Part shown: positions 1 through 64,000 of the stretch, in pieces | Layout of the letters: each line of letters begins with the position of its first letter | Position numbering within the stretch: position 1 is the first letter of the stretch | DNA from: Azolla caroliniana | Lineage: Eukaryota; Plantae; Polypodiophyta | NCBI GenBank assembly: GCA_043228905.1 | Contig: JBHGNT010000016.1 | Coordinates: forward strand, 7,378,001 to 7,442,000 | Length of the DNA: 64,000 nucleotides | Reading direction: 5' to 3' | Notes under the pieces: model-generated | Told to the model about the DNA's origin: nothing | The model's database searches: none | Seen by the model: the letters and a program-made list of their open reading frames with translations, nothing else | Program-made: the position numbers and the translations under genes

Positions 1-237
1 AAACACACACATAATTACTTCTAATCAAGCATATACATAGATGTAGTAAAATTTAAACACACATACACAATAATACAAAGTGCACACACATAATCACAAA
101 ATAGAAAACGTATATAAAAACCAACATACATAAGCAATTACAAAGCCATACTTACAATAAAGCTTTTGCTTACACTCATACATTCACATCCAAGTACACA
201 TTTACATACCCTTTCACATACAAACACTTGGGCCTAG

Positions 238-239
<2 letters not shown>

Positions 240-272
<33 letters not shown>
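240..272. repeat. (CA)n microsatellite
   Basis: About 16 perfect CA units. Confidence 0.95.
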
Positions 273-275
<3 letters not shown>

Positions 276-489
276 TGATACAATCAGATTTATCTACTAC
301 GCTCACAAATCATTACATGCATGCAAGCATATACTTGAGGAATAAAAGAACCTCCAAGGATCAGAAGTGGTAACTCAAACCCGCTCCATCCTCTTTGGTT
401 CAAGTCCTGAGTAGTCTTGCTCACATTTCACACATACGTGTCGTTTCACGACAATGGGTAGGGTTGATGCCAATTGTGCGAAGGAGATC

Positions 490-1400
490 AATTAGAATTA
501 GAATTAGAATTTTTTATTGTCCATAAAGAGGCCAATTTTGACCTATGGGACCATAATATACATGTGTTCTTGATATGTGTCTCATTGCTCAGAAGGGGTA
601 TTCATACATTGAAGCACAAAGTCTCTACGTGTGAATAAAGCATACACATATGAGCTCAACATTCTAGGTGGTTTCTTAAGTATGACACTTAAGTTATCAC
701 ACCGTCTTAGTATGTCAACATATCTTGAACGATTTGCACTATATGTCGAGCATGTGAAGAGCAAGGGACAATTATCCTCTACCATGCCTTCATCGCATAC
801 TTTACATGTCTTCAAATTCGTTACATTTTGATACCATGATGCAACTTCAATACCTAACTTTTGAGATTGAGTGCAAAGTAGTGTAAGGGCTCTATGAGCA
901 TTACTACTCATATTGGTAATGAGACAAGGTTGGATACGATCAACAAGCATTCTTGCTTTATATTGAGACCAACATTAAGGGTTGACATTTGCAATGTAGT
1001 ATTCTAGCTTTGTCCTCTTAGCATCTTCCCACTTCATCCTTAATGATTCCACCAACCGTTCCTCAATCATTATATAATGCATAGCATTGGCCGAAAGCTC
1101 TCAAAGATCATCCACACTCCATCTTCTAAACCATTTCCTTATGTCAACAACCCAACCGATGAGAGAATCTTACTCTTATGATTCTTTTGTAGCTTACATC
1201 TAACATTCCAACCAAGATGTGGTAATCGATGATTGGCATATTCTTGACTTTTCTAATGTATTTATATACTCTTTGGAGTGCCAATATTTCTATGGGTCGA
1301 ATGCATGTTTCCAAGAGCATAACATGGTAAGAGGTAGTGCATTTAGGTCCTAATTGCCTCCTCAAAAACATCTTTTGAATTTTCTCAATCTCATTCCAAG
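490..1400 (-). mobile_element. 5'-truncated non-LTR retrotransposon (RTEX/CR1-like LINE 3' end), degenerate
   Basis: Minus-strand ORFs 1144..1371 (WNEIEKIQKMFLRRQLG..LLET) and 582..950 (SQKLGIEVASW..CKVC..VED..LLFTCSTY..R, a LINE ORF2 C-terminal Zn-knuckle-like region). The 3' end reads AATAAAAAA followed by (TTCTAA)x3. Confidence 0.75.
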
Positions 1401-2045
1401 TGGTAGCTAATTAGCTACTACCATAGTTTAGTATAGTAGCTTATTAGGTAAGTAGTAGCTAATTAGCTACTATCATACTTTAGTTGAGTAGCTAATTAGC
1501 TAAGTGGTAGCTAATTAGCTACTACCATAGTTTAATACATTAGCTAAATGGTAGCTAAATAGTTTAGTACAATAGCTAATTAGGTAAGTGGTAGCTAATT
1601 AGCTAAGTGGTAGCTAATTAGCTACTACTATAGTTTAGTGCAATAGCTAATTAGCTAAGTGGTAGCTAATTAGCTACTACCATAGTTTAGTACAGTAGCT
1701 AATTAGCTACAACTTAGCTAATTAGCTACTATCATAGTTTAATACAATAGCTAATTAGCTAAGTGGTAGCTAATTAGCTACTACCAATACTTTAGCTGAG
1801 TAGCTAATTAGCTACCACTTAGCTAATTAGCTACTACCATACTTTAGTTATAGTGGCTAATTAGCTACCAGCATACTTTAGCCAAATTTGGTAGGTAATT
1901 AGTTATTGTTATAGGCAGCTAATTAGGTATTGTGGTAGCTAAATAGCTATGAATGGTAGCTAATTAGTTATTCTGTTAGCTAAATAGCTATGTTCGATAT
2001 ACTTAGGGAGCTAATTAGCTATTTTGGTAGCTAATTAGCTATTAC
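1401..2045. repeat. TAGCTAATTAGCTA palindromic satellite
   Basis: Many degenerate copies of the 14-bp palindrome with short spacers; same motif as 38185-43334 and 52560-53400. Confidence 0.95.
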
Positions 2046-2054
2046 GGGTAGGTA

Positions 2055-2291
2055 GTTCTTTCTATGATAGTAGTCTCATTACTTCCATTCTCAGTGATAT
2101 TTAGACCTATATCCCAACCAACACTATCTTTACCTTTTGGTGAGTGTGGCTTTCGTATCCTTCAACAATTGACGATGTTTTCTTTTTCTTTTTGCCCAAT
2201 ACTTTCGTATCGCTTGTTGTGTCCTGATAGCATCATCCCTATCCTGATGATCATTGAGGGGTAATTCTAAACACCCTCCTTCCCCTTTCAT
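2055..2291 (-). pseudogene. N-terminal fragment of family A transposase
   Basis: Minus strand reads MKGEGGCLELPLNDHQDRDDAIRTQQAIRKYWAKRKRKHRQLLKD, matching 37436-37600; truncated by the satellite. Confidence 0.75.
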
Positions 2292-2439
2292 TTGGCTTGA
2301 CGGGTTTAAACCCTAATTTTCCCGAAAAAAAGATACGTATTAAAGATGGCTATGGGCAACAACTATACACAAAAATATTCCACAAGACACAAGATTATAC
2401 ACAACAATACACAAGATAATCAATAGATTGAATAGTTAT

Positions 2440-3445
2440 TAAAATCCAAGACTGAACAATGGCGGTAATCTAGGCTTGAATAGTGGCGGCAACTGAGTGT
2501 AGAATGCCGGTAGTGGAGGAGTGAACTCTGTTTGATCAAACAGTTTTAACAATCCAAGAATGAACAATGGCGGCAACTGAGTGTAGAATGATGGCAATGG
2601 AGGAGTGAATTCCGTCGGATCGAACAGTGGCAGATGGTGCTTGGAACGCATAGTGACGACAACTAAGAGTAGAATGGCAGGAGTGGAGAAGGAGTGAACT
2701 CCTTTGGATTGAAAAGTGGCAGCAATACACCACAGAACAGTAGCGGCAACTAAGCGTAGAATGATGGCAATGGATGAGTGAACTTTGTCAAATCGAAAAG
2801 TGGCAGCAATCCAAGACCGAACAATAGCGACAACAAGTGTAGAATGATGGCAATGGAGGAGTGAACTCCGTCAGATCGAACAGTGGCAGATGATGCTTGG
2901 AACGCATAGTGACGACAATTGAGAGTACAATGGCGGCAGTGGAGAAGGAGTGAACTCCCGCAGATCGACAAGTGGCAACAATACATGACCAAACAGTAGC
3001 GGCAACTAAGTGTAGAATGATGGCAATGGATGAGTGAACTCCGTCAAATCGAAAAGTGGCAGCAATCCATGACCGATCACCAAATAGTAGCAGCAATTGA
3101 GTGTAGAATGATGGCAATGGAGGAGTGAACTCCATTAGATCGAATAGTGGTAGATGATGCTTGGAATGCACAGTGATGGCAACTGAGAGTAGAATGGTGG
3201 CAATGGAGAAGGAGTTAACTCCGTCGGATCGAAAAGTGGTAGCAATATACGACCTTCACAATAGTGGCAACTGAGTGTATAGTGGCGGCAATGGAGGAGT
3301 GAACTTGGCAGATGATGCTTGGACTAAACAGTGGCGACAATGGCGGCAATGGAGGAGTGAACTCCGTCAGATCGAACAGTGGCAAATGATACTTGGACCA
3401 CACAGTGCCGGTAACTGAGTGTAGAATGGCGGCAATGGAGGAGTG
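2440..3445. repeat. Subterminal tandem repeat (about 60-bp monomers, about 260-bp higher-order unit)
   Basis: Recurrent GTGTAGAATGATGGCAATGGAGGAGTGAACTCCGTC motif; homologous to 36100-37325 in inverted orientation. Confidence 0.9.
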
Positions 3446-3959
3446 GACTCAATAGGGTTTAGCAACAGTGGTAGTAATCTAAGCCAGAATACTCAACCAA
3501 AGATGGTCCACGTGATGTGGCAAACGATCATGCATAATGGACCTAGGAATTCGGTATATAATTTATGGTGCACATTTATGTTGCACATATCAATTTATGT
3601 TGCACATTTATGGTGCTCATTTATATAATTAAAACTCTCTACTATCTTCAATGGTAGTTTTTTGCATAACTAATATATCAATGGTAGCTTTTTGCAAAAA
3701 TGACTATTTATCAATGGTAGCTTTTTGCATAGCTAATTAGCTATGTCAAGGACATAGCTAATTGTTTCCACTCGCATGCTTTCACCCATCCATTATCATT
3801 TAACACATTCATTCTTCTCTTATCATTTCATTCCTCTCTTCTTGTGATCTCTTTATATCTTTCTTCTGTCACTCTATCTTCTGTCTTGGTTTTGACATTC
3901 ACACTTGTTCATGGAAAATTATTTTTATTTTGGATCGATATCACATCAAGAATAATGGA

Positions 3960-4832
3960 TATACACATGGATTCCTCACAAATTGTGGGGGACATCGATA
4001 TGGGAATCATTGATCCAATAAAGAGTAATGTGATGGTTGAATGTAATCGTGAAAGGGAAGAATTTGGAAGCTCGAAAAGGTTTAAGGGTTTCGAGGATGT
4101 AAATGAGAAGAAATTAACATATGTTGAGGCAGTACATGTGGATGAAGTTGAGAAGGATCATCATAATTGGGATAGTTTATAGGGAATTGCCAATACCTTC
4201 TTGTTTGATAATGTGGAAGAAAATGAAAATGCAGCAAAAGAATGCATCAATGAGGATGTGCATGATGTAGAAGTTGATGTTAAGGCAGTGTTGCAATCTT
4301 TTGATGTATTCTATGATCATGCGGTTATTATTATTATTATTTATCGGGAAACTCCCATATATAAATTGGATTAAATAGTGGTTGAACAAAATCGTGTCAC
4401 CAAATTGTGTTGAAGATATATTTGCAGGACCACGAGGGTTTTATAATGTAGTATTTTGTTCCCCTGAACATCAAAGTGCATTGTTGGCTAAATTTCCATT
4501 GCTTTTTTATAAACGATTAGTGCATGTAATGCAATGGTTCCCCATAGTGGACTATCATGCTTTTTTGAAACAAGAATGCCCCGTTTGAGTGACAGTAGAT
4601 TGTAAGCACAGGTTTTTATGGCCACTTTATGGCAGAATGCCAACGTCATTGTCCTTCAACTATAGAGGTTCCTAATGAAGGGAATGGTTTAAGGAAGGAG
4701 TTGGGAGAGATGTTGGGTGGAAGATATTGTGGTTGTTATGGATGAAGGGACATCATCTCGAGATGGTTATAAAGCGATCCCACTTCAAGTTTTGGGCCCT
4801 TAGAATAAGAGAACTCAATCTATAGATATGGG
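3960..4832 (+). pseudogene. L1-clade LINE ORF1 remnant (DUF4283-like)
   Basis: WLNKIVSPNCVEDIFAGPRGFYNVVFCSPE..FPLLFYKRLVHVMQWFP..CPV resembles plant L1 ORF1; frameshifted and interrupted by a copia, apparently resuming at about 8861. Confidence 0.6.
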
Positions 4833-4837
4833 AAAAC

Positions 4838-7800
4838 TATTGGGTGTGTGTGGAAGAGTGAGAGACACACAAGAAGCACTCATACAGAGAAGCCAATGGT
4901 TGGAATAGCTCTCTCTATTGATGAAAAAAATAATACTAAAACTAGTAATAAGTACCACCACATATATGAGTGAATCATGTATGTGGTAACATGGGGAAAA
5001 AACCTTTGGCCAGCAGTAGAGTAAAAGTGCCCATGTATAGGGAAAAGGTTCACATCAAAGGTACTCGAGGAACACATAAGCGTAAAAAACCCCCCTAGAG
5101 TGAATGATGTGAACACATACAAGGAGTGATAGATCAGCCCCCACAAGGAAATAAGCCTAAAGCTTTGCGAAAAGCTTCAAACTTTTCTCGTGGAAGAGCT
5201 TTGGTGAATATGTCTACCACATTATCTTGTGTAGGCACATATACCAAATCAATCTCTTGCATGAAGGCTCTCTCTCACATAGTGATAATGCACCTCAATA
5301 TGTTTGGTCCATGCATGAAAGACAAGATTTCATGCAATAGCCAATACACTCTGACTATCTATGAGAATGTGTAGCAAAATCAATCTCCATGCAAAGATCC
5401 ATCAAAAGGTGTCTCAGCCATATACACTCCACTATAGCTAGGAAAACTGCCTTGTACTCAACTTCACAACTTGATATTGCCACTGTAGGTTGCTTTTTAC
5501 TTAACCTAGATATACAAGAGTTTCCAAGGAAAAAGCAATTACCACTAGTGCACACGCAAGTATCGCAACAACCTGCCCAATCACTATCTGTAAAAGCATG
5601 CAAGCATGGGTGAGTGTCTTTGCCATAAAAGAAACTCAAGCTGAAAGAGCCTCTGAGATATCTAAACACCCATTTCATTGCTTGCCAATGCTTAGTGTCA
5701 GGGCTATGCATGAATCGATTCAATTGGGAAACTGCATATTGTATAGCAGTCATCCAGTGTGGATCATCACATGCATCTTCAAAAGTGGCTCCTCATTACA
5801 TGTTGTTGCAACAATAGAATAATCCACAAAATTACTAGATGCATGGCAAGAGCTTGATGTTGTTCTACCAAGTAAAGTTGCACTCAATTTGCTATCTTGC
5901 AAAGTTTGTTTCAACCACTTTGGCATAGTTTGTGCACTCTTGATAGACATGCGCTCATTATGTAATACGTCTTCAATATGTACATCATGTGTGGGCTGAA
6001 TTTCATGCTCTATTTCAACCATATTTTGTTGCAAATGTTCAACCATGTTTCGTTGGACATGGCCATAGTCAAGCACACCACTTTGGAACAAAGGCATAAG
6101 CACTATAACCAACAAATATGCATTTCTTTGCCTTGTCATCAAGTTTGTGACATTGTTATGATGGCACAGGAGCATATGCCAAACAACCAAACACACGCAT
6201 ATGACTAACCATAGGTTTATGCTCATTCCAAGACTCATACAGAGTAATGACTCTCAATGCTTTTGTAGGGCAACAGTTCAACGCATAATTTGCACACATA
6301 ACCGCTTCCATCCAAAACTTGTTAGGAAGATGCTTTCCTTTAACCATACACCGTGCCATCTCTAAGAGTGTTCAGTTTTTGCGCTCCGCAACGCCATTTT
6401 GTTGAGGTGTATATGGCACCATACATTGATGTGAAATACCTCTTTCACAAAGGAAAGCATTAAACACATGTGACATGTATTCGCCGCCACAATCCATGCG
6501 TAGAGTATTTCTGGAAAAATTTTCAACCATAGCTAAAAATGATTTGAAGCAAGAAAATACCTCATTCTTTGCTTTCATAGGATACACCCATGTATGGTGA
6601 GTAGCATCCTCAATGAAGGTAACAAAATATACATGCTTTCCAAAAGATGGAGTCTTCACGGGACCGCACACATCACTATGAACAAGTTGTAAATTTCTTG
6701 TAGTGTGTGTATGACTATCTTTTGGAAAAGAAGCATGATGAATTTTTCCAAGAATGAAACCTTCACATGCATGTTTTTCAATGGACTCAAGTGTAAGAAA
6801 CCCAATAACCATATCCTACTTTTGCAAGTGGAGCCAACTATTGAAGTTCGAGTGACCAAAACGAGCATGCCAAAGCTCCATTTCAGCCATGGAAGAAGTA
6901 TGGATAGCCAAGGCATTTAGAGCAGCCCTCTTGTATGTATCCAAGCGATATAAGCCATTGCATAATGTAGCGGACATCACGATAACATCACCATTGTTGA
7001 AATCATGAACCATGCACTTATCATCAACAAAATGAACATGAAGTCTAGATTTGACAATCAAAGGAACCGAAATTAAGTTCTTCTTGATACCGAGCACACA
7101 AAATACATTCTTTAAGATGACAACACCTCCATTTGCAGTTGTAAGCTCAATTTCTCCTACTCCAATGATAGGATAAGAGGCATTGTTTGCACACAGCACA
7201 TGTCCTCCTCTGGGCGCATCTTTCAAGGATGCAAAAAAACTTTTGCACGAAGTAATGTGCTTCGAAGCACCACTATCAAAGAACCAATCTGAATCAATGT
7301 CATTTACAACCATACACTTCGAGTGCAATGATGCATCATAATGATATGTAACAACACATGCCCAATAATCTTGGGCCATGTTGGCTTCATCACTCTTTGC
7401 ACATGAAACATTTTCAACAATGGTCATGCCAGATTCTTTCTGCTTCTCACTGTGCTTAACAAGCTTTCTACACTCATCAATAGTATGACTAGACTTCCGG
7501 CAATATTTGCATCTCTTCTTCTTTTGTGAATCACCATCATTAGAGGAATAAGTGGAAGAGGAAGGTTGAGGCTTTGGTTTTGATGAACCAAAAGTTGAAC
7601 CATACTTGTTTTTGCCCTTTTGTGAGATAGCAAGTGCTTGTGTTTCCTTTATCAAACCACTTCTACTCACTCTAGATTGTTCTTCTTGCAAAAGAAGAGA
7701 CACAACGTCATCAAATGCATACATATCGGTATTCCCTTTTGCAACCAAACGGATTGTAGTAGCAAAGCTTTGAAAAAATTCGGGTAATCCTTTCAACAAC

Positions 7801-8855
7801 GATGAGTGATGTATTCGAAATGATCTTATCTATGTTCGCCAATTGCTCTTTCAAACCTTTGATGCGAGTCACATACACATCTACTTACTCATTTTCAGCC
7901 ATATCTACATCCTCAAGTTGCTTTCTCAAATATGCAACAAGTGCTTCATTACGCACGACATACAAAGAAGCAAGAGCGTCCCATGCCTATCTGGAACTAT
8001 ACAACGCTTCATAGAAAGTGCAATCAATGCATGAGCTTGAGCATCTTTTCCATCCCAAATAAGTTGCTCTTGTGTAGGTGGAGTAGATGAAGTCATTGTG
8101 CTCGAAGAAGAACATGTATCTGTGCGAGTAGACTGTGAAGTAGACGGACCGACGAGACGCCAATCTACATCTACCACTATGTTCCATAGTTGTTTGGCAA
8201 CAAGAACGTGTTTCATCACGTAGGACCACATTGGATAGTTAGTTCCATCAAGTTTATCCTCAGCTTGAAGCATGCCAAACAATTCACTGATGTTTGTCAT
8301 TTCACCAAAGAACAAGAAAGTGGCAAAATCTTACGTCAACGAAATCTGAAATGAGTGCTGAAATTTCAGCTCACCAATTCTCAGTCGGATGTTGATTTTG
8401 ACTACATGAACGAATTCGAAATGGGGGTACAACAGCATGGAACCTGCTGAAAATGCTATCCGAGTGCTGAAATTCACTTCCCTATATTCGGAAGTTGATT
8501 TGCATAGCTAAAAGTGTGCCCGCGCCGCAACGCGGAAACTGAAGATGGAGACGATGAAGAACTTGCTCTGATAACACTGTCGGGTGTGTGTGGAAGAGTG
8601 AGAGACACACAAGAAGCACTCACACAGAGAAGACAATGGCTGGAATAACTCTCTCTATTGATGAAAAAAAATACTATTAAAACTAGTAAGAGCTGAAATA
8701 TATATCCCTAAGTACTAAGTACCACCACATATATGAGTGAATCATGTATGTGGTAACATGGGGAAAAAACCTCTAGCCAGAAGTAGAGTAAAAAGGGCCC
8801 ATGTATAGGGAAAATGTTCACATCCAAGCTACTCGAGGAACACATAAGTGCAACA
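4838..8855 (-). mobile_element. Ty1/copia LTR retrotransposon, internally deleted (RT core missing)
   Basis: LTRs 4838-5087 and 8578-8855; TSD AAAAC (4833-37 and 8856-60); iMet-like PBS (TGTTATCAGAGC) next to the 5' LTR; PPT at about 5088-5096. Gag, protease (DSGAS), integrase (HSDVCGP..QNGVAERKN) and RNase H (DSDWAG) fragments. Confidence 0.93.
5126..8315 (-). pseudogene. Copia gag-pol polyprotein, fragmented
   Basis: ORFs 7926..8315, 6816..7799, 6372..6812, 6156..6359 and 5355..5753 in gag-PR-INT-(RT)-RH order; the reading jumps from the RT start to the RT end at about 5755. Confidence 0.9.
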
Positions 8856-8949
8856 AAAACAAAGATTAGTGGTTATAGATAAGGGGAAAAAACTGTTGGA
8901 TAGAACTAGTAGTGATGTTGTTGATAAAGATTGGCATCAAGTTAATGAC

Positions 8950-11900
8950 AAGTTGAAATAATAACACTCTGTACATAAAATGTGCTCAGTGAGCACTTTT
9001 ATACAAGTCCATGAAAGGACTAACATAAGTACTAAGAAGTACTTCAATGCTCATACAAGTAGCTGACACTGACTCCCAAAGATACACCTACGTACTAGGC
9101 TAGATTCGTCGGCCTCTAATGGCCTACCGGTTACAATCCGATCCGGCTTCTGGTTTTGGATACCATCTAGACACCAATCCGGCTCTGGCTTATTCAGCCG
9201 ATCCGGATCCGGTTGAGGTTGTCCACTCAACACTACCCCTCAAGCTCAACTTGAGCTCGGATCATGGTGTTAGTGTTAGTGTTAGTTGGTCTTCTCCTCC
9301 GGCTCCCCCTACTGTCCTCCCGCTTGCCTCACGCTCCTTGACTCATCCATTTCTGCACCCCTGTATTCGGTCTCCGTGCTCGAAAGTGCGATGGTAGGCT
9401 GCTTCTTACTACTCCAACATATTGCTCTGCCTCCGAGCAAGAAGACAAATCCAGAGGTCGATCATCTATCGGCTCTGTAGCCGGACAAGTCAGCATCTTT
9501 GTACCCTTTGAGTCGAATTGGTGTGGACGATTCGTAGAGAATACCACAATCCATCGTTCCACTCATGTATCATAACACTCTCTTAGCACAATCGAAATGA
9601 ATATTTTGCGAAGTTTGCATGAATTGGCTAAGGAGGCCGACCGGATAGCTCAGGTCGGGTTGAGTGATTGTGAGGTAGATGAGACTCCCGATTAGTTGTC
9701 GATACAGAGTCGGCTCGCACTCGTCTAGCCAGAGCAACATCCAGTTTGAGGCTTCGATCAAGAGAGGTTGCCACAGATTTGCACTCAGTCATCCCGAACT
9801 TGTATAACAAGTTGAGGATGTAGTGTCATTGAGAGATCATAATACCGGCCGGAGTCCAAATTACCTCGATGCCAAGGAAGTAATGGAGCTCCTTCATGTC
9901 CATCATCTCGAATTTGTTGGAGAGCAGGGACTTCACCTTCTTGATGTGACTAAATGCTCCCCTCCAATAACCAGATCATCCACGTATAGGATGATGACAA
10001 TCAAGCTTCTAGAGTCGTTTCATATGTAGAGCGAGTTTTCGGATTTCAACATTCGAAAGCTGATTCGATGAAGAAATTGTGTTATCTTCGAGTGCCAAGC
10101 ACGCGGTGCTTGTTTGAGGCCGTAGAGAGGCTTCTTGAGTTGGCAGACAACTTTCGAATGGATGGTTGATTTGAAGCCGGGTGGTTGTACCATGTACACC
10201 TAATCTTCTAATTCGCATTGAAGAAAGGCGTTTTTGACGTCCATCTGGTGGAGATGCCACCCTTTTGCTATTGCGAGTGTGATCACAGTCCACACATTTG
10301 TCATCTTTGCCACCGGGGCAAATGTCTCTTCGTAGTCGACTCAATGTGTCTCTACGTATCCTTTCGCAACAAGTCAAGCTTTGTTGCGGTTTACGGAGTT
10401 GTCGACATTATACTTTACCTTATAAATCTATATGTAGCCGATTACCTTCTTCTGCGGTGAGTGGGGAACAAGATCCCATGTCTCGTTCTTGCATAGTGCT
10501 TGCATCTCCTCGTTCACTACTTCGACCGATCATGGACCCTTTCCTGCATCCAAAAAACTTTCCGGTTCTCGAACTGTCGCCACCTTCATCATAAAGGGAT
10601 AGTGGTATGCCATATAATCATTGTAGCCAAATCGGCTAATAGGATTTTTCTCATGGGTGGAGGGACGAAGTTTTTTGTTTGCCATGGCAATGGCTTTCTT
10701 TACGCTAGATGTCCTCATGATAGGTACATCGAAGCCACCGAACTCAGTGTCAAGGGAGTGAGTCGATTCATTGCCGTTGAATTGACCGTCTTCATATTCC
10801 GACATTTTCGCCTTGCCTTTGTCAATCTTCGGACTAGGACGAGATGTGCTTTGGTCGCTCGAGGCCTCTTGTGGCCCACTAAGTCTTGTCGTAATTGGAC
10901 TTTCTTCGAACATGTGTTCGAGTCGATGTCCATTTTCTATCTCTTGTTCGGTGCATTCCGGGTCGACTGGAAATGGTTCGGGAGGATTCGGCTTGGGTTC
11001 GTACCATGATGTCGATTCGTAAAGACTACATCTCGGCTTACACGAACCTTCCGCGAATCAGATGAGTAGTGTCGTCTCCGGTTTCGACATAGATTTTTCT
11101 CTATGTCTCATCACGAACATTCTGTCATGATCGTCATAGTCGGAGTTGGTGACATAATTGGTGAGTTGTTAGCTAGTGGAAGCCAACCTGCACATCTTCT
11201 TCTGGCACTCTTCTTCATGGTGGCCGATTTTGCCGCAATATCTGCATTTGATCGAGTTTTGATGGCTTGGGCCGGAATGGAAGCCCCCCCTTCTTCTGAA
11301 GATTCCTCGACATGGATTCCATCTTGTTGCCGGAATTGGGAGTTGTTTGTGTGAGTTGGACCTCGTCTGCCTCATCCTTGGCCAAATCGCCCTCTTGCTC
11401 GTGCACGTCCTCTTCCTCCATTCGAATGCCGGTAGAGCATGTGGCCTTTCGAGGCGTTGCTCCTTGTTCGAACATGGTTTTCTTCAACCTACAACATGGA
11501 TTAAAGATTGAAGAAGGAGGGAGGATTCTCCCATGCTAGTACGACGGTCCTGATCACGCCAAACTGTGGGGCAAGGCCATCGAGGCATATTTGCACCAGC
11601 GCTAGTCACCAAGTTCCTTGATCTTCAAGGTATAGCTTGTGATGGACATATTCCTTTCTTGGATGTTGTTCAGCTCTTGGCGGAGTTGAAGCTTTCTTGC
11701 GGTTGTGTTGGCGGCGAAAATCTTTCGTAAATTCTCCCACGCTTCCTTCAACGTCACAGCTTCTCGAATGTAGTCGAGTATGTGGTCATGAACACATGTC
11801 GCCAAGCAATACATCACTCGGCTTGCTGCTTGCTCCGATGTTGAGTAGTCGGCATCTTTTGGGTTGGGTCGATTTTCTTGTGCTCCTTTGATGTAGCTCC

Positions 11901-12161
11901 AATACCCTTGGCCGAAAAGGTATTGGTGCATCTTGTACTCCCAAGATGCAAAATTGTTTCTATCCAACTTCTCGCTAGGGAGAGCACTCCCCATGTGAGT
12001 ATTCATTGTTGATGAAGCTTTCTTTCTTCTTTTCCTTCTCTCTCAAAAACGAGCTATGTTGTCGCACTATGATAGCGATGAACCGGTTCTTCTCGAACGT
12101 CAGGGTAGAACACAACACACACGGATGGGCTAGATCGAGCTACCAAACCGCTCTGATACCA
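8950..12161 (-). mobile_element. Ty1/copia element, deleted or chimeric; its 5' LTR is displaced by DNA transposon B
   Basis: 3' LTR about 8950-9232 after a PPT; RT fragments 9570-10500; gag 11602..12006 with zinc knuckle CRYCGKIGH; PBS TGGTATCAGAGC at 12150-12161. The LTR end TACA is the TGTA TSD of element B. Confidence 0.85.
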
Positions 12162-12165
12162 TGTA

Positions 12166-12192
12166 GGGTCGAAGCATGCTACGGTGTACCAA
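12166..12192 (+). repeat. Left TIR of element B
   Basis: GGGTCGAAGCATGCTACGGTGTACCAA. Confidence 0.88.
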
Positions 12193-12594
12193 AAAAGTAT
12201 TGTTTTTGGCCAAGAAAAACACGAGTACTTTTAGTACTAAGTAATTATAAAAAATTTTTTTAAAAAAAAAAAAAAAATTATAATCTTTTTAGGGAGTGGG
12301 GTGGGGGTAGTACACGTTGCATTTAATGGGGGGAGACAGTTGTTGCGTATTCAGGACTGGTTTGGGGGCTATTTCCCCCTCACTTTCAATTTAGCACACC
12401 ACATTAATTGAATTTGGCGCTTCTCACCATTTTGGCGCATCCCCTTCCTCCTTCCAACTGAGCCCATCTTAGATTCACTATTTGTCGTTGTCTGCATCTC
12501 AGGTATTCACAACACGCGAATGTCCCCAAGATTTGGGATCTTGTCATTCCTTATCTACAAATCAAACCTACGTGAAAATGATCAAACCTACGTA

Positions 12595-12685
12595 TGTCTT
12601 CTCCTGCCCTTAGTATGTCTTCTCCTTCCCTCGGTATGTCATCTCCTTCCCTCGGTATATCTTCTCCTTCCCTCGGTATGTCTTC
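12595..12685. repeat. 21-bp minisatellite (about 4 copies)
   Basis: CTCCTTCCCTCGGTATGTCTT-like units. Confidence 0.8.
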
Positions 12686-13479
12686 CGAACTATTTTTTAA
12701 GCTTGAATATTTATTGTTTATCCTTTCAAATGGAAACGTTAAGATTTATTTATGCTGAAAAGATTATGTCTTCATCATCATCATGATTATTATTGCCATT
12801 ATCATCTCCATCTACTTGTTCATTGTTACCATATTACGTTGAGCATATTGTTATTTGTACTATTTCCTGATCTTAATAGAATGATAATCTTCTACCAATG
12901 ATGTTAGGCACATGTGGATAACACCTAAAACTTGACTTTTATATTAGCCTATTGGTATGGTTGTCTTTCTTAGTACTGTATTGTTTTGTTAAAGGAATAT
13001 AAGTGTGTGGTATTATCGTACATGTTTATTCGAAAATTGGTTCAATCAATCAATGCATTGGTACAATGGCCAATGTACAATACTTGTACATATTTGCTAC
13101 TGGAGAAAAGACGGTGAGTTACATAAGAAATCAATATTCTACATTTCGGATGATAAAAACCATGATACGCTATTTGTTCAACATTGATTTAAGCTTCACC
13201 ATGCAGATTTATTGTCCTTGGGTGTTAACTTTAATCGGCATTGGGTTTGGTCTAATGGTGCTGCCTCGCAATTTAAGGTGGCCCGGTCCTACTTCATTGC
13301 AAGGTGAGGAAATAATCCATATGTTTGGTACTTATAAATGGAAGTCTATTTTGGTAATACTCCATAGTATTTATAAATATTTGTATAAAATATTGAATTA
13401 GTAATTCTCTAGCTACATACACCAGTGCTGTCTTGGAATATGATTCTAAACTGATTGGCCATTTAGTTCTCTCCTCCTA

Positions 13480-14480
13480 GATTCACTAGTACTGATTATG
13501 GTCATAACCATGTTAAGTAAACTTAATTTACAGGTTAGTACTATCATCCTACGTGTACAAGTACTAATTAAGGTTGAGGCCTTGTAATGTATCCGTAATT
13601 TACAACATAGTATTGTCCCCAAAGGTGCACATGCACAAGTATTGACAATGTTTTACAACTAAGTACTCAGATCCCACATGCGCAAGTACTAATTTATAAC
13701 TTAGGATTGTATTACTTCATTGGCACGAGTACTAATTTATATCTCAGCACTGCCCTCTCTTGTGCATTAGTGCTAATGAATAACTTAGTACTATCCTCTT
13801 TCGTTCATTAGTACTAATTTATAACTTTTGGACTGTCATCCGGCAAGCACGAGCACTAATTAATACTTACATTGCCCCGTCTCAGTAATGTTTGTACTAA
13901 TTCATAACTTAGTTATATTCAACTTTGTTTCGTTAGTACTAATTTATAACTTAGGATTGTTCTCTCTCATTAATACTAATTATTAACTTAGTACTATCCA
14001 ACCATGTTCATTAGTACTAATTATTAACTTAGTACTATCCAACTTTGTTCATTAAGACCAACTTATAACTTAGGATTGTCCTCTATCACGCATTAGTACT
14101 AATTAATAACATAGTACTATCCAACTTTGTTCATTAAGACCAACTTATAACTTAGGACTATCCTCTGTCATGCATTAGTACTAATTAATAACTTAGTACT
14201 CTCCAACTTTGTTCATTACGACCAACTTATAACTTATGGTTGTTCTCTCTCATGCATTAGTATTGATTAGTAACTTACCACTCCCCTCTCTCGTTTGTTA
14301 GTACTAATTTCCAACTTAGTACTATCTTTTCTCGTGCATTAGTACTAATTAATAACTTACCACTTCCCTCTCTCATCTATTACTACTAATCTCCAACTTC
14401 GTACTATCCTCTCTCATGCATTAGTACTGATCAATAACTTAGTACTATCCTCTCTTGTTCATTTGTATTGATTCAAATAT
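13480..14480. repeat. Intronic TTAGTACTAA-based tandem repeat (about 40-42-bp units)
   Basis: Repeated TTAGTACTAATTAATAACTTAGTACTATCC units inside the transposase intron. Confidence 0.9.
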
Positions 14481-14997
14481 TAGTTTAAGTAATAATTATG
14501 GTTTAAGTCATGCAATTAATTATGTTTGTTGGCTAATTGTCATGCAAAACACCCAGATACTTCTCATTGACAAACATTAGGATGCAATGGAACTACTTCG
14601 GGTTTGGACATGGAAAGGGAGAGCATGATGGCGCGGGGGCTATGATCAAGCGTGCTCTTACATCGGGGCAGTTGGATAATAAAGGTGCTAAGCTAAAAAA
14701 TGCACATGATGTTGTGGAGTGGCTCACATGGAAGATGTCAAATGATGGTAAGAATAGATTGTTTATTGAGGTTCATGCTAATGAGGTGGATAGGAGTAAA
14801 TCATACGGTTGTAAAACCGTGAAAGGGACGTGCAAGACCCATTGTGTTTTAGGGTTTAGTCACAAGGACACAACACAATTGTTATTCCGTAGTTTATCAT
14901 CCTTTTCTTCCATGTGTTTAGATGAAGCTTGGGATGAACGCACCAATCTATCAATTGTGGGGCCATGGAAGCTACAAAAGCTAGAGAGAGAACACAG

Positions 14998-15600
14998 TGT
15001 GAATATCCAAGAAAAACGAACATTCAAACAATATTGCATACTACAACCTGATGAGAAATCGGTGCGGAAATTTAATTCACAATGAACAGATAATGCTGAA
15101 ATATGAATTACAGAAATGCCAGAAAAATAAGATAAACAAGAGTGCACAGAGATTTACGTGGAAACCCTAAAACGGGAGAAAACCACGGGAACAAAATCTT
15201 CACTATGGATAGTGGATATACAATATAGCGATGATTACAACACTCTGTCGAGTGTATCAGCCACACAGGGCTCTTCGCGTCTGTTGCTACTCACACAGCT
15301 ATGGCGCGGCTCACACACACACTCTCTATCTCTCTTTTTCGCTATACCCTGTTCGTCTCTCTAACACACTAACTAAAAGTTTGCCCTAGTTGCACATGTA
15401 CTTACGCAACTTCCTAGTTATTTACATGCGTAGCCCTCGTGGAGCGCACACTTAGACTATTTACAAGTATAGTCTCCTGAGTTGGCTATTTACACGATTC
15501 CGGTTTCGGCCTCAGCCAAGTTGCTTATCAACTCGGCTCCTCGACTGTCAGCTTTCCGGATGGTCAGATCTTCCTCCCATTGGAGGGACATATCCCAACA
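14998..15600. mobile_element. Probable solo LTR interrupting transposase B
   Basis: 603 bp bounded by TG...CA (TGTGAATATCC...TATCCCAACA); transposase homology stops and resumes at its edges; no clean TSD. Confidence 0.65.
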
Positions 15601-16287
15601 CATCTAGTGTGAGGACTTAGCAATATTATTGGAAGTTGGAGATCATTTTGCAGTGCTCAAATCTCCTCAGAATGAAGATTTTGAAGACTACTACATTGTG
15701 GTGTACAAGCAAGGAAATACAATATTGGAAGAAGTCGTGAGGGATTGCTGGGGCAACATGTTCAATGTTGGTGGGTCTGTTGTGTATGGCAACTACTATG
15801 CAAAGTTGCCACAATGCAAGAACACATATGCATTGTTTAAAGATGCACCCACCGCAATTATCTATGTTGATGCCATTATCGCAAAGCACAAGGTTAAGGG
15901 ATACAACACTATCTACAAAGTCCCCAAAGGGGTACACGAACACATATTGGGGGAGGTCTCCCTCTTTAATGCTTAGAATGGCAAGTGTTGCGTCTAATGT
16001 AATTTTTGCATGTGTTCAAACTCTGACTTACAAGTAAAAGGAAATATATCATCTTGGGTTTTCATATTTATCTTGGGTTTTCTAACAGTATCCCTCTTTG
16101 GTTTAGATATGTATGTTTCTTTTATATGAAGTGTCTAGTGCTTGGTAAAATATCTCATTGGCTAGTATTTGAGCCTACGTTAGTATCAAAGTTAGGAGTT
16201 CATATGTGTGTCTATATCTCTTTAGTAGTTCATATGTATCATATGTATGCCTATAACTCTTTAGGAGTTCATATGTACCAAAGTTAG

Positions 16288-16870
16288 TACAATGCATATC
16301 AAGTTAGTACTAAATTTGTGTTAAGAGTTTGTTAACGTACACATATGTAAAATAAGAGTGTTCATTCCACTCATCACTCATCTTCTCACTGTCACATGTG
16401 TGCATAACAAGTAAACCAGAACAATGTCACAATGAGGGTAATCAATAACTTAACATTCCTATCAATTACAGACAACCACCCAAATACAATAAACTTATCT
16501 AGGTACTGAGTGGCACTTCATCATCGGAGGTAGTAGACTACTGAGTGGCACGAGGCAGTAGTAAATTAGCTACAATGCATATCAAATTAGTACTTAAACT
16601 ATGTTAAGTGTTTACTAACCTAGACATATCTAAGATAGGAGTGTTCATTCCACTCATGACTTTACATTCTCACCATCACATGTGTGCATAACAAGTAAAT
16701 TAAAACTGTGTCAAGATGAGAGTAATCAATGACTTAGCATTCCTATCAATAACTTTGCATCCAATTCACATCATGGATATGTAAACCCCATTAGTGTCAA
16801 GAAGCAGGTAATCAATAACTTTACAATCGGTAATCAATTACATACAACTATCAAAATACAATAAACTTTG
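16288..16870. repeat. Two-copy tandem duplication (283-bp offset) between the convergent genes of B
   Basis: TACAATGCATATCAA.TTAGTACT starts at both 16288 and 16571. Confidence 0.8.
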
Positions 16871-18399
16871 GTTTAGTTTTTTTTGGATCTTGTAATGCAC
16901 CTATTTTTTGTTTCATTCTTCTCAAATTTCACACCCTTGTTCATCTTAAAACCATGAGGTAGTAAACTACACACTTCCAAGAAGATGTGGTCGATAATCT
17001 TACTAGAAATCTCCTGGGGGTCATTGGACGTGTCATTCTTCAATTTTCCCGGCTCCAATACCACATTATTAGGAGTACAAACATGTTCCTCATCTTGGGT
17101 GCTTGTCTTCATTGCAAACTCCCCTCCCTGTTGATCAAGTTAGACACTTGCTCCAAGTGCAAGCTACTTGCAGTATTTTGGACAGACACCTCATTCGTAG
17201 TACCACACTCTCCTTCTTCTTGGGTAGTTGCGGGGGTCTCCTTAATGATACAACCTTGGCCTAGGTTAAGGCTGCTTGTGTTGTTTTGGACACACACCTC
17301 ATTCTTTGTACAACCATGATCCTCTCCTTGGGTCAATTTCACATTCTCTTCAAACTCCATTGCAAAGTTGATTGTCACCTCATGCTTTGTCCACTCCAGT
17401 TCCTTGTTTTGGGTGATCTCACATTCCTCATGTGTGGTAGCATTTGAGCCTGAATAATCAAGATTGCTCCATAAACTACCTGAATCATCTGATGGTATTT
17501 GTGAATCTACATGCTCTTCTACTCCTAAATAACAGTAAAGTGATGCAAGAACAATATCAATTCACATTCTGAAAAAGTGAAGGCACCTAGCCAAATGTTT
17601 AAGGTTAAGGGACAAATGTTTACCTACTGTTACATCGTCATTGTTGTTTGGGATGGTCCCAATTTCAAGTTGGGGCTCTTCATCATGCCAATATTTCCCA
17701 ACACTCTCTATGTATTAATACACTTGTACATTATTGTCACGTGAAGTAATATGGTCAAAATAACAATTATATGAGACGGCTCCCAACATGTACTTGGAAG
17801 TGAGATAAATTCTTCTTCATATTGTGGCTCTGAATTTGTATCTCCATTTTCATTACTCTTTTCTTCCTTGTCTAAAAACAAAAGTATGTAGTATTAGTCT
17901 AACTCATCAAGATGACACCAACCACAAGTTTGCAAGAATTTGTATTACCCACCACAACAATCAACTTTGCATTTCTTCCCCTTTCCGTACAATTTCCTTG
18001 CAGCATTACACTTCTTTGTAGGCTCTTTGATAGAAACATAATAAATTAGTAGTATACCAACATTTTAGAAATTAGACAGGCAAACACAATTAGCATTACC
18101 ATTCACACAGTCAGGGCGTGCTAAGCTAGGAGATTTTGTTTCAAGCATCACATCTTCAACTATTCCAATGGCCTTTCTCATACATTCATTTTCATCATAA
18201 ACTTCATCAGGTACCACTAAGGAACGACCGTGAACTTTGGAATTTGCAGCACACTCTGTACATAGTATCACGGGGCCTGGTTTGTCAATTACCTTCCCTG
18301 GTGTGGTGTTGCTAGAAACTACAACATTCATATTATAAGCATACATATTATAAGGGTACATATTATAACATGAGTCCAAAATTACAAATACAGTACTGA

Positions 18400-19745
18400 T
18401 CCACTTGGACATGCATATTTCATCTGGTAACGAACAATGTTAGTACTAAAAAGCCGATACATTCACGTCTATTTGTTCGGTCATGCAAAGCCTAATTCAA
18501 GTGGACACAAAAAGTACAATGCAATAAGCAATGTTAGTACTAATACAAGTTATACAAGTAAACATTTAGGACCCTCCGTACCAAATAATCAATATTGAAT
18601 TAATTGATCATGAAGGAATACAATGTATTAAGTAATGTTAGTACTTAATCAACATCTTAAGAACTTAAACGATTAGTACTAAGCCACATGGACATGCATA
18701 TTTCATCTGGTAACGAACAATGTTAGTACTAAAAAGCCAACACATTCATGTCTATTTGTTTGGTCATGCAAAGCCTAATTCAAGTGAACACAAAAAGTAC
18801 AATGCAATAAGCAATGTTAGTACTAATACAAGTTATACAACTAAACATTTAGCACCGTCCGTACCAAATAATCAATACTGAATCAATTGATCATGAAGGA
18901 ATACAATGTATTAAGTAATGTGAGTACTTAATCAACATCTTAGGAACTTAAACGATTAGTACTAAGCCACATGGACATGCATATTTCATCTGCTAACGAA
19001 CAATGTTAGTACTAAAAAGCCAACACATTCATGTCTATTTGTTCAGTCATGCAAAGCCTAATTCAAGTGGACACAAAAAGTACAATGCAATAAGCAATGT
19101 TAGTACTAATACAAGTTATACAAGTAAACATTTAGCACCCTCCGTACCAAATAATCAATACTGAATCAATTGATCATGAAGGAATACAATGTATTAAGTA
19201 ATGTGAGTACTCAATCAACATCTTAGGAGCTTAAAGGATTAGTACTAAGCCACATGGACATGCATATTTTATTTGGTAATGAACAATGTTAGTACTAAAC
19301 AGCCAAGACCGACATGCCTATTTGTTCGGTTATGCAAAGGCTAAGTCAACTGGACTCAAAAAGTACAATGCAATTAACCAATGTTAATACTAATACGAGT
19401 TATACAACTAAACATTTAAGACCCACCGTACTAAATAATCAATACTGAATCAATTCATCACAAAGGAATACAATGGAATAAGTATTGTTAGTACTTAATC
19501 AACATCTTAGGATCTTAAAGGAATAGTATTGAACCACCTGGACATGCATATTTCTGATGGTAATGAACAATGTTAGTACTAAACAGCCAAGACCGACATG
19601 CCTATTTGTTCGATCATGCAAAGCCTAAGTCAAGTGGACAAAAAAAGTACAATGCAATTAACAATGTTAGTACTAATACAAGTTATACAACTAAACATTT
19701 AAGACTTTTAGTACTAAATAATTTGCACTAAATCGATTGATCATC
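18400..19745. repeat. 283-bp tandem repeat (about 4.7 copies) rich in TTAGTACTAA, downstream of the RING exon donor
   Basis: GGACATGCATATTT at 18407, 18690, 18973, 19256 and 19540. Confidence 0.95.
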
Positions 19746-19800
19746 CTGGATCCAACTGTAAGAACATAGTATAAAAATTGCATAATGCTTCATCACATAC

Positions 19801-19985
19801 CATAGGAGTGTACTTTCAAACCCCAAGCTAGGTACCATTCGGCTCCAACTGTACTTTTACAGTCCAAACATATATTTTCTTTCTCGAAATGGTACTTAGC
19901 ACATAACAAATGATATGTGTGCAAGCATGGTGTAATGATAGCATCCATAGACTCAAGCTTGAATCCAAGGCCATAGAATAAACAC
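19801..19985 (-). CDS. RING-H2 zinc finger exon (absent from the ORF track)
   Basis: After an 89-bp intron (20074-19986) it reads RCLFYGLGFKLESMDAIITPCLHTYHLLCAKYHFEKENICLDCKSTVGAEWYLAWG, then a GTATGT donor. The second Cys is Tyr. Confidence 0.82.
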
Positions 19986-22454
19986 CTTCAGTAACGAGAC
20001 ACAACATACATTATATTAGCACCAATGATATTTTATACCATAGAAGGTTAAAAAGGAGAAATATAAACCATTACCGTGATATAGTAATGTTTCTAATTGA
20101 ACTTGCCATGCAAGCGGGGTGCTCACCTACATTCGGACATAGAGTATCTAAACCTTTTTCTTTTAGACCCTTCATCAAACATGTTAGATTCTCTGAATGC
20201 AGCTTTAAGGTTGATAATTGCTCATCAATTTCATTACAAGAAGACCGCCATGTCTCTAGATCTTTCTTGTGTGCTTCTAGATGAGTACCCATAGTTTTGA
20301 GCTCCTTCTTCAACTCCTCTTTTAACACATCACTTTCTGAATTTTGGATTGTTGATGCAATCCATTCGTATGTATTCAACATAGATGTGAATTGTTTCTC
20401 TATTGCCCTCTCACCAGATGAAACTTCTTCCAAATCGGCCAGCAGTGCTTGCATTTCTATTTGCATGGAAGCTATATAGCGCAACAATCGTTGTTCATGT
20501 TTTTCCGTCCGTGTGGCTTTTTGTTTTGCAATTTGTTGAGTCAACATAGATGTCCGAGTTGGGATTTCAATATGAGAGATACCCTCAGACTTCATGGTAG
20601 TGTTGGTACTTGAGGATGTTATGTACACATAACGTTGGTGAGGGTAGGTCACTAATATTTACATTAGTGAAGGGTATGTTCACTATTATTAAAAAGGGGA
20701 CTAATGATTGGATAGAATGAATGATATGTGCATGCACTATCATGATTTAGACAACCAATGAATAGAGAGCCTTTTAGAAAGGCACATCTATTCAAGGGGC
20801 CTAGGAAAAGGTATAAATATGAGGCTTAGCTACCCTCATAGGGATCATCACGTCGGAAGGCTGCTGTCGTAGACACCGGTGGTGCGGGCTAGGCTTTCGT
20901 CTCGACGATCGTGTTTATCTCTTCCAAGGTATTAGTCATCCTAATATCCGGCGGTATGGGACGTCGGTGGTAGGTTGGCTATGTCTAGATCATAGCTCGG
21001 GGGTGGTCGGGTGGAACGGGTTCTTCTATCCAATCAATTTTCTTCCTTTTTACTTGATTTGGTCTATTGATTAGTAATAGACTCTTAACAGAGGACCCTC
21101 TATAATGTGATGATCGATGATGAGCAAAATCTTCCCAATCAACTTCAATGCCACCATGGAGTTCACATGCAAATGCACATGCAAAGACAAATCCTACCTC
21201 ATTGTTTAGGATATGTTTCGTGTCATAAACTTGTTCATATCGTGACTTTAGTTCAATGCTATAATCCTTCTTCAATTGAGTGAGGTGGAAACCTCTCCGT
21301 GTCTCGGGTTGTGATGAGCCCCAAGTTTTCATCATCCACATGTCTAGGTCTTCATAACTGTCAAGTCGTGCACAAAGGAAATAACCCCATCCCAATTTTG
21401 TACCTCGAAGGATGTTTGTGTGAACCTTTTTGCCTTGAGTTGTTGAAAACTTCAACCTCCCTCTGGTGGGGGTCATCTTACTTTCTTTGATGGGGGTCCT
21501 TTTTCTTTCCTTGCATGGTGTGATGACATTTTTGGTGACCATTTTCTTCTTTTTGGGTGTCTTCCTTATCATGTGAATCCTGTCTCTCTTCTTCGCCTCA
21601 CATGCACAACAATAGTAAATAACAATAAATCATGCACAACAATAGTAAACAATATTAAATAATATACAATTCAAGGAGATGTTGGATATGAAACATAATG
21701 TTAACTCCCGATACTTAACATATACACATGTTGACTGACTCTCAAATTCAAGCATATGCATGTACAAAGCTCTCAAATGATCAAGAGAGAACAACAACAA
21801 CAAAACCCTAAACGATAATAATAGATAAAAAAAAACACATACAGATAAACATGTCCCAAACATCGTTATGGTTGCAGATGTAAAAAAACAGATAGAAAAT
21901 AAGAAAAACAGATAGAATCAAACATACAAACATATAGAAAACAAGTACCAAATGTCATTGTTGAAGTCTTTGAAGAGGGGACGCGTTTGAAACACACTAG
22001 GTAGAGGGAACCAGGTAGAGGGAACACTTGGAGGTAGCGGGAACACGACCAACAGAACAGAGACCGAGGCAAAGAGGACACGGTGTGTAGACCACACTTT
22101 AGAGAACGCGGCCAGTAGAGGAAAGCTCGATGTAACGAGGACACATTACAACGGTTGAGAGAGAGAATACCTGAGAGAAAGGGCACGACAAGGACATAGT
22201 TGAAGACCTGATGTCGATGTAGCGAGGACACAGTACAACACCTGAGCATACTGTTGTTGCAAAGAGGACATGACAAGCAGGGAATGGGTTTAGGGTTTGC
22301 AGGGTGAGCAGAGAACGTGGAGAAACCGGTGCCGAAGTTGGAAGAGAGAGAGAGGGAGGGAGGGAGGGGGGTACGAACGTAGTGAATAAATGAGTAGAAG
22401 GGGGAAGGAAAGAGTGCGAGAGAGACGAGGTACAAACCTAGGGAATTACCAAGT

Positions 22455-22456
<2 letters not shown>

Positions 22457-22490
<34 letters not shown>

Positions 22491-22593
22491 ACTGGCAGTT
22501 CGAGATAAACCTGTTATTTGCCAAGAGAGACATAGTGGAAGAGAGACAAGCTAACTATCTTCATGATTGACTGACGACTCGAGATCTTATATA
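22457..22593 (-). promoter_or_regulatory. Putative promoter and 5' UTR of accessory gene B: TATA box plus (CT)n tract
   Basis: TATATAAG at 22593-22586 and (CT)16 at 22488-22457 on the minus strand, followed by a AG|GTTTGT donor-like site near 22437. Confidence 0.5.
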
Positions 22594-22788
22594 GTTAAGA
22601 CCGCCTTACAACAGTACATGGGATTTTAACACAAGTGATGTTTATTCATATTTGAAATCTATTTTCATTGAATGTGACTTTTAATTTTAAGACAAGTGAT
22701 CAATTTTTTAAACCCAAATATTGGATTTATTTTTACATTTTTAAGTTTTTCCTCCACATGGAATTAGTACTAAAGTTTTGGCCAAAAG

Positions 22789-22815
22789 TTGGTACATCGG
22801 AGTGTGCTTTCACCC
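22789..22815 (-). repeat. Right TIR of element B
   Basis: Reverse complement reads GGGTGAAAGCACACTCCGATGTACCAA. Confidence 0.88.
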
Positions 22816-23200
22816 TGTAAAGAATCATATCTGATTCTTGTGCAGCGGAAGAGATGTGTGTTGTGTGTATGGGTGAGAGGAAAGATAGAACAGAAGAGAA
22901 AACACAAGATAGATTAGATAGAATGGAAAATAGAATACTCAAGAAGAAAGTGTATATTCACAAGGAGAATTTGAGATACAAAATGTAGCATTACAAGGAG
23001 TCACAACCGACACTCTATGAAGTAGGAGGAGCGTGGTTTATGTAAGGCCACCCTCTCTCTTCATTAACTCACTACAAGAACTACTCCCTCTTGGGGAATG
23101 TGAAGAATCATAGTCATGGGGAATATGGAATTCATTAATTATGTGTCATAGAATATGATTCTATGACACATAGTTAATGTGTAGAGAGTAGTGATGTGAC
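22816..23200 (-). mobile_element. Remainder of the copia 5' LTR, separated from its PBS by element B
   Basis: Removing B restores ...CTTTACA|TGGTATCAGAGC; pyrimidine-rich U5-like sequence. The outer boundary is uncertain. Confidence 0.6.
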
Positions 23201-26200
23201 TCTTGACCTTTGCATGATCATAGATTCTCAAAGGGTGTGTGCACATGTTGCACTAGGTTGAGCTTGATTCTCAACACAAAACCACCGACTACTAGTATTG
23301 TGGCTGAAAGGGCCATAGAGAGTGTGACTGCTAGAAGAATAAATCGGATTCCAACAGAGCCGAATCGAATCATGCTGATGGAGAAAGGCGGCAACAATTG
23401 CACTATAGCGAGGGCTCAGGGTGAGTTGAAATGGGCCTTGCCTTCGTAATGAAGGACAAAACCAATTCAATGAAGTAGAGCACCTCGAAGCCAAATGAGT
23501 TGTGGTCTGTGGATTCTAGAGCTTCAAACCACATGACAAACCACAAGGAGTGGTCCTCGACTCTAGAGACGCTAGAACAACTAGTGTCGTCGAAACTTAA
23601 GGACGACACCCCTCATCCCATTGAATATATCGAAGACGTCCCCTTGCGCCATGTAGGCCAAAAAGGGATAATGAGGAATGTCTTGCACATCAAGACGATC
23701 ACCAAGAACCTGGTATCGTTTGGATAGATCAATTCACTCATCATGGATACTTCATTGAAGAGGAAGGCAAAATCATCGCAGAACGCCACCAAGACGGGCA
23801 AATGTTTATCCTCAAGATGAACGATGTCAGCACTATTGTGTTCGCCAACAGGCAAAAGGTCGAGTCGGATATCGACCTGTGGCACAAGCGATTTGGCCAT
23901 GTCAACTTCCCAAAGCTTCAGGAGATGCAGTCAAAACAAATAGTGTTTGGCTTGTCGAAGTTTGGTGAACGATAAGGCCAATAATGTGAAACTTGTCAAC
24001 TCGTGAAGCACCATCGGCATCCATTCCCCAACGAGTTTGATTTAATCCCCTTGGATGTGTGGGGACCAGCATACAACGTGAGCATTGGTGGGAGTCATTA
24101 CTTTGGAACCTTCATCGATTACTACACTCAACATACCTAGGCATGTCTAATCAAGAAGAAAAGAGAAGTCTTCTCCTGTTTCTTGATGGTGAAGATCCTT
24201 GCTGAACGGGAGACTAGGCGAAGGATCAAGTGCCTCAGGTTTGATGACAGGAAAGAGTACTTTGCCAACCAATTCTCAAGCTATCTACAGGAGGGAATTC
24301 GGCATGAATTCTCATGCATGTATACGCCAGAGTAGAACGGCGTAGCCGAAAGGAAGAACCGAAGATGTGAAGAAGCGGCAAGGGCAATGCTCGAGGAGAA
24401 GAGCATGCCCAAGCTCTACTAGCCTGAAGCTATCAAAACAGTCATGTATGTTCAGAATCAAACATCTACAACTAGAGAAAAAGTGTCGCCACATGAGTTA
24501 TACTTCAAGAAGACTCTGAACTTGGCACACTTGACGGTGTTAGGCAGCATAACATATGTGCATGTGCCAAAGGAGAAGCAGAGAAGTTGGATGCCAAAGC
24601 TGAGAAATGTATCTTGGTCAGCTACTCGGACGAGCAAAAGGGTTATAAGTGCTATAACCTCCGAACCAAAGAGGTTCCAGTAAGCCGTGATGTAGTGTTC
24701 GACAAATTGGCTTTGTGGTATCAGCCTTCGACTAATCTGACCCCCATGGACTCCATGCCAATTGCTAGGGATGAGGCTAGTGAGACTGAGATGCAAATGG
24801 ATGAAGAAAAAATTGGAACTGAAGAGGAGAATTCGATCTCATTTCGGCAAAGTGGGCCAAATGAGGGGCTGAGCTGGAACATCTAGCCGTATGAAGAGCA
24901 GACGAGTAGTGCAGACTTGGTTGTGCAATCCCGGCGCTAGAAGCTGAGGAAATGACTTACGTGCAAGGAGAAGGGGAAGATGAAGATGCTGGAATATGGC
25001 ACAGAGGGTAGTGCATCAGACCATGAAGAGTCTTCCACGATCAGCAGTGATAAGGAACCTCCAAAGTTGAGGTCTAAATTGGGCAAGAGGGCCATGAAAT
25101 CGGCCAACCAAAAGTTGTGTCGATCCACCCGCCAGAAGAGTGGATCGATATGATATGAGTACAATGAGTATATGGTGCATCAATATGCGTACATGGAAAA
25201 GGTGGCAAAAGTGCGTGAGCCAAAGAGCTACGCAGAAGCGGCGAAGGATATCAATTGGAGGAAGGCAATGGAGGAAGAGATGCACACACTAGCACAAAAT
25301 GAGACATGGGACCTGGTTGACGCCCCGAAGGGTGTAAAGATAGTCGAATGAAGAAGGGTGTAAAGATAGTCGAATGAAGATGGGTGTACAAGGTCAAGTA
25401 CAATGCCGATGGCTCCGTCAACTAGTGCAAGGCCCAACTGGTGGCCAAGGGCTACACACAACAACAAGGCATCGATTACGATGAGACATTCATGTTGGTT
25501 GCAAAGATGATGACCATCCTTGTGTTGTTGGCGGTAGTGGCAACGAAAGGATGACATCTACACCAAATGGACGTAAATGCTTTCTTGCAAGAAGAGCTTG
25601 AGGAAGAAGTGTATATGGTGCACCCTCCTGAATTTCAATCTAGATTGACTAGGTTGGTTGTTTGCCGACTGAAGAAGTCCTTGTATGGGTTAAAGCAAGC
25701 CACGCGTGCATGGAATGCCAAGATCATGCAATGACTGAGTCGGATGGGGTTTTCTCCGTTGAAGTCAGACTTGTCATTCGTCATTCGATAGGGTTGGAAC
25801 GGGCCAGTATGTACTTTGCATTACGTTGATGATTTAGTCATCGTTAGCATCAACTTCGAAGAAATCGGACACGTAAAGTTCCAACTTGCGGTATCATTGG
25901 AAATGAAGGATATGGGGGACCTTCATTAATTCCTTGGGATCAAAGTGATCTGCACCCCCGAAGGCATAATGATCAGCCAATGACATTATGTGCTAAGAAT
26001 GCTCTTCAAGTTCGGTATGACGAACTACAAATCGGTCTCAACTCCTTTGGATAGAAACGTTAAGCTTCGTCAAGGATCCCAAGTGGCATGTGACGTGACA
26101 TGGTTCCAACAAATTGTCGGAAGCCTCATCTACTTGAAAAGCACCCGTCTAGACCTAAACTATCCGGTCGGCTTGATTAGTCAATTCATGTCGCAATAGT

Positions 26201-27567
26201 GATCTACTACAACAACCTCAATAGCATCCAACCAACGAAGAACCTTATCTTCCATGCCTAGAAAAAGAACACAGAGGTGAACTAGCATTTCTTCTGCGAG
26301 CAAGTACTTTCCAACGAAGTGGAACTCCTGCACATTCCAACGGATCAACAAGTTGTCGACATCTTCACCAAACCTCTTGGCTTCGACAAGTTGCGCCATT
26401 TTTCAAGCATGCTTGGCTTACAACACCTCGACATGCACAACTTGAGGGGGAGGAGTGAAGTTGTTAGGAGGATTGATGTCCATGCTAGAATCCAGAAATC
26501 CAAACCGATGGTCTAATTGGATTTCCATTCCGATTTCGGGACAACTGAAGAAGTCGGAACGTCCAGATCGGCTGAAGAAACCGACATGTCGAACATGTGG
26601 ATAGGTGGAAGAAAATCAGCCAAGTGGAGACTGCCAAAAGCGGGGGGAGCAAACAAAAGAATGGGCCAAAGCTAGAGTCGACCAAACAAGGGGGAGGACG
26701 AGCCAACCAACTAAAGGCTAGGACCAAGACATGGGCAAATATGGTCAAGGGCTAGAAAGAAGACGAATTGGAGATAATAGATTGGAACGAGAGCGGGAAC
26801 AAATTGGAGACATCCGATTCCGTCGAAAGGCATGTTTCAGGCGAGTTGAAGTGTAGGAAGGCCAAGCAGATGAGAAGGTAGTTGAAGCAGACACCAATAT
26901 GGAGGAGCCAACTAGTCGAGGGACATCAATGTTGCGACAATTAGGATGCTGACAACGGCCTAAAATGTAGACAAGCCAACCATAGGGGGTCGAGGTGCGC
27001 GGGACTAGATGGGTCAAGAAGTGTAGGATTGGAGGAGTCATAAGACACGGGACTGGACTGGACGAGGAGCGCGAGCTAGGCGTGAAGATGCTAGGAGAAG
27101 CCGGAGCCTAGAACCGGTTGGAGCTGACACATCAGGACCTCAAGTTGAGCTTGAAGGGGAGAGTTGAGTGACAAGCTCAACATGGGCCGAATCGGTTGAT
27201 GAAGTTGAGAGCCAGATCGAACAAAGGCTGGTCGGGTAGGCTCGAATCGGCTAAAAAGCCGAAAGACAATTTGGCTAGTTAAGTCGAATGGAATCCGATA
27301 CGTCGGTTAGATAGCCTATATGCCTATTTTAGTGAGTAGGCCTATTATAGGCAAATTAGTGTCAGGCTCATTCATGAGCATTAAAGTCGGGCTTGTATAA
27401 AAAGTGCTTTGTGAGCACATTGTATGTATAGAGAATATTTTCCAATAGAAGTTTTGTTGTCTGCTCTATCTCTATCTCTCTCATCTCATCTTTGTGTACT
27501 TTGTGTCTCTGGATAATCGACTTTGTACTTTGTGTCTAGCACACTTCTTCCGCACACATATTTTACA
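23200..27567 (+). mobile_element. 5'-truncated, heavily mutated Ty1/copia with 3' LTR
   Basis: Protease (WSVDSRASNHM), integrase, RT and RNase H (DIFTKPLG) remnants; PPT at about 27150-27161; LTR about 27162-27567 ending TTTTACA. Related to the 59495+ element. Confidence 0.87.
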
Positions 27568-27569
27568 CA

Positions 27570-28485
27570 GAGTTACATAGATTTCATGCGACCATTTGGC
27601 TACTCCCAAAAGGTTAGGTGGTGCAGCAATATTGGATTTGGAAATGCATTTGATGGCTTCTAGATTTGCATTATTATGAGATATATGTCATCAAGATCAA
27701 CTATGGATATTTGTGATGCAATATTTTATTGAGCATGAACGATTTGTGCATGGGAAATCAAAGATTCAAGCATCCTGGCGTTCATTACTCAATGGAAGTA
27801 TTCCTCTAAAGATTTGATATTCTGTATCTGGACAACAATTAGCAAGATCATGGAAAGATGCATTATATCTTTTTGAGTGGGACCATCAAGTGATCGAAAA
27901 TCTTGTAATTCATTACAAAACTAATTGCTTGTTTCTTCTCAAGAGTTGTTTGGGAATAAGAAAAAGAAGTTGAGATCTCAATTCAATCGTTTATTTTTAT
28001 TGGGGGTTGTACATTTCAAATATGTGGTTGATAATGAATCACAAAGGTTGTCAGAATTTGACGATGTCAAGCGATGATTATGCATTCCCCCAAATTATGG
28101 ATTTATTTGGGAGAAACTACAAGATATGCCATTGTTGCAAGGATCATTGCTAGTGAAAACAAATGTTGCACATTGGGTGGATTGGCGGTTACAAGATGGT
28201 ACACGCTTGTTACAAGACACTACAAATATATTGTATCATCATGCAATGAAATCATTATCTTGACTATCTTCTCCAGCAAAAAAGTTGTCAAATGTATGTA
28301 AGTTGGATACAAGGTGGTGGAAAATATTAGAACGTGGTTAGCATTTTCATCTACCATTTCGCACAAAGATATTCATATGGAGAGTCATGATTGGTGGGCT
28401 CCTGTTATGTTCGGCCTTAAAAAGACGAGGACTAGGGTCCGACACTTGTTTCTTTTGCACCGTTCCATTGGATGATAGTACACGT
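27570..28485 (+). pseudogene. L1-clade LINE ORF2 C-terminal remnant (continues at 35585-35664 and 56085-56212)
   Basis: PKRLGGAAILDL motif; zf-RVT-like LKRRGLGSDTCFFCTVPLDDST|RRFIKC reads through once the gypsy is removed. Confidence 0.72.
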
Positions 28486-29227
28486 TGCCGTGCCTTTCGG
28501 CGCCGGATCATTGCGTGAGTCGGGTGGAAACCGCTGGGGTTTTGGTCTAGGAGGAGGAAGAATTTGAGACGAGTTTAGTTATGAATATGAATAGATTATA
28601 AGAAAGAGAGATAAGAAACTCGTGAATCCCACGAGTAAAGTGTATTAATTAATGTTTTAGGGAAGAATATGAATTTAAATTGCAAGAGAGAAATAGATGG
28701 CAAATTTGTGAATCCCACGAATATAATATATTAATCAACCCTTCAAAAAAATTTCAACAACCATATACATCTTTCTCTCTTCCTTATATAGTGATGGAAG
28801 AGGCTAAACACAGCATAATGCTTTTCTAAAGTGTTCATGCACACTAGATGTCCCTCAATAGCTTTTTCTACCATGCTTTTAATTTCTAAATATAGTGCTC
28901 ATGCACTCTAGACATGCATGATTAACTTTTTCTTTGTTTGCGTTTTTCTTCTAAATAAAGTTTTTACGCACTCTTAAATGTGCATGGGTTGTTTTTTTTA
29001 TAAAAATAGGCGTAAATATAAGTCTTATACCTATTAAATCTATATTTAGATCACTTATGATACGTTAGTACAATGGTAAGGTTTGGGGATTGTTTACATG
29101 GAGTTACAAGGTTTGAATCTTGCCCTATGCATGTAATATATATTTTTATATTTTCTTCTATTTCTTCCTATTTATTTAATCTAGTACTATATATTGTTTT
29201 CATGTAGTGTAGAAATACACTACGACA
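28486..29227 (-). repeat. 3' LTR of the Trp-primed gypsy
   Basis: TG..CA ends; direct repeat of 34844-35584. Confidence 0.93.
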
Positions 29228-29308
29228 CTCACCCCACCTGAACCCGCACATCCTCCGGTATGTGCCGAAGTTGTTGGAGCTCGTTATTCTCCCTTATTCG
29301 TAGTACTC

Positions 29309-32300
29309 TCATTTTCTCCCCTTATGTCGATTATCAATTCTAGCCCACTCTTCGTTTTCCGCACCACCATGATCTTTGTCTGATTGCTCCTCGTTGACAG
29401 TCTTATCTAAGGTCACATAGGGTTCATCGTTAGTTCGCTTCTTGAAAATCTTCACCCGTTTCCCCGCTATAGGCACTCGTAGTACCGTTCCATCAAACTT
29501 ACTTAGTTGGAAGGTTCCATTGTGAAAAACTTTCCGAACTTCGTATGGTTCGAGCCACCTTTTTGCGAATTTCCAGATCGTTGTGTCTTGATGATCCAAA
29601 CTACTGTCATAGACTATCACCCAATCTCCTTCTTCAATCTTTCGTGGTCGTAAACGGTGCTTTGTGTCGAATCGACTTTTGTTCCGGAACCGTGCTTCTT
29701 GTTGTCGGCATATTGCTTCCGTTATATCGTCGGGTCTTCTCTCTAGTTGTCGTATCCGAACCACTAGTAGTTCTTCCCGGCTCATCTCTTCCTTCCACGG
29801 CAACATTGTCCATGTCACAGTTGCAGTTTCCGTCGGCATTACCGGTGCTTGGCCGGTCATAAGTTCTGATGGCATATAACCAATCACGGTACTATGCGTT
29901 GTGCGATCTGCCCATAGTGCATACGGAAGCATCAGCAGCCAATTCTTCACCCTTCTGTCGCATGCTTTTACAAGTGCTTTAACAATTGGACTATGTCCTC
30001 ATTTGATCTTCCCGTTGGCTTCCGGATTGTATATCGTGGTTAGTGTTAACCGTACTCCATGTTTGGCGAAGAATTCCCTAGCTTTATCAAAGTCAAGTTC
30101 TCCCCAATCCGCAATCACTTGTCCTATGCATCCATACGTGCAGAACACTTCTTCCAAGAGAAATTGACATACTGCAAAACATTTTTTCCTCCATAGCGCC
30201 CAACTTTCTACTTGGTTCGTTGGATCTTCCCAAGCTAATACCAAGTACTTCTTTTGTCCAGTCCCGGTTGGCATGGCCACAATGTTGACCATCCATTTGA
30301 AGTTGATTGTCGGGGAGAATGTCGGATGTAATTCATCTCGGATGAACTCTGGAGTAGATTTGGCATTTCTCGCAGCTTCCCGTGAACTCCGCTACATCTT
30401 TGTACATATTCTTCTACCAATATTTTTGCTTGATCTTCGCAAATCATGCCCATGTTCCACGATGTCCAGCCCAATCGGATTCGTGAAATTCGGATATTAT
30501 TCAATTTCGTTGCTCTTTTGTTTCGACTACCCATAGTGGTATGCCATCCGGTCTTTTCGGCTCCCACCAGATTAATCCATTGTTCAAGAAGAACTTCCGG
30601 ACATGCCACTTCTTACTTCGGATCTCGGCTCTCTTTTCCATATTGTCCGATGATTCCCCAATTTCTTGTAGCAACTTCCCGATCATCAGGCTTTCTCCCT
30701 CATATTCGGCTTCCCAAAATTCTCGGATTACGTTCACCTGGCATATGTGCTCTAAAGTAAAGTAGTTTTCAAAAACTTCTTCATTATCGGATTTGGCTAT
30801 GTCATCTCCGAACCGTGCCCTTGATAGCATATCCGCTACTGCGTTGTCTTTTCCGGAGATATGTCGTACCTCTGGATTAAGCGACTTTACATATGCAATC
30901 CATCCTAGCATAGCCATATCCGGTATCGTAAAACACCGCATCATCCCGAGTATCGGAAGACAATCCGTTTCAATCACTACTTCGGCTCCGATCAAATAAT
31001 CTCGATCTGATTTTATCGCCGACACGACTCCCCATAATTCTCTCTTAACTTGTGCATATCCGCGTTGTCTTTCGTTGAGAACCTTTGCTCCAAATCGGAT
31101 TGGATATCGTGAACCATCCGAGTTGACTTGGTTGACAACCCATCCGATCCTGATTGGACTTGTATCAACCATCACTATAATCGGTCGGTCATAGTTTGGC
31201 TTCTTAAGTGCTTCTGACCTCCGTAGTGTTTTCTTGAGCTTCTTCATGGCTTTGGTATGTTCCGGCCTCCATTCGAACTTCTTACCCTTCCACAGCAAGT
31301 GATAGAGTGGGTCCGCAATGTGTGCATAGTGCGGAATCTATATGTGATAAAATGCACATGCACCAAGAAATCTACGGACTTCGGACTGTGACTCGCATAT
31401 TTCTTTCATAGCTTGAATCGCATCAATCTTGATTGGCGACAGTCTTCGGCTGTAGGGCCCACATAGATATCCGACTACCAATATCTCATCTTGTCTGAAT
31501 GCTGATTTCTCTCCGGAGAGTGTTAGGTGCACATCTTCTAACTTCCGTAGCATTTTCTCGCAATCGCGAATATGGTCAACTACGAAATTTCGGCATCCTC
31601 GATCATCCATAGTCTCATCTTTTTCTTCCACTGCACATCCTTTCATCAGAATGGCATCTAGGAACGGCATTGTTATCTCCGGAATTCAATCTCCGAGAAC
31701 CTTGTTCATCGCATTCATCATATGTGCGACCGAGTTTGTTGCTCCTTGTGGTAGCGTGCACATCCGAACTAATCCTATCGGTGTTCACATTGTAGTAATA
31801 TCTCAGCTCTCCAAAGCTAGTTGGAATTGGTCATACCCGGAGTATAGGTCTCCGATGGAGTATATCGTGCATCTAGCAAACGCTTCCGCAAATTCTTCCA
31901 CTATCAGACCGACTCCAGAGTTCCGGATCATGGCCTTGTTCACCGGTTGCAAATCTTGAATGAATCGGAGTGACCCATTCTTCTTTGGAACCGTAAACCA
32001 TCAATTTGAGTATGGAGCATTTAATGGCTCTAGAATCCCCATCGCCACCTTTTCTTTGAGCAATTCAATGATTTTTAGAATATGTGCCCGTGGCACTGGA
32101 ATTGGCTTCAAGATCCACGGCACATGATCAATCGTGAAGATCACCATCGGCTCCACAATCTTTGGATCAACATACCCTATCTCTTTTGGTGTGAATGCGA
32201 ATGCTTTTCCATGTTGCTCCAACATCTCACGGAATCGTTCTTCTTCATTCTTTAAAAGGAACCCACCTCCACCAATCCGAAGTTTCTTCCGAGTCTCATT

Positions 32301-34819
32301 GGTGAAGGCATGTCCGATATCCACGGACTTCCGAAGTGTCGGATCTCTCGAGACTTCTTTCCTCTTTTGTTCGCTATTGGCAGGTAGCGATCCCGCAGAC
32401 GGTTTCAACTTCTTTCCCACGGTCTTATATTTTGTAGATACCATTGCTTCTTCTTTGCGGAGCGCATTCGGTCCCATTTTCGCAATGATATCGTACATCT
32501 CGATCGATTCCACTGGGACTACCCAGTCTCCCTAGCTATTCTCTTCCGCAAGTGCTTCAATCCATTGTAGCATGCTCCCATAGAACACTTCTTCGACTAC
32601 TCCCACGATCTCTTCGTCTTCATTTATGATTGATGCAAACTGTAACTCATCTTGCACCTTTTGGAATTCTTTCTTCATTACTCCGGTTACGGCCGTGTAT
32701 GTAGATGCCCCATCCGGACCGATTCGTACTTGTTTTGCTCCAAGTGTTTTGTTCCTGTGTGGGGTATTAGGGCTTCTTAGACTATCACTTCCCCACTCTG
32801 CAACAGTCCGCTTTAAAAATCCATTTTTGTTTGGGACAAGACCTCTCTCTTGTTCCTTTCGTGATTCGATGGCACAGTTAGGAATTGGATGGTTTTCCCT
32901 CCTCTTTGGCTCCGAATTCCTGCAAAAGTTGCTCCGCTATCGAGCACCTTTGTCTCCATCCATGAAGTCGTGATAAAGGGTTGCCCAAGGATCACGGAAT
33001 GTGAGACCTCATCTTGCACGAAGAAATTTTGGTCAATCTCCACATCTCCAATCTTCACCATCACATCCAGACAAGCCGCAAATAGATCTTTCGTGGCTTT
33101 TGTGGCTACCCGGATCTTCCATCCATGGCTGGTGTTTATAGGCCACTTCCCCTTCTGGTAGAACTCATTGGACATCAAATTGATCTCTGACCCGTGATCA
33201 ATCAATGCTAGTGCGGGCTCTTTGATGTTTCCAATTCGGACCGGACTCTCCGTAGTTGCACGTGCCCAGTGTGGCCTTGTGTAGTAGGAGCTCGGAATTT
33301 CATCCTCCACTTCCGTGTCGTTCATTAGAACGGTATTCGAATTCACCCTTGGAGAATTTTCCTCTATAGTTTGTCGCTTTCTTTTTACGAGATCCATAAG
33401 AAGATCACGGAACTCCTTCTTCGCTATTCTGAGTAATTCCCAGAGAGAAAATTCCACCCAACTATCAAGGATTTTCTCTTGGAACACCTTCTTTACATCT
33501 GTCCGTTGTTCGATGTCCAAAACAAGTTTGAATGCCAGAATTGTTTTTCCTTTCCCCTTCCCTTTGGAGTTCCAGCTCTCTGGTCTCTTTGATGGCCCAA
33601 CCGCATCATCCATGTGCCGTCGTTTCTCATCTACATACACCTCATGCAATTGACATAACGCATGTATGCTATTCTTATCTACGGGCTACTCCCATCCCGT
33701 AGCTTCCCGGATGCCTTCTGCAGTGCTCTGGATTTCATCAAAGTCGGCTTCCTCCAAAATTTCTAGCACTTCCGGCCAAAAAGATGGCTTTGCTCCAAAT
33801 GACTCCCCCACACGTATTCCCTTGGTTGTCGCATAATTGCTTTTCGCCACTATCTCTTCCTCTACGACCTTCTTCATGCCGCCTTTAAGGAAGTTTGGCC
33901 TGAATGGCTTCTGAGAGTCCATCGAATGAATCGGATTTCCCTCGTAGCAGATAAGATCCCGTCGTAGCGCCTCCTTGTGCTTATCGCAATCCTTCCGATC
34001 ATGTTCAGTGCTATCTCACCATATGCACCGATGGTCCATATACTTGGAACTTGCGGGACGGTCTTCCGATTTCTTCACCACTGCGATTTTCAGATTCTCC
34101 ATCTCCTTTAGCAACTGCTCCACCGTGGTTGCATCGATTCCCTTCTCGGTCGTAGTCTCCCGAGCCCATGGTTGATGGTCTTCCAATCCGGATCTTGGTT
34201 TCGGAATCAGTTCTCAAACCCTTTTCATTACCAAGCCATTGCCCCCTTTTGTCCATGTATTGGTGAGGCCACTCTCAATAGTCGTGTCCTCTAGAAGCAC
34301 TCCAAGGTCTTTCCGGTCACAAACGTCCACAGCTCGTAAGAACATGATCACTTTGTACGGGGCGACGATAGCTTGATCTCTCATGGACAACCTCCCGAAT
34401 CGACTTTCGAATGCCGAAAACACATCGAGGACCTTCAACCCCTTGTCCAACGTTTCCACCCAATCTTCGAATCCCCTCCGTGTTGCCTTGCAAGAGTCTT
34501 TGATAGCGAACGTGGTCTTCACCGCTTCTTTAAACGCTTCTTCGATAGCGAACATCGGATTTTTTGTCGTAACCCGTGAATACACCCTTGAAGATCGTCC
34601 GTAGCCACCCGATTGAAGGATCTCACTTGCAATCCTTTCGATATTCCACACCGTAGCATCTCTACCTTTTAGTCGCGCAAATAATGTGACACATCCTTCC
34701 CGTTGAATTGCCCGTTCCGTTACATGAGCTGCTCTGCCGTCGCCGCAATCTTCGACATCGCTAGCATCCGCTCGAACATTGTTAGCCTCTTGTTGATTTT
34801 CCATCTCCTTGCCACCCAT
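29309..34819 (-). pseudogene. Gypsy gag-pol, fragmented
   Basis: ORFs 34214..34819 (gag), 32813..33649 (protease), 32001..32513 and 31338..31670 (RT), 30501..31298 (RNase H, ETDC..NAVADMLSR), 29999..30292 and 29309..29950 (integrase). Confidence 0.9.
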
Positions 34820-34843
34820 GTTTCACGTCGGGTTCACCATTTG

Positions 34844-35584
34844 TGTCGTGGCTTTCGGCGCCGGATCGTTGCGTGAGTCGGTTGGGAACCGTTGGGGTTT
34901 TGGTCAAGGAGGAGGAAGAATTTGAGACGAGTTTAGTTATAAATATGAATAGATTATAAGAAAGAGAGATAAGAAACTCGTGATCCCACGAGTAAAGTGT
35001 ATTAATTAATGTTTTTGGAAGGAATATGAATTTAGATAACAAGAGAGAAATAAATGGCAAATTCGTGAATCCCACGAATATAATATATTAATCAACCCTT
35101 AAAAAAAAAATCAACCACCATATACATCTTTCTCTCTTCCCTATATAGCGATGGAAGAGGCTAACCATAGCATAATGCTTTCCTAAAGTGTTCATGCACA
35201 CTAGATGTCCCTCAATAGCTTCTTCTACCATGCTTTTAATTTCTAAGTATAGTGCTCATGCACTCTAGACGTGAATGAGTAACTTTTTCTTTGTTTGCAT
35301 TTTTCTTCTAAATAAAGTTTTTACGCACTCTAAATGTGCATGGGTTGGTTTTTTATAAAAATAGGCGTAAATATAAGTCTTATACCTATTAAATCTATAT
35401 TTAGATCACTTATGATATGTTAGTACAATGGTGAGGTTTGGGGATTGTTTACATGGAGTTACAAGGTTTGAATCTTGCTCTATGCATATAGTATATATTT
35501 TTATATTTTTCTTCTATTTCTTCATATTTATTTAATCTAGTACTATATACGGTTTTCACATAGTGTACAATATACACTACGACA
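34844..35584 (-). repeat. 5' LTR of the Trp-primed gypsy
   Basis: TG..CA ends; adjacent to the PBS at about 34822-34839. Confidence 0.93.
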
Positions 35585-35664
35585 ATGTAGGTTCATTAAA
35601 TGTCTGATAGAGTGTACCATATGTAACTTCGATAGAAGGTGGTGGACAATATTAGAACGTGGTT

Positions 35665-35689
35665 GCGTGAAAGCATGAGAGTGGAAACA
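35665..35689 (+). repeat. Left TIR of element A
   Basis: GCGTGAAAGCATGAGAGTGGAAACA. Confidence 0.92.
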
Positions 35690-36099
35690 ATTAACTATGT
35701 CCTTGACATAGCTAATTAGCTATGCAAAAAGCTACCATTGATAACTAGTCATTTTAGCAAAAAGCCATCATTAATAAATTAACTATGCAAAAAACTACCA
35801 TTGAAAATACTAGAGTGTTTTAATTACATATGTAAATGAGCACCATAAATGTGCAACATAAACATGCAACATAAATTGATATGTGCACCATAAATGTGTA
35901 CCATAAATTATATATCGAATTCCTAGGTCCATTATGCATGATCCTTTGCCACATCACGTAGGCCATCTCTAGTTGAGTATTGTGGGTTAGTTGCTACCAC
36001 TGTTGCTAAACCCTATCGAGTCCACCTGCCGCCACTCTACACTCAGGGGCCGCTACTGTGAAGGTCGTGTATTGCTGCCACTTTTCGACCCGACGGCAT

Positions 36100-37325
36100 T
36101 AACAACTCCACTGCCGCAATTCTACTCTCAGTTGCCTTTTCTGTGCATTCCAAGCACCATCGATAACTGTTCAATCTGACGGGGTTCTCTCCTCCATTGC
36201 CATCATTCTACACTCAGTTGCCGCTACTGTCCAGTCCTGGATTGCTTCCACATTTCGATTTGACGGAGTTCACTCATCCAATGGCAACATTCTACACTCA
36301 GTTGTCGCCATTAGTTGGTCCAAGATCACCTCCTCAACTATTCGATCCAACGGAGTTAATTCCTGAATTGTTCGGTCTTGGCTTGCAATAACTTTTCTGT
36401 CTATTGATTATCTTGTGCCGCCATTCTACTCTCAGTTGCCTTTTCTGTGCATTCCAAGCACCATCGGTAACTGTTCAATCTGACGGGGTTCTCTCCTCCA
36501 TTGCCATCATTCTACACTCAGTTGCCGCTACTGTCCAGTCCTGGATTGCTTCCACATTTCGATTTGACGGAGTTCACTCATCCAACGGCAACATTCTACA
36601 CTCAGTTGTCGCCATTAGTTGGTCCTGGATCACCTCCTCAACTATTCGATCCAACGGAGTTAATTCCTGAATTGTTCGGTCTTGGCTTGCAATAACTTTT
36701 CTGTCTATTGATTATCTTGTGCCGCCATTCTACTCTCAGTTGCCTTTTCTATGCGTTCCAAGCATCATCGATAACTATTCAATCTGACGGGGTTCTCTCC
36801 TCCATTGCCATCATTCTACACTCAGTTACCGCTATTGTCCAGTCCTGGATTGCTTCCACATTTCGATTTGACAGAGTTCACTCATCCAACGACAACATTC
36901 TACACTCAGTTGTTGCCATTGGTCAGTCTTGGATCGCCTCCTCAACTGTTCGATCCAATGGAGTGAACTCCTCAACTGTTCGGTCTTGGATTGCAATAAC
37001 TTTTCTGTCTATTGATTATCTTGTGCCACCATTCTACTCTTAGTTGCCTTTTCTGTGCGTTCCAAGCATCATCGGTAACTGTTCAATCTGACGGGGTTCT
37101 CTCCTCCATTGCCATCATTCTACACTCAATTGCCGCTATTGTCCAGTCCTAGATTGCTTCCACATTTCGATTTGACGGAGTTCACTCATCCAACGGCAAC
37201 ATTCCACACTCAGTTGTCGCCATTGGTCAGTGCTGGATCGCCTCCTCAACTGTTCAATCCAACGGAGTGAACTCCTCAACTGTTCGGTCTTGGATTGCAA
37301 TAACTTTTCTGTCTATTGATTATCT
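36100..37325. repeat. 304-305-bp higher-order tandem repeat x4
   Basis: Near-identical spurious ORFs at 36197/36501 and 36404/36708; unit starts at about 36117, 36421, 36726 and 37030. Confidence 0.95.
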
Positions 37326-37435
37326 TGTGTATTGTTGTGTCTAATCTTGTGTATTGTGGAATATTTTTGTGTATTGTTGTTGCCCATAGCCATCTTAAAT
37401 ACTTGTTTTTTTTTCTGGAAATTTAGGGTTTTAAT

Positions 37436-40400
37436 ATGTCCAGCCAAATGGAAGGGGAAGAAGGGTGTTTAGAATTACCCCTCAATGATCATAAGGATAG
37501 GGATGATGCTATCAGGACACAACAAGCCATACGAAACTATTGGGCAGAAAAAAAAGAAGGAAACATCGTCAATTGTTGAAGGATATGAAAGCCACACTAA
37601 GTAAAGGTAAGGATAGTTTAGTTGAGAATGTAAGTAATGCGACTACCATCATAGAGAGAAAGGTTGTAGACTATTTCAATGTTCAAACCAAGCACATCAG
37701 CAATGAAGAAAAGAAGGTAGTACTTTATGGAATATTAAATGATCCATCGATAAAGGACTTAGTTGATTGTGATGGTCTTAATGCAAACATATCATCTATT
37801 TTAGTAAATAATCTTCGTAATAGTTTCGTATCCATGAGCAGGTCAGATGATCTTGTCTTAAAAAGGTCTAGTCTAATGATATTACTTAATAGTGATGTTA
37901 AGGATATAAACATCAGTGAGCTATCTAAGGTAATTGGTGTTAGTAGAAAAATAGTGTACAATACATTGAAGTGTATAATTTCCTCAGGTGAAGGAACTAG
38001 TCTACTAAAGGTAACTACAAGATGTAAGCCAATGACACCCATAACATCAAAAATCAAGGATGTAATCACAATGTTTTGGACTAATGAGAGTAGGGTTTCA
38101 CCCAATAAAAAGGCTTTATGTAGGAAACGTGTTGGAAGAAATCAATACGAGGAGCATCCCATTCATCTTCTTGATGTACCTCAGGTATTTACATTTATCT
38201 CAACGTTTGTTTTGACTGTACAAAGAAAGTTAATTAGCTCAGTTAGCAGAAAAGCTAATTAGCTTATCAGTTACATTTACCTCAGTTAGCTATTAGGATA
38301 GCTACTACATAGGTAACTGGCTACTCTCAATAGCTACTACCATGATAGCTAATTAGCTATTCTCAATAGCTAATTTAGTTACTACCAGATAATTAGCTAC
38401 CACAATAGCTAACTAGCTACCATGATAGCTAATTAGCTATTCTCAATAGCTAATTTAGTTATTACCAGATAATTAGCTACTAGAATAGCTAATTAGCTTT
38501 TAGGATAGCGAATTAGCTATTAGAATAGGGTTTTAGCTACCATGATAGCTAAATAGCTACTAGAATAGCTAATTAGAATAGCTAATTAGCTAATTAGCTA
38601 TTAGAATAGGGAATTAGCTATTTAGTTATTAGAATAGGTAATTAGCTACCATGATAGCTAATTAGCTACTATGATAGTTAGCTACTCTAGTTATTACCAG
38701 CTAATTCGCTATCCTAAAAACTAATTAGCTACCATGATAGCTAATTAGCTACTAGGACAATTAATTAGCTACCATGATAGCTAATTAGCTACTAGGACAA
38801 CTAATTAGCCACCATGATAGCTAATTAGCTACTAGACTAGCTAATTAGCTACCATGATAGCTAATTAGCTACAAGGACAACTAATTAGCTACCATGATAG
38901 CTAATAAGCTACTAGAATAGCTAATTAGCTACTAGAACAACGAATTAGCTACTAGGATAGTTAGCTAGTTACGAGAATAACTAATTCGTGGGAGCATCCC
39001 ATTCATCTTCTTGATGTACCTCAGGTATTTACATTTATCTCAACGTTTGTTTTGACTGTACACAGAAAGTTAATTAGCTCAGTTAGCAGAAAAGCTAATT
39101 AGCTTATCAGTTACGTTTACCTTAGTTAGCTAATAGGATAGCTACTACATAGGTAACTGGCTACTCTCAATAGCTACTACCATGATAGCTATTTAGCTAT
39201 TCTCAATAGCTAATGTAGTTACTACCAGATAATTAGCTACCACAATAGCTAACTAGCTACCATGATAGCTAATTAGCTATTCTCAATAGCTAATTTAGTT
39301 ATTACCAGATAATTAGCTACTAAAATAGCTAATTGGCTTTTAGGATAACGAATTAGCTATTAGAATAGGGTTTTAGCTACCATGATAGCTAATATAGCTA
39401 CTCGAATAGCTAATTAGAATAGCTAATTAGCTAATTAGCTATTAGAATAGGTAATTAGCTATTTAGTTATTAGAATAGGTAATTAGCTACCATGATAGCT
39501 AATTAGCTACTATGATAGTTAGCTACTCTAGTTATTACCAGCTAATTCGCTATCCTAAAAGCTAATTAGCTACCATGATAGCCACTTAGCTACTAGGAAA
39601 ATTAATTAGCTACCATGATAGCTAATTAGCTACTAGGACAACTAATTAGCAACCATGATAGCTAATTAGCTACTAGACTTGGTAATTAGCTACTAGAACA
39701 ACGGATTAGCTACTAGGATAGTTAGCTAGTTACGAGAATAACTAATTCGTGGGAGCATCCCATTCATCTTCTTGATGTACCTCAGGTATTTACATTTATC
39801 TCAACGTTTGTTTTGATTGTACAAAGAAAGTTAATTAGCTCAGTTAGCAGAAAAGCTAATTAGCTTATCAGTTACATTTACCTCAGTTAGCTACTAGGAT
39901 AGCTACCACATAGGTAACTGGCTACTCTCAATAGCTACTACCATGATAGCTAATTTGCTATTCTCAACAGCTAATTTAGTTACTACCAGATAATTAGCTA
40001 CCACAATAGTTAACTAGCTACCATGATAGCTAATTAGCTATTCTCAATAGCTAATTTAGTTATTACCAGATAATTAGCTACTAGAATAGCTAATTGGCTT
40101 TTAGGATAGCGAATTAGCTATTAGAATAGGGTTTTAGCTACCATGATAGCTAAATAGCTACTAGAATAGCTAATTAGAATAGCTAATTAGCTAATTAGCT
40201 ATTAGAATAGGTAATTAGCTATTTGGTTATTAGAATAGGTAATTTGCTACCATGATAGCCAATTATCTACTATGATAGTTAGCTACTCTAGTTAGTACCA
40301 GCTAATTCGCTATCCTAAAAGCTAATTAGCTACCATGATAGCTAATTAGCTACTAGGACAATTAATTAGCTACCATGATAGCTAATTAGCTACTAGGACT

Positions 40401-43400
40401 ACTAATTAGCCACTATGATAGCTAATTAGCTACTAGACTAGCTAATTAGCTACCATGATAGCTAATTAGCTACTAGGACAACTAATTAGCCACCATGATA
40501 GTTAATTAGCTACTACACTAGCTAATTAGCTACCATGATAGCTAATTAGCTACAAGGACAGCTAATTAGCTACCATGATAGCTAATTAGCTACCATGATA
40601 GCTAATAAGCTACTAGAATAGCTAACGAGCTACTAGAACAACGAATTAGCTACTAGGATAATTAGCTAGTTACGAGAATAACTAATTCGTGGGAGCATCC
40701 CATTCATCTTCTTGATGTACCTCAGGTATTTACATTTATCTCAACGTTTCTTTTGACTGTACAAAGAAAGTTAATTAGCTCAGTTAGCAGAAAAGCTAAT
40801 TAGCTTATCAGTTACATTTCCCTGAGTTAGCTAATAGGATAGCTACTACATAGGTAACTGGCTACTCTCAATAGCTACTACCATGATAGCTAATTAGCTA
40901 TTCTCAATAGCTAATTTAGTTACTACCAGATAATTAACTACCACAATAGCTAACTAGCTACCATGATAGCTAATTAGCTATTCTCAATAGCTAATTTAGT
41001 TATTACCAGATAATTAGCTACTAGAATAGCTAATTGGCTTTTAGGATAGCGAATTAGCTATTAGAATAGGCTTTTAGCTACCATGATAGCTAAATAGCTA
41101 CTAGAATAGCTAATTAGAATAGCTAATTAGCTAATTAGCTATTAGAATAGGTAATTAGCTATTTGGTTATTAGAATAGGTAATTAGCTACCATGATAGCT
41201 AATTAGCTACTATGATAGTTAGCTACTCTAGTTATTACCAGCTAATTCGCTATCCTAAAAGCTAATTAGCTACCATGATAGCTAATTAGCTACTAGGACA
41301 GTTAATTATCTACCATGATAGCTAATTAGCTACTAGGATAACTAATTAGGCACCATGATAGTTAATTAGCTACTAGACTAGCTAATTAGCTACCATGATA
41401 GCAAATTAGCTACAAGGACAGCTAATTAGCTACCATGATAGCTAATTAGCTACTAGAATAGCTAAATAGCTACTAGAACAACGAAATAGCTACTAGGATA
41501 GTGAGCTAGTTACGAGAATAACTAATTCGTGGGAGCATCCCATTCATGTTCTTGATGTACCTCAGGTATTTACATTTATCTCAACGTTTGTTTTGACTGT
41601 ACACAGAAAGTTAATTAGCTCAGTTAGCAGAAAAGCTAATTAGCTTATCAGTTACATTTACCTCAATTAGCTACTAGGATAGCTACTACATAGGTAACTG
41701 GCTACTCTCAATAGCTACTACCATGATAGCTAATTAGCTATTCTCAATAGCTAATTTAGTTACTACCAGATAATTAGCTACCACAATAGCTAACTAGCTA
41801 CCATGATAGCTAATTAGCTATTCTCAATAGCTAATTTAGTTATTACTAGATAATTATCTACTAGAATAGCTAATTGGCTTTTAGGATAGCGAATTAGCTA
41901 TTAGAATAGGGTTTTAGCTACCATGATAGCTAAATAGCTACTAGAATAGCTAATTAGCTATTAGAATAGGTAATTAGCTATTTGGTTATTAGAATAGATA
42001 ATTAGCTACCATGATAGCTAATTAGCTACTATGATAGTTAGCTACTCTAGTTATTACCAGCTAATTCGCTATGCTAAAAGCTAATTAGCTACCATGATAG
42101 CTAATTAGCTACTAGGACAATTAATTAGCTACCATGATAGTTAATTAGCTACTAGGACAACTAATTAGCCACAATGATAGCTAATTAGCTACTAGACTAG
42201 CTAATTAGCTACCATGATAGCTAATTAAGGACAGCTAATTAGCTACCATGATAGCTAATTAGCTACTAGAACAACGGATTAGCTACTAGGATAGTTAGCT
42301 AATTACGAGAATAACTAATTCGTGGGAGCATCCCATTCATCTTCTTGATGTACCATGATAGCTAATTAGCTACTAGGACAGTTAATTATCTACCATGATA
42401 GCTAATTAGCTACTAGGACAACTAATTAGGCACCATGATAGTTAATTAGCTACTAGACTAGCTAATTAGCTACCATGATAGCTAATTAGCTACAAGGACA
42501 GCTAATTAGCTACCATGATAGCTAATTAGCTACTATAATAGCTAAATAGCTACTAGAACAACGAATTAGCTACTAGGATTGTGAGCTAGTTACGAGAATA
42601 ACTAATTCGTGGGAGCATCCCATTCATGTTCTTGATGTACCTCAGGTATTTACATTTATCTCAACGTTTGTTTTGACTGTACACAGAAAGTTAATTAGCT
42701 CAGTTAGCAGAAAAGCTAATTAGCTTATCACTTACATTTACCTCAGTTAGCTACTAGGATAGCTAGTACATAGGTAACTGGCTACTCTCAATAGCTACTA
42801 CCATGATAGCTAATTAGCTATTCTCAATAGCTAATTTAGTTACTACCAGATAATTAGCTACCACAATAGTTAACTAGCTACCATGATAGCTAATTAGCTA
42901 TTCTCAATAGCTAATTTAGTTATTACCAGATAATTAGCTACTAGAATAGCTAATTAGCTTTTAGGATAGCGAATTAGCTATTAGAATAGGGTTTTAGCTA
43001 CCATGATAGCTAAATAGCTACTAGAATAGCTAATTAGCTATTAGAATAGCTAATTAGCTAATTAGCTAATTAGCTATTAGAATAGGTAATTAGCTACCAT
43101 GATAGCTAATTAGCTACTATGATAGTTAGCTACTTTAGTTATTACCAGCTAATTCGCTATCCTAAAAGCTAATTAGCTACTAGGACAGCTAATTAGCTAC
43201 CATGATAGCTAATTATCTACTAGGACAACTAATTAGCTACCATGATAGCTAATTAGCTACTAGAACAACGAATTAGCTACTAGGATAGTTAGCTAGTTAC
43301 GAGAATAACTAATTAGTTCCCCTTTATTACGCAGGTCGATTTATTTATTAGGTTCAAACGAATGCATCCAAATATCAAAGTTCAACTACGAATATTCGAG

Positions 43401-44794
43401 TCTCTTAAGCCACAGTTTGTGAGACGTTTAAAGGATCGATACACATGTTGTTGCATTTACCATGTACATATGGGTTTTCTGAAGGACTCTTTTAATCTAC
43501 TATGTCACCATAGCGCATCCCTAACTAATACAGTTTGCACATGTCGGTGCCCAATCTGTCGATCAAGCCCGCAAGAGGAGTGTAAATCATCTGAGCACGT
43601 TATCTCTTCCATGAGTTATTTATTAGATTCAATATTGTGTCCGAGAGAAACTGACGTTATCTTCCATAGTCATAAATGTGTCATGGGTTTATGTCAAGAT
43701 TGTGGCCCTACTAGATTTAGGTGGTGTCCAAATGAATTGAGTAGTGAAATATTGATCTTTGTGAAGTTATTTGAGTCAGTGAACACCAATTTCGAAGGAA
43801 AGGTGTGTAAAAGAAAGGATCTAGTTCAGAAGATGCTTAAACCAAGGGATTTGGTGTCTCTGTTTGTAGTATCTCTAGGAAAGTTCTCTAGGATTTGATC
43901 TCTGCTATAACAGGTTTGGAGATGAGATGGAATTTTTTTGGGTCTGGCCATGGTAAAGGTGAACATGATGGTGCAAGGGTTGTTATAAAGCGGGCACTTA
44001 CCCATGAACAACTAAAGACAGATGGTGTGCACATGAATTGTGCATCACATGTAGTTGAATTTTTAAGAACAAATATGTCAACGAGTGCAACAAGTGTTTA
44101 TTCCTCGCAAGTCCGAGATATCAAACGTGAATTTTGGGAAGTGAAGATAGATGAAGTAAATAGGGAGAAGACCTAGGAGTGCCAAGGAATTCCCAAATTG
44201 CGATCTGTGCATGCTGTTCGCGGTTATTCCAGGTTGGATGGTCATTGTATTGCGGTTAGAGAATTGACTTGTTTTTGCTTCCATTGTGTGCAGGGAAATT
44301 GGAGATATTGTCTAAACAAAGCATACATTCAGAATTGGGAGTATCACACTCTGAATGATAAGAGAGCAGTTCATGGAGAAACATGGCAAAATGCTCACTT
44401 CACATATGAGGGACTTGGAGATACTTTGAGTGATGTCCTGAACGTTGGGGATAACTTCGCTGTAAATGCTGAAGAAGGCAATTCAGAGGGTGCTGATTTC
44501 TATATATTGAAGTGCACGGTTAGTAAACAATGTGCAAGGCAGAATATTGTAGATGCATGGGGAAATTTTGTATCTGCTAGGACATTCTACATCGAAGGCA
44601 TTTTTTATGCAAAACTAGATGACTATGAATATGTGTACAAGCTGTTAGAAGACAAACCAACGGCGTACATGTACTCTCATTTGGTCATGTGCATCAACGT
44701 CCCAATGTCAGAATACAATAACTGCTCAGGTTTATACATTGTTGGTGCTAATGTGTATGAATGTATTTACAATAGTATGCCATGGAATTTGTAG
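37436..44794 (+). pseudogene. Sola2-like transposase (family A), spliced, central catalytic segment deleted
   Basis: ATG at 37436; frameshift in an A-run near 37550; exon 1 ends 38184; phase-0 intron 38185-43334 joins HLLDVPQ|VDLFIRFKRMHPNIKV..LKP..TCCCIYH. Deletion near 43890, then WNFFGSGHGKGEHDG; a TAG at 44174; C-terminal domain to 44794. Confidence 0.87.
38185..43334 (+). repeat. 5.15-kb intron filled by a higher-order array (about 760-1080-bp units) of TAGCTAATTAGCTA satellite
   Basis: Unit marker GGAGCATCCCATTCAT at 38151, 38991, 39752, 40692, 41532, 42325 (partial) and 42612. Confidence 0.93.
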
Positions 44795-45472
44795 CTACAA
44801 GTAGCAATTACCATGTTCTCTTGTAAAACAAACATGTATTTCGCGAAAATAGTTAAATAAATTCGTTTGAGAATCAATTTCTTGTATATAGCCAGTACCT
44901 AATTAGCTGCCAGTAGCTAATTAGCTGTCACTAGCTAATTAACTGTCAGTAGCTAAATAGTCGTCAATAGCTAATTAACTATCAGTAGCTAAATAGTCGT
45001 CAGTAGCTAATTAGTTGTACATATGCAGCTAATTGATAACCAGTAGCTAATTAGCTGTCAATAGAACCATGTACAACAGTATGCCATGGAACTTGTAGCT
45101 ACAAGTAGCAATTACCATCTTTTCGTATAAAACAAACATGTATTTCCAAAATACAATTAAATAAAGCACTAGCATGAAATCAACAATCTGCAACATATTC
45201 CTCAAATTACACAGTAGATAAGTACAGTGGGAACAAGTAATTAAATTCTTCATTGAATAATGTCATCTCTTTACATATTTATAAATCACCATTGGAAATG
45301 TCTACAAATCTCCTATAAACAGCTAAGCTCTTGCTAGTCAGTGGAACGAGTCTACATATATTATCCGCATATCGAGCTCGGTATGGAGTCCACAACCATG
45401 CACCTAGTTGGCAGCTCACTATTTGCACCAGGTACTGTTCAAGCATTTCCTTGGGTAGAATGAGACAGCATC

Positions 45473-45767
45473 TGTCATGATATGGCAAGACTCGAACCCA
45501 TGACCTTAGGTTATATGGGTCGAGCTCTTGACCATTAGACCATCTATTGTAATACGTAGGATATTATTTTCATTTACATTTTATTATAGGAAATTAGTGT
45601 ATATTCCAGATTTCTCTGGAACATTCTAGAAGCTTCAGGATTACTCCTGAAAACACTATAAAAGAGGGCACTAGGCATTTTGTTGAACCAAATTGGTTCA
45701 ACGCCAGTCTTAAGCCTTTTAGCCACCGTTGTATATTCTCTTCATATAATAAATATCTTTCTTATCA

Positions 45768-45808
<41 letters not shown>

Positions 45809-45912
45809 GTCTCACTCACTTCTTCCTTCTCTCGAAGAAGTTCCACACCTCTCATAGTACTAATCCTTCGTTTAGTACTAATTCCTTCTCTGTCTCAGTA
45901 CTGTTCATGACA
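45473..45912 (+). repeat. 5' LTR of the chromovirus
   Basis: TGTCATGA...TCATGACA ends; TATA box CTATAAAAG near 45656. Confidence 0.97.
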
Positions 45913-45913
45913 G

Positions 45914-45926
45914 TTTGAACCAATTT
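45914..45926 (+). promoter_or_regulatory. Self-priming primer-binding site
   Basis: TTGAACCAATTT is complementary to AAATTGGTTCAA at 45690-45701, about 30 nt downstream of the LTR TATA box. Confidence 0.8.
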
Positions 45927-45985
45927 GCCTACCTTCTGTCTCTCTCATTTCCTACTAATCTTTTATTCCTATTTTCTTTCATCCC

Positions 45986-46961
45986 ATGGCCACTGTTAGC
46001 GCTGAAGAATATCAATCTGTTTTCTCGGAATTCCAATGCTTCAAGGAGAAGTTCCATGCTTTGGAACAAGAAAACCAACGGTTGCTGGGGGATCTTCAGC
46101 AAATCTCCTTAGAAAAGCAGCAAACGCAACAACAACATGGGGAACTTGCGTTACGCGTGCAACAACTCGAAGCCACCATCGTAGCAATGCAACAACATGG
46201 GCCCGGAACACAAGGGATTCATAAAGAACCTAAGATTGGCCTTCCCACGAAGTTCGATGGAACGCGATCGCAGTTTAGAGGGTTCCTTAACCAGGTACGA
46301 TTAGTTATTCAAATGCATCCTTCCCGATATCCCACCGATGCATCACGAGTGGGTTTAGTAGGCACTTTGTTAAGTGGCTCAGCGTTGTCATTGTTCGCTC
46401 CACTATTAGAAAAGGAATCTCCGTTACTCAACAATTCTCCGTTATGGTTTACGCAACGACGTCAAGGATTTACTCTTGACCTTCCCCGAAGAGCCAAAGT
46501 CCTTAACAGAAGCAATCAGTCGCGCGGTGAGATGTGACAACCGCCTCTTTGAGCGACGTTCGGAACGACAGCTACAGACGCCGAGGGCAAGATCAGAGCC
46601 CACCTACGCCTCAGTGGTAGCAAGACCTTTTCCGAGGGAGTCATATAATGCGTCTCCAGCGAATACTCCGACTCCGATGGAGATTGACACTACACGTCGT
46701 CGAGGGCCATTATCCGAAGAAGAAAAGCAACGACGCCGTACAAATCGACTATGTCTTTACTGCGGTGGACCAGGACATATCGCAATAAATTGCCCCCATA
46801 GGCCAAGAAGACAGGTAAACCAAATAGTCACTAGTTCTAATTGTACTAAATCCGAACCTATTTCAGTAGGGATATCTGATAGTCCTAATAGTACTAATAT
46901 CCCAGATCTAGCAAACAAATTTGATGTCCTTAGTCAGTTAGAAGAAGAGTTAAACGACTAA
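45986..46961 (+). pseudogene. Chromovirus Gag (frameshift or deletion near 46435-46476)
   Basis: Coiled-coil-like start, PTKFDGTRSQFRGFL, PMEID and CLYCGGPGHIAINC zinc knuckle, split over two frames. Confidence 0.88.
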
Positions 46962-46993
46962 GTCCAGCCAAAATAGGAGCCGTTTGGTTGGAC
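46949..46993 (+). promoter_or_regulatory. -1 programmed ribosomal frameshift signal (G_UUA_AAC plus stem-loop)
   Basis: Slippery heptamer 46949-55, 6-nt spacer, 11-bp stem GTCCAGCCAAA/TTTGGTTGGAC (one G-U). The -1 frame is open and is the pol frame. Confidence 0.78.
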
Positions 46994-49900
46994 AGCCCTA
47001 GATCTGTGCAGCCCATTAGTGGTTCCATTCCCTCTAAGCAAGTTAGTGATGTGTTCGTAGCCCAAGTAATAGTTAGTACTAAAAGTACCCCTCCAGTACA
47101 TGTCCTAGCACTCCTAGATTCCGGAGCTAACTCTTGCTTTATGGATAAGAAATTTGCTCAAGCTCATAAGATATCCCTAAGAAAACTCCAGTGTCCAGCC
47201 TCTGTAGTAGTCATTGATGGACGTCCCATTGCTTCCGGAAATATCCTAGAAGAGTCAGAGCCCATTAATATTGTCCTAGATAACTTAGTATGTGTAGTAT
47301 CATTTAATATTATTAGTATCCCAGAACATCCTATAGTTTTAGGACTACCGTGGTTCGAGTTACATAACCCTGACATAGATTGGAGAACAAGAGAAATCCG
47401 GTGTCGACAAACCCAAGGGTCAACTCAGAAGATGGCAACCATTTCGCTACGTCAGTTGCGTAAAGAAGGGCACAAGGAGGAAATGTTCCTCTTTGCAATA
47501 TCAGTAAACCCCTCCAACACCACTAAAGAAGAATCCACCGTTCAACTTCCCGAGAAGTATCGCCATTACACCGATGTGTTCGATAAAGTACAAGCCAACA
47601 CACTTCCTCATCATCGACCGTACGATTGCCCCATCGATTTACAACCGGGAAAAGAGCCGCCATGGGGACCGATCTATAATTTGTCACCAACCGAGCTGGA
47701 AGTCCTTCGGGCCTATATAGAGAAGAATTTGGAAAATGGTTTCATTCGGCATTCGAAATCTCCAGCCGGTGCGCCCATTTTCTTCGTCAAGAAAAAAGAT
47801 GGATCGCTTCGTCTCGTTGTAGATTACCGTGGCTTGAATAAGGTTACAATTAGGAATAGGTATGCTCTTCCCCTTATCTCAAGTCTTTTAGAACGGATCA
47901 ATGGTGCCAGGTTCTTCACGAAGATCGACTTACGGGGAGCATATAACCTCGTACGGATCCGACCAGGAGACGAATGGAAGACCGCGTTTCGCACCAGATA
48001 TGGGCACTTCGAGTATACTGTCATGCCGTTCGGCCTCACTAATGCGCCGGCAGTCTTCCAGCACATGGCTAATGATATATTCCGAGATCTATTGGATGAT
48101 TGTTTGATCATCTATTTGGATCATCTACTGGTTTATTCAAAGACCCAAGAAGAACATGATTCTCATGTACTATTAGTACTAAAACGACTTCGAGAACATG
48201 GTCTGTATGCAAAGCTAGAAAAATGTAGTTTCGGGTGCAACCAAGTGGAATTTCTCGGCTACATCATTTCGTCAGAAGGCATCTCCATGGACCCAGCTAA
48301 GGTCAGAACGGTGGTAGAATGGCAGACTCCGCGTTCGGTACGGGATGTGCAATGCTTCTTAGGCTTTGCCAATTTTTACCGGAAGTTCATACAGGATTAC
48401 TCAAAGATCGTTCTACCTCTCACACAACTTACCAGGAAGGGACAACCGTTCACCTGGTCTGAAGAAACGGACATGGCTTTCGAGAGTCTTAAAAAAGCAT
48501 TTACATCGGCTCCAATTCTAGCTCATGTCGATCCGGAGAAACCATTCATTATCGAAGCTGACGCATCGGATTTTGCATTGGGGAGCATTCTGTCACAACA
48601 GGGGAATGATGAAAAGCTACATCCTATGGCTTTTCACTCACGCAAGTTTGATGCTACCGAAATCAACTACGAAATCCATGATAAGGAGCTATTGGCAATA
48701 GTGGATTCTTTTATGCAATGGAGGCATTTTCTGGAGGGATCCTCTCATCCAGTCACCGTATTTAGTGACCACAAGAATCTTGCCTACTTTCAGGATGCTC
48801 GTGTGTTGAATCGACGTCAAGCTCGGTGGGCCCACTTCCTCACGCGTTTCGACTTCAAAATTACATATCGTCCGGGGAGGCACCAAGGGAAGGCAGATGC
48901 ATTATCACGGCGTTCATATCTAGCACCCCGTCCCGGCGAGCCAGCTTTCGATAACCAAAAACAAGTCATCTTGGGACCGGCACGATTACAAGCAACACAA
49001 ATCTTTGACATGCCTATGGATTCCCGCGTTATCGATACCATACGTGAAGACTTGAAGACAGATGCGTTCGCCCAAGCTATACTAGCACAAATTGATCCCT
49101 CTCGAGCGTCGTGTTCACAGTCGCAACCACCAGGTACGGACTATCGGCAATTCAAATACCATGATGGATTACTCTTCTTTAAAGAACTTTTGTATGTTCC
49201 TAATGGTTCTTGCCGCCTTCGAGTAGTACAAAACTGTCATGACACATATACAGCTGGGCATTTTGGTAGTACTAAAACATTACATTTAGTACAACGATCA
49301 TTCTGGTGGCCCTGTATGCGACAATTTGTCGAGGATTTTGTTCGGACTTGTGATACATGTTGCAGAGCGAAAATGCCAAGGCATCATCCATATGGTTTAT
49401 TAGAACCATTATCAATTCCAAGCAAGCCGTGGCAATCCATTGCTCTAGACTTCATCACAGATCTTCCAGTCTCTAAGGGGTTCAATGCGATTCTAACGGT
49501 GGTCGATCGATATACGAAGATGGCTCATTTCTTGCCATGTACTAAGGAGATCTCCAGTGAAGACACTGCCGAAATTGTCATGCGTGAAGTATGTGGGCAT
49601 CATGGACTCCCCGATAGTATCATCAGCGACCGTGGACCCCAGTTCGTGTCAAAATTCTGGAAGCACCTTTTTAACATGCTCAAGGTCACTTGTAACCTCT
49701 CTTCCGGCTACCACCCACAAACTGACGGCCAAGCTGAACGAACAAATCAAACGTTGGAGCAGTATCTGCGGTGCTTTCTCAGCTATCATCAGGACGACTG
49801 GGCAGATATTCTCCACTTCGCCGAATTTGCCTATAACAACTCTATCCACGCATCCACTAAAGTTACGCCATTTTATGCTTATACGGGATGTCACCCCCGG

Positions 49901-50545
49901 TGGAGTGTACTTGAAACCCCAGAGGTGTCCACAAATCCGTGCGCGGAGGATCGTTTGGAGCGGTTACGCAAGATACAAGCGGATTTATCTACTCATCTCC
50001 AGCAAGCTCAACAAACACACAAGGTCTACGCGGATCGTCATCGACTTCCATCTAGTTTTAATATTGGAGATCGGGTGTGGTTGCTACGACGACACATCAA
50101 GACTACTCGCCCATGTGAGAAGTTGGATTATCGGCGATTAGGTCCTTTCCGTATTATTGGAAAGATTAATGATGTTGCTTTTCGTCTCGACCTACCTCCT
50201 CAACTTCGGATACATCCGGTGTTTCATAGTTCTCTCTTCGAACCCTACCACGAGAGCACCATCCCAGAACGTCTTATCCAACCTCCACCCCCGATCGAGC
50301 TTGAAGATGGGCCAGAGTACGAGGTTGCCGCCATTCTTGATTCCAAGATTGTTCGCAACAAGCTCTATTATCTAGTCGATTGGCTAGGCTATAGTCCCAG
50401 CGAACGTACTTGGGAACCGATCGAGAATGTAACCAATGCTCGTGCTCTTCTTGAAGACTTCCATCGTCAATATCCACACAAACCGGGTCCTCAATCCAAG
50501 ACGACTCGTGACACTCGTCGTTTTAAAGGGGGGATAGTGTCATGA
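46988..50545 (+). CDS. Pol polyprotein: protease, RT, RNase H, integrase, chromodomain
   Basis: 1185-aa ORF with LLDSGA, YLDH (normally YLDD), DASD..ELLAI..DH..ADALSR, HHCC plus DDE integrase, GPF motif and the chromodomain EYEVAAILD..YLVDWLGY..TWEP. Confidence 0.95.
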   Translation: MDSPRSVQPISGSIPSKQVSDVFVAQVIVSTKSTPPVHVLALLDSGANSCFMDKKFAQAHKISLRKLQCPASVVVIDGRPIASGNILEESEPINIVLDNLVCVVSFNIISIPEHPIVLGLPWFELHNPDIDWRTREIRCRQTQGSTQKMATISLRQLRKEGHKEEMFLFAISVNPSNTTKEESTVQLPEKYRHYTDVFDKVQANTLPHHRPYDCPIDLQPGKEPPWGPIYNLSPTELEVLRAYIEKNLENGFIRHSKSPAGAPIFFVKKKDGSLRLVVDYRGLNKVTIRNRYALPLISSLLERINGARFFTKIDLRGAYNLVRIRPGDEWKTAFRTRYGHFEYTVMPFGLTNAPAVFQHMANDIFRDLLDDCLIIYLDHLLVYSKTQEEHDSHVLLVLKRLREHGLYAKLEKCSFGCNQVEFLGYIISSEGISMDPAKVRTVVEWQTPRSVRDVQCFLGFANFYRKFIQDYSKIVLPLTQLTRKGQPFTWSEETDMAFESLKKAFTSAPILAHVDPEKPFIIEADASDFALGSILSQQGNDEKLHPMAFHSRKFDATEINYEIHDKELLAIVDSFMQWRHFLEGSSHPVTVFSDHKNLAYFQDARVLNRRQARWAHFLTRFDFKITYRPGRHQGKADALSRRSYLAPRPGEPAFDNQKQVILGPARLQATQIFDMPMDSRVIDTIREDLKTDAFAQAILAQIDPSRASCSQSQPPGTDYRQFKYHDGLLFFKELLYVPNGSCRLRVVQNCHDTYTAGHFGSTKTLHLVQRSFWWPCMRQFVEDFVRTCDTCCRAKMPRHHPYGLLEPLSIPSKPWQSIALDFITDLPVSKGFNAILTVVDRYTKMAHFLPCTKEISSEDTAEIVMREVCGHHGLPDSIISDRGPQFVSKFWKHLFNMLKVTCNLSSGYHPQTDGQAERTNQTLEQYLRCFLSYHQDDWADILHFAEFAYNNSIHASTKVTPFYAYTGCHPRWSVLETPEVSTNPCAEDRLERLRKIQADLSTHLQQAQQTHKVYADRHRLPSSFNIGDRVWLLRRHIKTTRPCEKLDYRRLGPFRIIGKINDVAFRLDLPPQLRIHPVFHSSLFEPYHESTIPERLIQPPPPIELEDGPEYEVAAILDSKIVRNKLYYLVDWLGYSPSERTWEPIENVTNARALLEDFHRQYPHKPGPQSKTTRDTRRFKGGIVS

Positions 50546-50835
50546 TATGGCAAGACTCGAACCCATGACCTTAGGTTATATGGGTCGAGCTCTTGACCAT
50601 TAGACCATCTATTGTAATACGTAGGATATTATTTTCATTTACATTTTATTATAGGAAATTAGTGTATATTCCAGATTTCTCTGGAACATTCTAGAAGCTT
50701 CAGGATTACTCCTGAAAACACTATAAAAGAGGGCACTAGGCATTATGTTGAACCAAATTGGTTCAACGCCAGTCTTAAGCCTTTTAGCCACCGTTGTATA
50801 TTCTCTTCATATAATAAATATCTTTCTTATCATCA

Positions 50836-50869
<34 letters not shown>

Positions 50870-50973
50870 GTCTCGCTCACTTCTTCCTTCTCTCGAAGAA
50901 GTTCCACACCTCTCATAGTACTAATCCTTCGTTTAGTACTAATTCCTTCTCTGTCTCAGTACTGTTCATGACA
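50538..50973 (+). repeat. 3' LTR of the chromovirus
   Basis: Direct repeat of the 5' LTR. Confidence 0.97.
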
Positions 50974-52559
50974 GCATCTCTGAATATCGAAGTAGTGCCG
51001 GAAATGTTCTGTATCCAAAATCAATGTGTTGTCAACATTATATTCAGGCCAAGTAGCCCAAAAATCAAAAAATCTCTTGAATCGTGCAGCTTCCATTTGC
51101 TCACAATTTTCTCGTGCCCATTGACCTTTAAAATGACTTCGCCATTTTGGGAAGAACCTCGCTAAACACTCCCACACATCTGATTTTGGTTTTTCACTCC
51201 AAATAAACAAATCAAAGTATTGCACAGCCCACTCTAGAAACTGATTCGCGTCCCTCCTTGGCTGCATATATCTCACACTCATCAAGAATTTATCAAGCTC
51301 CAAGATCAAGGCTCTTCTTTCGACTTCTAGTGGTTTAGGTTTCCATTCCTGAAACTGAGCCGTTGTTACACCATTTTCTGGTAGGACACGATCAATCTCA
51401 ATCAGCTCAGGTTCTGCTGACACAATTGGCGTCCTTTTCCTCTTCAAACCCCTAGTCGACTATGTTGGGCCTCGCTTCACATTCTAGTGCTCTTGTTTTG
51501 TCGACTTAGTTATCAATCCTTGGATTACCTCGGTGCATGTAGCTACTGATCTGCTCAATATAAGTCCACTGGTATCACATGTTGCATCTACCTACAACAT
51601 CAAGTCATCCATGCAACATGCTTGATCAACTTGTGTGACCAGATCACTTGTGTTAGTTGCTACATCTACTTTCAAGATGGGGCCCTTTAAACACGCCGCA
51701 AGATCAACGGTATCCACACTGCCATCGGCCTTACGAGCAATACAATCAAACCCTTTAGACTCTACAACATCAGAAAACACCAACATATTCTCACTCACAA
51801 AGTAACTAACAATCTCACAAAACAACATAATGAACTTTAAAGAGTTTCAGTCATAGAACAACACTCTTCAAATTATCTTGGAAAAACATCATAGAGTTCC
51901 ATTACATAATGTGGATCAAGCAACAACCAATCGGAGGTTTTACTTCTCCAACAGGATAGCAAAACTTCATAAAACCCTAGCAAAATCCCTAAGCTAACAA
52001 TCATATCCAACTAAACAGTATTTCGTTCCACTACGTCTGGGCCCCTTGACCGAGTAACTGGTCTTGTTCCCGATCGTGGCCCCTTCTTCAACCTTTTTCT
52101 GGTCGGTTGCCCATTTAGCCTTGCTTCTTTCACCCAATGCGCAAGTGTGTCCTCCTCCGACAACCTGCCCATCGGCTCAGCAGCTAATTGCACATCAGTC
52201 GTTTCTTGTACTAGCTTTTCAAGTACAGAAGGATCTGTTTGGACATTTTCAGTAGTTGGGCTCGGTGGGGTGGAATCAAGGTCTTGAGATTCGAAGAAAT
52301 GTTGCATCAAGTGTTCAAAAACACTGTTGTTGTGAACGTCAGTTTTACATGTTGTTTCCACTATTTCATGGCATTTCACATCGTTGCCTAATTCAGTACA
52401 CTGTTCCAAAAGAATAGGGTGGAGCTTATCTGAAGGAGATGTGATAGCAGGACTCTTTACTTTCAGCCACGTTGGCAGCTATCTCCTCATCTGTTGCAGC
52501 GTCATCAGCACCACACACATCATGTGCTGTCCTTAATCCACAAGATTCTACAATAACAT

Positions 52560-53400
52560 GGCAGCTATTTAGGATAGCTAATTAGCTACTTTACTAAACT
52601 ATGGTAGTAGCTAGGATAGCTAATTAGCTACTTTACTCAACTATGGTAGTAGCTAGGATAGCTAATTAGCTACTTTACTCAACTACGGTAGTAGCTAGGA
52701 TAGCTAATTAGCTACTTTACTCAACTATGGTAGTAGCTAGGATAGCTAATTAGCTACTTTACTCAACTATGGTAGTAGCTAGGATAGCTAATTAGCTACT
52801 TTACTTAGTTATGGTAGTAGCTAGGATAGCTAATTAACTACTTTTCTCAACTATGGTAATAGCTAGGATAGCTAATTAGCTACTAGGATAGCTAATTAAC
52901 TACAATGATAGCTAATTAGCTACTTTCTCAACTATGGCAATTGCTAATTAGCTAGTAGGATAGCTAATTAGCTAGTAGCTCATTAGTTGCTAGTAGCTAA
53001 TTAGCTTTTTTACACAACTATGGTACTAGCTAATTAGCTATCATTGTAGCTAATTAGCTATCCTAGTAGCTAATTAGCTATCCTAGTAGCTAATTAGCTA
53101 CTAGGATAGCTAATTAGATAGTAGCTCATTAGCTGCCAGTAGCTAATTAGCTAGTAGGATAGCTAATTAGCTACTTTACACAACTATGATACTAGCTAAT
53201 TAGCTAGTAGCTAAGTAGCTGCCAGTAGCTAATTAGCTGCCAGTAGGATAGCTAATTAGCTAGTAGCTAACTAGCTGCCACTTATCTAATTAACTACTGT
53301 AGTAAACTATGGAAGTAGCTAATTAGCTACTAGGATAGCTATTAGCTGCTTTAATCAACTATGGTAGTAGCTAATTAGCTACAACGATAGCAGCAAAATA
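52560..53400. repeat. TAGCTAATTAGCTA satellite (39-bp units) in the intron after the RING exon of A
   Basis: GGATAGCTAATTAGCTACTTTACTCAACTATGGTAGTAGCTA tandem units. Confidence 0.95.
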
Positions 53401-53467
53401 GTTTCCATATTTTTTACGGCTTAACTAATTAGAAAAGACTAAGCTTATTAGCTACAGTATGGTATAC

Positions 53468-53807
53468 CTGTTAGTTTTCTCCACTCATTTGGCAGAGTTG
53501 TACTGCAATCTCCCAAACAGAATGCAGCAATTCGACAGGCATATTGAAAACAAAGCAGATGGTATGTGTGGTTGCATGGTTGTAGGTGAACCAACAAAGA
53601 CGCAGTTTTCTCCTCCACACCTAACCCGCAAGCGATGCAACGTGCTTGAATTGTCAATAAATCATTTTCTGGTTCTCCTTCATTTGGTAAGGGAGCAAGA
53701 ATGTTCAGGTCCAAATCCTGTCTGCTCCTTACCATTCCCTCCACAAAATGTAGCTGCTTCTTAAGACAGCTAACTACCTGTTCTTGATGAATGTATTGCT
53801 CCTTCAA
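53468..53807 (-). CDS. RING-H2 zinc finger exon
   Basis: CIAC..PCNHTYHLLC..CLGDC gives a C3H2C3 pattern; ends at a CAG|GTATAC donor. Confidence 0.85.
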
Positions 53808-54754
53808 CGCAACAGAGAAATTTACCGATTAATTATTCTTGTCTGAGAAAGATACACCAACTTTGCTCAGGAATCGTTAACTTACTTGAAGCTTTTCCAA
53901 ATTGTAATCTGCAACAGTATTTACACCTAGAAGGTCCAGGTTCATTGAAAGAACCTGGATCTCTATTTGCAGTTGTATTTTACGTTGGGGATCCAGTGGC
54001 CCCTCTAATTCAAGCTCCTGTTGCGCAACCTATTCCAGATAAGGCTTGATTAGCACATTTTACCCTTAAAGTTATTTATAACACAATCACATACCAACAA
54101 AACAATAGTTACCTGAATCTTATTTCTAATCATTGTAACAACGGAAGTAACTTTGCTCTCCATTGCAGAAGCCATTGTGGCTTTCTCTAAATCAGTCTTA
54201 AAAAAGGCCAATGCCTCACAGGCTTTATGGACATTTTTTAGCATATAGCGAACCAATGTCTCACCTGTATCATCGACATTGGCTTTCCTTGGGTGTCGGT
54301 GTGGTGTATGCCCCAGGTTTTGCTGGGAGTCGGCAATTGCATCAACAGCTGCCATGCTCCAAAATTTGTCTATTTTTTGTGCCAAGGTCCCCATCTTTCG
54401 GCATCTTTCTACCGATGCCTCACCATTGACTGCCCAAGCTACCCTCTACATTTCAGGGTCTCTGGATTCCTTCGTTGTTTTGCAGTACTCATATGCAAAT
54501 GCTCTAGCAAATGAAACTGACAACTCATTGTTGACTAGGATCTCCTGATAAACTTTTTGGTGCAGCCTCATGCAATCATCGTACAAGTCGGCTCATACAT
54601 GCTTCAGCTTGACCTTGCCTTTGACTCTAGGCACTGCATATACTATCATCCACCCTCAACTAACAAACCATAGGTGTTGTGGAAGTCCTCCTTTGTCTCA
54701 CAAAATTTTGCGAAGTTTAGCACTCTCGGATAAGGAGGAACGAGCCATCTGAAA

Positions 54755-55560
54755 TATCAAATCAGAAATCAGAAATAGTGCAAAATCAGAATATGTCAGA
54801 ATCAGAAACCCCAATCAACAACAACAGAAATAGTGCAAAATCATTAACTTAGCAAATCAGAAACCCCTTTCAGAAATTGCAATCAGATATTTGTAAACAG
54901 AAACCCTAATCATAATTTGCATTCAGAAATTTGAAATCAAAAACCCTAATCAAAATCTGTAATCAGAAGTTTGTAACCAGAAACCCTATTTAGAAATTCT
55001 AATCAAAACCCTAATCAGAAATTTTAATCAGAAACCATAATCAGAAAATTGTAACCAGAAACAGAAACCCTAATCATAATTTGTATTCAGAAATTTGAAA
55101 TCAGAAACCCTAATCAAAATCTATAATCAAAAGTTTGAAATCAAAAACCCTAATCAAAATCTGTAATCAGAAGTTTGTAACCAGAAACCCTATTCAGAAA
55201 TTCTAATCAAAAATTTATAATCAAAAATCCTAATCAGAAATTTCAATCGAAAACTGTAATCAGAAATTTCAATCACAAACCCTAATCAGAAATTTATAAA
55301 CAAAAACCCTATTTAGAAATTCTAATAAAAAATTTATAAACAAAAACCCTATTCAGAAATTCTAATCTGTAATCAAAATTTGTAACAAGAAAGCCTATTT
55401 AGAAATTCTAATCAGAAATTTATAATCAAAAACCCTAATCAGAAATTTCAATCACAAACCCTAATCAGAAATTTCAATCACAAACCCTAATCAGATATTT
55501 CAATCACAAACCCTAATCAGAAATTTATAAACAAAAACCCTAATCAGAAACCCCAATCAT
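54755..55560. repeat. Degenerate AAACCCTAATCAGA repeat in a 5' intron (55604-54749) of accessory gene A
   Basis: Many AAACCCTAAT and AATCAGAAAT units between a GTATG donor and a CAG acceptor on the minus strand. Confidence 0.85.
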
Positions 55561-56059
55561 CACTAAAGACAAGATTAAACACAAAAAAAGTAATATAAAC
55601 ATACCTGCTGCTAGTCCCCGATCTGCTAGTCCCCTATTCGATTTTGGGGAAATATGAATCGGCACCAAAGTTCAAACAGTAGTAAAAAAGAAAAAACAAA
55701 TGTTTGGGGTTTCTGTAACTGAAACATACCTAGATGATGATCGAGCGGGTTTTGTGTTGTAGCTTTGAATCTGCAATGTCGATTTTCTGCTGCTGCGGGA
55801 GCTACGTCTACATTCGTGCTCTGAGTACTCCATTTGCATTCAAAATCAAACTTAGGCTAAACAGGAAATTGATGACATTGAAGTCGACCTTAGATGATGG
55901 TGTTATTCCCCAAGTTTCACTACATCTGAAACAGAAGTTCAAATATTTGAGTTTTTTCATAAATTAGTTTTTCAAATATTTAATTTTCCCACAAAAAAGA
56001 CTAGCTAAACAAATAGTTAATTAGCTATGGCCATTTTAGTAGCTAATTAACTATAATGG

Positions 56060-56084
56060 TGTTTCCACTCGCATGCTTTTACCC
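56060..56084 (-). repeat. Right TIR of element A
   Basis: Reverse complement reads GGGTAAAAGCATGCGAGTGGAAACA. Confidence 0.92.
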
Positions 56085-56212
56085 GGTTCGCATTCTCATC
56101 TACCATTTCGTGCAAAGATATTCATATAGAGAGTCATGATTGGTGGGCTCCCGTTAGGTTTAGCCTTAAAGAGACGAGGATTAGGGTTCGATACTTGTTT
56201 CTTTTGCACCGT

Positions 56213-59200
56213 TGTTGCGAAGTTCCGCGCGTGCGTGTAGAAGGGCGGGACCACGGGGGTCTCGGACGAGGGAAGAAGGGAAGCCGAGAAGACGATTCCG
56301 GACGCGTTCCGAAAGCAACCGAACGAGAGGGAGAGAAAGAGAAGGAGCGTGCGCTTGACATCGACTCACACACACCACGCCGACCCAACTCACGCCCTTA
56401 TGTACAGGAAACGCGGGGAAGGGAAAGCACCTGACACCAACAAAGACACGAATATGCACAAACAGACGCAAATGTATATATTACAAGGGAAGAAGAAAAA
56501 CAAATACATCCCCGGCTTCGAGCCGGACAAAGGTAGGTTACAACAGCGGTTTGTTGCCAAGTCGCCAATCGGGGGCTCACGGGCTTGTCGCGCCGAGCGG
56601 GGTCTTGCGCAAGAGGCCGGGCTGAAGTAAACCTACAACAGGGAGAGATACAACCCCGGTCGTGAGACGGGTACGCTCAAGAGAAGAGGAGTTGACCTAA
56701 CAGCTTTCCCGCCAAAGCTGCCGCCCGAGTACTCGAGAAGGAGAAGAAGAAGAAGAAAGAAGAGACTAACCTTAAACTAACGGTATACCCTCTAATACAA
56801 AATGGGCAACCCCCTCGAAGAGGGCACTCCCTTCCTTTTATAGAACAAGGAGAGGGATGCGTTACAATGTGGGATAAATCCCAACTTAACTACTGTTCGG
56901 CGCCATAAAGGCACCCTCGTTATTCACACTAAATGTACAAGGATGAGCGCACATGCTGCACCCCGCCGATGTAGCCAACATTTCCCGGTTTTCGCCTCTG
57001 GCCGAAATTCTTCATGACATCCACCCCCACCAAACCGCACGTCCACCGGTACGTGCCAAATCCGGTGAAGGGTGAAAGATTTCGGCCGGTGAGAAAACCG
57101 GTCTTCTGTAATCCGCATCCCGGCTTGCTGCCGGTTTGAATCGTCGGCTTCAGTTCTTCCTTCGCGCTTACCTCCCCGTAGGCTCGTTCGACCCCTCGAT
57201 GGGTCCTTCGTCGCGATCTCCGTAGTACGCGTACTTCCATTGGGCCTTGTTCGGCTGTATGCACGCTCTGCTCTCCGTCGTACATCCAATGTCCTTCGCT
57301 TGAGGAACGCCTCCGTGGACCATTCGCGTGGTCCTGATTGTTGTCCCGTGTTGTTCCCCGCTGCCTTCGTCCCCTCACCGCCACCTTCCTTCTCCTTGGT
57401 CTTACGTCGCCACGTCGGCTCGGACCGCCAAGGCCTTCGGAACGGTGTGGAGGTTCCTTCTCCGGTCTTCTACGCACAACCTCCGAACCGGGCAACCCAT
57501 TCTTCGTGCTCGCCTTTCCGCTCCGGCACCTCTGTGTGCCGCCTTCCGCTTCCTTTGTTCGGCACCGCCCGTGCCAAACACCATCCCGTAGTCATGCTTC
57601 GATCCGACCCGCGATGGCCACTTGCGAGACTCTTGTTCTGCCCCAGGTGTGCCTTTTTGGTCCGACACACCTCCCCATGTTGCCCCTACCGGCTCCTTCC
57701 GAAACCGTAACCGGCCGGTAGGGGTTCCGCACTTCGTTTGCCCCGTCTTATCAACCTTTGTTGATGTTGGGTCTCGTTCCTTGCCGCCACCTTCCTTCTC
57801 CCTCGGTCTTACGTTGCGACGTTGGCTGAACAGCCGATGAAGATCTCATGGGACCGGTCTTCGTTCTCCTCTTCATCCCCCGTACTTCTCCCGAACTCGT
57901 CGTAGCTCTCTTGCTGCGTTCCCGCCTCAATCTTCCATCTCTTTTGGTCTTACGTTGCCACATCGGCCGAACAACCGAAGTCTCCGGATAGGATGTGGTG
58001 TAACTGATTCCGCAACGTCTTTCGGCGACTCGTCCGGGCCACCGCCCCTTTTAGTGGTGTCGGTGGATAGCATCCGCTCTTTGATCAATCAAGCCCCGCC
58101 TGGGCTTGATTCTCAAATGTCCAGAGTTTCGGCTCCAATGCCGACCTTGCCAGACTCGTTCCGAACCTCTGATCACCCTCCTTCCAATTCCCGACCTTCG
58201 CCCGGTCGGTCTTTCTCCCCATGTAAAAGAGGGCTGCTCATCTTGCACCCTCTCCCGTATCGGCACCTTTATGCCGAATCCGGCCCCGATCGAACAATCC
58301 ACGACCGGATTATGCACATCCGTTTTACGCCCTTGTCCGTAGCCACTGGCTCTTCGTGGTTGGCGGTCGTCTTCTTACCGATCGCGCAAGCCCCGTCTGG
58401 GCTTGCTTCTCCAATGACCGGGGTTTCAAGCTAACACGCCTGACAACGCTAGTTCCAACGTTCCGATCCCGCGATCGGTATCTCGGCCTCGTCCTTGGCC
58501 GTTCTATCTCCGCAAGTCGAGAGGGTGTTTTGTTCCGCACCCTCTCCCGTGGTACCGTCGTACCGATCTTCCGTCATCGCGTGGAGCAAGTCCGTCTCCT
58601 CAGTCTCGGCTTGCGGCCTCGATCTTTCCTCTTCCTCGAGCATCGCCTCGAGAGCTGCGTACGCCTCCGCAATCCTGGCCCCAACGCCGACCCTTGCCAA
58701 CTCTCTTTGTCGTTCGGCCTCTTCCCGCTGTGATGGCACGCCGTCGCGTGCCTTCCTCTTATCTTAGCCTTCTCAGTTCGCTCGTTGTCTAGCCATTGGC
58801 ACACCCTTCCGACCTTCAACCAGTCCTTCGTAAGCCCATTCGCTCCGGCATCGTCTTCGGGCTCAATCCCGATGGCCTCCCGTTCCGCTCGGTCGATCGA
58901 CCTAACGAACAATAGGACTTTGTCCGCCCCCACCAAACCTTGTTCCCGCTCCGGGATCCGAGCAAGCCGTCGCTCGAACTCTCGGAATGCCTTCGTTGCA
59001 CCCCGGTGGGTCTTTGCCGATGCTACCCACTGGTCGAAGTCGTACCGTCCCCGGCTCTTCCGCCGTCCTCCATATGCCTGCAGGAGTGCCTCTTCAAAGG
59101 CCTCCCACGAACTATGAGCGTCTCAGAGCTCCTACACTTCCGCGTGCATACGGACGACGATAGCCCGACAGAAGAACTCCAGCCTCAACGCTTTGTCCAC

Positions 59201-59494
59201 GTCTCGCTCCTCCATTTCCACGTTGTAGGCTTCCAAGTAAGATGGGACTTTGTCCCCGTTGAAACGGCCGACTCTTTCGACCACTCGCTCAACCGCTTGT
59301 TGTGCTGCTTCTCGCCTCATCACCACTCATGTCAACTCCAACACCACTTCGGCCACCATCTCTGCGAGGTCGTCTTCCGACTCCATCCTCCCTTGCCGCC
59401 CTTCACGTCGGGTTCACCAAATATGTCCCGAAGTTTCGCACGTGTGTGTAGAAGGGTAGGACCACAGAGGTCTCGAATGAGGGAAGAAGGGAAG
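56213..59494 (-). mobile_element. Non-autonomous gag-only Ty3/gypsy derivative, tRNA-Trp primed; 5' LTR interrupted by a copia
   Basis: 3' LTR 56213-57019 after PPT GGTGGGGGTGGA; 5' LTR begins at 59424; PBS 59402-59419 is the same as in the 28486-35584 element; gag fragments 59132..59326 and 58574..58936; no recognisable pol in the 2.4-kb interior. Confidence 0.82.
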
Positions 59495-62400
59495 TGTTGA
59501 GCGGCAAGCTCAACCGGAGCCGGATCGGCTGAGTAAGCCGGAGCCGGTAAGCGAGAAAGATCGGGCGAAACGGATCGGTATGACGGTGAGCAACCGAACC
59601 GGCAAGCAGTGGAGGCCGGGTGCAATCTGTAACCGGAAGACCAGTCGGAAGCCTAGTATTGGATAGAGTACTAGGTAACTATAGTCTCGTAGTAAGTGTC
59701 AGATGCTCGTGTGAGCATTGAAGTACATGGTACTTCTGTCAGTCCCAAGAGGACTTGTTTAAATAGTGCTACTTAGCATAGTGTGTGGAGAGAGTCTTGA
59801 TATAATTTGGAAATTACGTTCTGCTCTCTCTCTCTCTCCCTCTCCCTCTCTCTCTTTGTTGTTCTCTGTTTTACGCTTTCGCAAACACTTACGTTTTCAT
59901 GGTATCAGAGCGCGAGGGTTGAGAACCTCTGCTGCAGACATTTACTCTTGTGAAGAAAACCCTAACAGGTCGAAATAAGACACAGTAGAAGATATGGATA
60001 GAGGCATGGCTACGTCGCTCCCGGTGGAGAAGCTCGACAGGAGCAACTACGCATCTTGGTCTTACAAGATGCACCAGTACCTGCTTGGACACGGGTACTG
60101 GAGTTATGTTGAAGGAGCGAATGATGCGGCGCCCGACTCGACACACAAGGACTTCCCAGTATGGGAACAAGCGGCAAGCAGGGTGATGTACTGCTTCGCG
60201 TCCAGTGTCGGCAATCAGCTGCTCAGCCACATCCGTGACGCCAAGACACCAAAGGATGCTTGGGGGAACCTGAAAAAGGTTTTCGCCGCAAGCACCACTG
60301 CCCGGAAGCTGCAACTCAGACAGGAGTTGAGCAATGTTCGACAGAAGAACATGTCTGTGGCAGACTACACGGGCCGGATAAGGGAAATTTGCAACTCGCT
60401 CGCCTCTATCAATGTTACCGTAGAGGAAGACGAGATGGTGCAAGTATGTCTCGGAGGCCTGGCGTCCAAGTTCGGAGCGTTCCAGACTGCGGTCTGTACA
60501 AGGGAGAATACCCCTCATTCTTCGACTTATAGTCGATGTTCCTTGTAGAGGAGAACCATGCCGGTGCATCTACCAGTGCATCCCCGGACAGCCGAATGTT
60601 GTACACGGGAACGGATCGGCACTGTGGGCGTGGTGGAAGAGGTGGGTCGGCACGCAATGGAGGCGGCCGGCAAGAGCAGGAATGGAGGCACTATGAGTGT
60701 GCCGACAGCAGTTTTGGGACTTCCACAAGCAGGGGGAGTCAAGGCGGTGTCGGAGGCCTGCAAGACAAATCCACTACGGAATGCTGGTACTGTGGCAAAA
60801 AAGGCCACAGGGAAAGCCAGTGCTAGAGAAAGCATGCCGATTCGGACAAATCCGGATCTGGCAAGACCGGTAAGGATGGCCGGCAAAATTCGCACTACGC
60901 AAACGGATTAGGAGGATCCGGAACCGGAAAGGCCGGTAAGGGGCCAGCCTTGGTGATGAATCACAAGGCAAACTCAATGAAGAAGACCACTTCCAAAACA
61001 GAGGAAGTGTGGTATGTTGATTCCGGCACGTCGAACCACATGACGAGCCACAAAGAGTGGTTCTCCTTTTTGGAGAAACCGGATCAACCAGGAGTAGTCG
61101 AAACCAGAGACGACACTCCTCACCCAATCGTGCACGTCGGAGAAGTCCCTCTAAGCCACGTCGGACAGAAAGGGAAGCGGATGAACGTATTACACGTTCC
61201 GACGATCACGAAGAACCTGGTGTCCGTCGGTCAGATTGTCGACCAGGGGATGCAGGTGCGGTTTACGCACCTCGGGTGCTTCATTGAGGATGAGGGCGAA
61301 GTCATTGCGCAAGGGCGCAGAGACGGGAGGATGTTTATCCTCAACACCAATGACCTTGGCACCGCTCTGTTCGCGAAACGACAGAAGGTCGAGTCGAACA
61401 TCGACCTATGGCACAAGCGGATAGGCCATGTCAACTACCGGAGGCTTCAAGACCTGCAAACGAAACAAGTCGTTTTCGGTTTGCCGAAGTTCAGCGGCCG
61501 GAGAGCTGAAATTTGTGAAGCCTGCCGACTTGGGAAGCAACACCGGCTTCCATTCCCCACCGAACGGAACCGGAGTCGTAACAAGATCGATCTCATCCAT
61601 TCGGATGTGGGGACCGGCACAAAGTGTAAGCCTTGGCGGGAGCCGATACTTCGTCTCCTTCATCGACGACTATACTCGACATACTTGGATCTACCTCATT
61701 GAGCCGAAGAGCGAAGTCTTCGACTGTTTCCGGAGCCTCCAGAAGATGGTGGAACGGGAATCGGAGAGGAAGATCAAATGCCTTCGGTTGGATGGCGGAA
61801 AGGAATATTTTTCCGGCCAATTCACTAGTTATCTGCAGCAAAAGGGAATTCGGCGAGAGTTCAGCTGCAGATACACACCGGAGCAAAACGGTGTGGCCGA
61901 AAGGAAGAACCGAACACTCCTCGAAGCGGCAAGGACAATGCTGGAGGAGAAGAGCATGCCCCGGTTCTACTGGGCGGAGGCGGTCCAGACAGTCGTCTAC
62001 ATACAAAACCGCATTGGTGACAAGGTGTCAGCTCATGAGCTGTATTTCGGGCGCAAGCCGAACTTAAGACACCTTCGGATATTCGGCAGCATAGCATATG
62101 TGCATTTGTCGGATCAGAAGCGGAGAAAGCTGGATGCAAAATCGGAAAAATGCATTCTACTCGGCTATGCTCCAGAGCAAAAGGGGTATAAGTGCTATAA
62201 CCCCTGGACGAAGGAAGTCCGAGTTAGCCGGGATGTCGAGTTCGATGAATCGGCATCCTGGTACTCCGTACCGACTCCGACTTCCGATCCCGACCCAATG
62301 CCGAAAGATCAAGCCAGTGAGCCTGAATCAGCCTTGGAAGAGGATGATGAAGCCGGGACTCAAGATGAGAGTCCAGAATCGTTGCGGTTGAGTGGCCCGA

Positions 62401-64000
62401 ACGAGCGACTGAGTCGGTTGGACCAGTCAGATGAAGAGACGGCAAGTGGTGGAGACTCTGTCGTGCTCTCCCCGCGCAAGGAACCAAGGAAACGGTTCAC
62501 GCGCAAAGAGAAAGGGAAGAGGAAGACGCCGGAATTCGAAACCGGCAACGATGAGTCGGATCGGTGCGTATCCGACTCCGGAAAGAAGAAAGGCGGATCT
62601 TCGGCAATGAAGACCGAACTGGCCAAGAAGGGCCTCAAATCAGGTGACGGTGCGTTGCGCCGATCAACCCGCCAAAAGGATCCCGTCATGCGGTACGGGT
62701 ACAATGAATACATGGCGCATCATTATGCGTACATGTCTAAGGTAACAGAAGTGTGTGAGCCGGAGAGCTACGCAGAAGCGGCAAAGGACGCAAATTGGCG
62801 TGCCGCTATGGACGAAGAAATGTGGGCACTCGATGCCAACGAAACTTGGGACCTAGTTGATCCTCCCCATCACTGTAAACCGATCGGATGCAAGTGGGTG
62901 TACAAGGTCAAGTACAACGCCGACGGTTCTGTTAACTGGTACAAAGCCCGGTTAGTGGCGAAGGGATACGCGTAGACCCACGGAAACGACTACGACGAGA
63001 CCTTCGCTCCTGTGGCGAAGATGGCGACAGTTCGTGTGGTACTGGCGGTTGCTGTGGCAAGGGGGTGGCATCTTCACCAGATGGATGTGAAGAACGCCTT
63101 CCTTCAAGGAGAGCTTGAAGAAGAAGTCTTTATGACTCAGCCCCCCGGATTTCAATCGGAGATGAACAAATCGGCGGTATGCCGACTGAAGAAGTCGCTT
63201 TACGGCTTGAAGCAAGCCCCCTGAGCTTGGAACGCGAAGATCACGCACTGGTTGCATAAGCTGGGGTTTGTTGTCTCTAAGGCTTTGACGGTCCGGTATG
63301 TATACTCTTGTCTGTGAATGATTTAGTCATCACCGGACCGGGTCTTCCCGAAATCAACCGCGTCAAGTCCCAGTTGTCGGACGCATTCGAAATGAAGGAC
63401 TTGGGGGACCTTCATTATTTTCTTGGGATCGAAGTGATCCGGACCCCCGACGGCATATTGCTCTCACAACGACATTACGTGTTGAATATGCTGTATAAGT
63501 TCGGCATGACGGATTGCCGACCTGTCTCCACACCCCTGGACCGGAACCAGAAGCTCCGTCCCAACTCCGGAACGGCTTGCAATGAGAAACGGTTCCGACA
63601 GGTTGTCGGAAGCCTGATCTACTTAACCATCACCCGACCCGACATCAGCTATCCGGTCGAGATGGTAAGTCAGTTCATGCAGGAGCACCTTCAGTGCGCG
63701 CAACGTATATTACGGTATGTTAGCGGCACTAAGGACCGGGGACTGCTATACCGGCGAGGTATACCCGAAGACCTTGTCGGTTACACAGATGTTGACTGGG
63801 CTGGCGATGCGTCTGATCGCCGCTCCACTTCTGGATACATGTTCTCCATAGGTAGCGCGGCCGTTGCGTGGAGCAGCAAGAAGCAGCCCACATTGGCTTT
63901 GTCAAGCACTGAGGCTGAGTATCGGGCCACTACCGTTGCCACTTGTGAAGCCATTTGGCTTCGGCGACTGCTGCGAGAATTGCGGATCGAGGTAACAAAC
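59495..64000 (+). mobile_element. Ty1/copia element running off the window
   Basis: 5' LTR 59495-59899 (TGTTGAG..TTCA); PBS TGGTATCAGAGC 59900-59911; gag, PR (DSGTS), integrase, RT and RNase H (DVDWAG..RRSTSG) with stops and frameshifts. Confidence 0.94.
59994..64000 (+). pseudogene. Copia gag-pol polyprotein, disrupted
   Basis: ORFs 59994..60548, 60536..60826, 60950..61702, 61428..62975 and 63012..63224. Confidence 0.9.

Follow-up and report, generated by a model that had tools for sequence, protein, structure and literature searches.

Positions 19801–21572 of the window (the whole 64,000-nucleotide stretch of Azolla caroliniana DNA analyzed here) correspond, judged by their sequence, to the 5' half of an accessory gene in a decayed state (copy B), and the gene at 54.8–50.9 kb (copy A) represents, by comparison of its exons, another, diverged lineage of this gene. 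Our overall explanation, which we think probable though by no means assured, is that this is the accessory gene of a two-gene, TIR-bounded fern DNA transposon family, with an ancestral anatomy that can be reconstructed from its copies and a putative mechanism as a RING E3 or adaptor. In the ancestral protein a very basic tail is followed by an N-terminal block, a helical, coiled-coil-like stretch of ~180 aa, a C3H2C3 finger, a linker, and an NIF/FCP1-like domain. Both copies in the window are dead and unable to encode the accessory protein: copy B carries a 474-bp insertion in exon 1, has lost zinc ligand C2 (now Y), and has undetectable NIF exons, and the N-region of copy A has a deletion of 46 nt and is interrupted by two stop codons. 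All of the database relatives are ORF fragments whose sources are genomic contigs. Protein searches were done exon by exon, with the insertion in copy B left unbridged. For the window alone the value is descriptive, in that dead copies still fix the exon structure and reveal ancestral features.

Exon structure of the two copies

The features of copy B from its RING exon to its basic tail, and the finger of copy A with the intron next to it, are as follows.

19801–19985, minus strand: RING-H2-type exon of B, 185 nt, with Y at ligand C2 and the phase-1 donor G/GTATGT next to it
19986–20074, minus strand: phase-2 GT..AG intron of B, 89 nt, upstream of the RING exon, read directly and in agreement with L003
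20075–20611, minus strand: second half of exon 1 of B, helical and coiled-coil-like, in frame with 21572–21091 across the insertion
20612–21090, no strand given: solo-LTR-like insertion of 474 bp interrupting exon 1, the interval including one GAGGA copy of the 5-bp duplication
21093–21410, minus strand: B-lineage N-terminal block of ~105 aa, without a named family, its relatives 33–92% identical and on independent contigs
21411–21572, minus strand: basic tail at the N terminus of the accessory protein of B, with a putative start codon
52548–53467, minus strand: phase-1 intron of A, packed with AGCTAATTAGCT arrays, read from sequence
53468–53642, minus strand: RING-H2-type finger of A, contiguous with the preceding helical exon, its last ligand pair C-x3-C

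The earlier note had proposed that a RING exon is hidden in copy B and is reached through a 20074/19986 junction, and both the GT..AG intron and the reading frame confirm this. The codon split by the intron, with CG at the close of exon 1 and G at the opening of the next exon, encodes Arg, and the residues that follow it are C-L-F-Y-G-L-G. The B-lineage relative L003 has an intron at the identical position with identical splice sites, and its identity with copy B is 84% in the RING exon versus 62% in the intron. In copy A the residues ..TIQARCIACGLG.. lie in a single open frame, and lineage A is without an intron before the finger; its RING exon ends at 53468 with the phase-1 donor G/GTATAC, and conservation within the lineage ends exactly at this predicted donor. 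The phase-1 intron that had been claimed after both RING exons is borne out by the donors of B and A alike. Between the two RING exons, tblastn aligns 54 aa at 44% identity (E 1.7e-9), and a RING HMM built without A recovers A at E 3.7e-11. In the sequencing reads over 19750–21700 no joint was found across the intron 20074–19986; none of the runs is recorded as RNA, and they look like DNA because this joint is missing and intron-like sequence runs on beyond the exon edge.

The ORF of copy B at 21572–20985 had been read as natural, but its end was created by the 474-bp insertion, which was overlooked at first reading. The insertion has TG..CA termini and is flanked by GAGGA at 20612–20616 and 21091–21095, and contigs from three sequencing runs join 20611 directly to 21091, which represents the empty site. 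The tail of the insertion's ORF is present in unrelated database ORFs (P0011–P0019 and P0022), and read depth is ~3000 over the insertion compared with ~500 in its flanks. The possibility that this segment is an intron was considered and rejected on account of the TG..CA ends, the 5-bp duplication, and the empty site in other copies. Once the insertion is left out, a single exon spans the N-domain and the helical region: the codon that spans the junction is TC+A, and P0002 and P0020 read straight from the N-domain into the helical region, which itself gives weak matches to coiled-coil Pfam families.

N-terminal region

The tail of the B protein is strongly basic, with K or R at 18 of its 54 residues and D or E at 2, and it is conserved in P0001, P0003, and P0007–P0010. 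For the N-block that follows it, Pfam (10 members) and a PDB sequence profile search were blank or below threshold, the ESM Atlas gave no usable match to the B form, and phmmer, run exhaustively against 1.84 billion representatives, returned only fragments of the same family and no host-type full-length homologue. An AlphaFold model of the block was uninformative (pLDDT 52). Leads to SWIM/FAR1 and RteC, obtained from the ESM Atlas for a lineage-A ORF (score 0.91, 137 shared features), were weak and were rejected.

54449–54592, minus strand: core N-terminal motif of A (..HQKVYQ..NNE..FARAFAYE..), found by leave-one-out HMM and hhalign, with stops on both sides

By sequence comparison, a core of ~37 aa (NNE…FARAFA.E) is the only demonstrably shared N-terminal part of lineages A and B. 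An HMM built without A finds the motif in A at E 1.9e-4, as the sole match among 2393 ORF pieces of the window, and the motif is recovered in L010, an intact copy of lineage A (E 7e-4); hhalign of the two lineage profiles gives E 2.1e-5. The two stops that bracket it in copy A are a TGA at 54595–54593 in place of CGA in L010 and a TAG at 54448–54446 in place of TAT in L010, and the 46-nt deletion lies near 54653. The hhalign match spans 37 columns at a probability of 77%, and the N-terminal regions of A and B cannot be aligned over their first halves, where they have no detectable likeness, which would suit an explanation by chance or composition, with homology limited to the RING and NIF parts; we regard this explanation as quite improbable, given that the motif is the single window match of a profile that excluded A, sits at the equivalent gene location in both lineages, appears again in L010, and includes the most conserved columns of each lineage. 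We retain homology of the core, and the N-domain that the earlier note had described as common to A and B contracts to ~37–45 residues (E 1.9e-4 and E 2.1e-5), with the rest of the ~105-aa block falling outside it.

The zinc finger

The spacing that we required of a RING-H2 finger is C-x2-C-x(9-39)-C-x(1-3)-H-x(2-3)-H-x2-C-x(4-48)-C-x2-C. It is present in full in L003, and copy B deviates from it at C2 (Y). Lineage A, which comprises the window copy, P0028–31, and L011, fits it except that its C7–C8 spacing is x3, and this C-x-G-D-C arrangement is retained in five close lineage-A relatives as well as in the 52%-diverged L011. At C7–C8, lineage B has x2 and the L001 lineage x4; to our knowledge, canonical RINGs do not vary at this spacing. 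Conservation of the zinc ligands within the family, on which the earlier reading had been made to depend, was found at 104 of 120 positions (87%) over 15 copies from several lineages, with all eight ligands kept in 7 of the 15. The ligand pattern is that of a C3H2C3 (RING-H2-type) zinc finger. Of the original RING-H2 assignment, then, the C3H2C3 ligand order stands, whereas the C7–C8 spacing is noncanonical in two of three lineages and C2 in B is Y.

Profile searches place the finger at the edge of the RING families. Copy B matches zf-RING_5 (E 4e-4) and zf-RING_2 (E 6.6e-4), both under their cutoffs (best 20.7 versus 27.9 bits), and the best Pfam RING score of copy A is 13.9 against a cutoff of 27. 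The intact relative L003 scores 21.5 bits with PF00097, just above the cutoff of 21.0, and 24.5 with PF13639, below the cutoff of 27.3 (E 3.4e-5). In the PDB profile search, RING E3 ligases and RING-finger proteins account for 35 of the 39 matches listed and for all of the best six, although the matches are weak (best E 0.018). An AlphaFold2 model of the RING exon from a 7-sequence alignment was unreliable (pLDDT 57) and contained only helices, without RING-like topology.

E3 ubiquitin ligase activity of the accessory protein is predicted. A possible alternative, which we consider unlikely but the most substantial of those weighed here, is that the finger is a noncatalytic cross-brace zinc module for protein contact or for DNA binding, of the palindromes for example, so that the protein would be architectural or recruiting rather than an E3. 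The variation in C7–C8 spacing among lineages, Pfam RING scores at or under the cutoffs, the weak PDB matches, and an extra conserved Cys in lineage A five residues past C6 would all be consistent with such a module, and a precedent in a transposase exists, in that the cysteine-rich domain of the piggyBac transposase is reported to be a cross-brace finger that binds DNA (PMC5861402). Set against this, in ligand order (C3H2C3) and in the spacing of its first six ligands the finger matches RING-H2 exactly, a canonical C-x2-C with a basic residue behind it is present in the B lineage, and the nearest solved sequences among the matches listed are mostly E3 RINGs, and we continue to favor a RING-type E3 or E3-like function.

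The NIF/FCP1-like domain

50959–51459, minus strand: NIF/FCP1-like exon of the A accessory gene (Pfam PF03031, E 8.6e-6, 26.0 bits versus a cutoff of 21.8)

The same domain in L001 scores 34.9 bits with PF03031 (E 1.5e-8), and for copy B neither Pfam nor tblastn queried with NIF pieces from A and L001 gave anything convincing. The catalytic motif DxDx(T/V) is absent, with ..LELDKF.. in A and ..DVNGV.. in L001, and the domain is phosphatase-like but probably noncatalytic.

The transposon and its family

12165–12192, plus strand: left TIR of element B, 28 nt, matching the reverse complement of 22789–22816 at 21 of 28 positions
14564–15883, plus strand: partial transposase of element B, in convergent orientation to the accessory gene
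18437–19731, no strand given: intron array of ~283-bp units bearing TTAGTACTAA, seen from repeated ORFs and palindrome positions
22789–22816, minus strand: right TIR of element B, paired with 12165–12192

The earlier view of the gene as transposon-encoded is upheld by its location inside a TIR-bounded element and its convergent arrangement with a transposase. At the decayed element B no clear target-site duplication was found, and Pfam returned nothing for the transposase ORFs. The B transposase is 35% identical to the transposase pieces of A over 157 aa (E 6e-26) and 67% identical to that of L001 from Adiantum nelumboides, and in the latter the N-block, helical region, RING, and NIF domain occur in the order given for the ancestral protein, facing the transposase. 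The palindromes are family-specific, TTAGTACTAA in B and AGCTAATTAGCT in A, and are found in introns and beside the element ends; in B the palindrome occurs at 12231, ~65 nt inside the left TIR, and at 22764, beside the right TIR, and the 8-mer core TAGTACTA is common to B and its Adiantum relatives. A literature search found nothing relevant on Sola2 transposons with a RING or on Sola2 in ferns.

Comparison of B with L003 gives dN/dS values of 0.41 in the RING exon, 0.48 in the helical region, and 0.15 in the tail of the N-block (19 codons), and these values below 1 support purifying selection on the accessory gene. Plant DNA transposons often capture pieces of host genes, and with both window copies being pseudogenes the accessory gene might be such a captured fragment, a passive Pack-type cargo that is useless to the transposon. 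We judge this very improbable, since the multi-domain order is kept beside the transposase in lineages whose proteins are 35–50% identical and in another fern genus, dN/dS is <1, the reading frame is kept through intron gain or loss, and the phmmer search yielded no host-type full-length homologue of the N-block.

Proposed mechanism

The accessory protein may dimerize through its helical region and may target chromatin or its own element's transcription machinery as an E3 of the RING type or an E3-like adaptor; the substrates put forward in the earlier note, host silencing factors or the transposase, would be candidates. Recognition of the family palindromes (TTAGTACTAA in B, AGCTAATTAGCT in A) may fall to the basic tail with the N-block or to the finger itself; a DNA-binding role for the N-block is a guess, as this block is without a known relative, but as an orphan domain it could supply specificity. 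In its boldest form, which we offer as a distinctly doubtful proposal, the protein would be a dimeric, sequence-directed ubiquitin ligase that reads its own palindrome arrays and modifies chromatin or polymerase components at copies of its own element through its RING and a phospho-CTD-binding pseudo-phosphatase. If true, the transposon would have a system for anti-silencing or for licensing transposition that is enzymatic, self-targeted, and unrelated to VANC in sequence. We know of few DNA transposons with enzymes or adaptors that act on host regulatory machinery. Across fern genera the transposase retains a RING-type finger and a degenerate CTD-phosphatase fold as neighbors, and each lineage has its own palindrome arrays; together they would be a candidate for a second transposon system of counter-silencing or self-regulation after VANC.

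Comparison with known systems

The top PDB profile matches include synoviolin/HRD1, Arkadia/RNF165, RNF38, and BRE1, with E-values of only 0.018 to 1. The fern finger has the ligand order of the RING-H2 E3 ligases among these (synoviolin/HRD1, Arkadia/RNF165, and RNF38), C-x2-C…C-x-H-x2-H-x2-C…C-x2-C, and like them it has an aromatic residue between H4 and H5 and, in lineage B, a basic residue after C8. It differs from them in a last ligand pair of x3 or x4 in two lineages, and in being transposon-encoded and part of a protein that also contains an orphan N-block and a degenerate NIF/FCP1 domain. BRE1 resembles the fern protein in having a long helical region ahead of its finger, though the BRE1 finger is C3HC4.

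We know of no RING or phosphatase-like domain described for VANC in the papers on that protein, and no sequence relationship between VANC and the fern protein was seen. The VANC anti-silencing proteins of the Arabidopsis VANDAL (Mutator-like) transposons are likewise accessory proteins encoded beside a transposase, and they bind tandem motifs of their own elements (PMC5735166, PMC10398659), which palindrome recognition by the fern protein would parallel. For VANC both DNA binding and loss of methylation have been shown, whereas for the fern protein both are conjectural and the motif arrays are the part that is seen; in both systems, short family-specific motifs lie in noncoding tandem arrays and differ among related families. 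Finally, RAG1 and the RAG1-like proteins derived from Transib likewise tie an N-terminal RING finger to a DDE-type transposase system (PMC1131882, PMC4411706). The RING of RAG1 is a C3HC4 finger within the transposase-derived protein itself, whereas the fern RING belongs to an unrelated transposon group and has a gene of its own, convergent with that of the transposase.

Elements and their surroundings

The window is a plant nested-transposon landscape with copia and gypsy polyproteins and two large TIR-type elements, A and B, which represent two diverged lineages of one two-gene family. The transposase pieces of element B lie on the plus strand and share 35% protein identity with those of element A, and the B accessory gene is on the minus strand, convergent with the transposase. 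The features of element B are as follows.

Features of element B (window coordinates)
12165-12192 and 22789-22816: terminal inverted repeats, 28 nt each, 21/28 positions matching
20612-21090: high-copy solo-LTR-like insertion in exon 1, 474 bp plus the 5-bp duplication GAGGA
20074-19986, minus: intron before the RING exon, 89 nt, GTAATG…CTGAAG
19985-19801, minus: RING exon, followed by the phase-1 donor G|GTATGT
18437-19731: repeat array within the intron downstream of the RING exon, five to six ~283-bp units, each with TTAGTACTAA

Element A contains, between its transposase and its accessory gene, an intact-looking gypsy/chromovirus polyprotein ORF of 1185 aa (46988-50545; protease, RT, RNase H, integrase, and chromodomain), which is probably a nested insertion.

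Exon 1 of the lineage-B accessory gene

Database searches throughout took one exon at a time. With the 195-aa B ORF as query, phmmer was run exhaustively against 1.84 billion representative proteins and returned 24, each a short ORF on a genomic contig. Some half of these are related to the N-terminal region (34-86% identity), and the remainder, which come from unrelated contexts, cover only the final ~40 residues of the query because these belong to the insertion in exon 1. Contigs from three public sequencing runs join 20611 straight to 21091, and the intervening 479 bp have TG..CA ends, GAGGA on both sides, and a read depth ~6x that of the flanks, identifying a solo-LTR-like insertion. Its ORF tail, ..NRPNQVKRKKIDW.., turns up joined to numerous unrelated ORFs of public assemblies. 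The stop that the earlier note had read as the end of the B ORF is therefore supplied by this insertion. The frame of copy B is unbroken across it, with TC+A as the junction codon, and the relative database ORFs P0002 and P0020 read ..H-Y-R-G-S-S-S-T-N-T.. through the site, so exon 1 originally coded for ~340 aa. It consists of a very basic tail (18 K/R in 54 residues), a conserved N-block of ~105 aa, and a helical region of ~180 aa that Pfam matches weakly to coiled-coil families. Searches of Pfam, PDB sequences, and the ESM Atlas gave no match for the N-block, and its AlphaFold model is unreliable (pLDDT 52).

The RING exon and its predicted splicing

In copy B, exon 1 ends with ..ATA TCA CG at 20075, and the first G of the RING exon completes the Arg codon split by the intron; the exon then reads C-L-F-Y-G-L-G … P-C-L-H-T-Y-H-L-L-C … C-L-D-C-K … E-W. 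The homologous residues of copy A, ..T-I-Q-A-R-C-I-A-C-G-L-G.., are contiguous with upstream coding sequence, and the RING residues stand in one open, intron-less frame in copy A and in eight further lineage-A ORFs, which supports the splice model for B. The RING exons of A and B share 44% identity over 54 aa (E 1.7e-9), and a RING profile built without A recovers A at E 3.7e-11. A hidden RING exon behind an intron had been read from the sequence of B, and this reading is upheld by the related locus L003, in which the position and splice sites of that intron are identical; between B and L003 the exon is 84% and the intron 62% identical, with dN/dS 0.41. The phase-1 intron proposed after the RING exon in both copies likewise has its donor in each, that of A (G|GTATAC) closing the RING-bearing exon at 53468 and opening a 920-nt intron filled with AGCTAATTAGCT. 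Conservation among lineage-A copies ends exactly at the predicted donor.

Identity of the finger

In an alignment of 15 copies from at least three lineages, 104/120 zinc-ligand positions are kept, all eight of them in seven copies, and the spacing of the first six ligands is that of a canonical RING-H2 in every copy aligned. The last ligand pair differs by lineage: C-x2-C in B, C-x3-C in A, and C-x4-C in the lineage of the Adiantum loci L001 and L007. The finger of L007 has N in place of H5 and Y in place of C7. Since the 52%-diverged locus L011 has the x3 form too, this form is ancestral in lineage A. This variability of the last pair allows the main rival reading, in which the finger has no catalytic role and binds DNA or protein. 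Profile evidence for a RING is marginal: the intact L003 finger scores 21.5 bits against PF00097 (cutoff 21.0) and falls under the cutoff of zf-RING_2 (E 3.4e-5), and the fingers of copies A and B fall under every Pfam cutoff. Against PDB sequences, 35/39 of the matches listed for the family profile are RING E3 ligases or RING-finger proteins, including the best six, for which the names given are PCGF5, synoviolin, BRE1A, ARK2C/Arkadia, and DTX2, with E-values from 0.018 upward. The AlphaFold model of the finger, made from a shallow alignment, is likewise unreliable (pLDDT 57). The RING-H2 domain of the earlier note is thus supported by its largely kept C3H2C3 ligands and weakened by the lineage-dependent last pair and the marginal Pfam scores; given both ligands and profiles, we call it a RING-H2-type finger, with membership in that class likely.

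A partly shared N-terminal region

A profile of the B-lineage N-terminal region built without A has a single other match among 2393 window ORF pieces, at 54592-54449 (E 1.9e-4), upstream of the helical and RING exons of copy A, and it also matches the intact lineage-A copy L010 (E 7e-4). When an alignment of 10 lineage-A database ORFs was compared with that of lineage B by hhalign, 37 columns aligned (E 2.1e-5, probability 77%; ..Y/H-Q-K-V-Y/H-Q…N-N-E-V/L…F-A-R-A-F-A-x-E). The ~55 residues ahead of this core are well conserved inside each lineage and not alignable between them. As judged from these alignments, the N-terminal domain said to be shared by both genes is common to them only in part, namely in its core.

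Family architecture and lesions

One relative of B is L001 from assembly GCA_022343405.2, which two papers give as Adiantum nelumboides.

Features of L001 (locus coordinates)
10061-10486: N-block
between N-block and RING: helical region
11110-11286: RING
13994-14874: NIF-like domain (PF03031, E 1.5e-8)

A convergent transposase, 67% identical to that of B, follows the NIF-like domain, whose catalytic DxDxT motif is degenerate in both lineages. B, L001, and L003 have an intron ahead of the RING that lineage A lacks, and the helical region has two introns in copy A and neither in B. Through all these differences the frame is kept, which favours the view that the gene was expressed and spliced over a long time. 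The first of the copy A introns (54100-54029) is absent from L011/P0043, where the ORF reads through the junction (L011 2030-2965 compared with window 54445-53880), a case of intron gain or loss inside a transposon gene. In the annotation of L007 (10001-74937; A. nelumboides), gene model P0006 links an integrase-like fragment with the N-block by splicing over ~65 kb; pieces of transposon appear to have been misannotated here as one gene.

Copy B carries the exon 1 insertion and a C2 to Y change, and no NIF-like exons are detectable in it. A short motif, ..P-x-G-F-K-M-x-K…T-R-S.., is common to 16876-17139 (minus) and L001 13655-13837, just upstream of the place expected for the NIF exons. The ~1 kb beyond it in copy B holds no recognisable NIF domain, so the domain has probably been lost or degraded. 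Copy A, 93% identical to L010 in nucleotides, differs from it by a 46-nt deletion near 54653, CGA>TGA at 54595-54593, and TAT>TAG at 54448-54446. With these lesions both copies are pseudogenes, and any function is a property of intact family members.

Palindromes and a proposed mechanism

Each lineage has its own palindrome, placed in introns and beside element ends: B has 23 copies of TTAGTACTAA and A has ~100 of AGCTAATTAGCT, and the core TAGTACTA is common to B and the Adiantum copies. Further AGCTAATTAGCT clusters at 1405-3731 and 35710, outside the accessory-gene intron, point to a fragment of a third element at the window start. Each unit of the B array also holds a repeated 53-aa plus-strand ORF, probably meaningless.

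The basic tail and N-block, the helical region, the palindromes, the RING-type finger, and the phosphatase-like fold together suggest that the accessory protein may be a factor that dimerises through its helical region, would be drawn to the DNA of its own element, and could act there on chromatin or polymerase-associated proteins. What this analysis adds on the accessory gene is its N-terminal block with the core common to both lineages, the arrangement as a single exon, a ligand spacing that differs by lineage, and the damage to copies A and B. The nearest functional precedent for the fern protein, whose mechanism we infer, is VANC of VANDAL transposons, which binds tandem motifs specific to the family and removes silencing (PMC5735166).

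Follow-up and report, generated by a model that had tools for sequence, protein, structure and literature searches.

A defective copy of a plant Sola2 transposon family with a RING-H2-like/NIF-like accessory gene in Azolla caroliniana

Does a minus-strand gene with a RING finger, lying opposite transposase-like coding sequence between a pair of inverted repeats, belong to a transposon, and if so to what kind of transposon? This question is raised by ~20 kb of the Azolla caroliniana genome, at positions 35665-56084 of the window (the whole 64,000-nucleotide stretch of contig JBHGNT010000016.1 that was analysed). Our answer is that this is very probably a defective copy, not autonomous, from a plant Sola2 family of high copy number, intact members of which carry two convergent genes. 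One would encode a Sola2 DDD transposase, in which an HTH-like N-terminus and a Cys-rich region are combined with an RNase H-like core (DFxEN, WSDG..FK, HGKGEHDG), and the other, convergent with it, a protein that starts with a helical domain, continues with a RING-H2-like finger and ends in an FCP1/NIF-like domain devoid of the nucleophile Asp. Sola2 is among the least studied of the cut-and-paste superfamilies, and we are aware of no work on the transposition or biochemistry of its members.

Ends of the element and its insertion site

The preliminary description of this locus proposed terminal inverted repeats (TIRs) of 25 bp, a 4-bp target-site duplication (TSD), GGTT, and a length of about 15 kb once a nested gypsy element is set aside. 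All three are borne out: the TIRs agree at 22/25 positions, GGTT is found on both sides (Table 1), and the length minus the gypsy is 14.9 kb. When the two flanks are joined, they align without gaps to a paralogous repeat at 28295-28464 (153/170 positions), in which GGTT occurs once. This paralogue therefore represents the empty site, and shows that the element inserted into a repeat of LTR type and duplicated GGTT in doing so. The consensus of the family terminus, GGGTGAAAGCATGCGAGTGGAAACA, is intact in a third copy, which ends at 3787, and the termini of the plant lineage read GGGTGAAAGCATGC. Those of 35665-56084 start with GGG, the mutated left end starting with GCG. Termini of the form 5'-GRG had been put forward as a Sola2 character, but only part of the published Sola2 ends fit this: DFa-2 and DFa-3 start with GAG, DFa-1 and PPa not clearly so.

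A second, diverged element (12166-22815) has related termini, a TGTA duplication and a RING exon. Its excision in silico restores a canonical copia LTR-end/PBS junction, and a search for a paralogous empty site for this element found none. A further candidate terminus, at 25687, lies inside the conserved copia reverse-transcriptase motif LYGLKQA and was taken for a chance match. The gypsy nested in 35665-56084 has a duplication of its own, GCATC (45468-45472 and 50974-50978); gypsy-free copies of the accessory gene exist, and among sequencing-run variants there is a loose end at 50982.

Table 1. Features of the element at 35665-56084 and its immediate flanks (window coordinates)
Feature	Position	Strand	Remarks
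Left TSD copy, GGTT	35661-35664	.	4 bp
5' TIR	35665-35689	+	2 changes relative to family consensus
304-bp tandem repeat, 4 copies	36112-37329	.	5' subterminal region
Transposase, N-terminal coding part (ATG at 37436)	37436-38262	+	Weak HTH match; frameshift near 37545 relative to third copy
5-kb array of six ~840-bp units of 20-bp TAGCTAATTAGCTA palindrome repeats	38151-43316	.	
Transposase, LKP..CCCIYH and Cys-rich region	43326-43898	+	Frame stops where D1-D2 block expected
Transposase, third-Asp motif GHGKGEHDG and C-terminal domain	43895-44794	+	One frame; in-frame stop at 44174-44176
3' piece of last accessory exon (NIF-like end and stop codon)	45282-45472	-	Severed by gypsy insertion
Nested gypsy chromovirus	45473-50973	+	Secondary insertion; LTRs 441 and 437 bp, 435/437 matching
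FCP1/NIF-like exon (Pfam PF03031)	50979-51459	-	ELDKF where DxDxT expected
Two middle ORFs, candidate accessory exons	51592-51828, 52011-52409	-	No recognisable domain
Palindrome array (TAGCTAATTAGCTA)	52570-53400	.	Between RING exon and middle frames
RING-H2-like exon	53451-53828 (also delimited as 53448-53807)	-	C-x2-C-x17-C-x-H-x2-H-x2-C-x10-C-x3-C
Accessory exon 1, conserved helical N-terminal domain	54053-54756	-	Stops at 54595 and 54448; ~50 nt missing near 54592-54649
40-bp tandem repeats	54858-55550	.	3' subterminal, upstream of accessory gene
3' TIR	56060-56084	-	1 change relative to family consensus
Right TSD copy, GGTT	56085-56088	.	4 bp

The accessory protein and the palindrome arrays

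What the minus-strand gene is predicted to encode is a helical N-terminal domain, then a RING-H2-like finger and, at the end, an FCP1/NIF-like domain that lacks the nucleophile Asp. The RING-H2 gene of the preliminary description is recovered as regards its strand and its finger, but it is not a RING gene only. The copy at hand is broken: it has two stop codons and a small deletion or frameshift, and its last exon is interrupted by the gypsy. Exon borders are placed by homology only, there being no RNA run among the runs that contain this stretch.

The RING ligands are kept among 11 copies, the last pair being C-x3-C in the family of 35665-56084 and C-x2-C in the second element. The Pfam model zf-RING_2 is matched by 9/11 copies, every match falling under the curated cut-off (best E 4.7e-4), and the ten best Atlas neighbours of the RING exon are all RING families (10/10, scores 0.86-0.89). 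The C-terminal domain resembles that of the FCP1/SCP CTD phosphatases (NIF, PF03031), scoring above the Pfam cut-off (26.1 bits against 21.8), and NIF is matched in 4/9 family members (best E 2.2e-8); in the second element no NIF-like domain could be detected. The domain differs from these phosphatases in a much shorter insertion between the DxDxT position and the RPxxxxFL block, and in reading ELDK(V/F) in place of DxDxT in all copies that cover this position, which was placed by eye as the Pfam alignment begins downstream of the motif. A profile of the NIF-like domain matched no solved structure, and AlphaFold2 models of accessory exon 1 and the RING exon were unusable (pLDDT 46 and 47, respectively). 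Protein searches with the accessory exons returned short ENA/JGI contig fragments of the same family only, and no named or distant relative.

The palindrome TAGCTAATTAGCTA occurs 78 times in 35665-56084, 16 times in the third copy and nowhere else in the window. It adjoins both ends of the element, and arrays of it lie in noncoding parts of both genes; in the 5-kb array, each unit contains the final 108 nt of the N-terminal coding part of the transposase. In the second element the palindrome is another one, TTAGTACTAA, and of its copies in the window 23/27 lie inside 12166-22815. We infer that TAGCTAATTAGCTA is a putative binding site for a protein encoded by the element, and that the accessory protein may be a non-catalytic adaptor or an E3-ligase-like factor aiding expression or transposition.

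Could the two together make up a sequence-specific system of anti-silencing or self-activation? The model for such a system is VANC of the VANDAL Mutator elements, an anti-silencing protein that binds tandem motifs located in noncoding regions and specific to the family (PMC5735166, PMC10398659). VANDAL elements resemble the plant Sola2 lineage in carrying an extra, element-specific gene and fast-evolving, family-specific short tandem motifs in noncoding sequence (PMC5735166, PMC10398659), and both the separate palindrome of each family and the placement of the arrays in noncoding parts of the two genes would fit a VANC-like role. Against this, the accessory protein shows no recognisable DNA-binding domain, and the palindromes may be mere subterminal repeats bound by the transposase. 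VANDAL elements are of another superfamily and VANC is an unrelated protein; the likeness is one of analogy only. We regard a VANC-like role as a tentative and rather doubtful proposal, and the same degree of doubt attaches to the idea that the RING-H2-like/pseudo-CTD-phosphatase protein and the arrays form a self-recognition system that would have evolved independently of Mutator VANC.

A gene of the family or of the host

Capture of host fragments is frequent among DNA transposons, and the NIF-like domain is similar to CTD phosphatases of the host. The RING/NIF gene might accordingly be Pack-type cargo, captured from the host and without a role for the transposon, or else belong to the host and lie between the two ends by chance. 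In addition, the gene is absent at three Sola2 loci of Riccia sorocarpa, where other ORFs lie downstream. Several lines of evidence make this explanation improbable. The RING exon is common to both window elements (E 6e-8) and occupies the same convergent position in each, even though the two exons are just 42% identical, and the whole unit at 35665-56084 is bracketed by the duplication that the empty site reveals. Two contigs outside the window carry the accessory gene; it is conserved in the outside sequences L004-L006 and intact outside the window, and in L006 there is a family terminus 1.8 kb upstream of it. In four runs from four organisms, 3,175-7,509 contig variants per run were recovered over a 5.3-kb stretch, with depth in every bin of the gene. 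Finally, comparison of the gene between families (dN 0.34, dS saturated) shows purifying selection.

The minus-strand gene is shown by this evidence to be a family-borne accessory gene, as the preliminary description had supposed in calling it dedicated, and not a host gene. That description had named three outcomes that would speak against it: a transposase of another superfamily, other full-length copies lacking the RING gene, and a single-copy syntenic host gene. None of them holds. The Riccia Sola2 copies without a RING/NIF gene indicate that the accessory gene is restricted to a lineage. The layout had also been thought unlike that of any described Sola element. This stands as regards the content of the second gene, in that we found no published description of a Sola2 second gene for a protein with a RING finger and an inactive phosphatase domain, but not as regards the presence of one: the Sola2-Fanzor1 chimeras of Dictyostelids likewise combine a Sola2 transposon with a gene for a second large protein, and there too deletion derivatives without most of the transposase occur alongside full-length elements (PMC3627910). 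Their second gene, however, encodes a TnpB-like Fanzor nuclease, whereas the RING/NIF-like protein of the plant lineage has no nuclease signature.

The transposase and its affiliation with Sola2

A spliced transposase had been described on the plus strand. LKP..CCCIYH and GHGKGEHDG are indeed encoded there, but the gene is not intact, the 5-kb array separating its N-terminal part from the part with LKP..CCCIYH, in addition to the frameshift and the stop (Table 1). Profile searches for the D1-D2 blocks (DFxEN, WSDG) matched the second element only (E 7e-16) and nothing in 35665-56084, where the catalytic triad is incomplete and the third-Asp motif is the only one left. With the transposase broken as well as the accessory gene, the claim of working genes in this copy falls, and the copy would be mobile only with transposase supplied by an intact relative.

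Affiliation is better judged from relatives. The D3 block is common to exons of both window elements (E 4e-19), exons being searched singly. A phmmer search started from an exon of the window finds 430 relatives; from an exon of the second element, phmmer reaches full-length ones, animal proteins among them down to E 5e-9. In the full-length relatives the D1-D2 spacing is 80-95 residues and the D2-D3 spacing 37-42 residues. Motif strings in five ordered blocks and the Asp spacings agree with the Repbase Sola2-1_HM core and with the DFa-2/Dictyostelium Sola2 transposases, a comparison made by eye and with short patterns against sequences printed in PMC3985635 and PMC3627910. On this agreement in motifs and spacing the transposase can be assigned to Sola2, in keeping with the class first proposed and with the 4-bp duplications at two window elements.

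Like Sola2-1_HM, Dictyostelium DFa-2 and Polysphondylium PPa-1, the plant lineage combines a 4-bp TSD with short TIRs, and it has DFxEN, FxSDDxxHD, (S/T)DGxxxx(F/Y)K and HGKxxxD blocks in equal order and at equal spacing; Dictyostelid Sola2 elements are also large (10-15 kb). It differs from the reference elements in its termini, in its family-specific palindrome arrays, in the RING-H2-like/pseudo-phosphatase protein of its second gene, and in that its duplications contain GC while theirs are AT-rich. That the element instead comes from another superfamily with 4-bp or 3-4-bp TSDs (Chapaev/CMC or Academ), and is only superficially like Sola2, is highly improbable: Pfam has no model covering the transposase and the link to Sola2 is one of motifs and spacings, but the five blocks in order, the fit of both Asp spacings to Sola2-1_HM and DFa-2, and termini unlike those of CACTA all speak against it.

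The annotation of a conifer genome already lists Sola2 as abundant (PMC11539532). The present Sola2 assignment bears on genome annotation, given that in Riccia sorocarpa the annotation treats related copies as genes of the host, with gene models that omit the catalytic core, and that RING and NIF exons could pass for E3 ligase or phosphatase genes of the host. More broadly, it defines a highly abundant plant Sola2 lineage whose ends are known exactly, whose 4-bp duplication is proven and whose second gene is under selection. This lineage offers a concrete system in which to ask what role second genes play in DNA transposons, and whether family-specific arrays may serve self-recognition.

Insertion of the element and its surroundings

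The inverted ends and 4-bp GGTT duplication that the preliminary description had assigned to the focal element prove to be real: the two termini agree at 22 of 25 positions, and GGTT abuts the element directly at both sides. A third copy of the family, on the minus strand, ends at 3787 in the consensus terminus GGGTGAAAGCATGCGAGTGGAAACA, so the focal element departs from consensus at two positions on the left and at one on the right. Insertion is best supported by a paralogous empty site (28295-28464) holding a single GGTT. The 45 bases to the left of the element are repeated at 28295-28339, and the joined flanks, with one GGTT taken out, align to the empty site gap-free across the junction, with 153 of 170 bases identical. 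The alignment thus identifies the focal element as one discrete 20,420-bp insertion with 4 bp duplicated; it is a Sola2-type insertion with a duplication of that length.

The whole window (1-64000) is transposon-dense, with three Sola2 elements, gypsy elements and copia fragments (6816-7799, 11602-12006 and 60950-62975), and no host gene was found among scanned window ORFs of at least 180 aa. An LTR retrotransposon at 28486-35570 has LTRs of ~730 bp, 93-97% identical, and a minus-strand gypsy-type RNase H; the repeat with the empty site lies directly outside it, and the paralogue on its opposite side. Copia elements have a canonical junction between LTR end and PBS, and excising the second Sola2 element recreates this junction (TACA/TGGTATCAGAGC), at which the element is exactly inserted. 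In the third copy, 304-bp repeats accompany the beginning of the transposase and an array of palindromes; the copy is truncated near 1400, giving way to unrelated sequence.

Coordinates of the Sola2 elements and of the features within the focal element
Feature	Position	Strand	Details
Third copy	1400-3787	minus	Perfect consensus terminus at 3787, followed by ATCC
Second element	12166-22815		TSD TGTA; strongly diverged Sola2; termini GGGTCGAAGCATGC..
Focal element, left end	from 35665		Reads GCGTGAAAGCATGAGAGTGGAAACA
Transposase, N-terminal piece	37436-38262	+	Weak HTH match
5-kb array	38151-43316		Inside transposase gene; six units of ~840 bp (760-1080 bp), 20-bp palindrome repeats
Transposase, second piece	43326-43898	+	LKP..CCCIYH, Cys-rich region
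Transposase, third piece	43895-44794	+	GHGKGEHDG, C-terminal domain
Gypsy chromovirus	45473-50973		Inside last accessory exon; TSD GCATC; LTRs 435/437 matching
Accessory gene, last exon		-	Pfam NIF (FCP1/SCP-like phosphatase), 26.1 bits vs cut-off 21.8
Accessory gene, two further open frames	52409-52011 and 51828-51592	-	
Palindrome array	about 53400-52570		Within accessory gene, after RING exon
Accessory gene, RING-H2-like exon	53828-53451	-	
Accessory gene, exon 1	about 54756-54053	-	
Focal element, right end	ending at 56084		Reverse complement reads GGGTAAAAGCATGCGAGTGGAAACA

A Sola2 transposase and its decay

Pfam holds no model for the transposase of the focal family. With exons queried singly for protein relatives, the exon with GHGKGEHDG from the second element matched 430 relatives (E no higher than 0.001), among them a Klebsormidium subtile transcript, Riccia sorocarpa proteins and animal proteins of 600-990 residues. 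In the 13 relatives with a complete core, the first and second catalytic Asp blocks (D1, DFxEN; D2, WSDG..FK) are 80-95 residues apart, and the second and third (D3, HGKGEHDG) 37-42. The Repbase core of Sola2-1_HM reads, as printed by Majorek et al. 2014 in their supplement, GDFAENYTF..EIQSYHW..SLHPLVIYY..CFISDDITHD..LFTDGCAGQYKN..VEWNFFATSHG (PMC3985635), and a hand count on that sequence puts D1 and D2 84 residues apart; Dictyostelid Sola2 transposases read MDFKEN..FSDVLNH..FWSDGAKHFKS..YHGKSDVD (PMC3627910 supplement), with hand-counted spacings of 87 and 43. Blocks and block order in the Riccia, Klebsormidium and window transposases match these published Sola2 sequences, and WNFFGSGHGKGEHDG of the window corresponds to WNFFATSHG of Sola2-1_HM. 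This motif-by-motif comparison with printed sequences argues strongly that the focal transposase is Sola2, and the class originally proposed was correct; the 5'-GRG termini put forward as a Sola2 character fit published ends only partly.

Three Riccia sorocarpa loci (GCA_046195345.1; L001, L002 and L003) carry nearly intronless Sola2 transposase ORFs, the catalytic core of which is omitted from the annotated gene models, and one model bears the name F-box domain protein (KAL3685613.1). At each locus the frame breaks straight after HGK and resumes ~200 bp on, owing to an insertion or an intron. L002 and L003 have more than 11 kb in common, a stretch in which additional ORFs encode 348 and 335 residues. 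Three animal Sola2-type transposases, P0078, P0144 and P0062, are C-terminal fusions, the partner being either an OTU-like segment that contains the motif DGNCLPRC or a Ulp1 C48 protease domain (as in P0078, Pfam E 1.4e-12). Additional domains of the protein-modifier type seem to be a recurrent trait of Sola2.

The focal feature is real, and it is a dead copy. The motifs LKP..CCCIYH and GHGKGEHDG of the spliced transposase originally proposed are present; its intactness is not. Some 150 residues, holding D1 and D2, separate the second and third pieces in relatives, and a profile of these blocks found no match within 35665-56084 (the second element matched at E 7e-16). There is an in-frame stop at 44174-44176 in the third piece, and a frame change is needed near 37545; in the third copy, the start codon and the basic region share one continuous frame. 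The array inside the gene is a higher-order repeat in which every unit includes the 3'-most 108 nt of the N-terminal coding piece, so coding sequence was amplified along with the palindromes. A 97-bp direct repeat between the two convergent genes (44765-44861 and 45069-45165, 87% identical) copies the last transposase codons and the stop. We infer that the focal element is unable to make transposase and, because its ends are nearly intact, that it could move only with the enzyme of an intact relative.

The accessory gene as part of the family

The accessory gene is also damaged in the focal element, which leaves neither gene intact. Exon 1 is interrupted by stops at 54595 and 54448 and lacks ~50 nt near 54592-54649; an intact exon 1 of 239 codons is present in the outside contig L005. 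With the gypsy taken out, the last exon stays open for another 63 codons, up to a stop near 45282. This insertion is secondary, since family members in other contigs are uninterrupted across the site, both halves are matched by the family profile (51459-50959 and 45476-45306), and contigs of one sequencing run (X1) link 50982 to sequence found at 45447-45472; its LTRs, 99.5% identical, indicate that it is young.

One possibility raised at the outset was that the RING gene is a single-copy host gene. Contigs from four runs and four organisms cover every bin of 50979-56300; each run contributes 3,175-7,509 contig variants, with a likeness of 88-100%. In one run, which totals only 281 million letters, single unitigs of depth ~1,700-2,000 lie on the RING and NIF exons. 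Although summed depth gives no copy number, these data exclude a single-copy host gene. The second element carries a degenerate transposase on the plus strand (LFEN, WSNG, stops) and a homologous RING exon on the minus strand (19796-19987, E 6e-8); a family profile search detected no NIF-like domain there. L005 has subterminal 40-bp repeats, exon 1, RING exon and palindrome array in the order of the focal element. A second outside contig, L006, represents a family only 52% identical in exon 1; there the gene start is preceded, 1.8 kb upstream, by the terminus GGGTGAAAGCATGCGAGTG. dN/dS of the accessory gene against close copies is 0.4-0.7, and L005 and L006 differ by a dN of 0.34 with synonymous sites saturated. 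The family has two selected genes.

The product is more than the RING-finger protein first proposed, an N-terminal and a NIF-like domain also being encoded. Its finger is RING-H2-like as judged from sequence: the ligands C-x2-C-x17-C-x-H-x2-H-x2-C-x10-C-x3-C are kept among copies, zf-RING_2 is matched by 9 of 11 (always under the curated cut-off), and the exon's ten best Atlas neighbours all belong to RING families, at scores under 0.9. The NIF-like domain is probably a pseudo-phosphatase, with ELDK(V/F) at the DxDxT position in all copies covering it and a segment from there to RPxxxxFL that is far shorter than its counterpart in the Pfam profile. The N-terminal domain is conserved and predicted to be helical, its structure model being of low confidence.

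Known systems and the palindromes

Sola2 elements in general are among the closest known systems, and Sola2-Fanzor chimeras resemble the family in two-gene layout and deletion derivatives (PMC3627910). Sola2 as such is no novelty in plants: in Cryptomeria japonica, 56.7 Mb of genome sequence is already annotated as Sola-2 (PMC11539532). We found no published account of a Sola2 element whose second gene encodes a RING or phosphatase-like protein. Related Riccia elements, unlike the focal family, carry other downstream ORFs.

Within the window, the palindrome TAGCTAATTAGCTA is confined to the focal element (78 occurrences) and the third copy (16); TTAGTACTAA occurs 23 times in the second element, and its remaining four window copies are in the nested gypsy. 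Both families have one palindrome copy adjoining each terminus and arrays both within the transposase gene and following the RING exon, an arrangement that fits putative binding sites of a family-encoded protein. In other plant transposons subterminal repeats are binding sites of the transposase, and by analogy the binder could be the transposase here. It could also be the accessory protein, as with VANC, a protein that binds element repeats (PMC5735166, PMC10398659). The accessory protein may serve as an adaptor or an E3-like factor, which could promote expression, assist transposition or counteract silencing.
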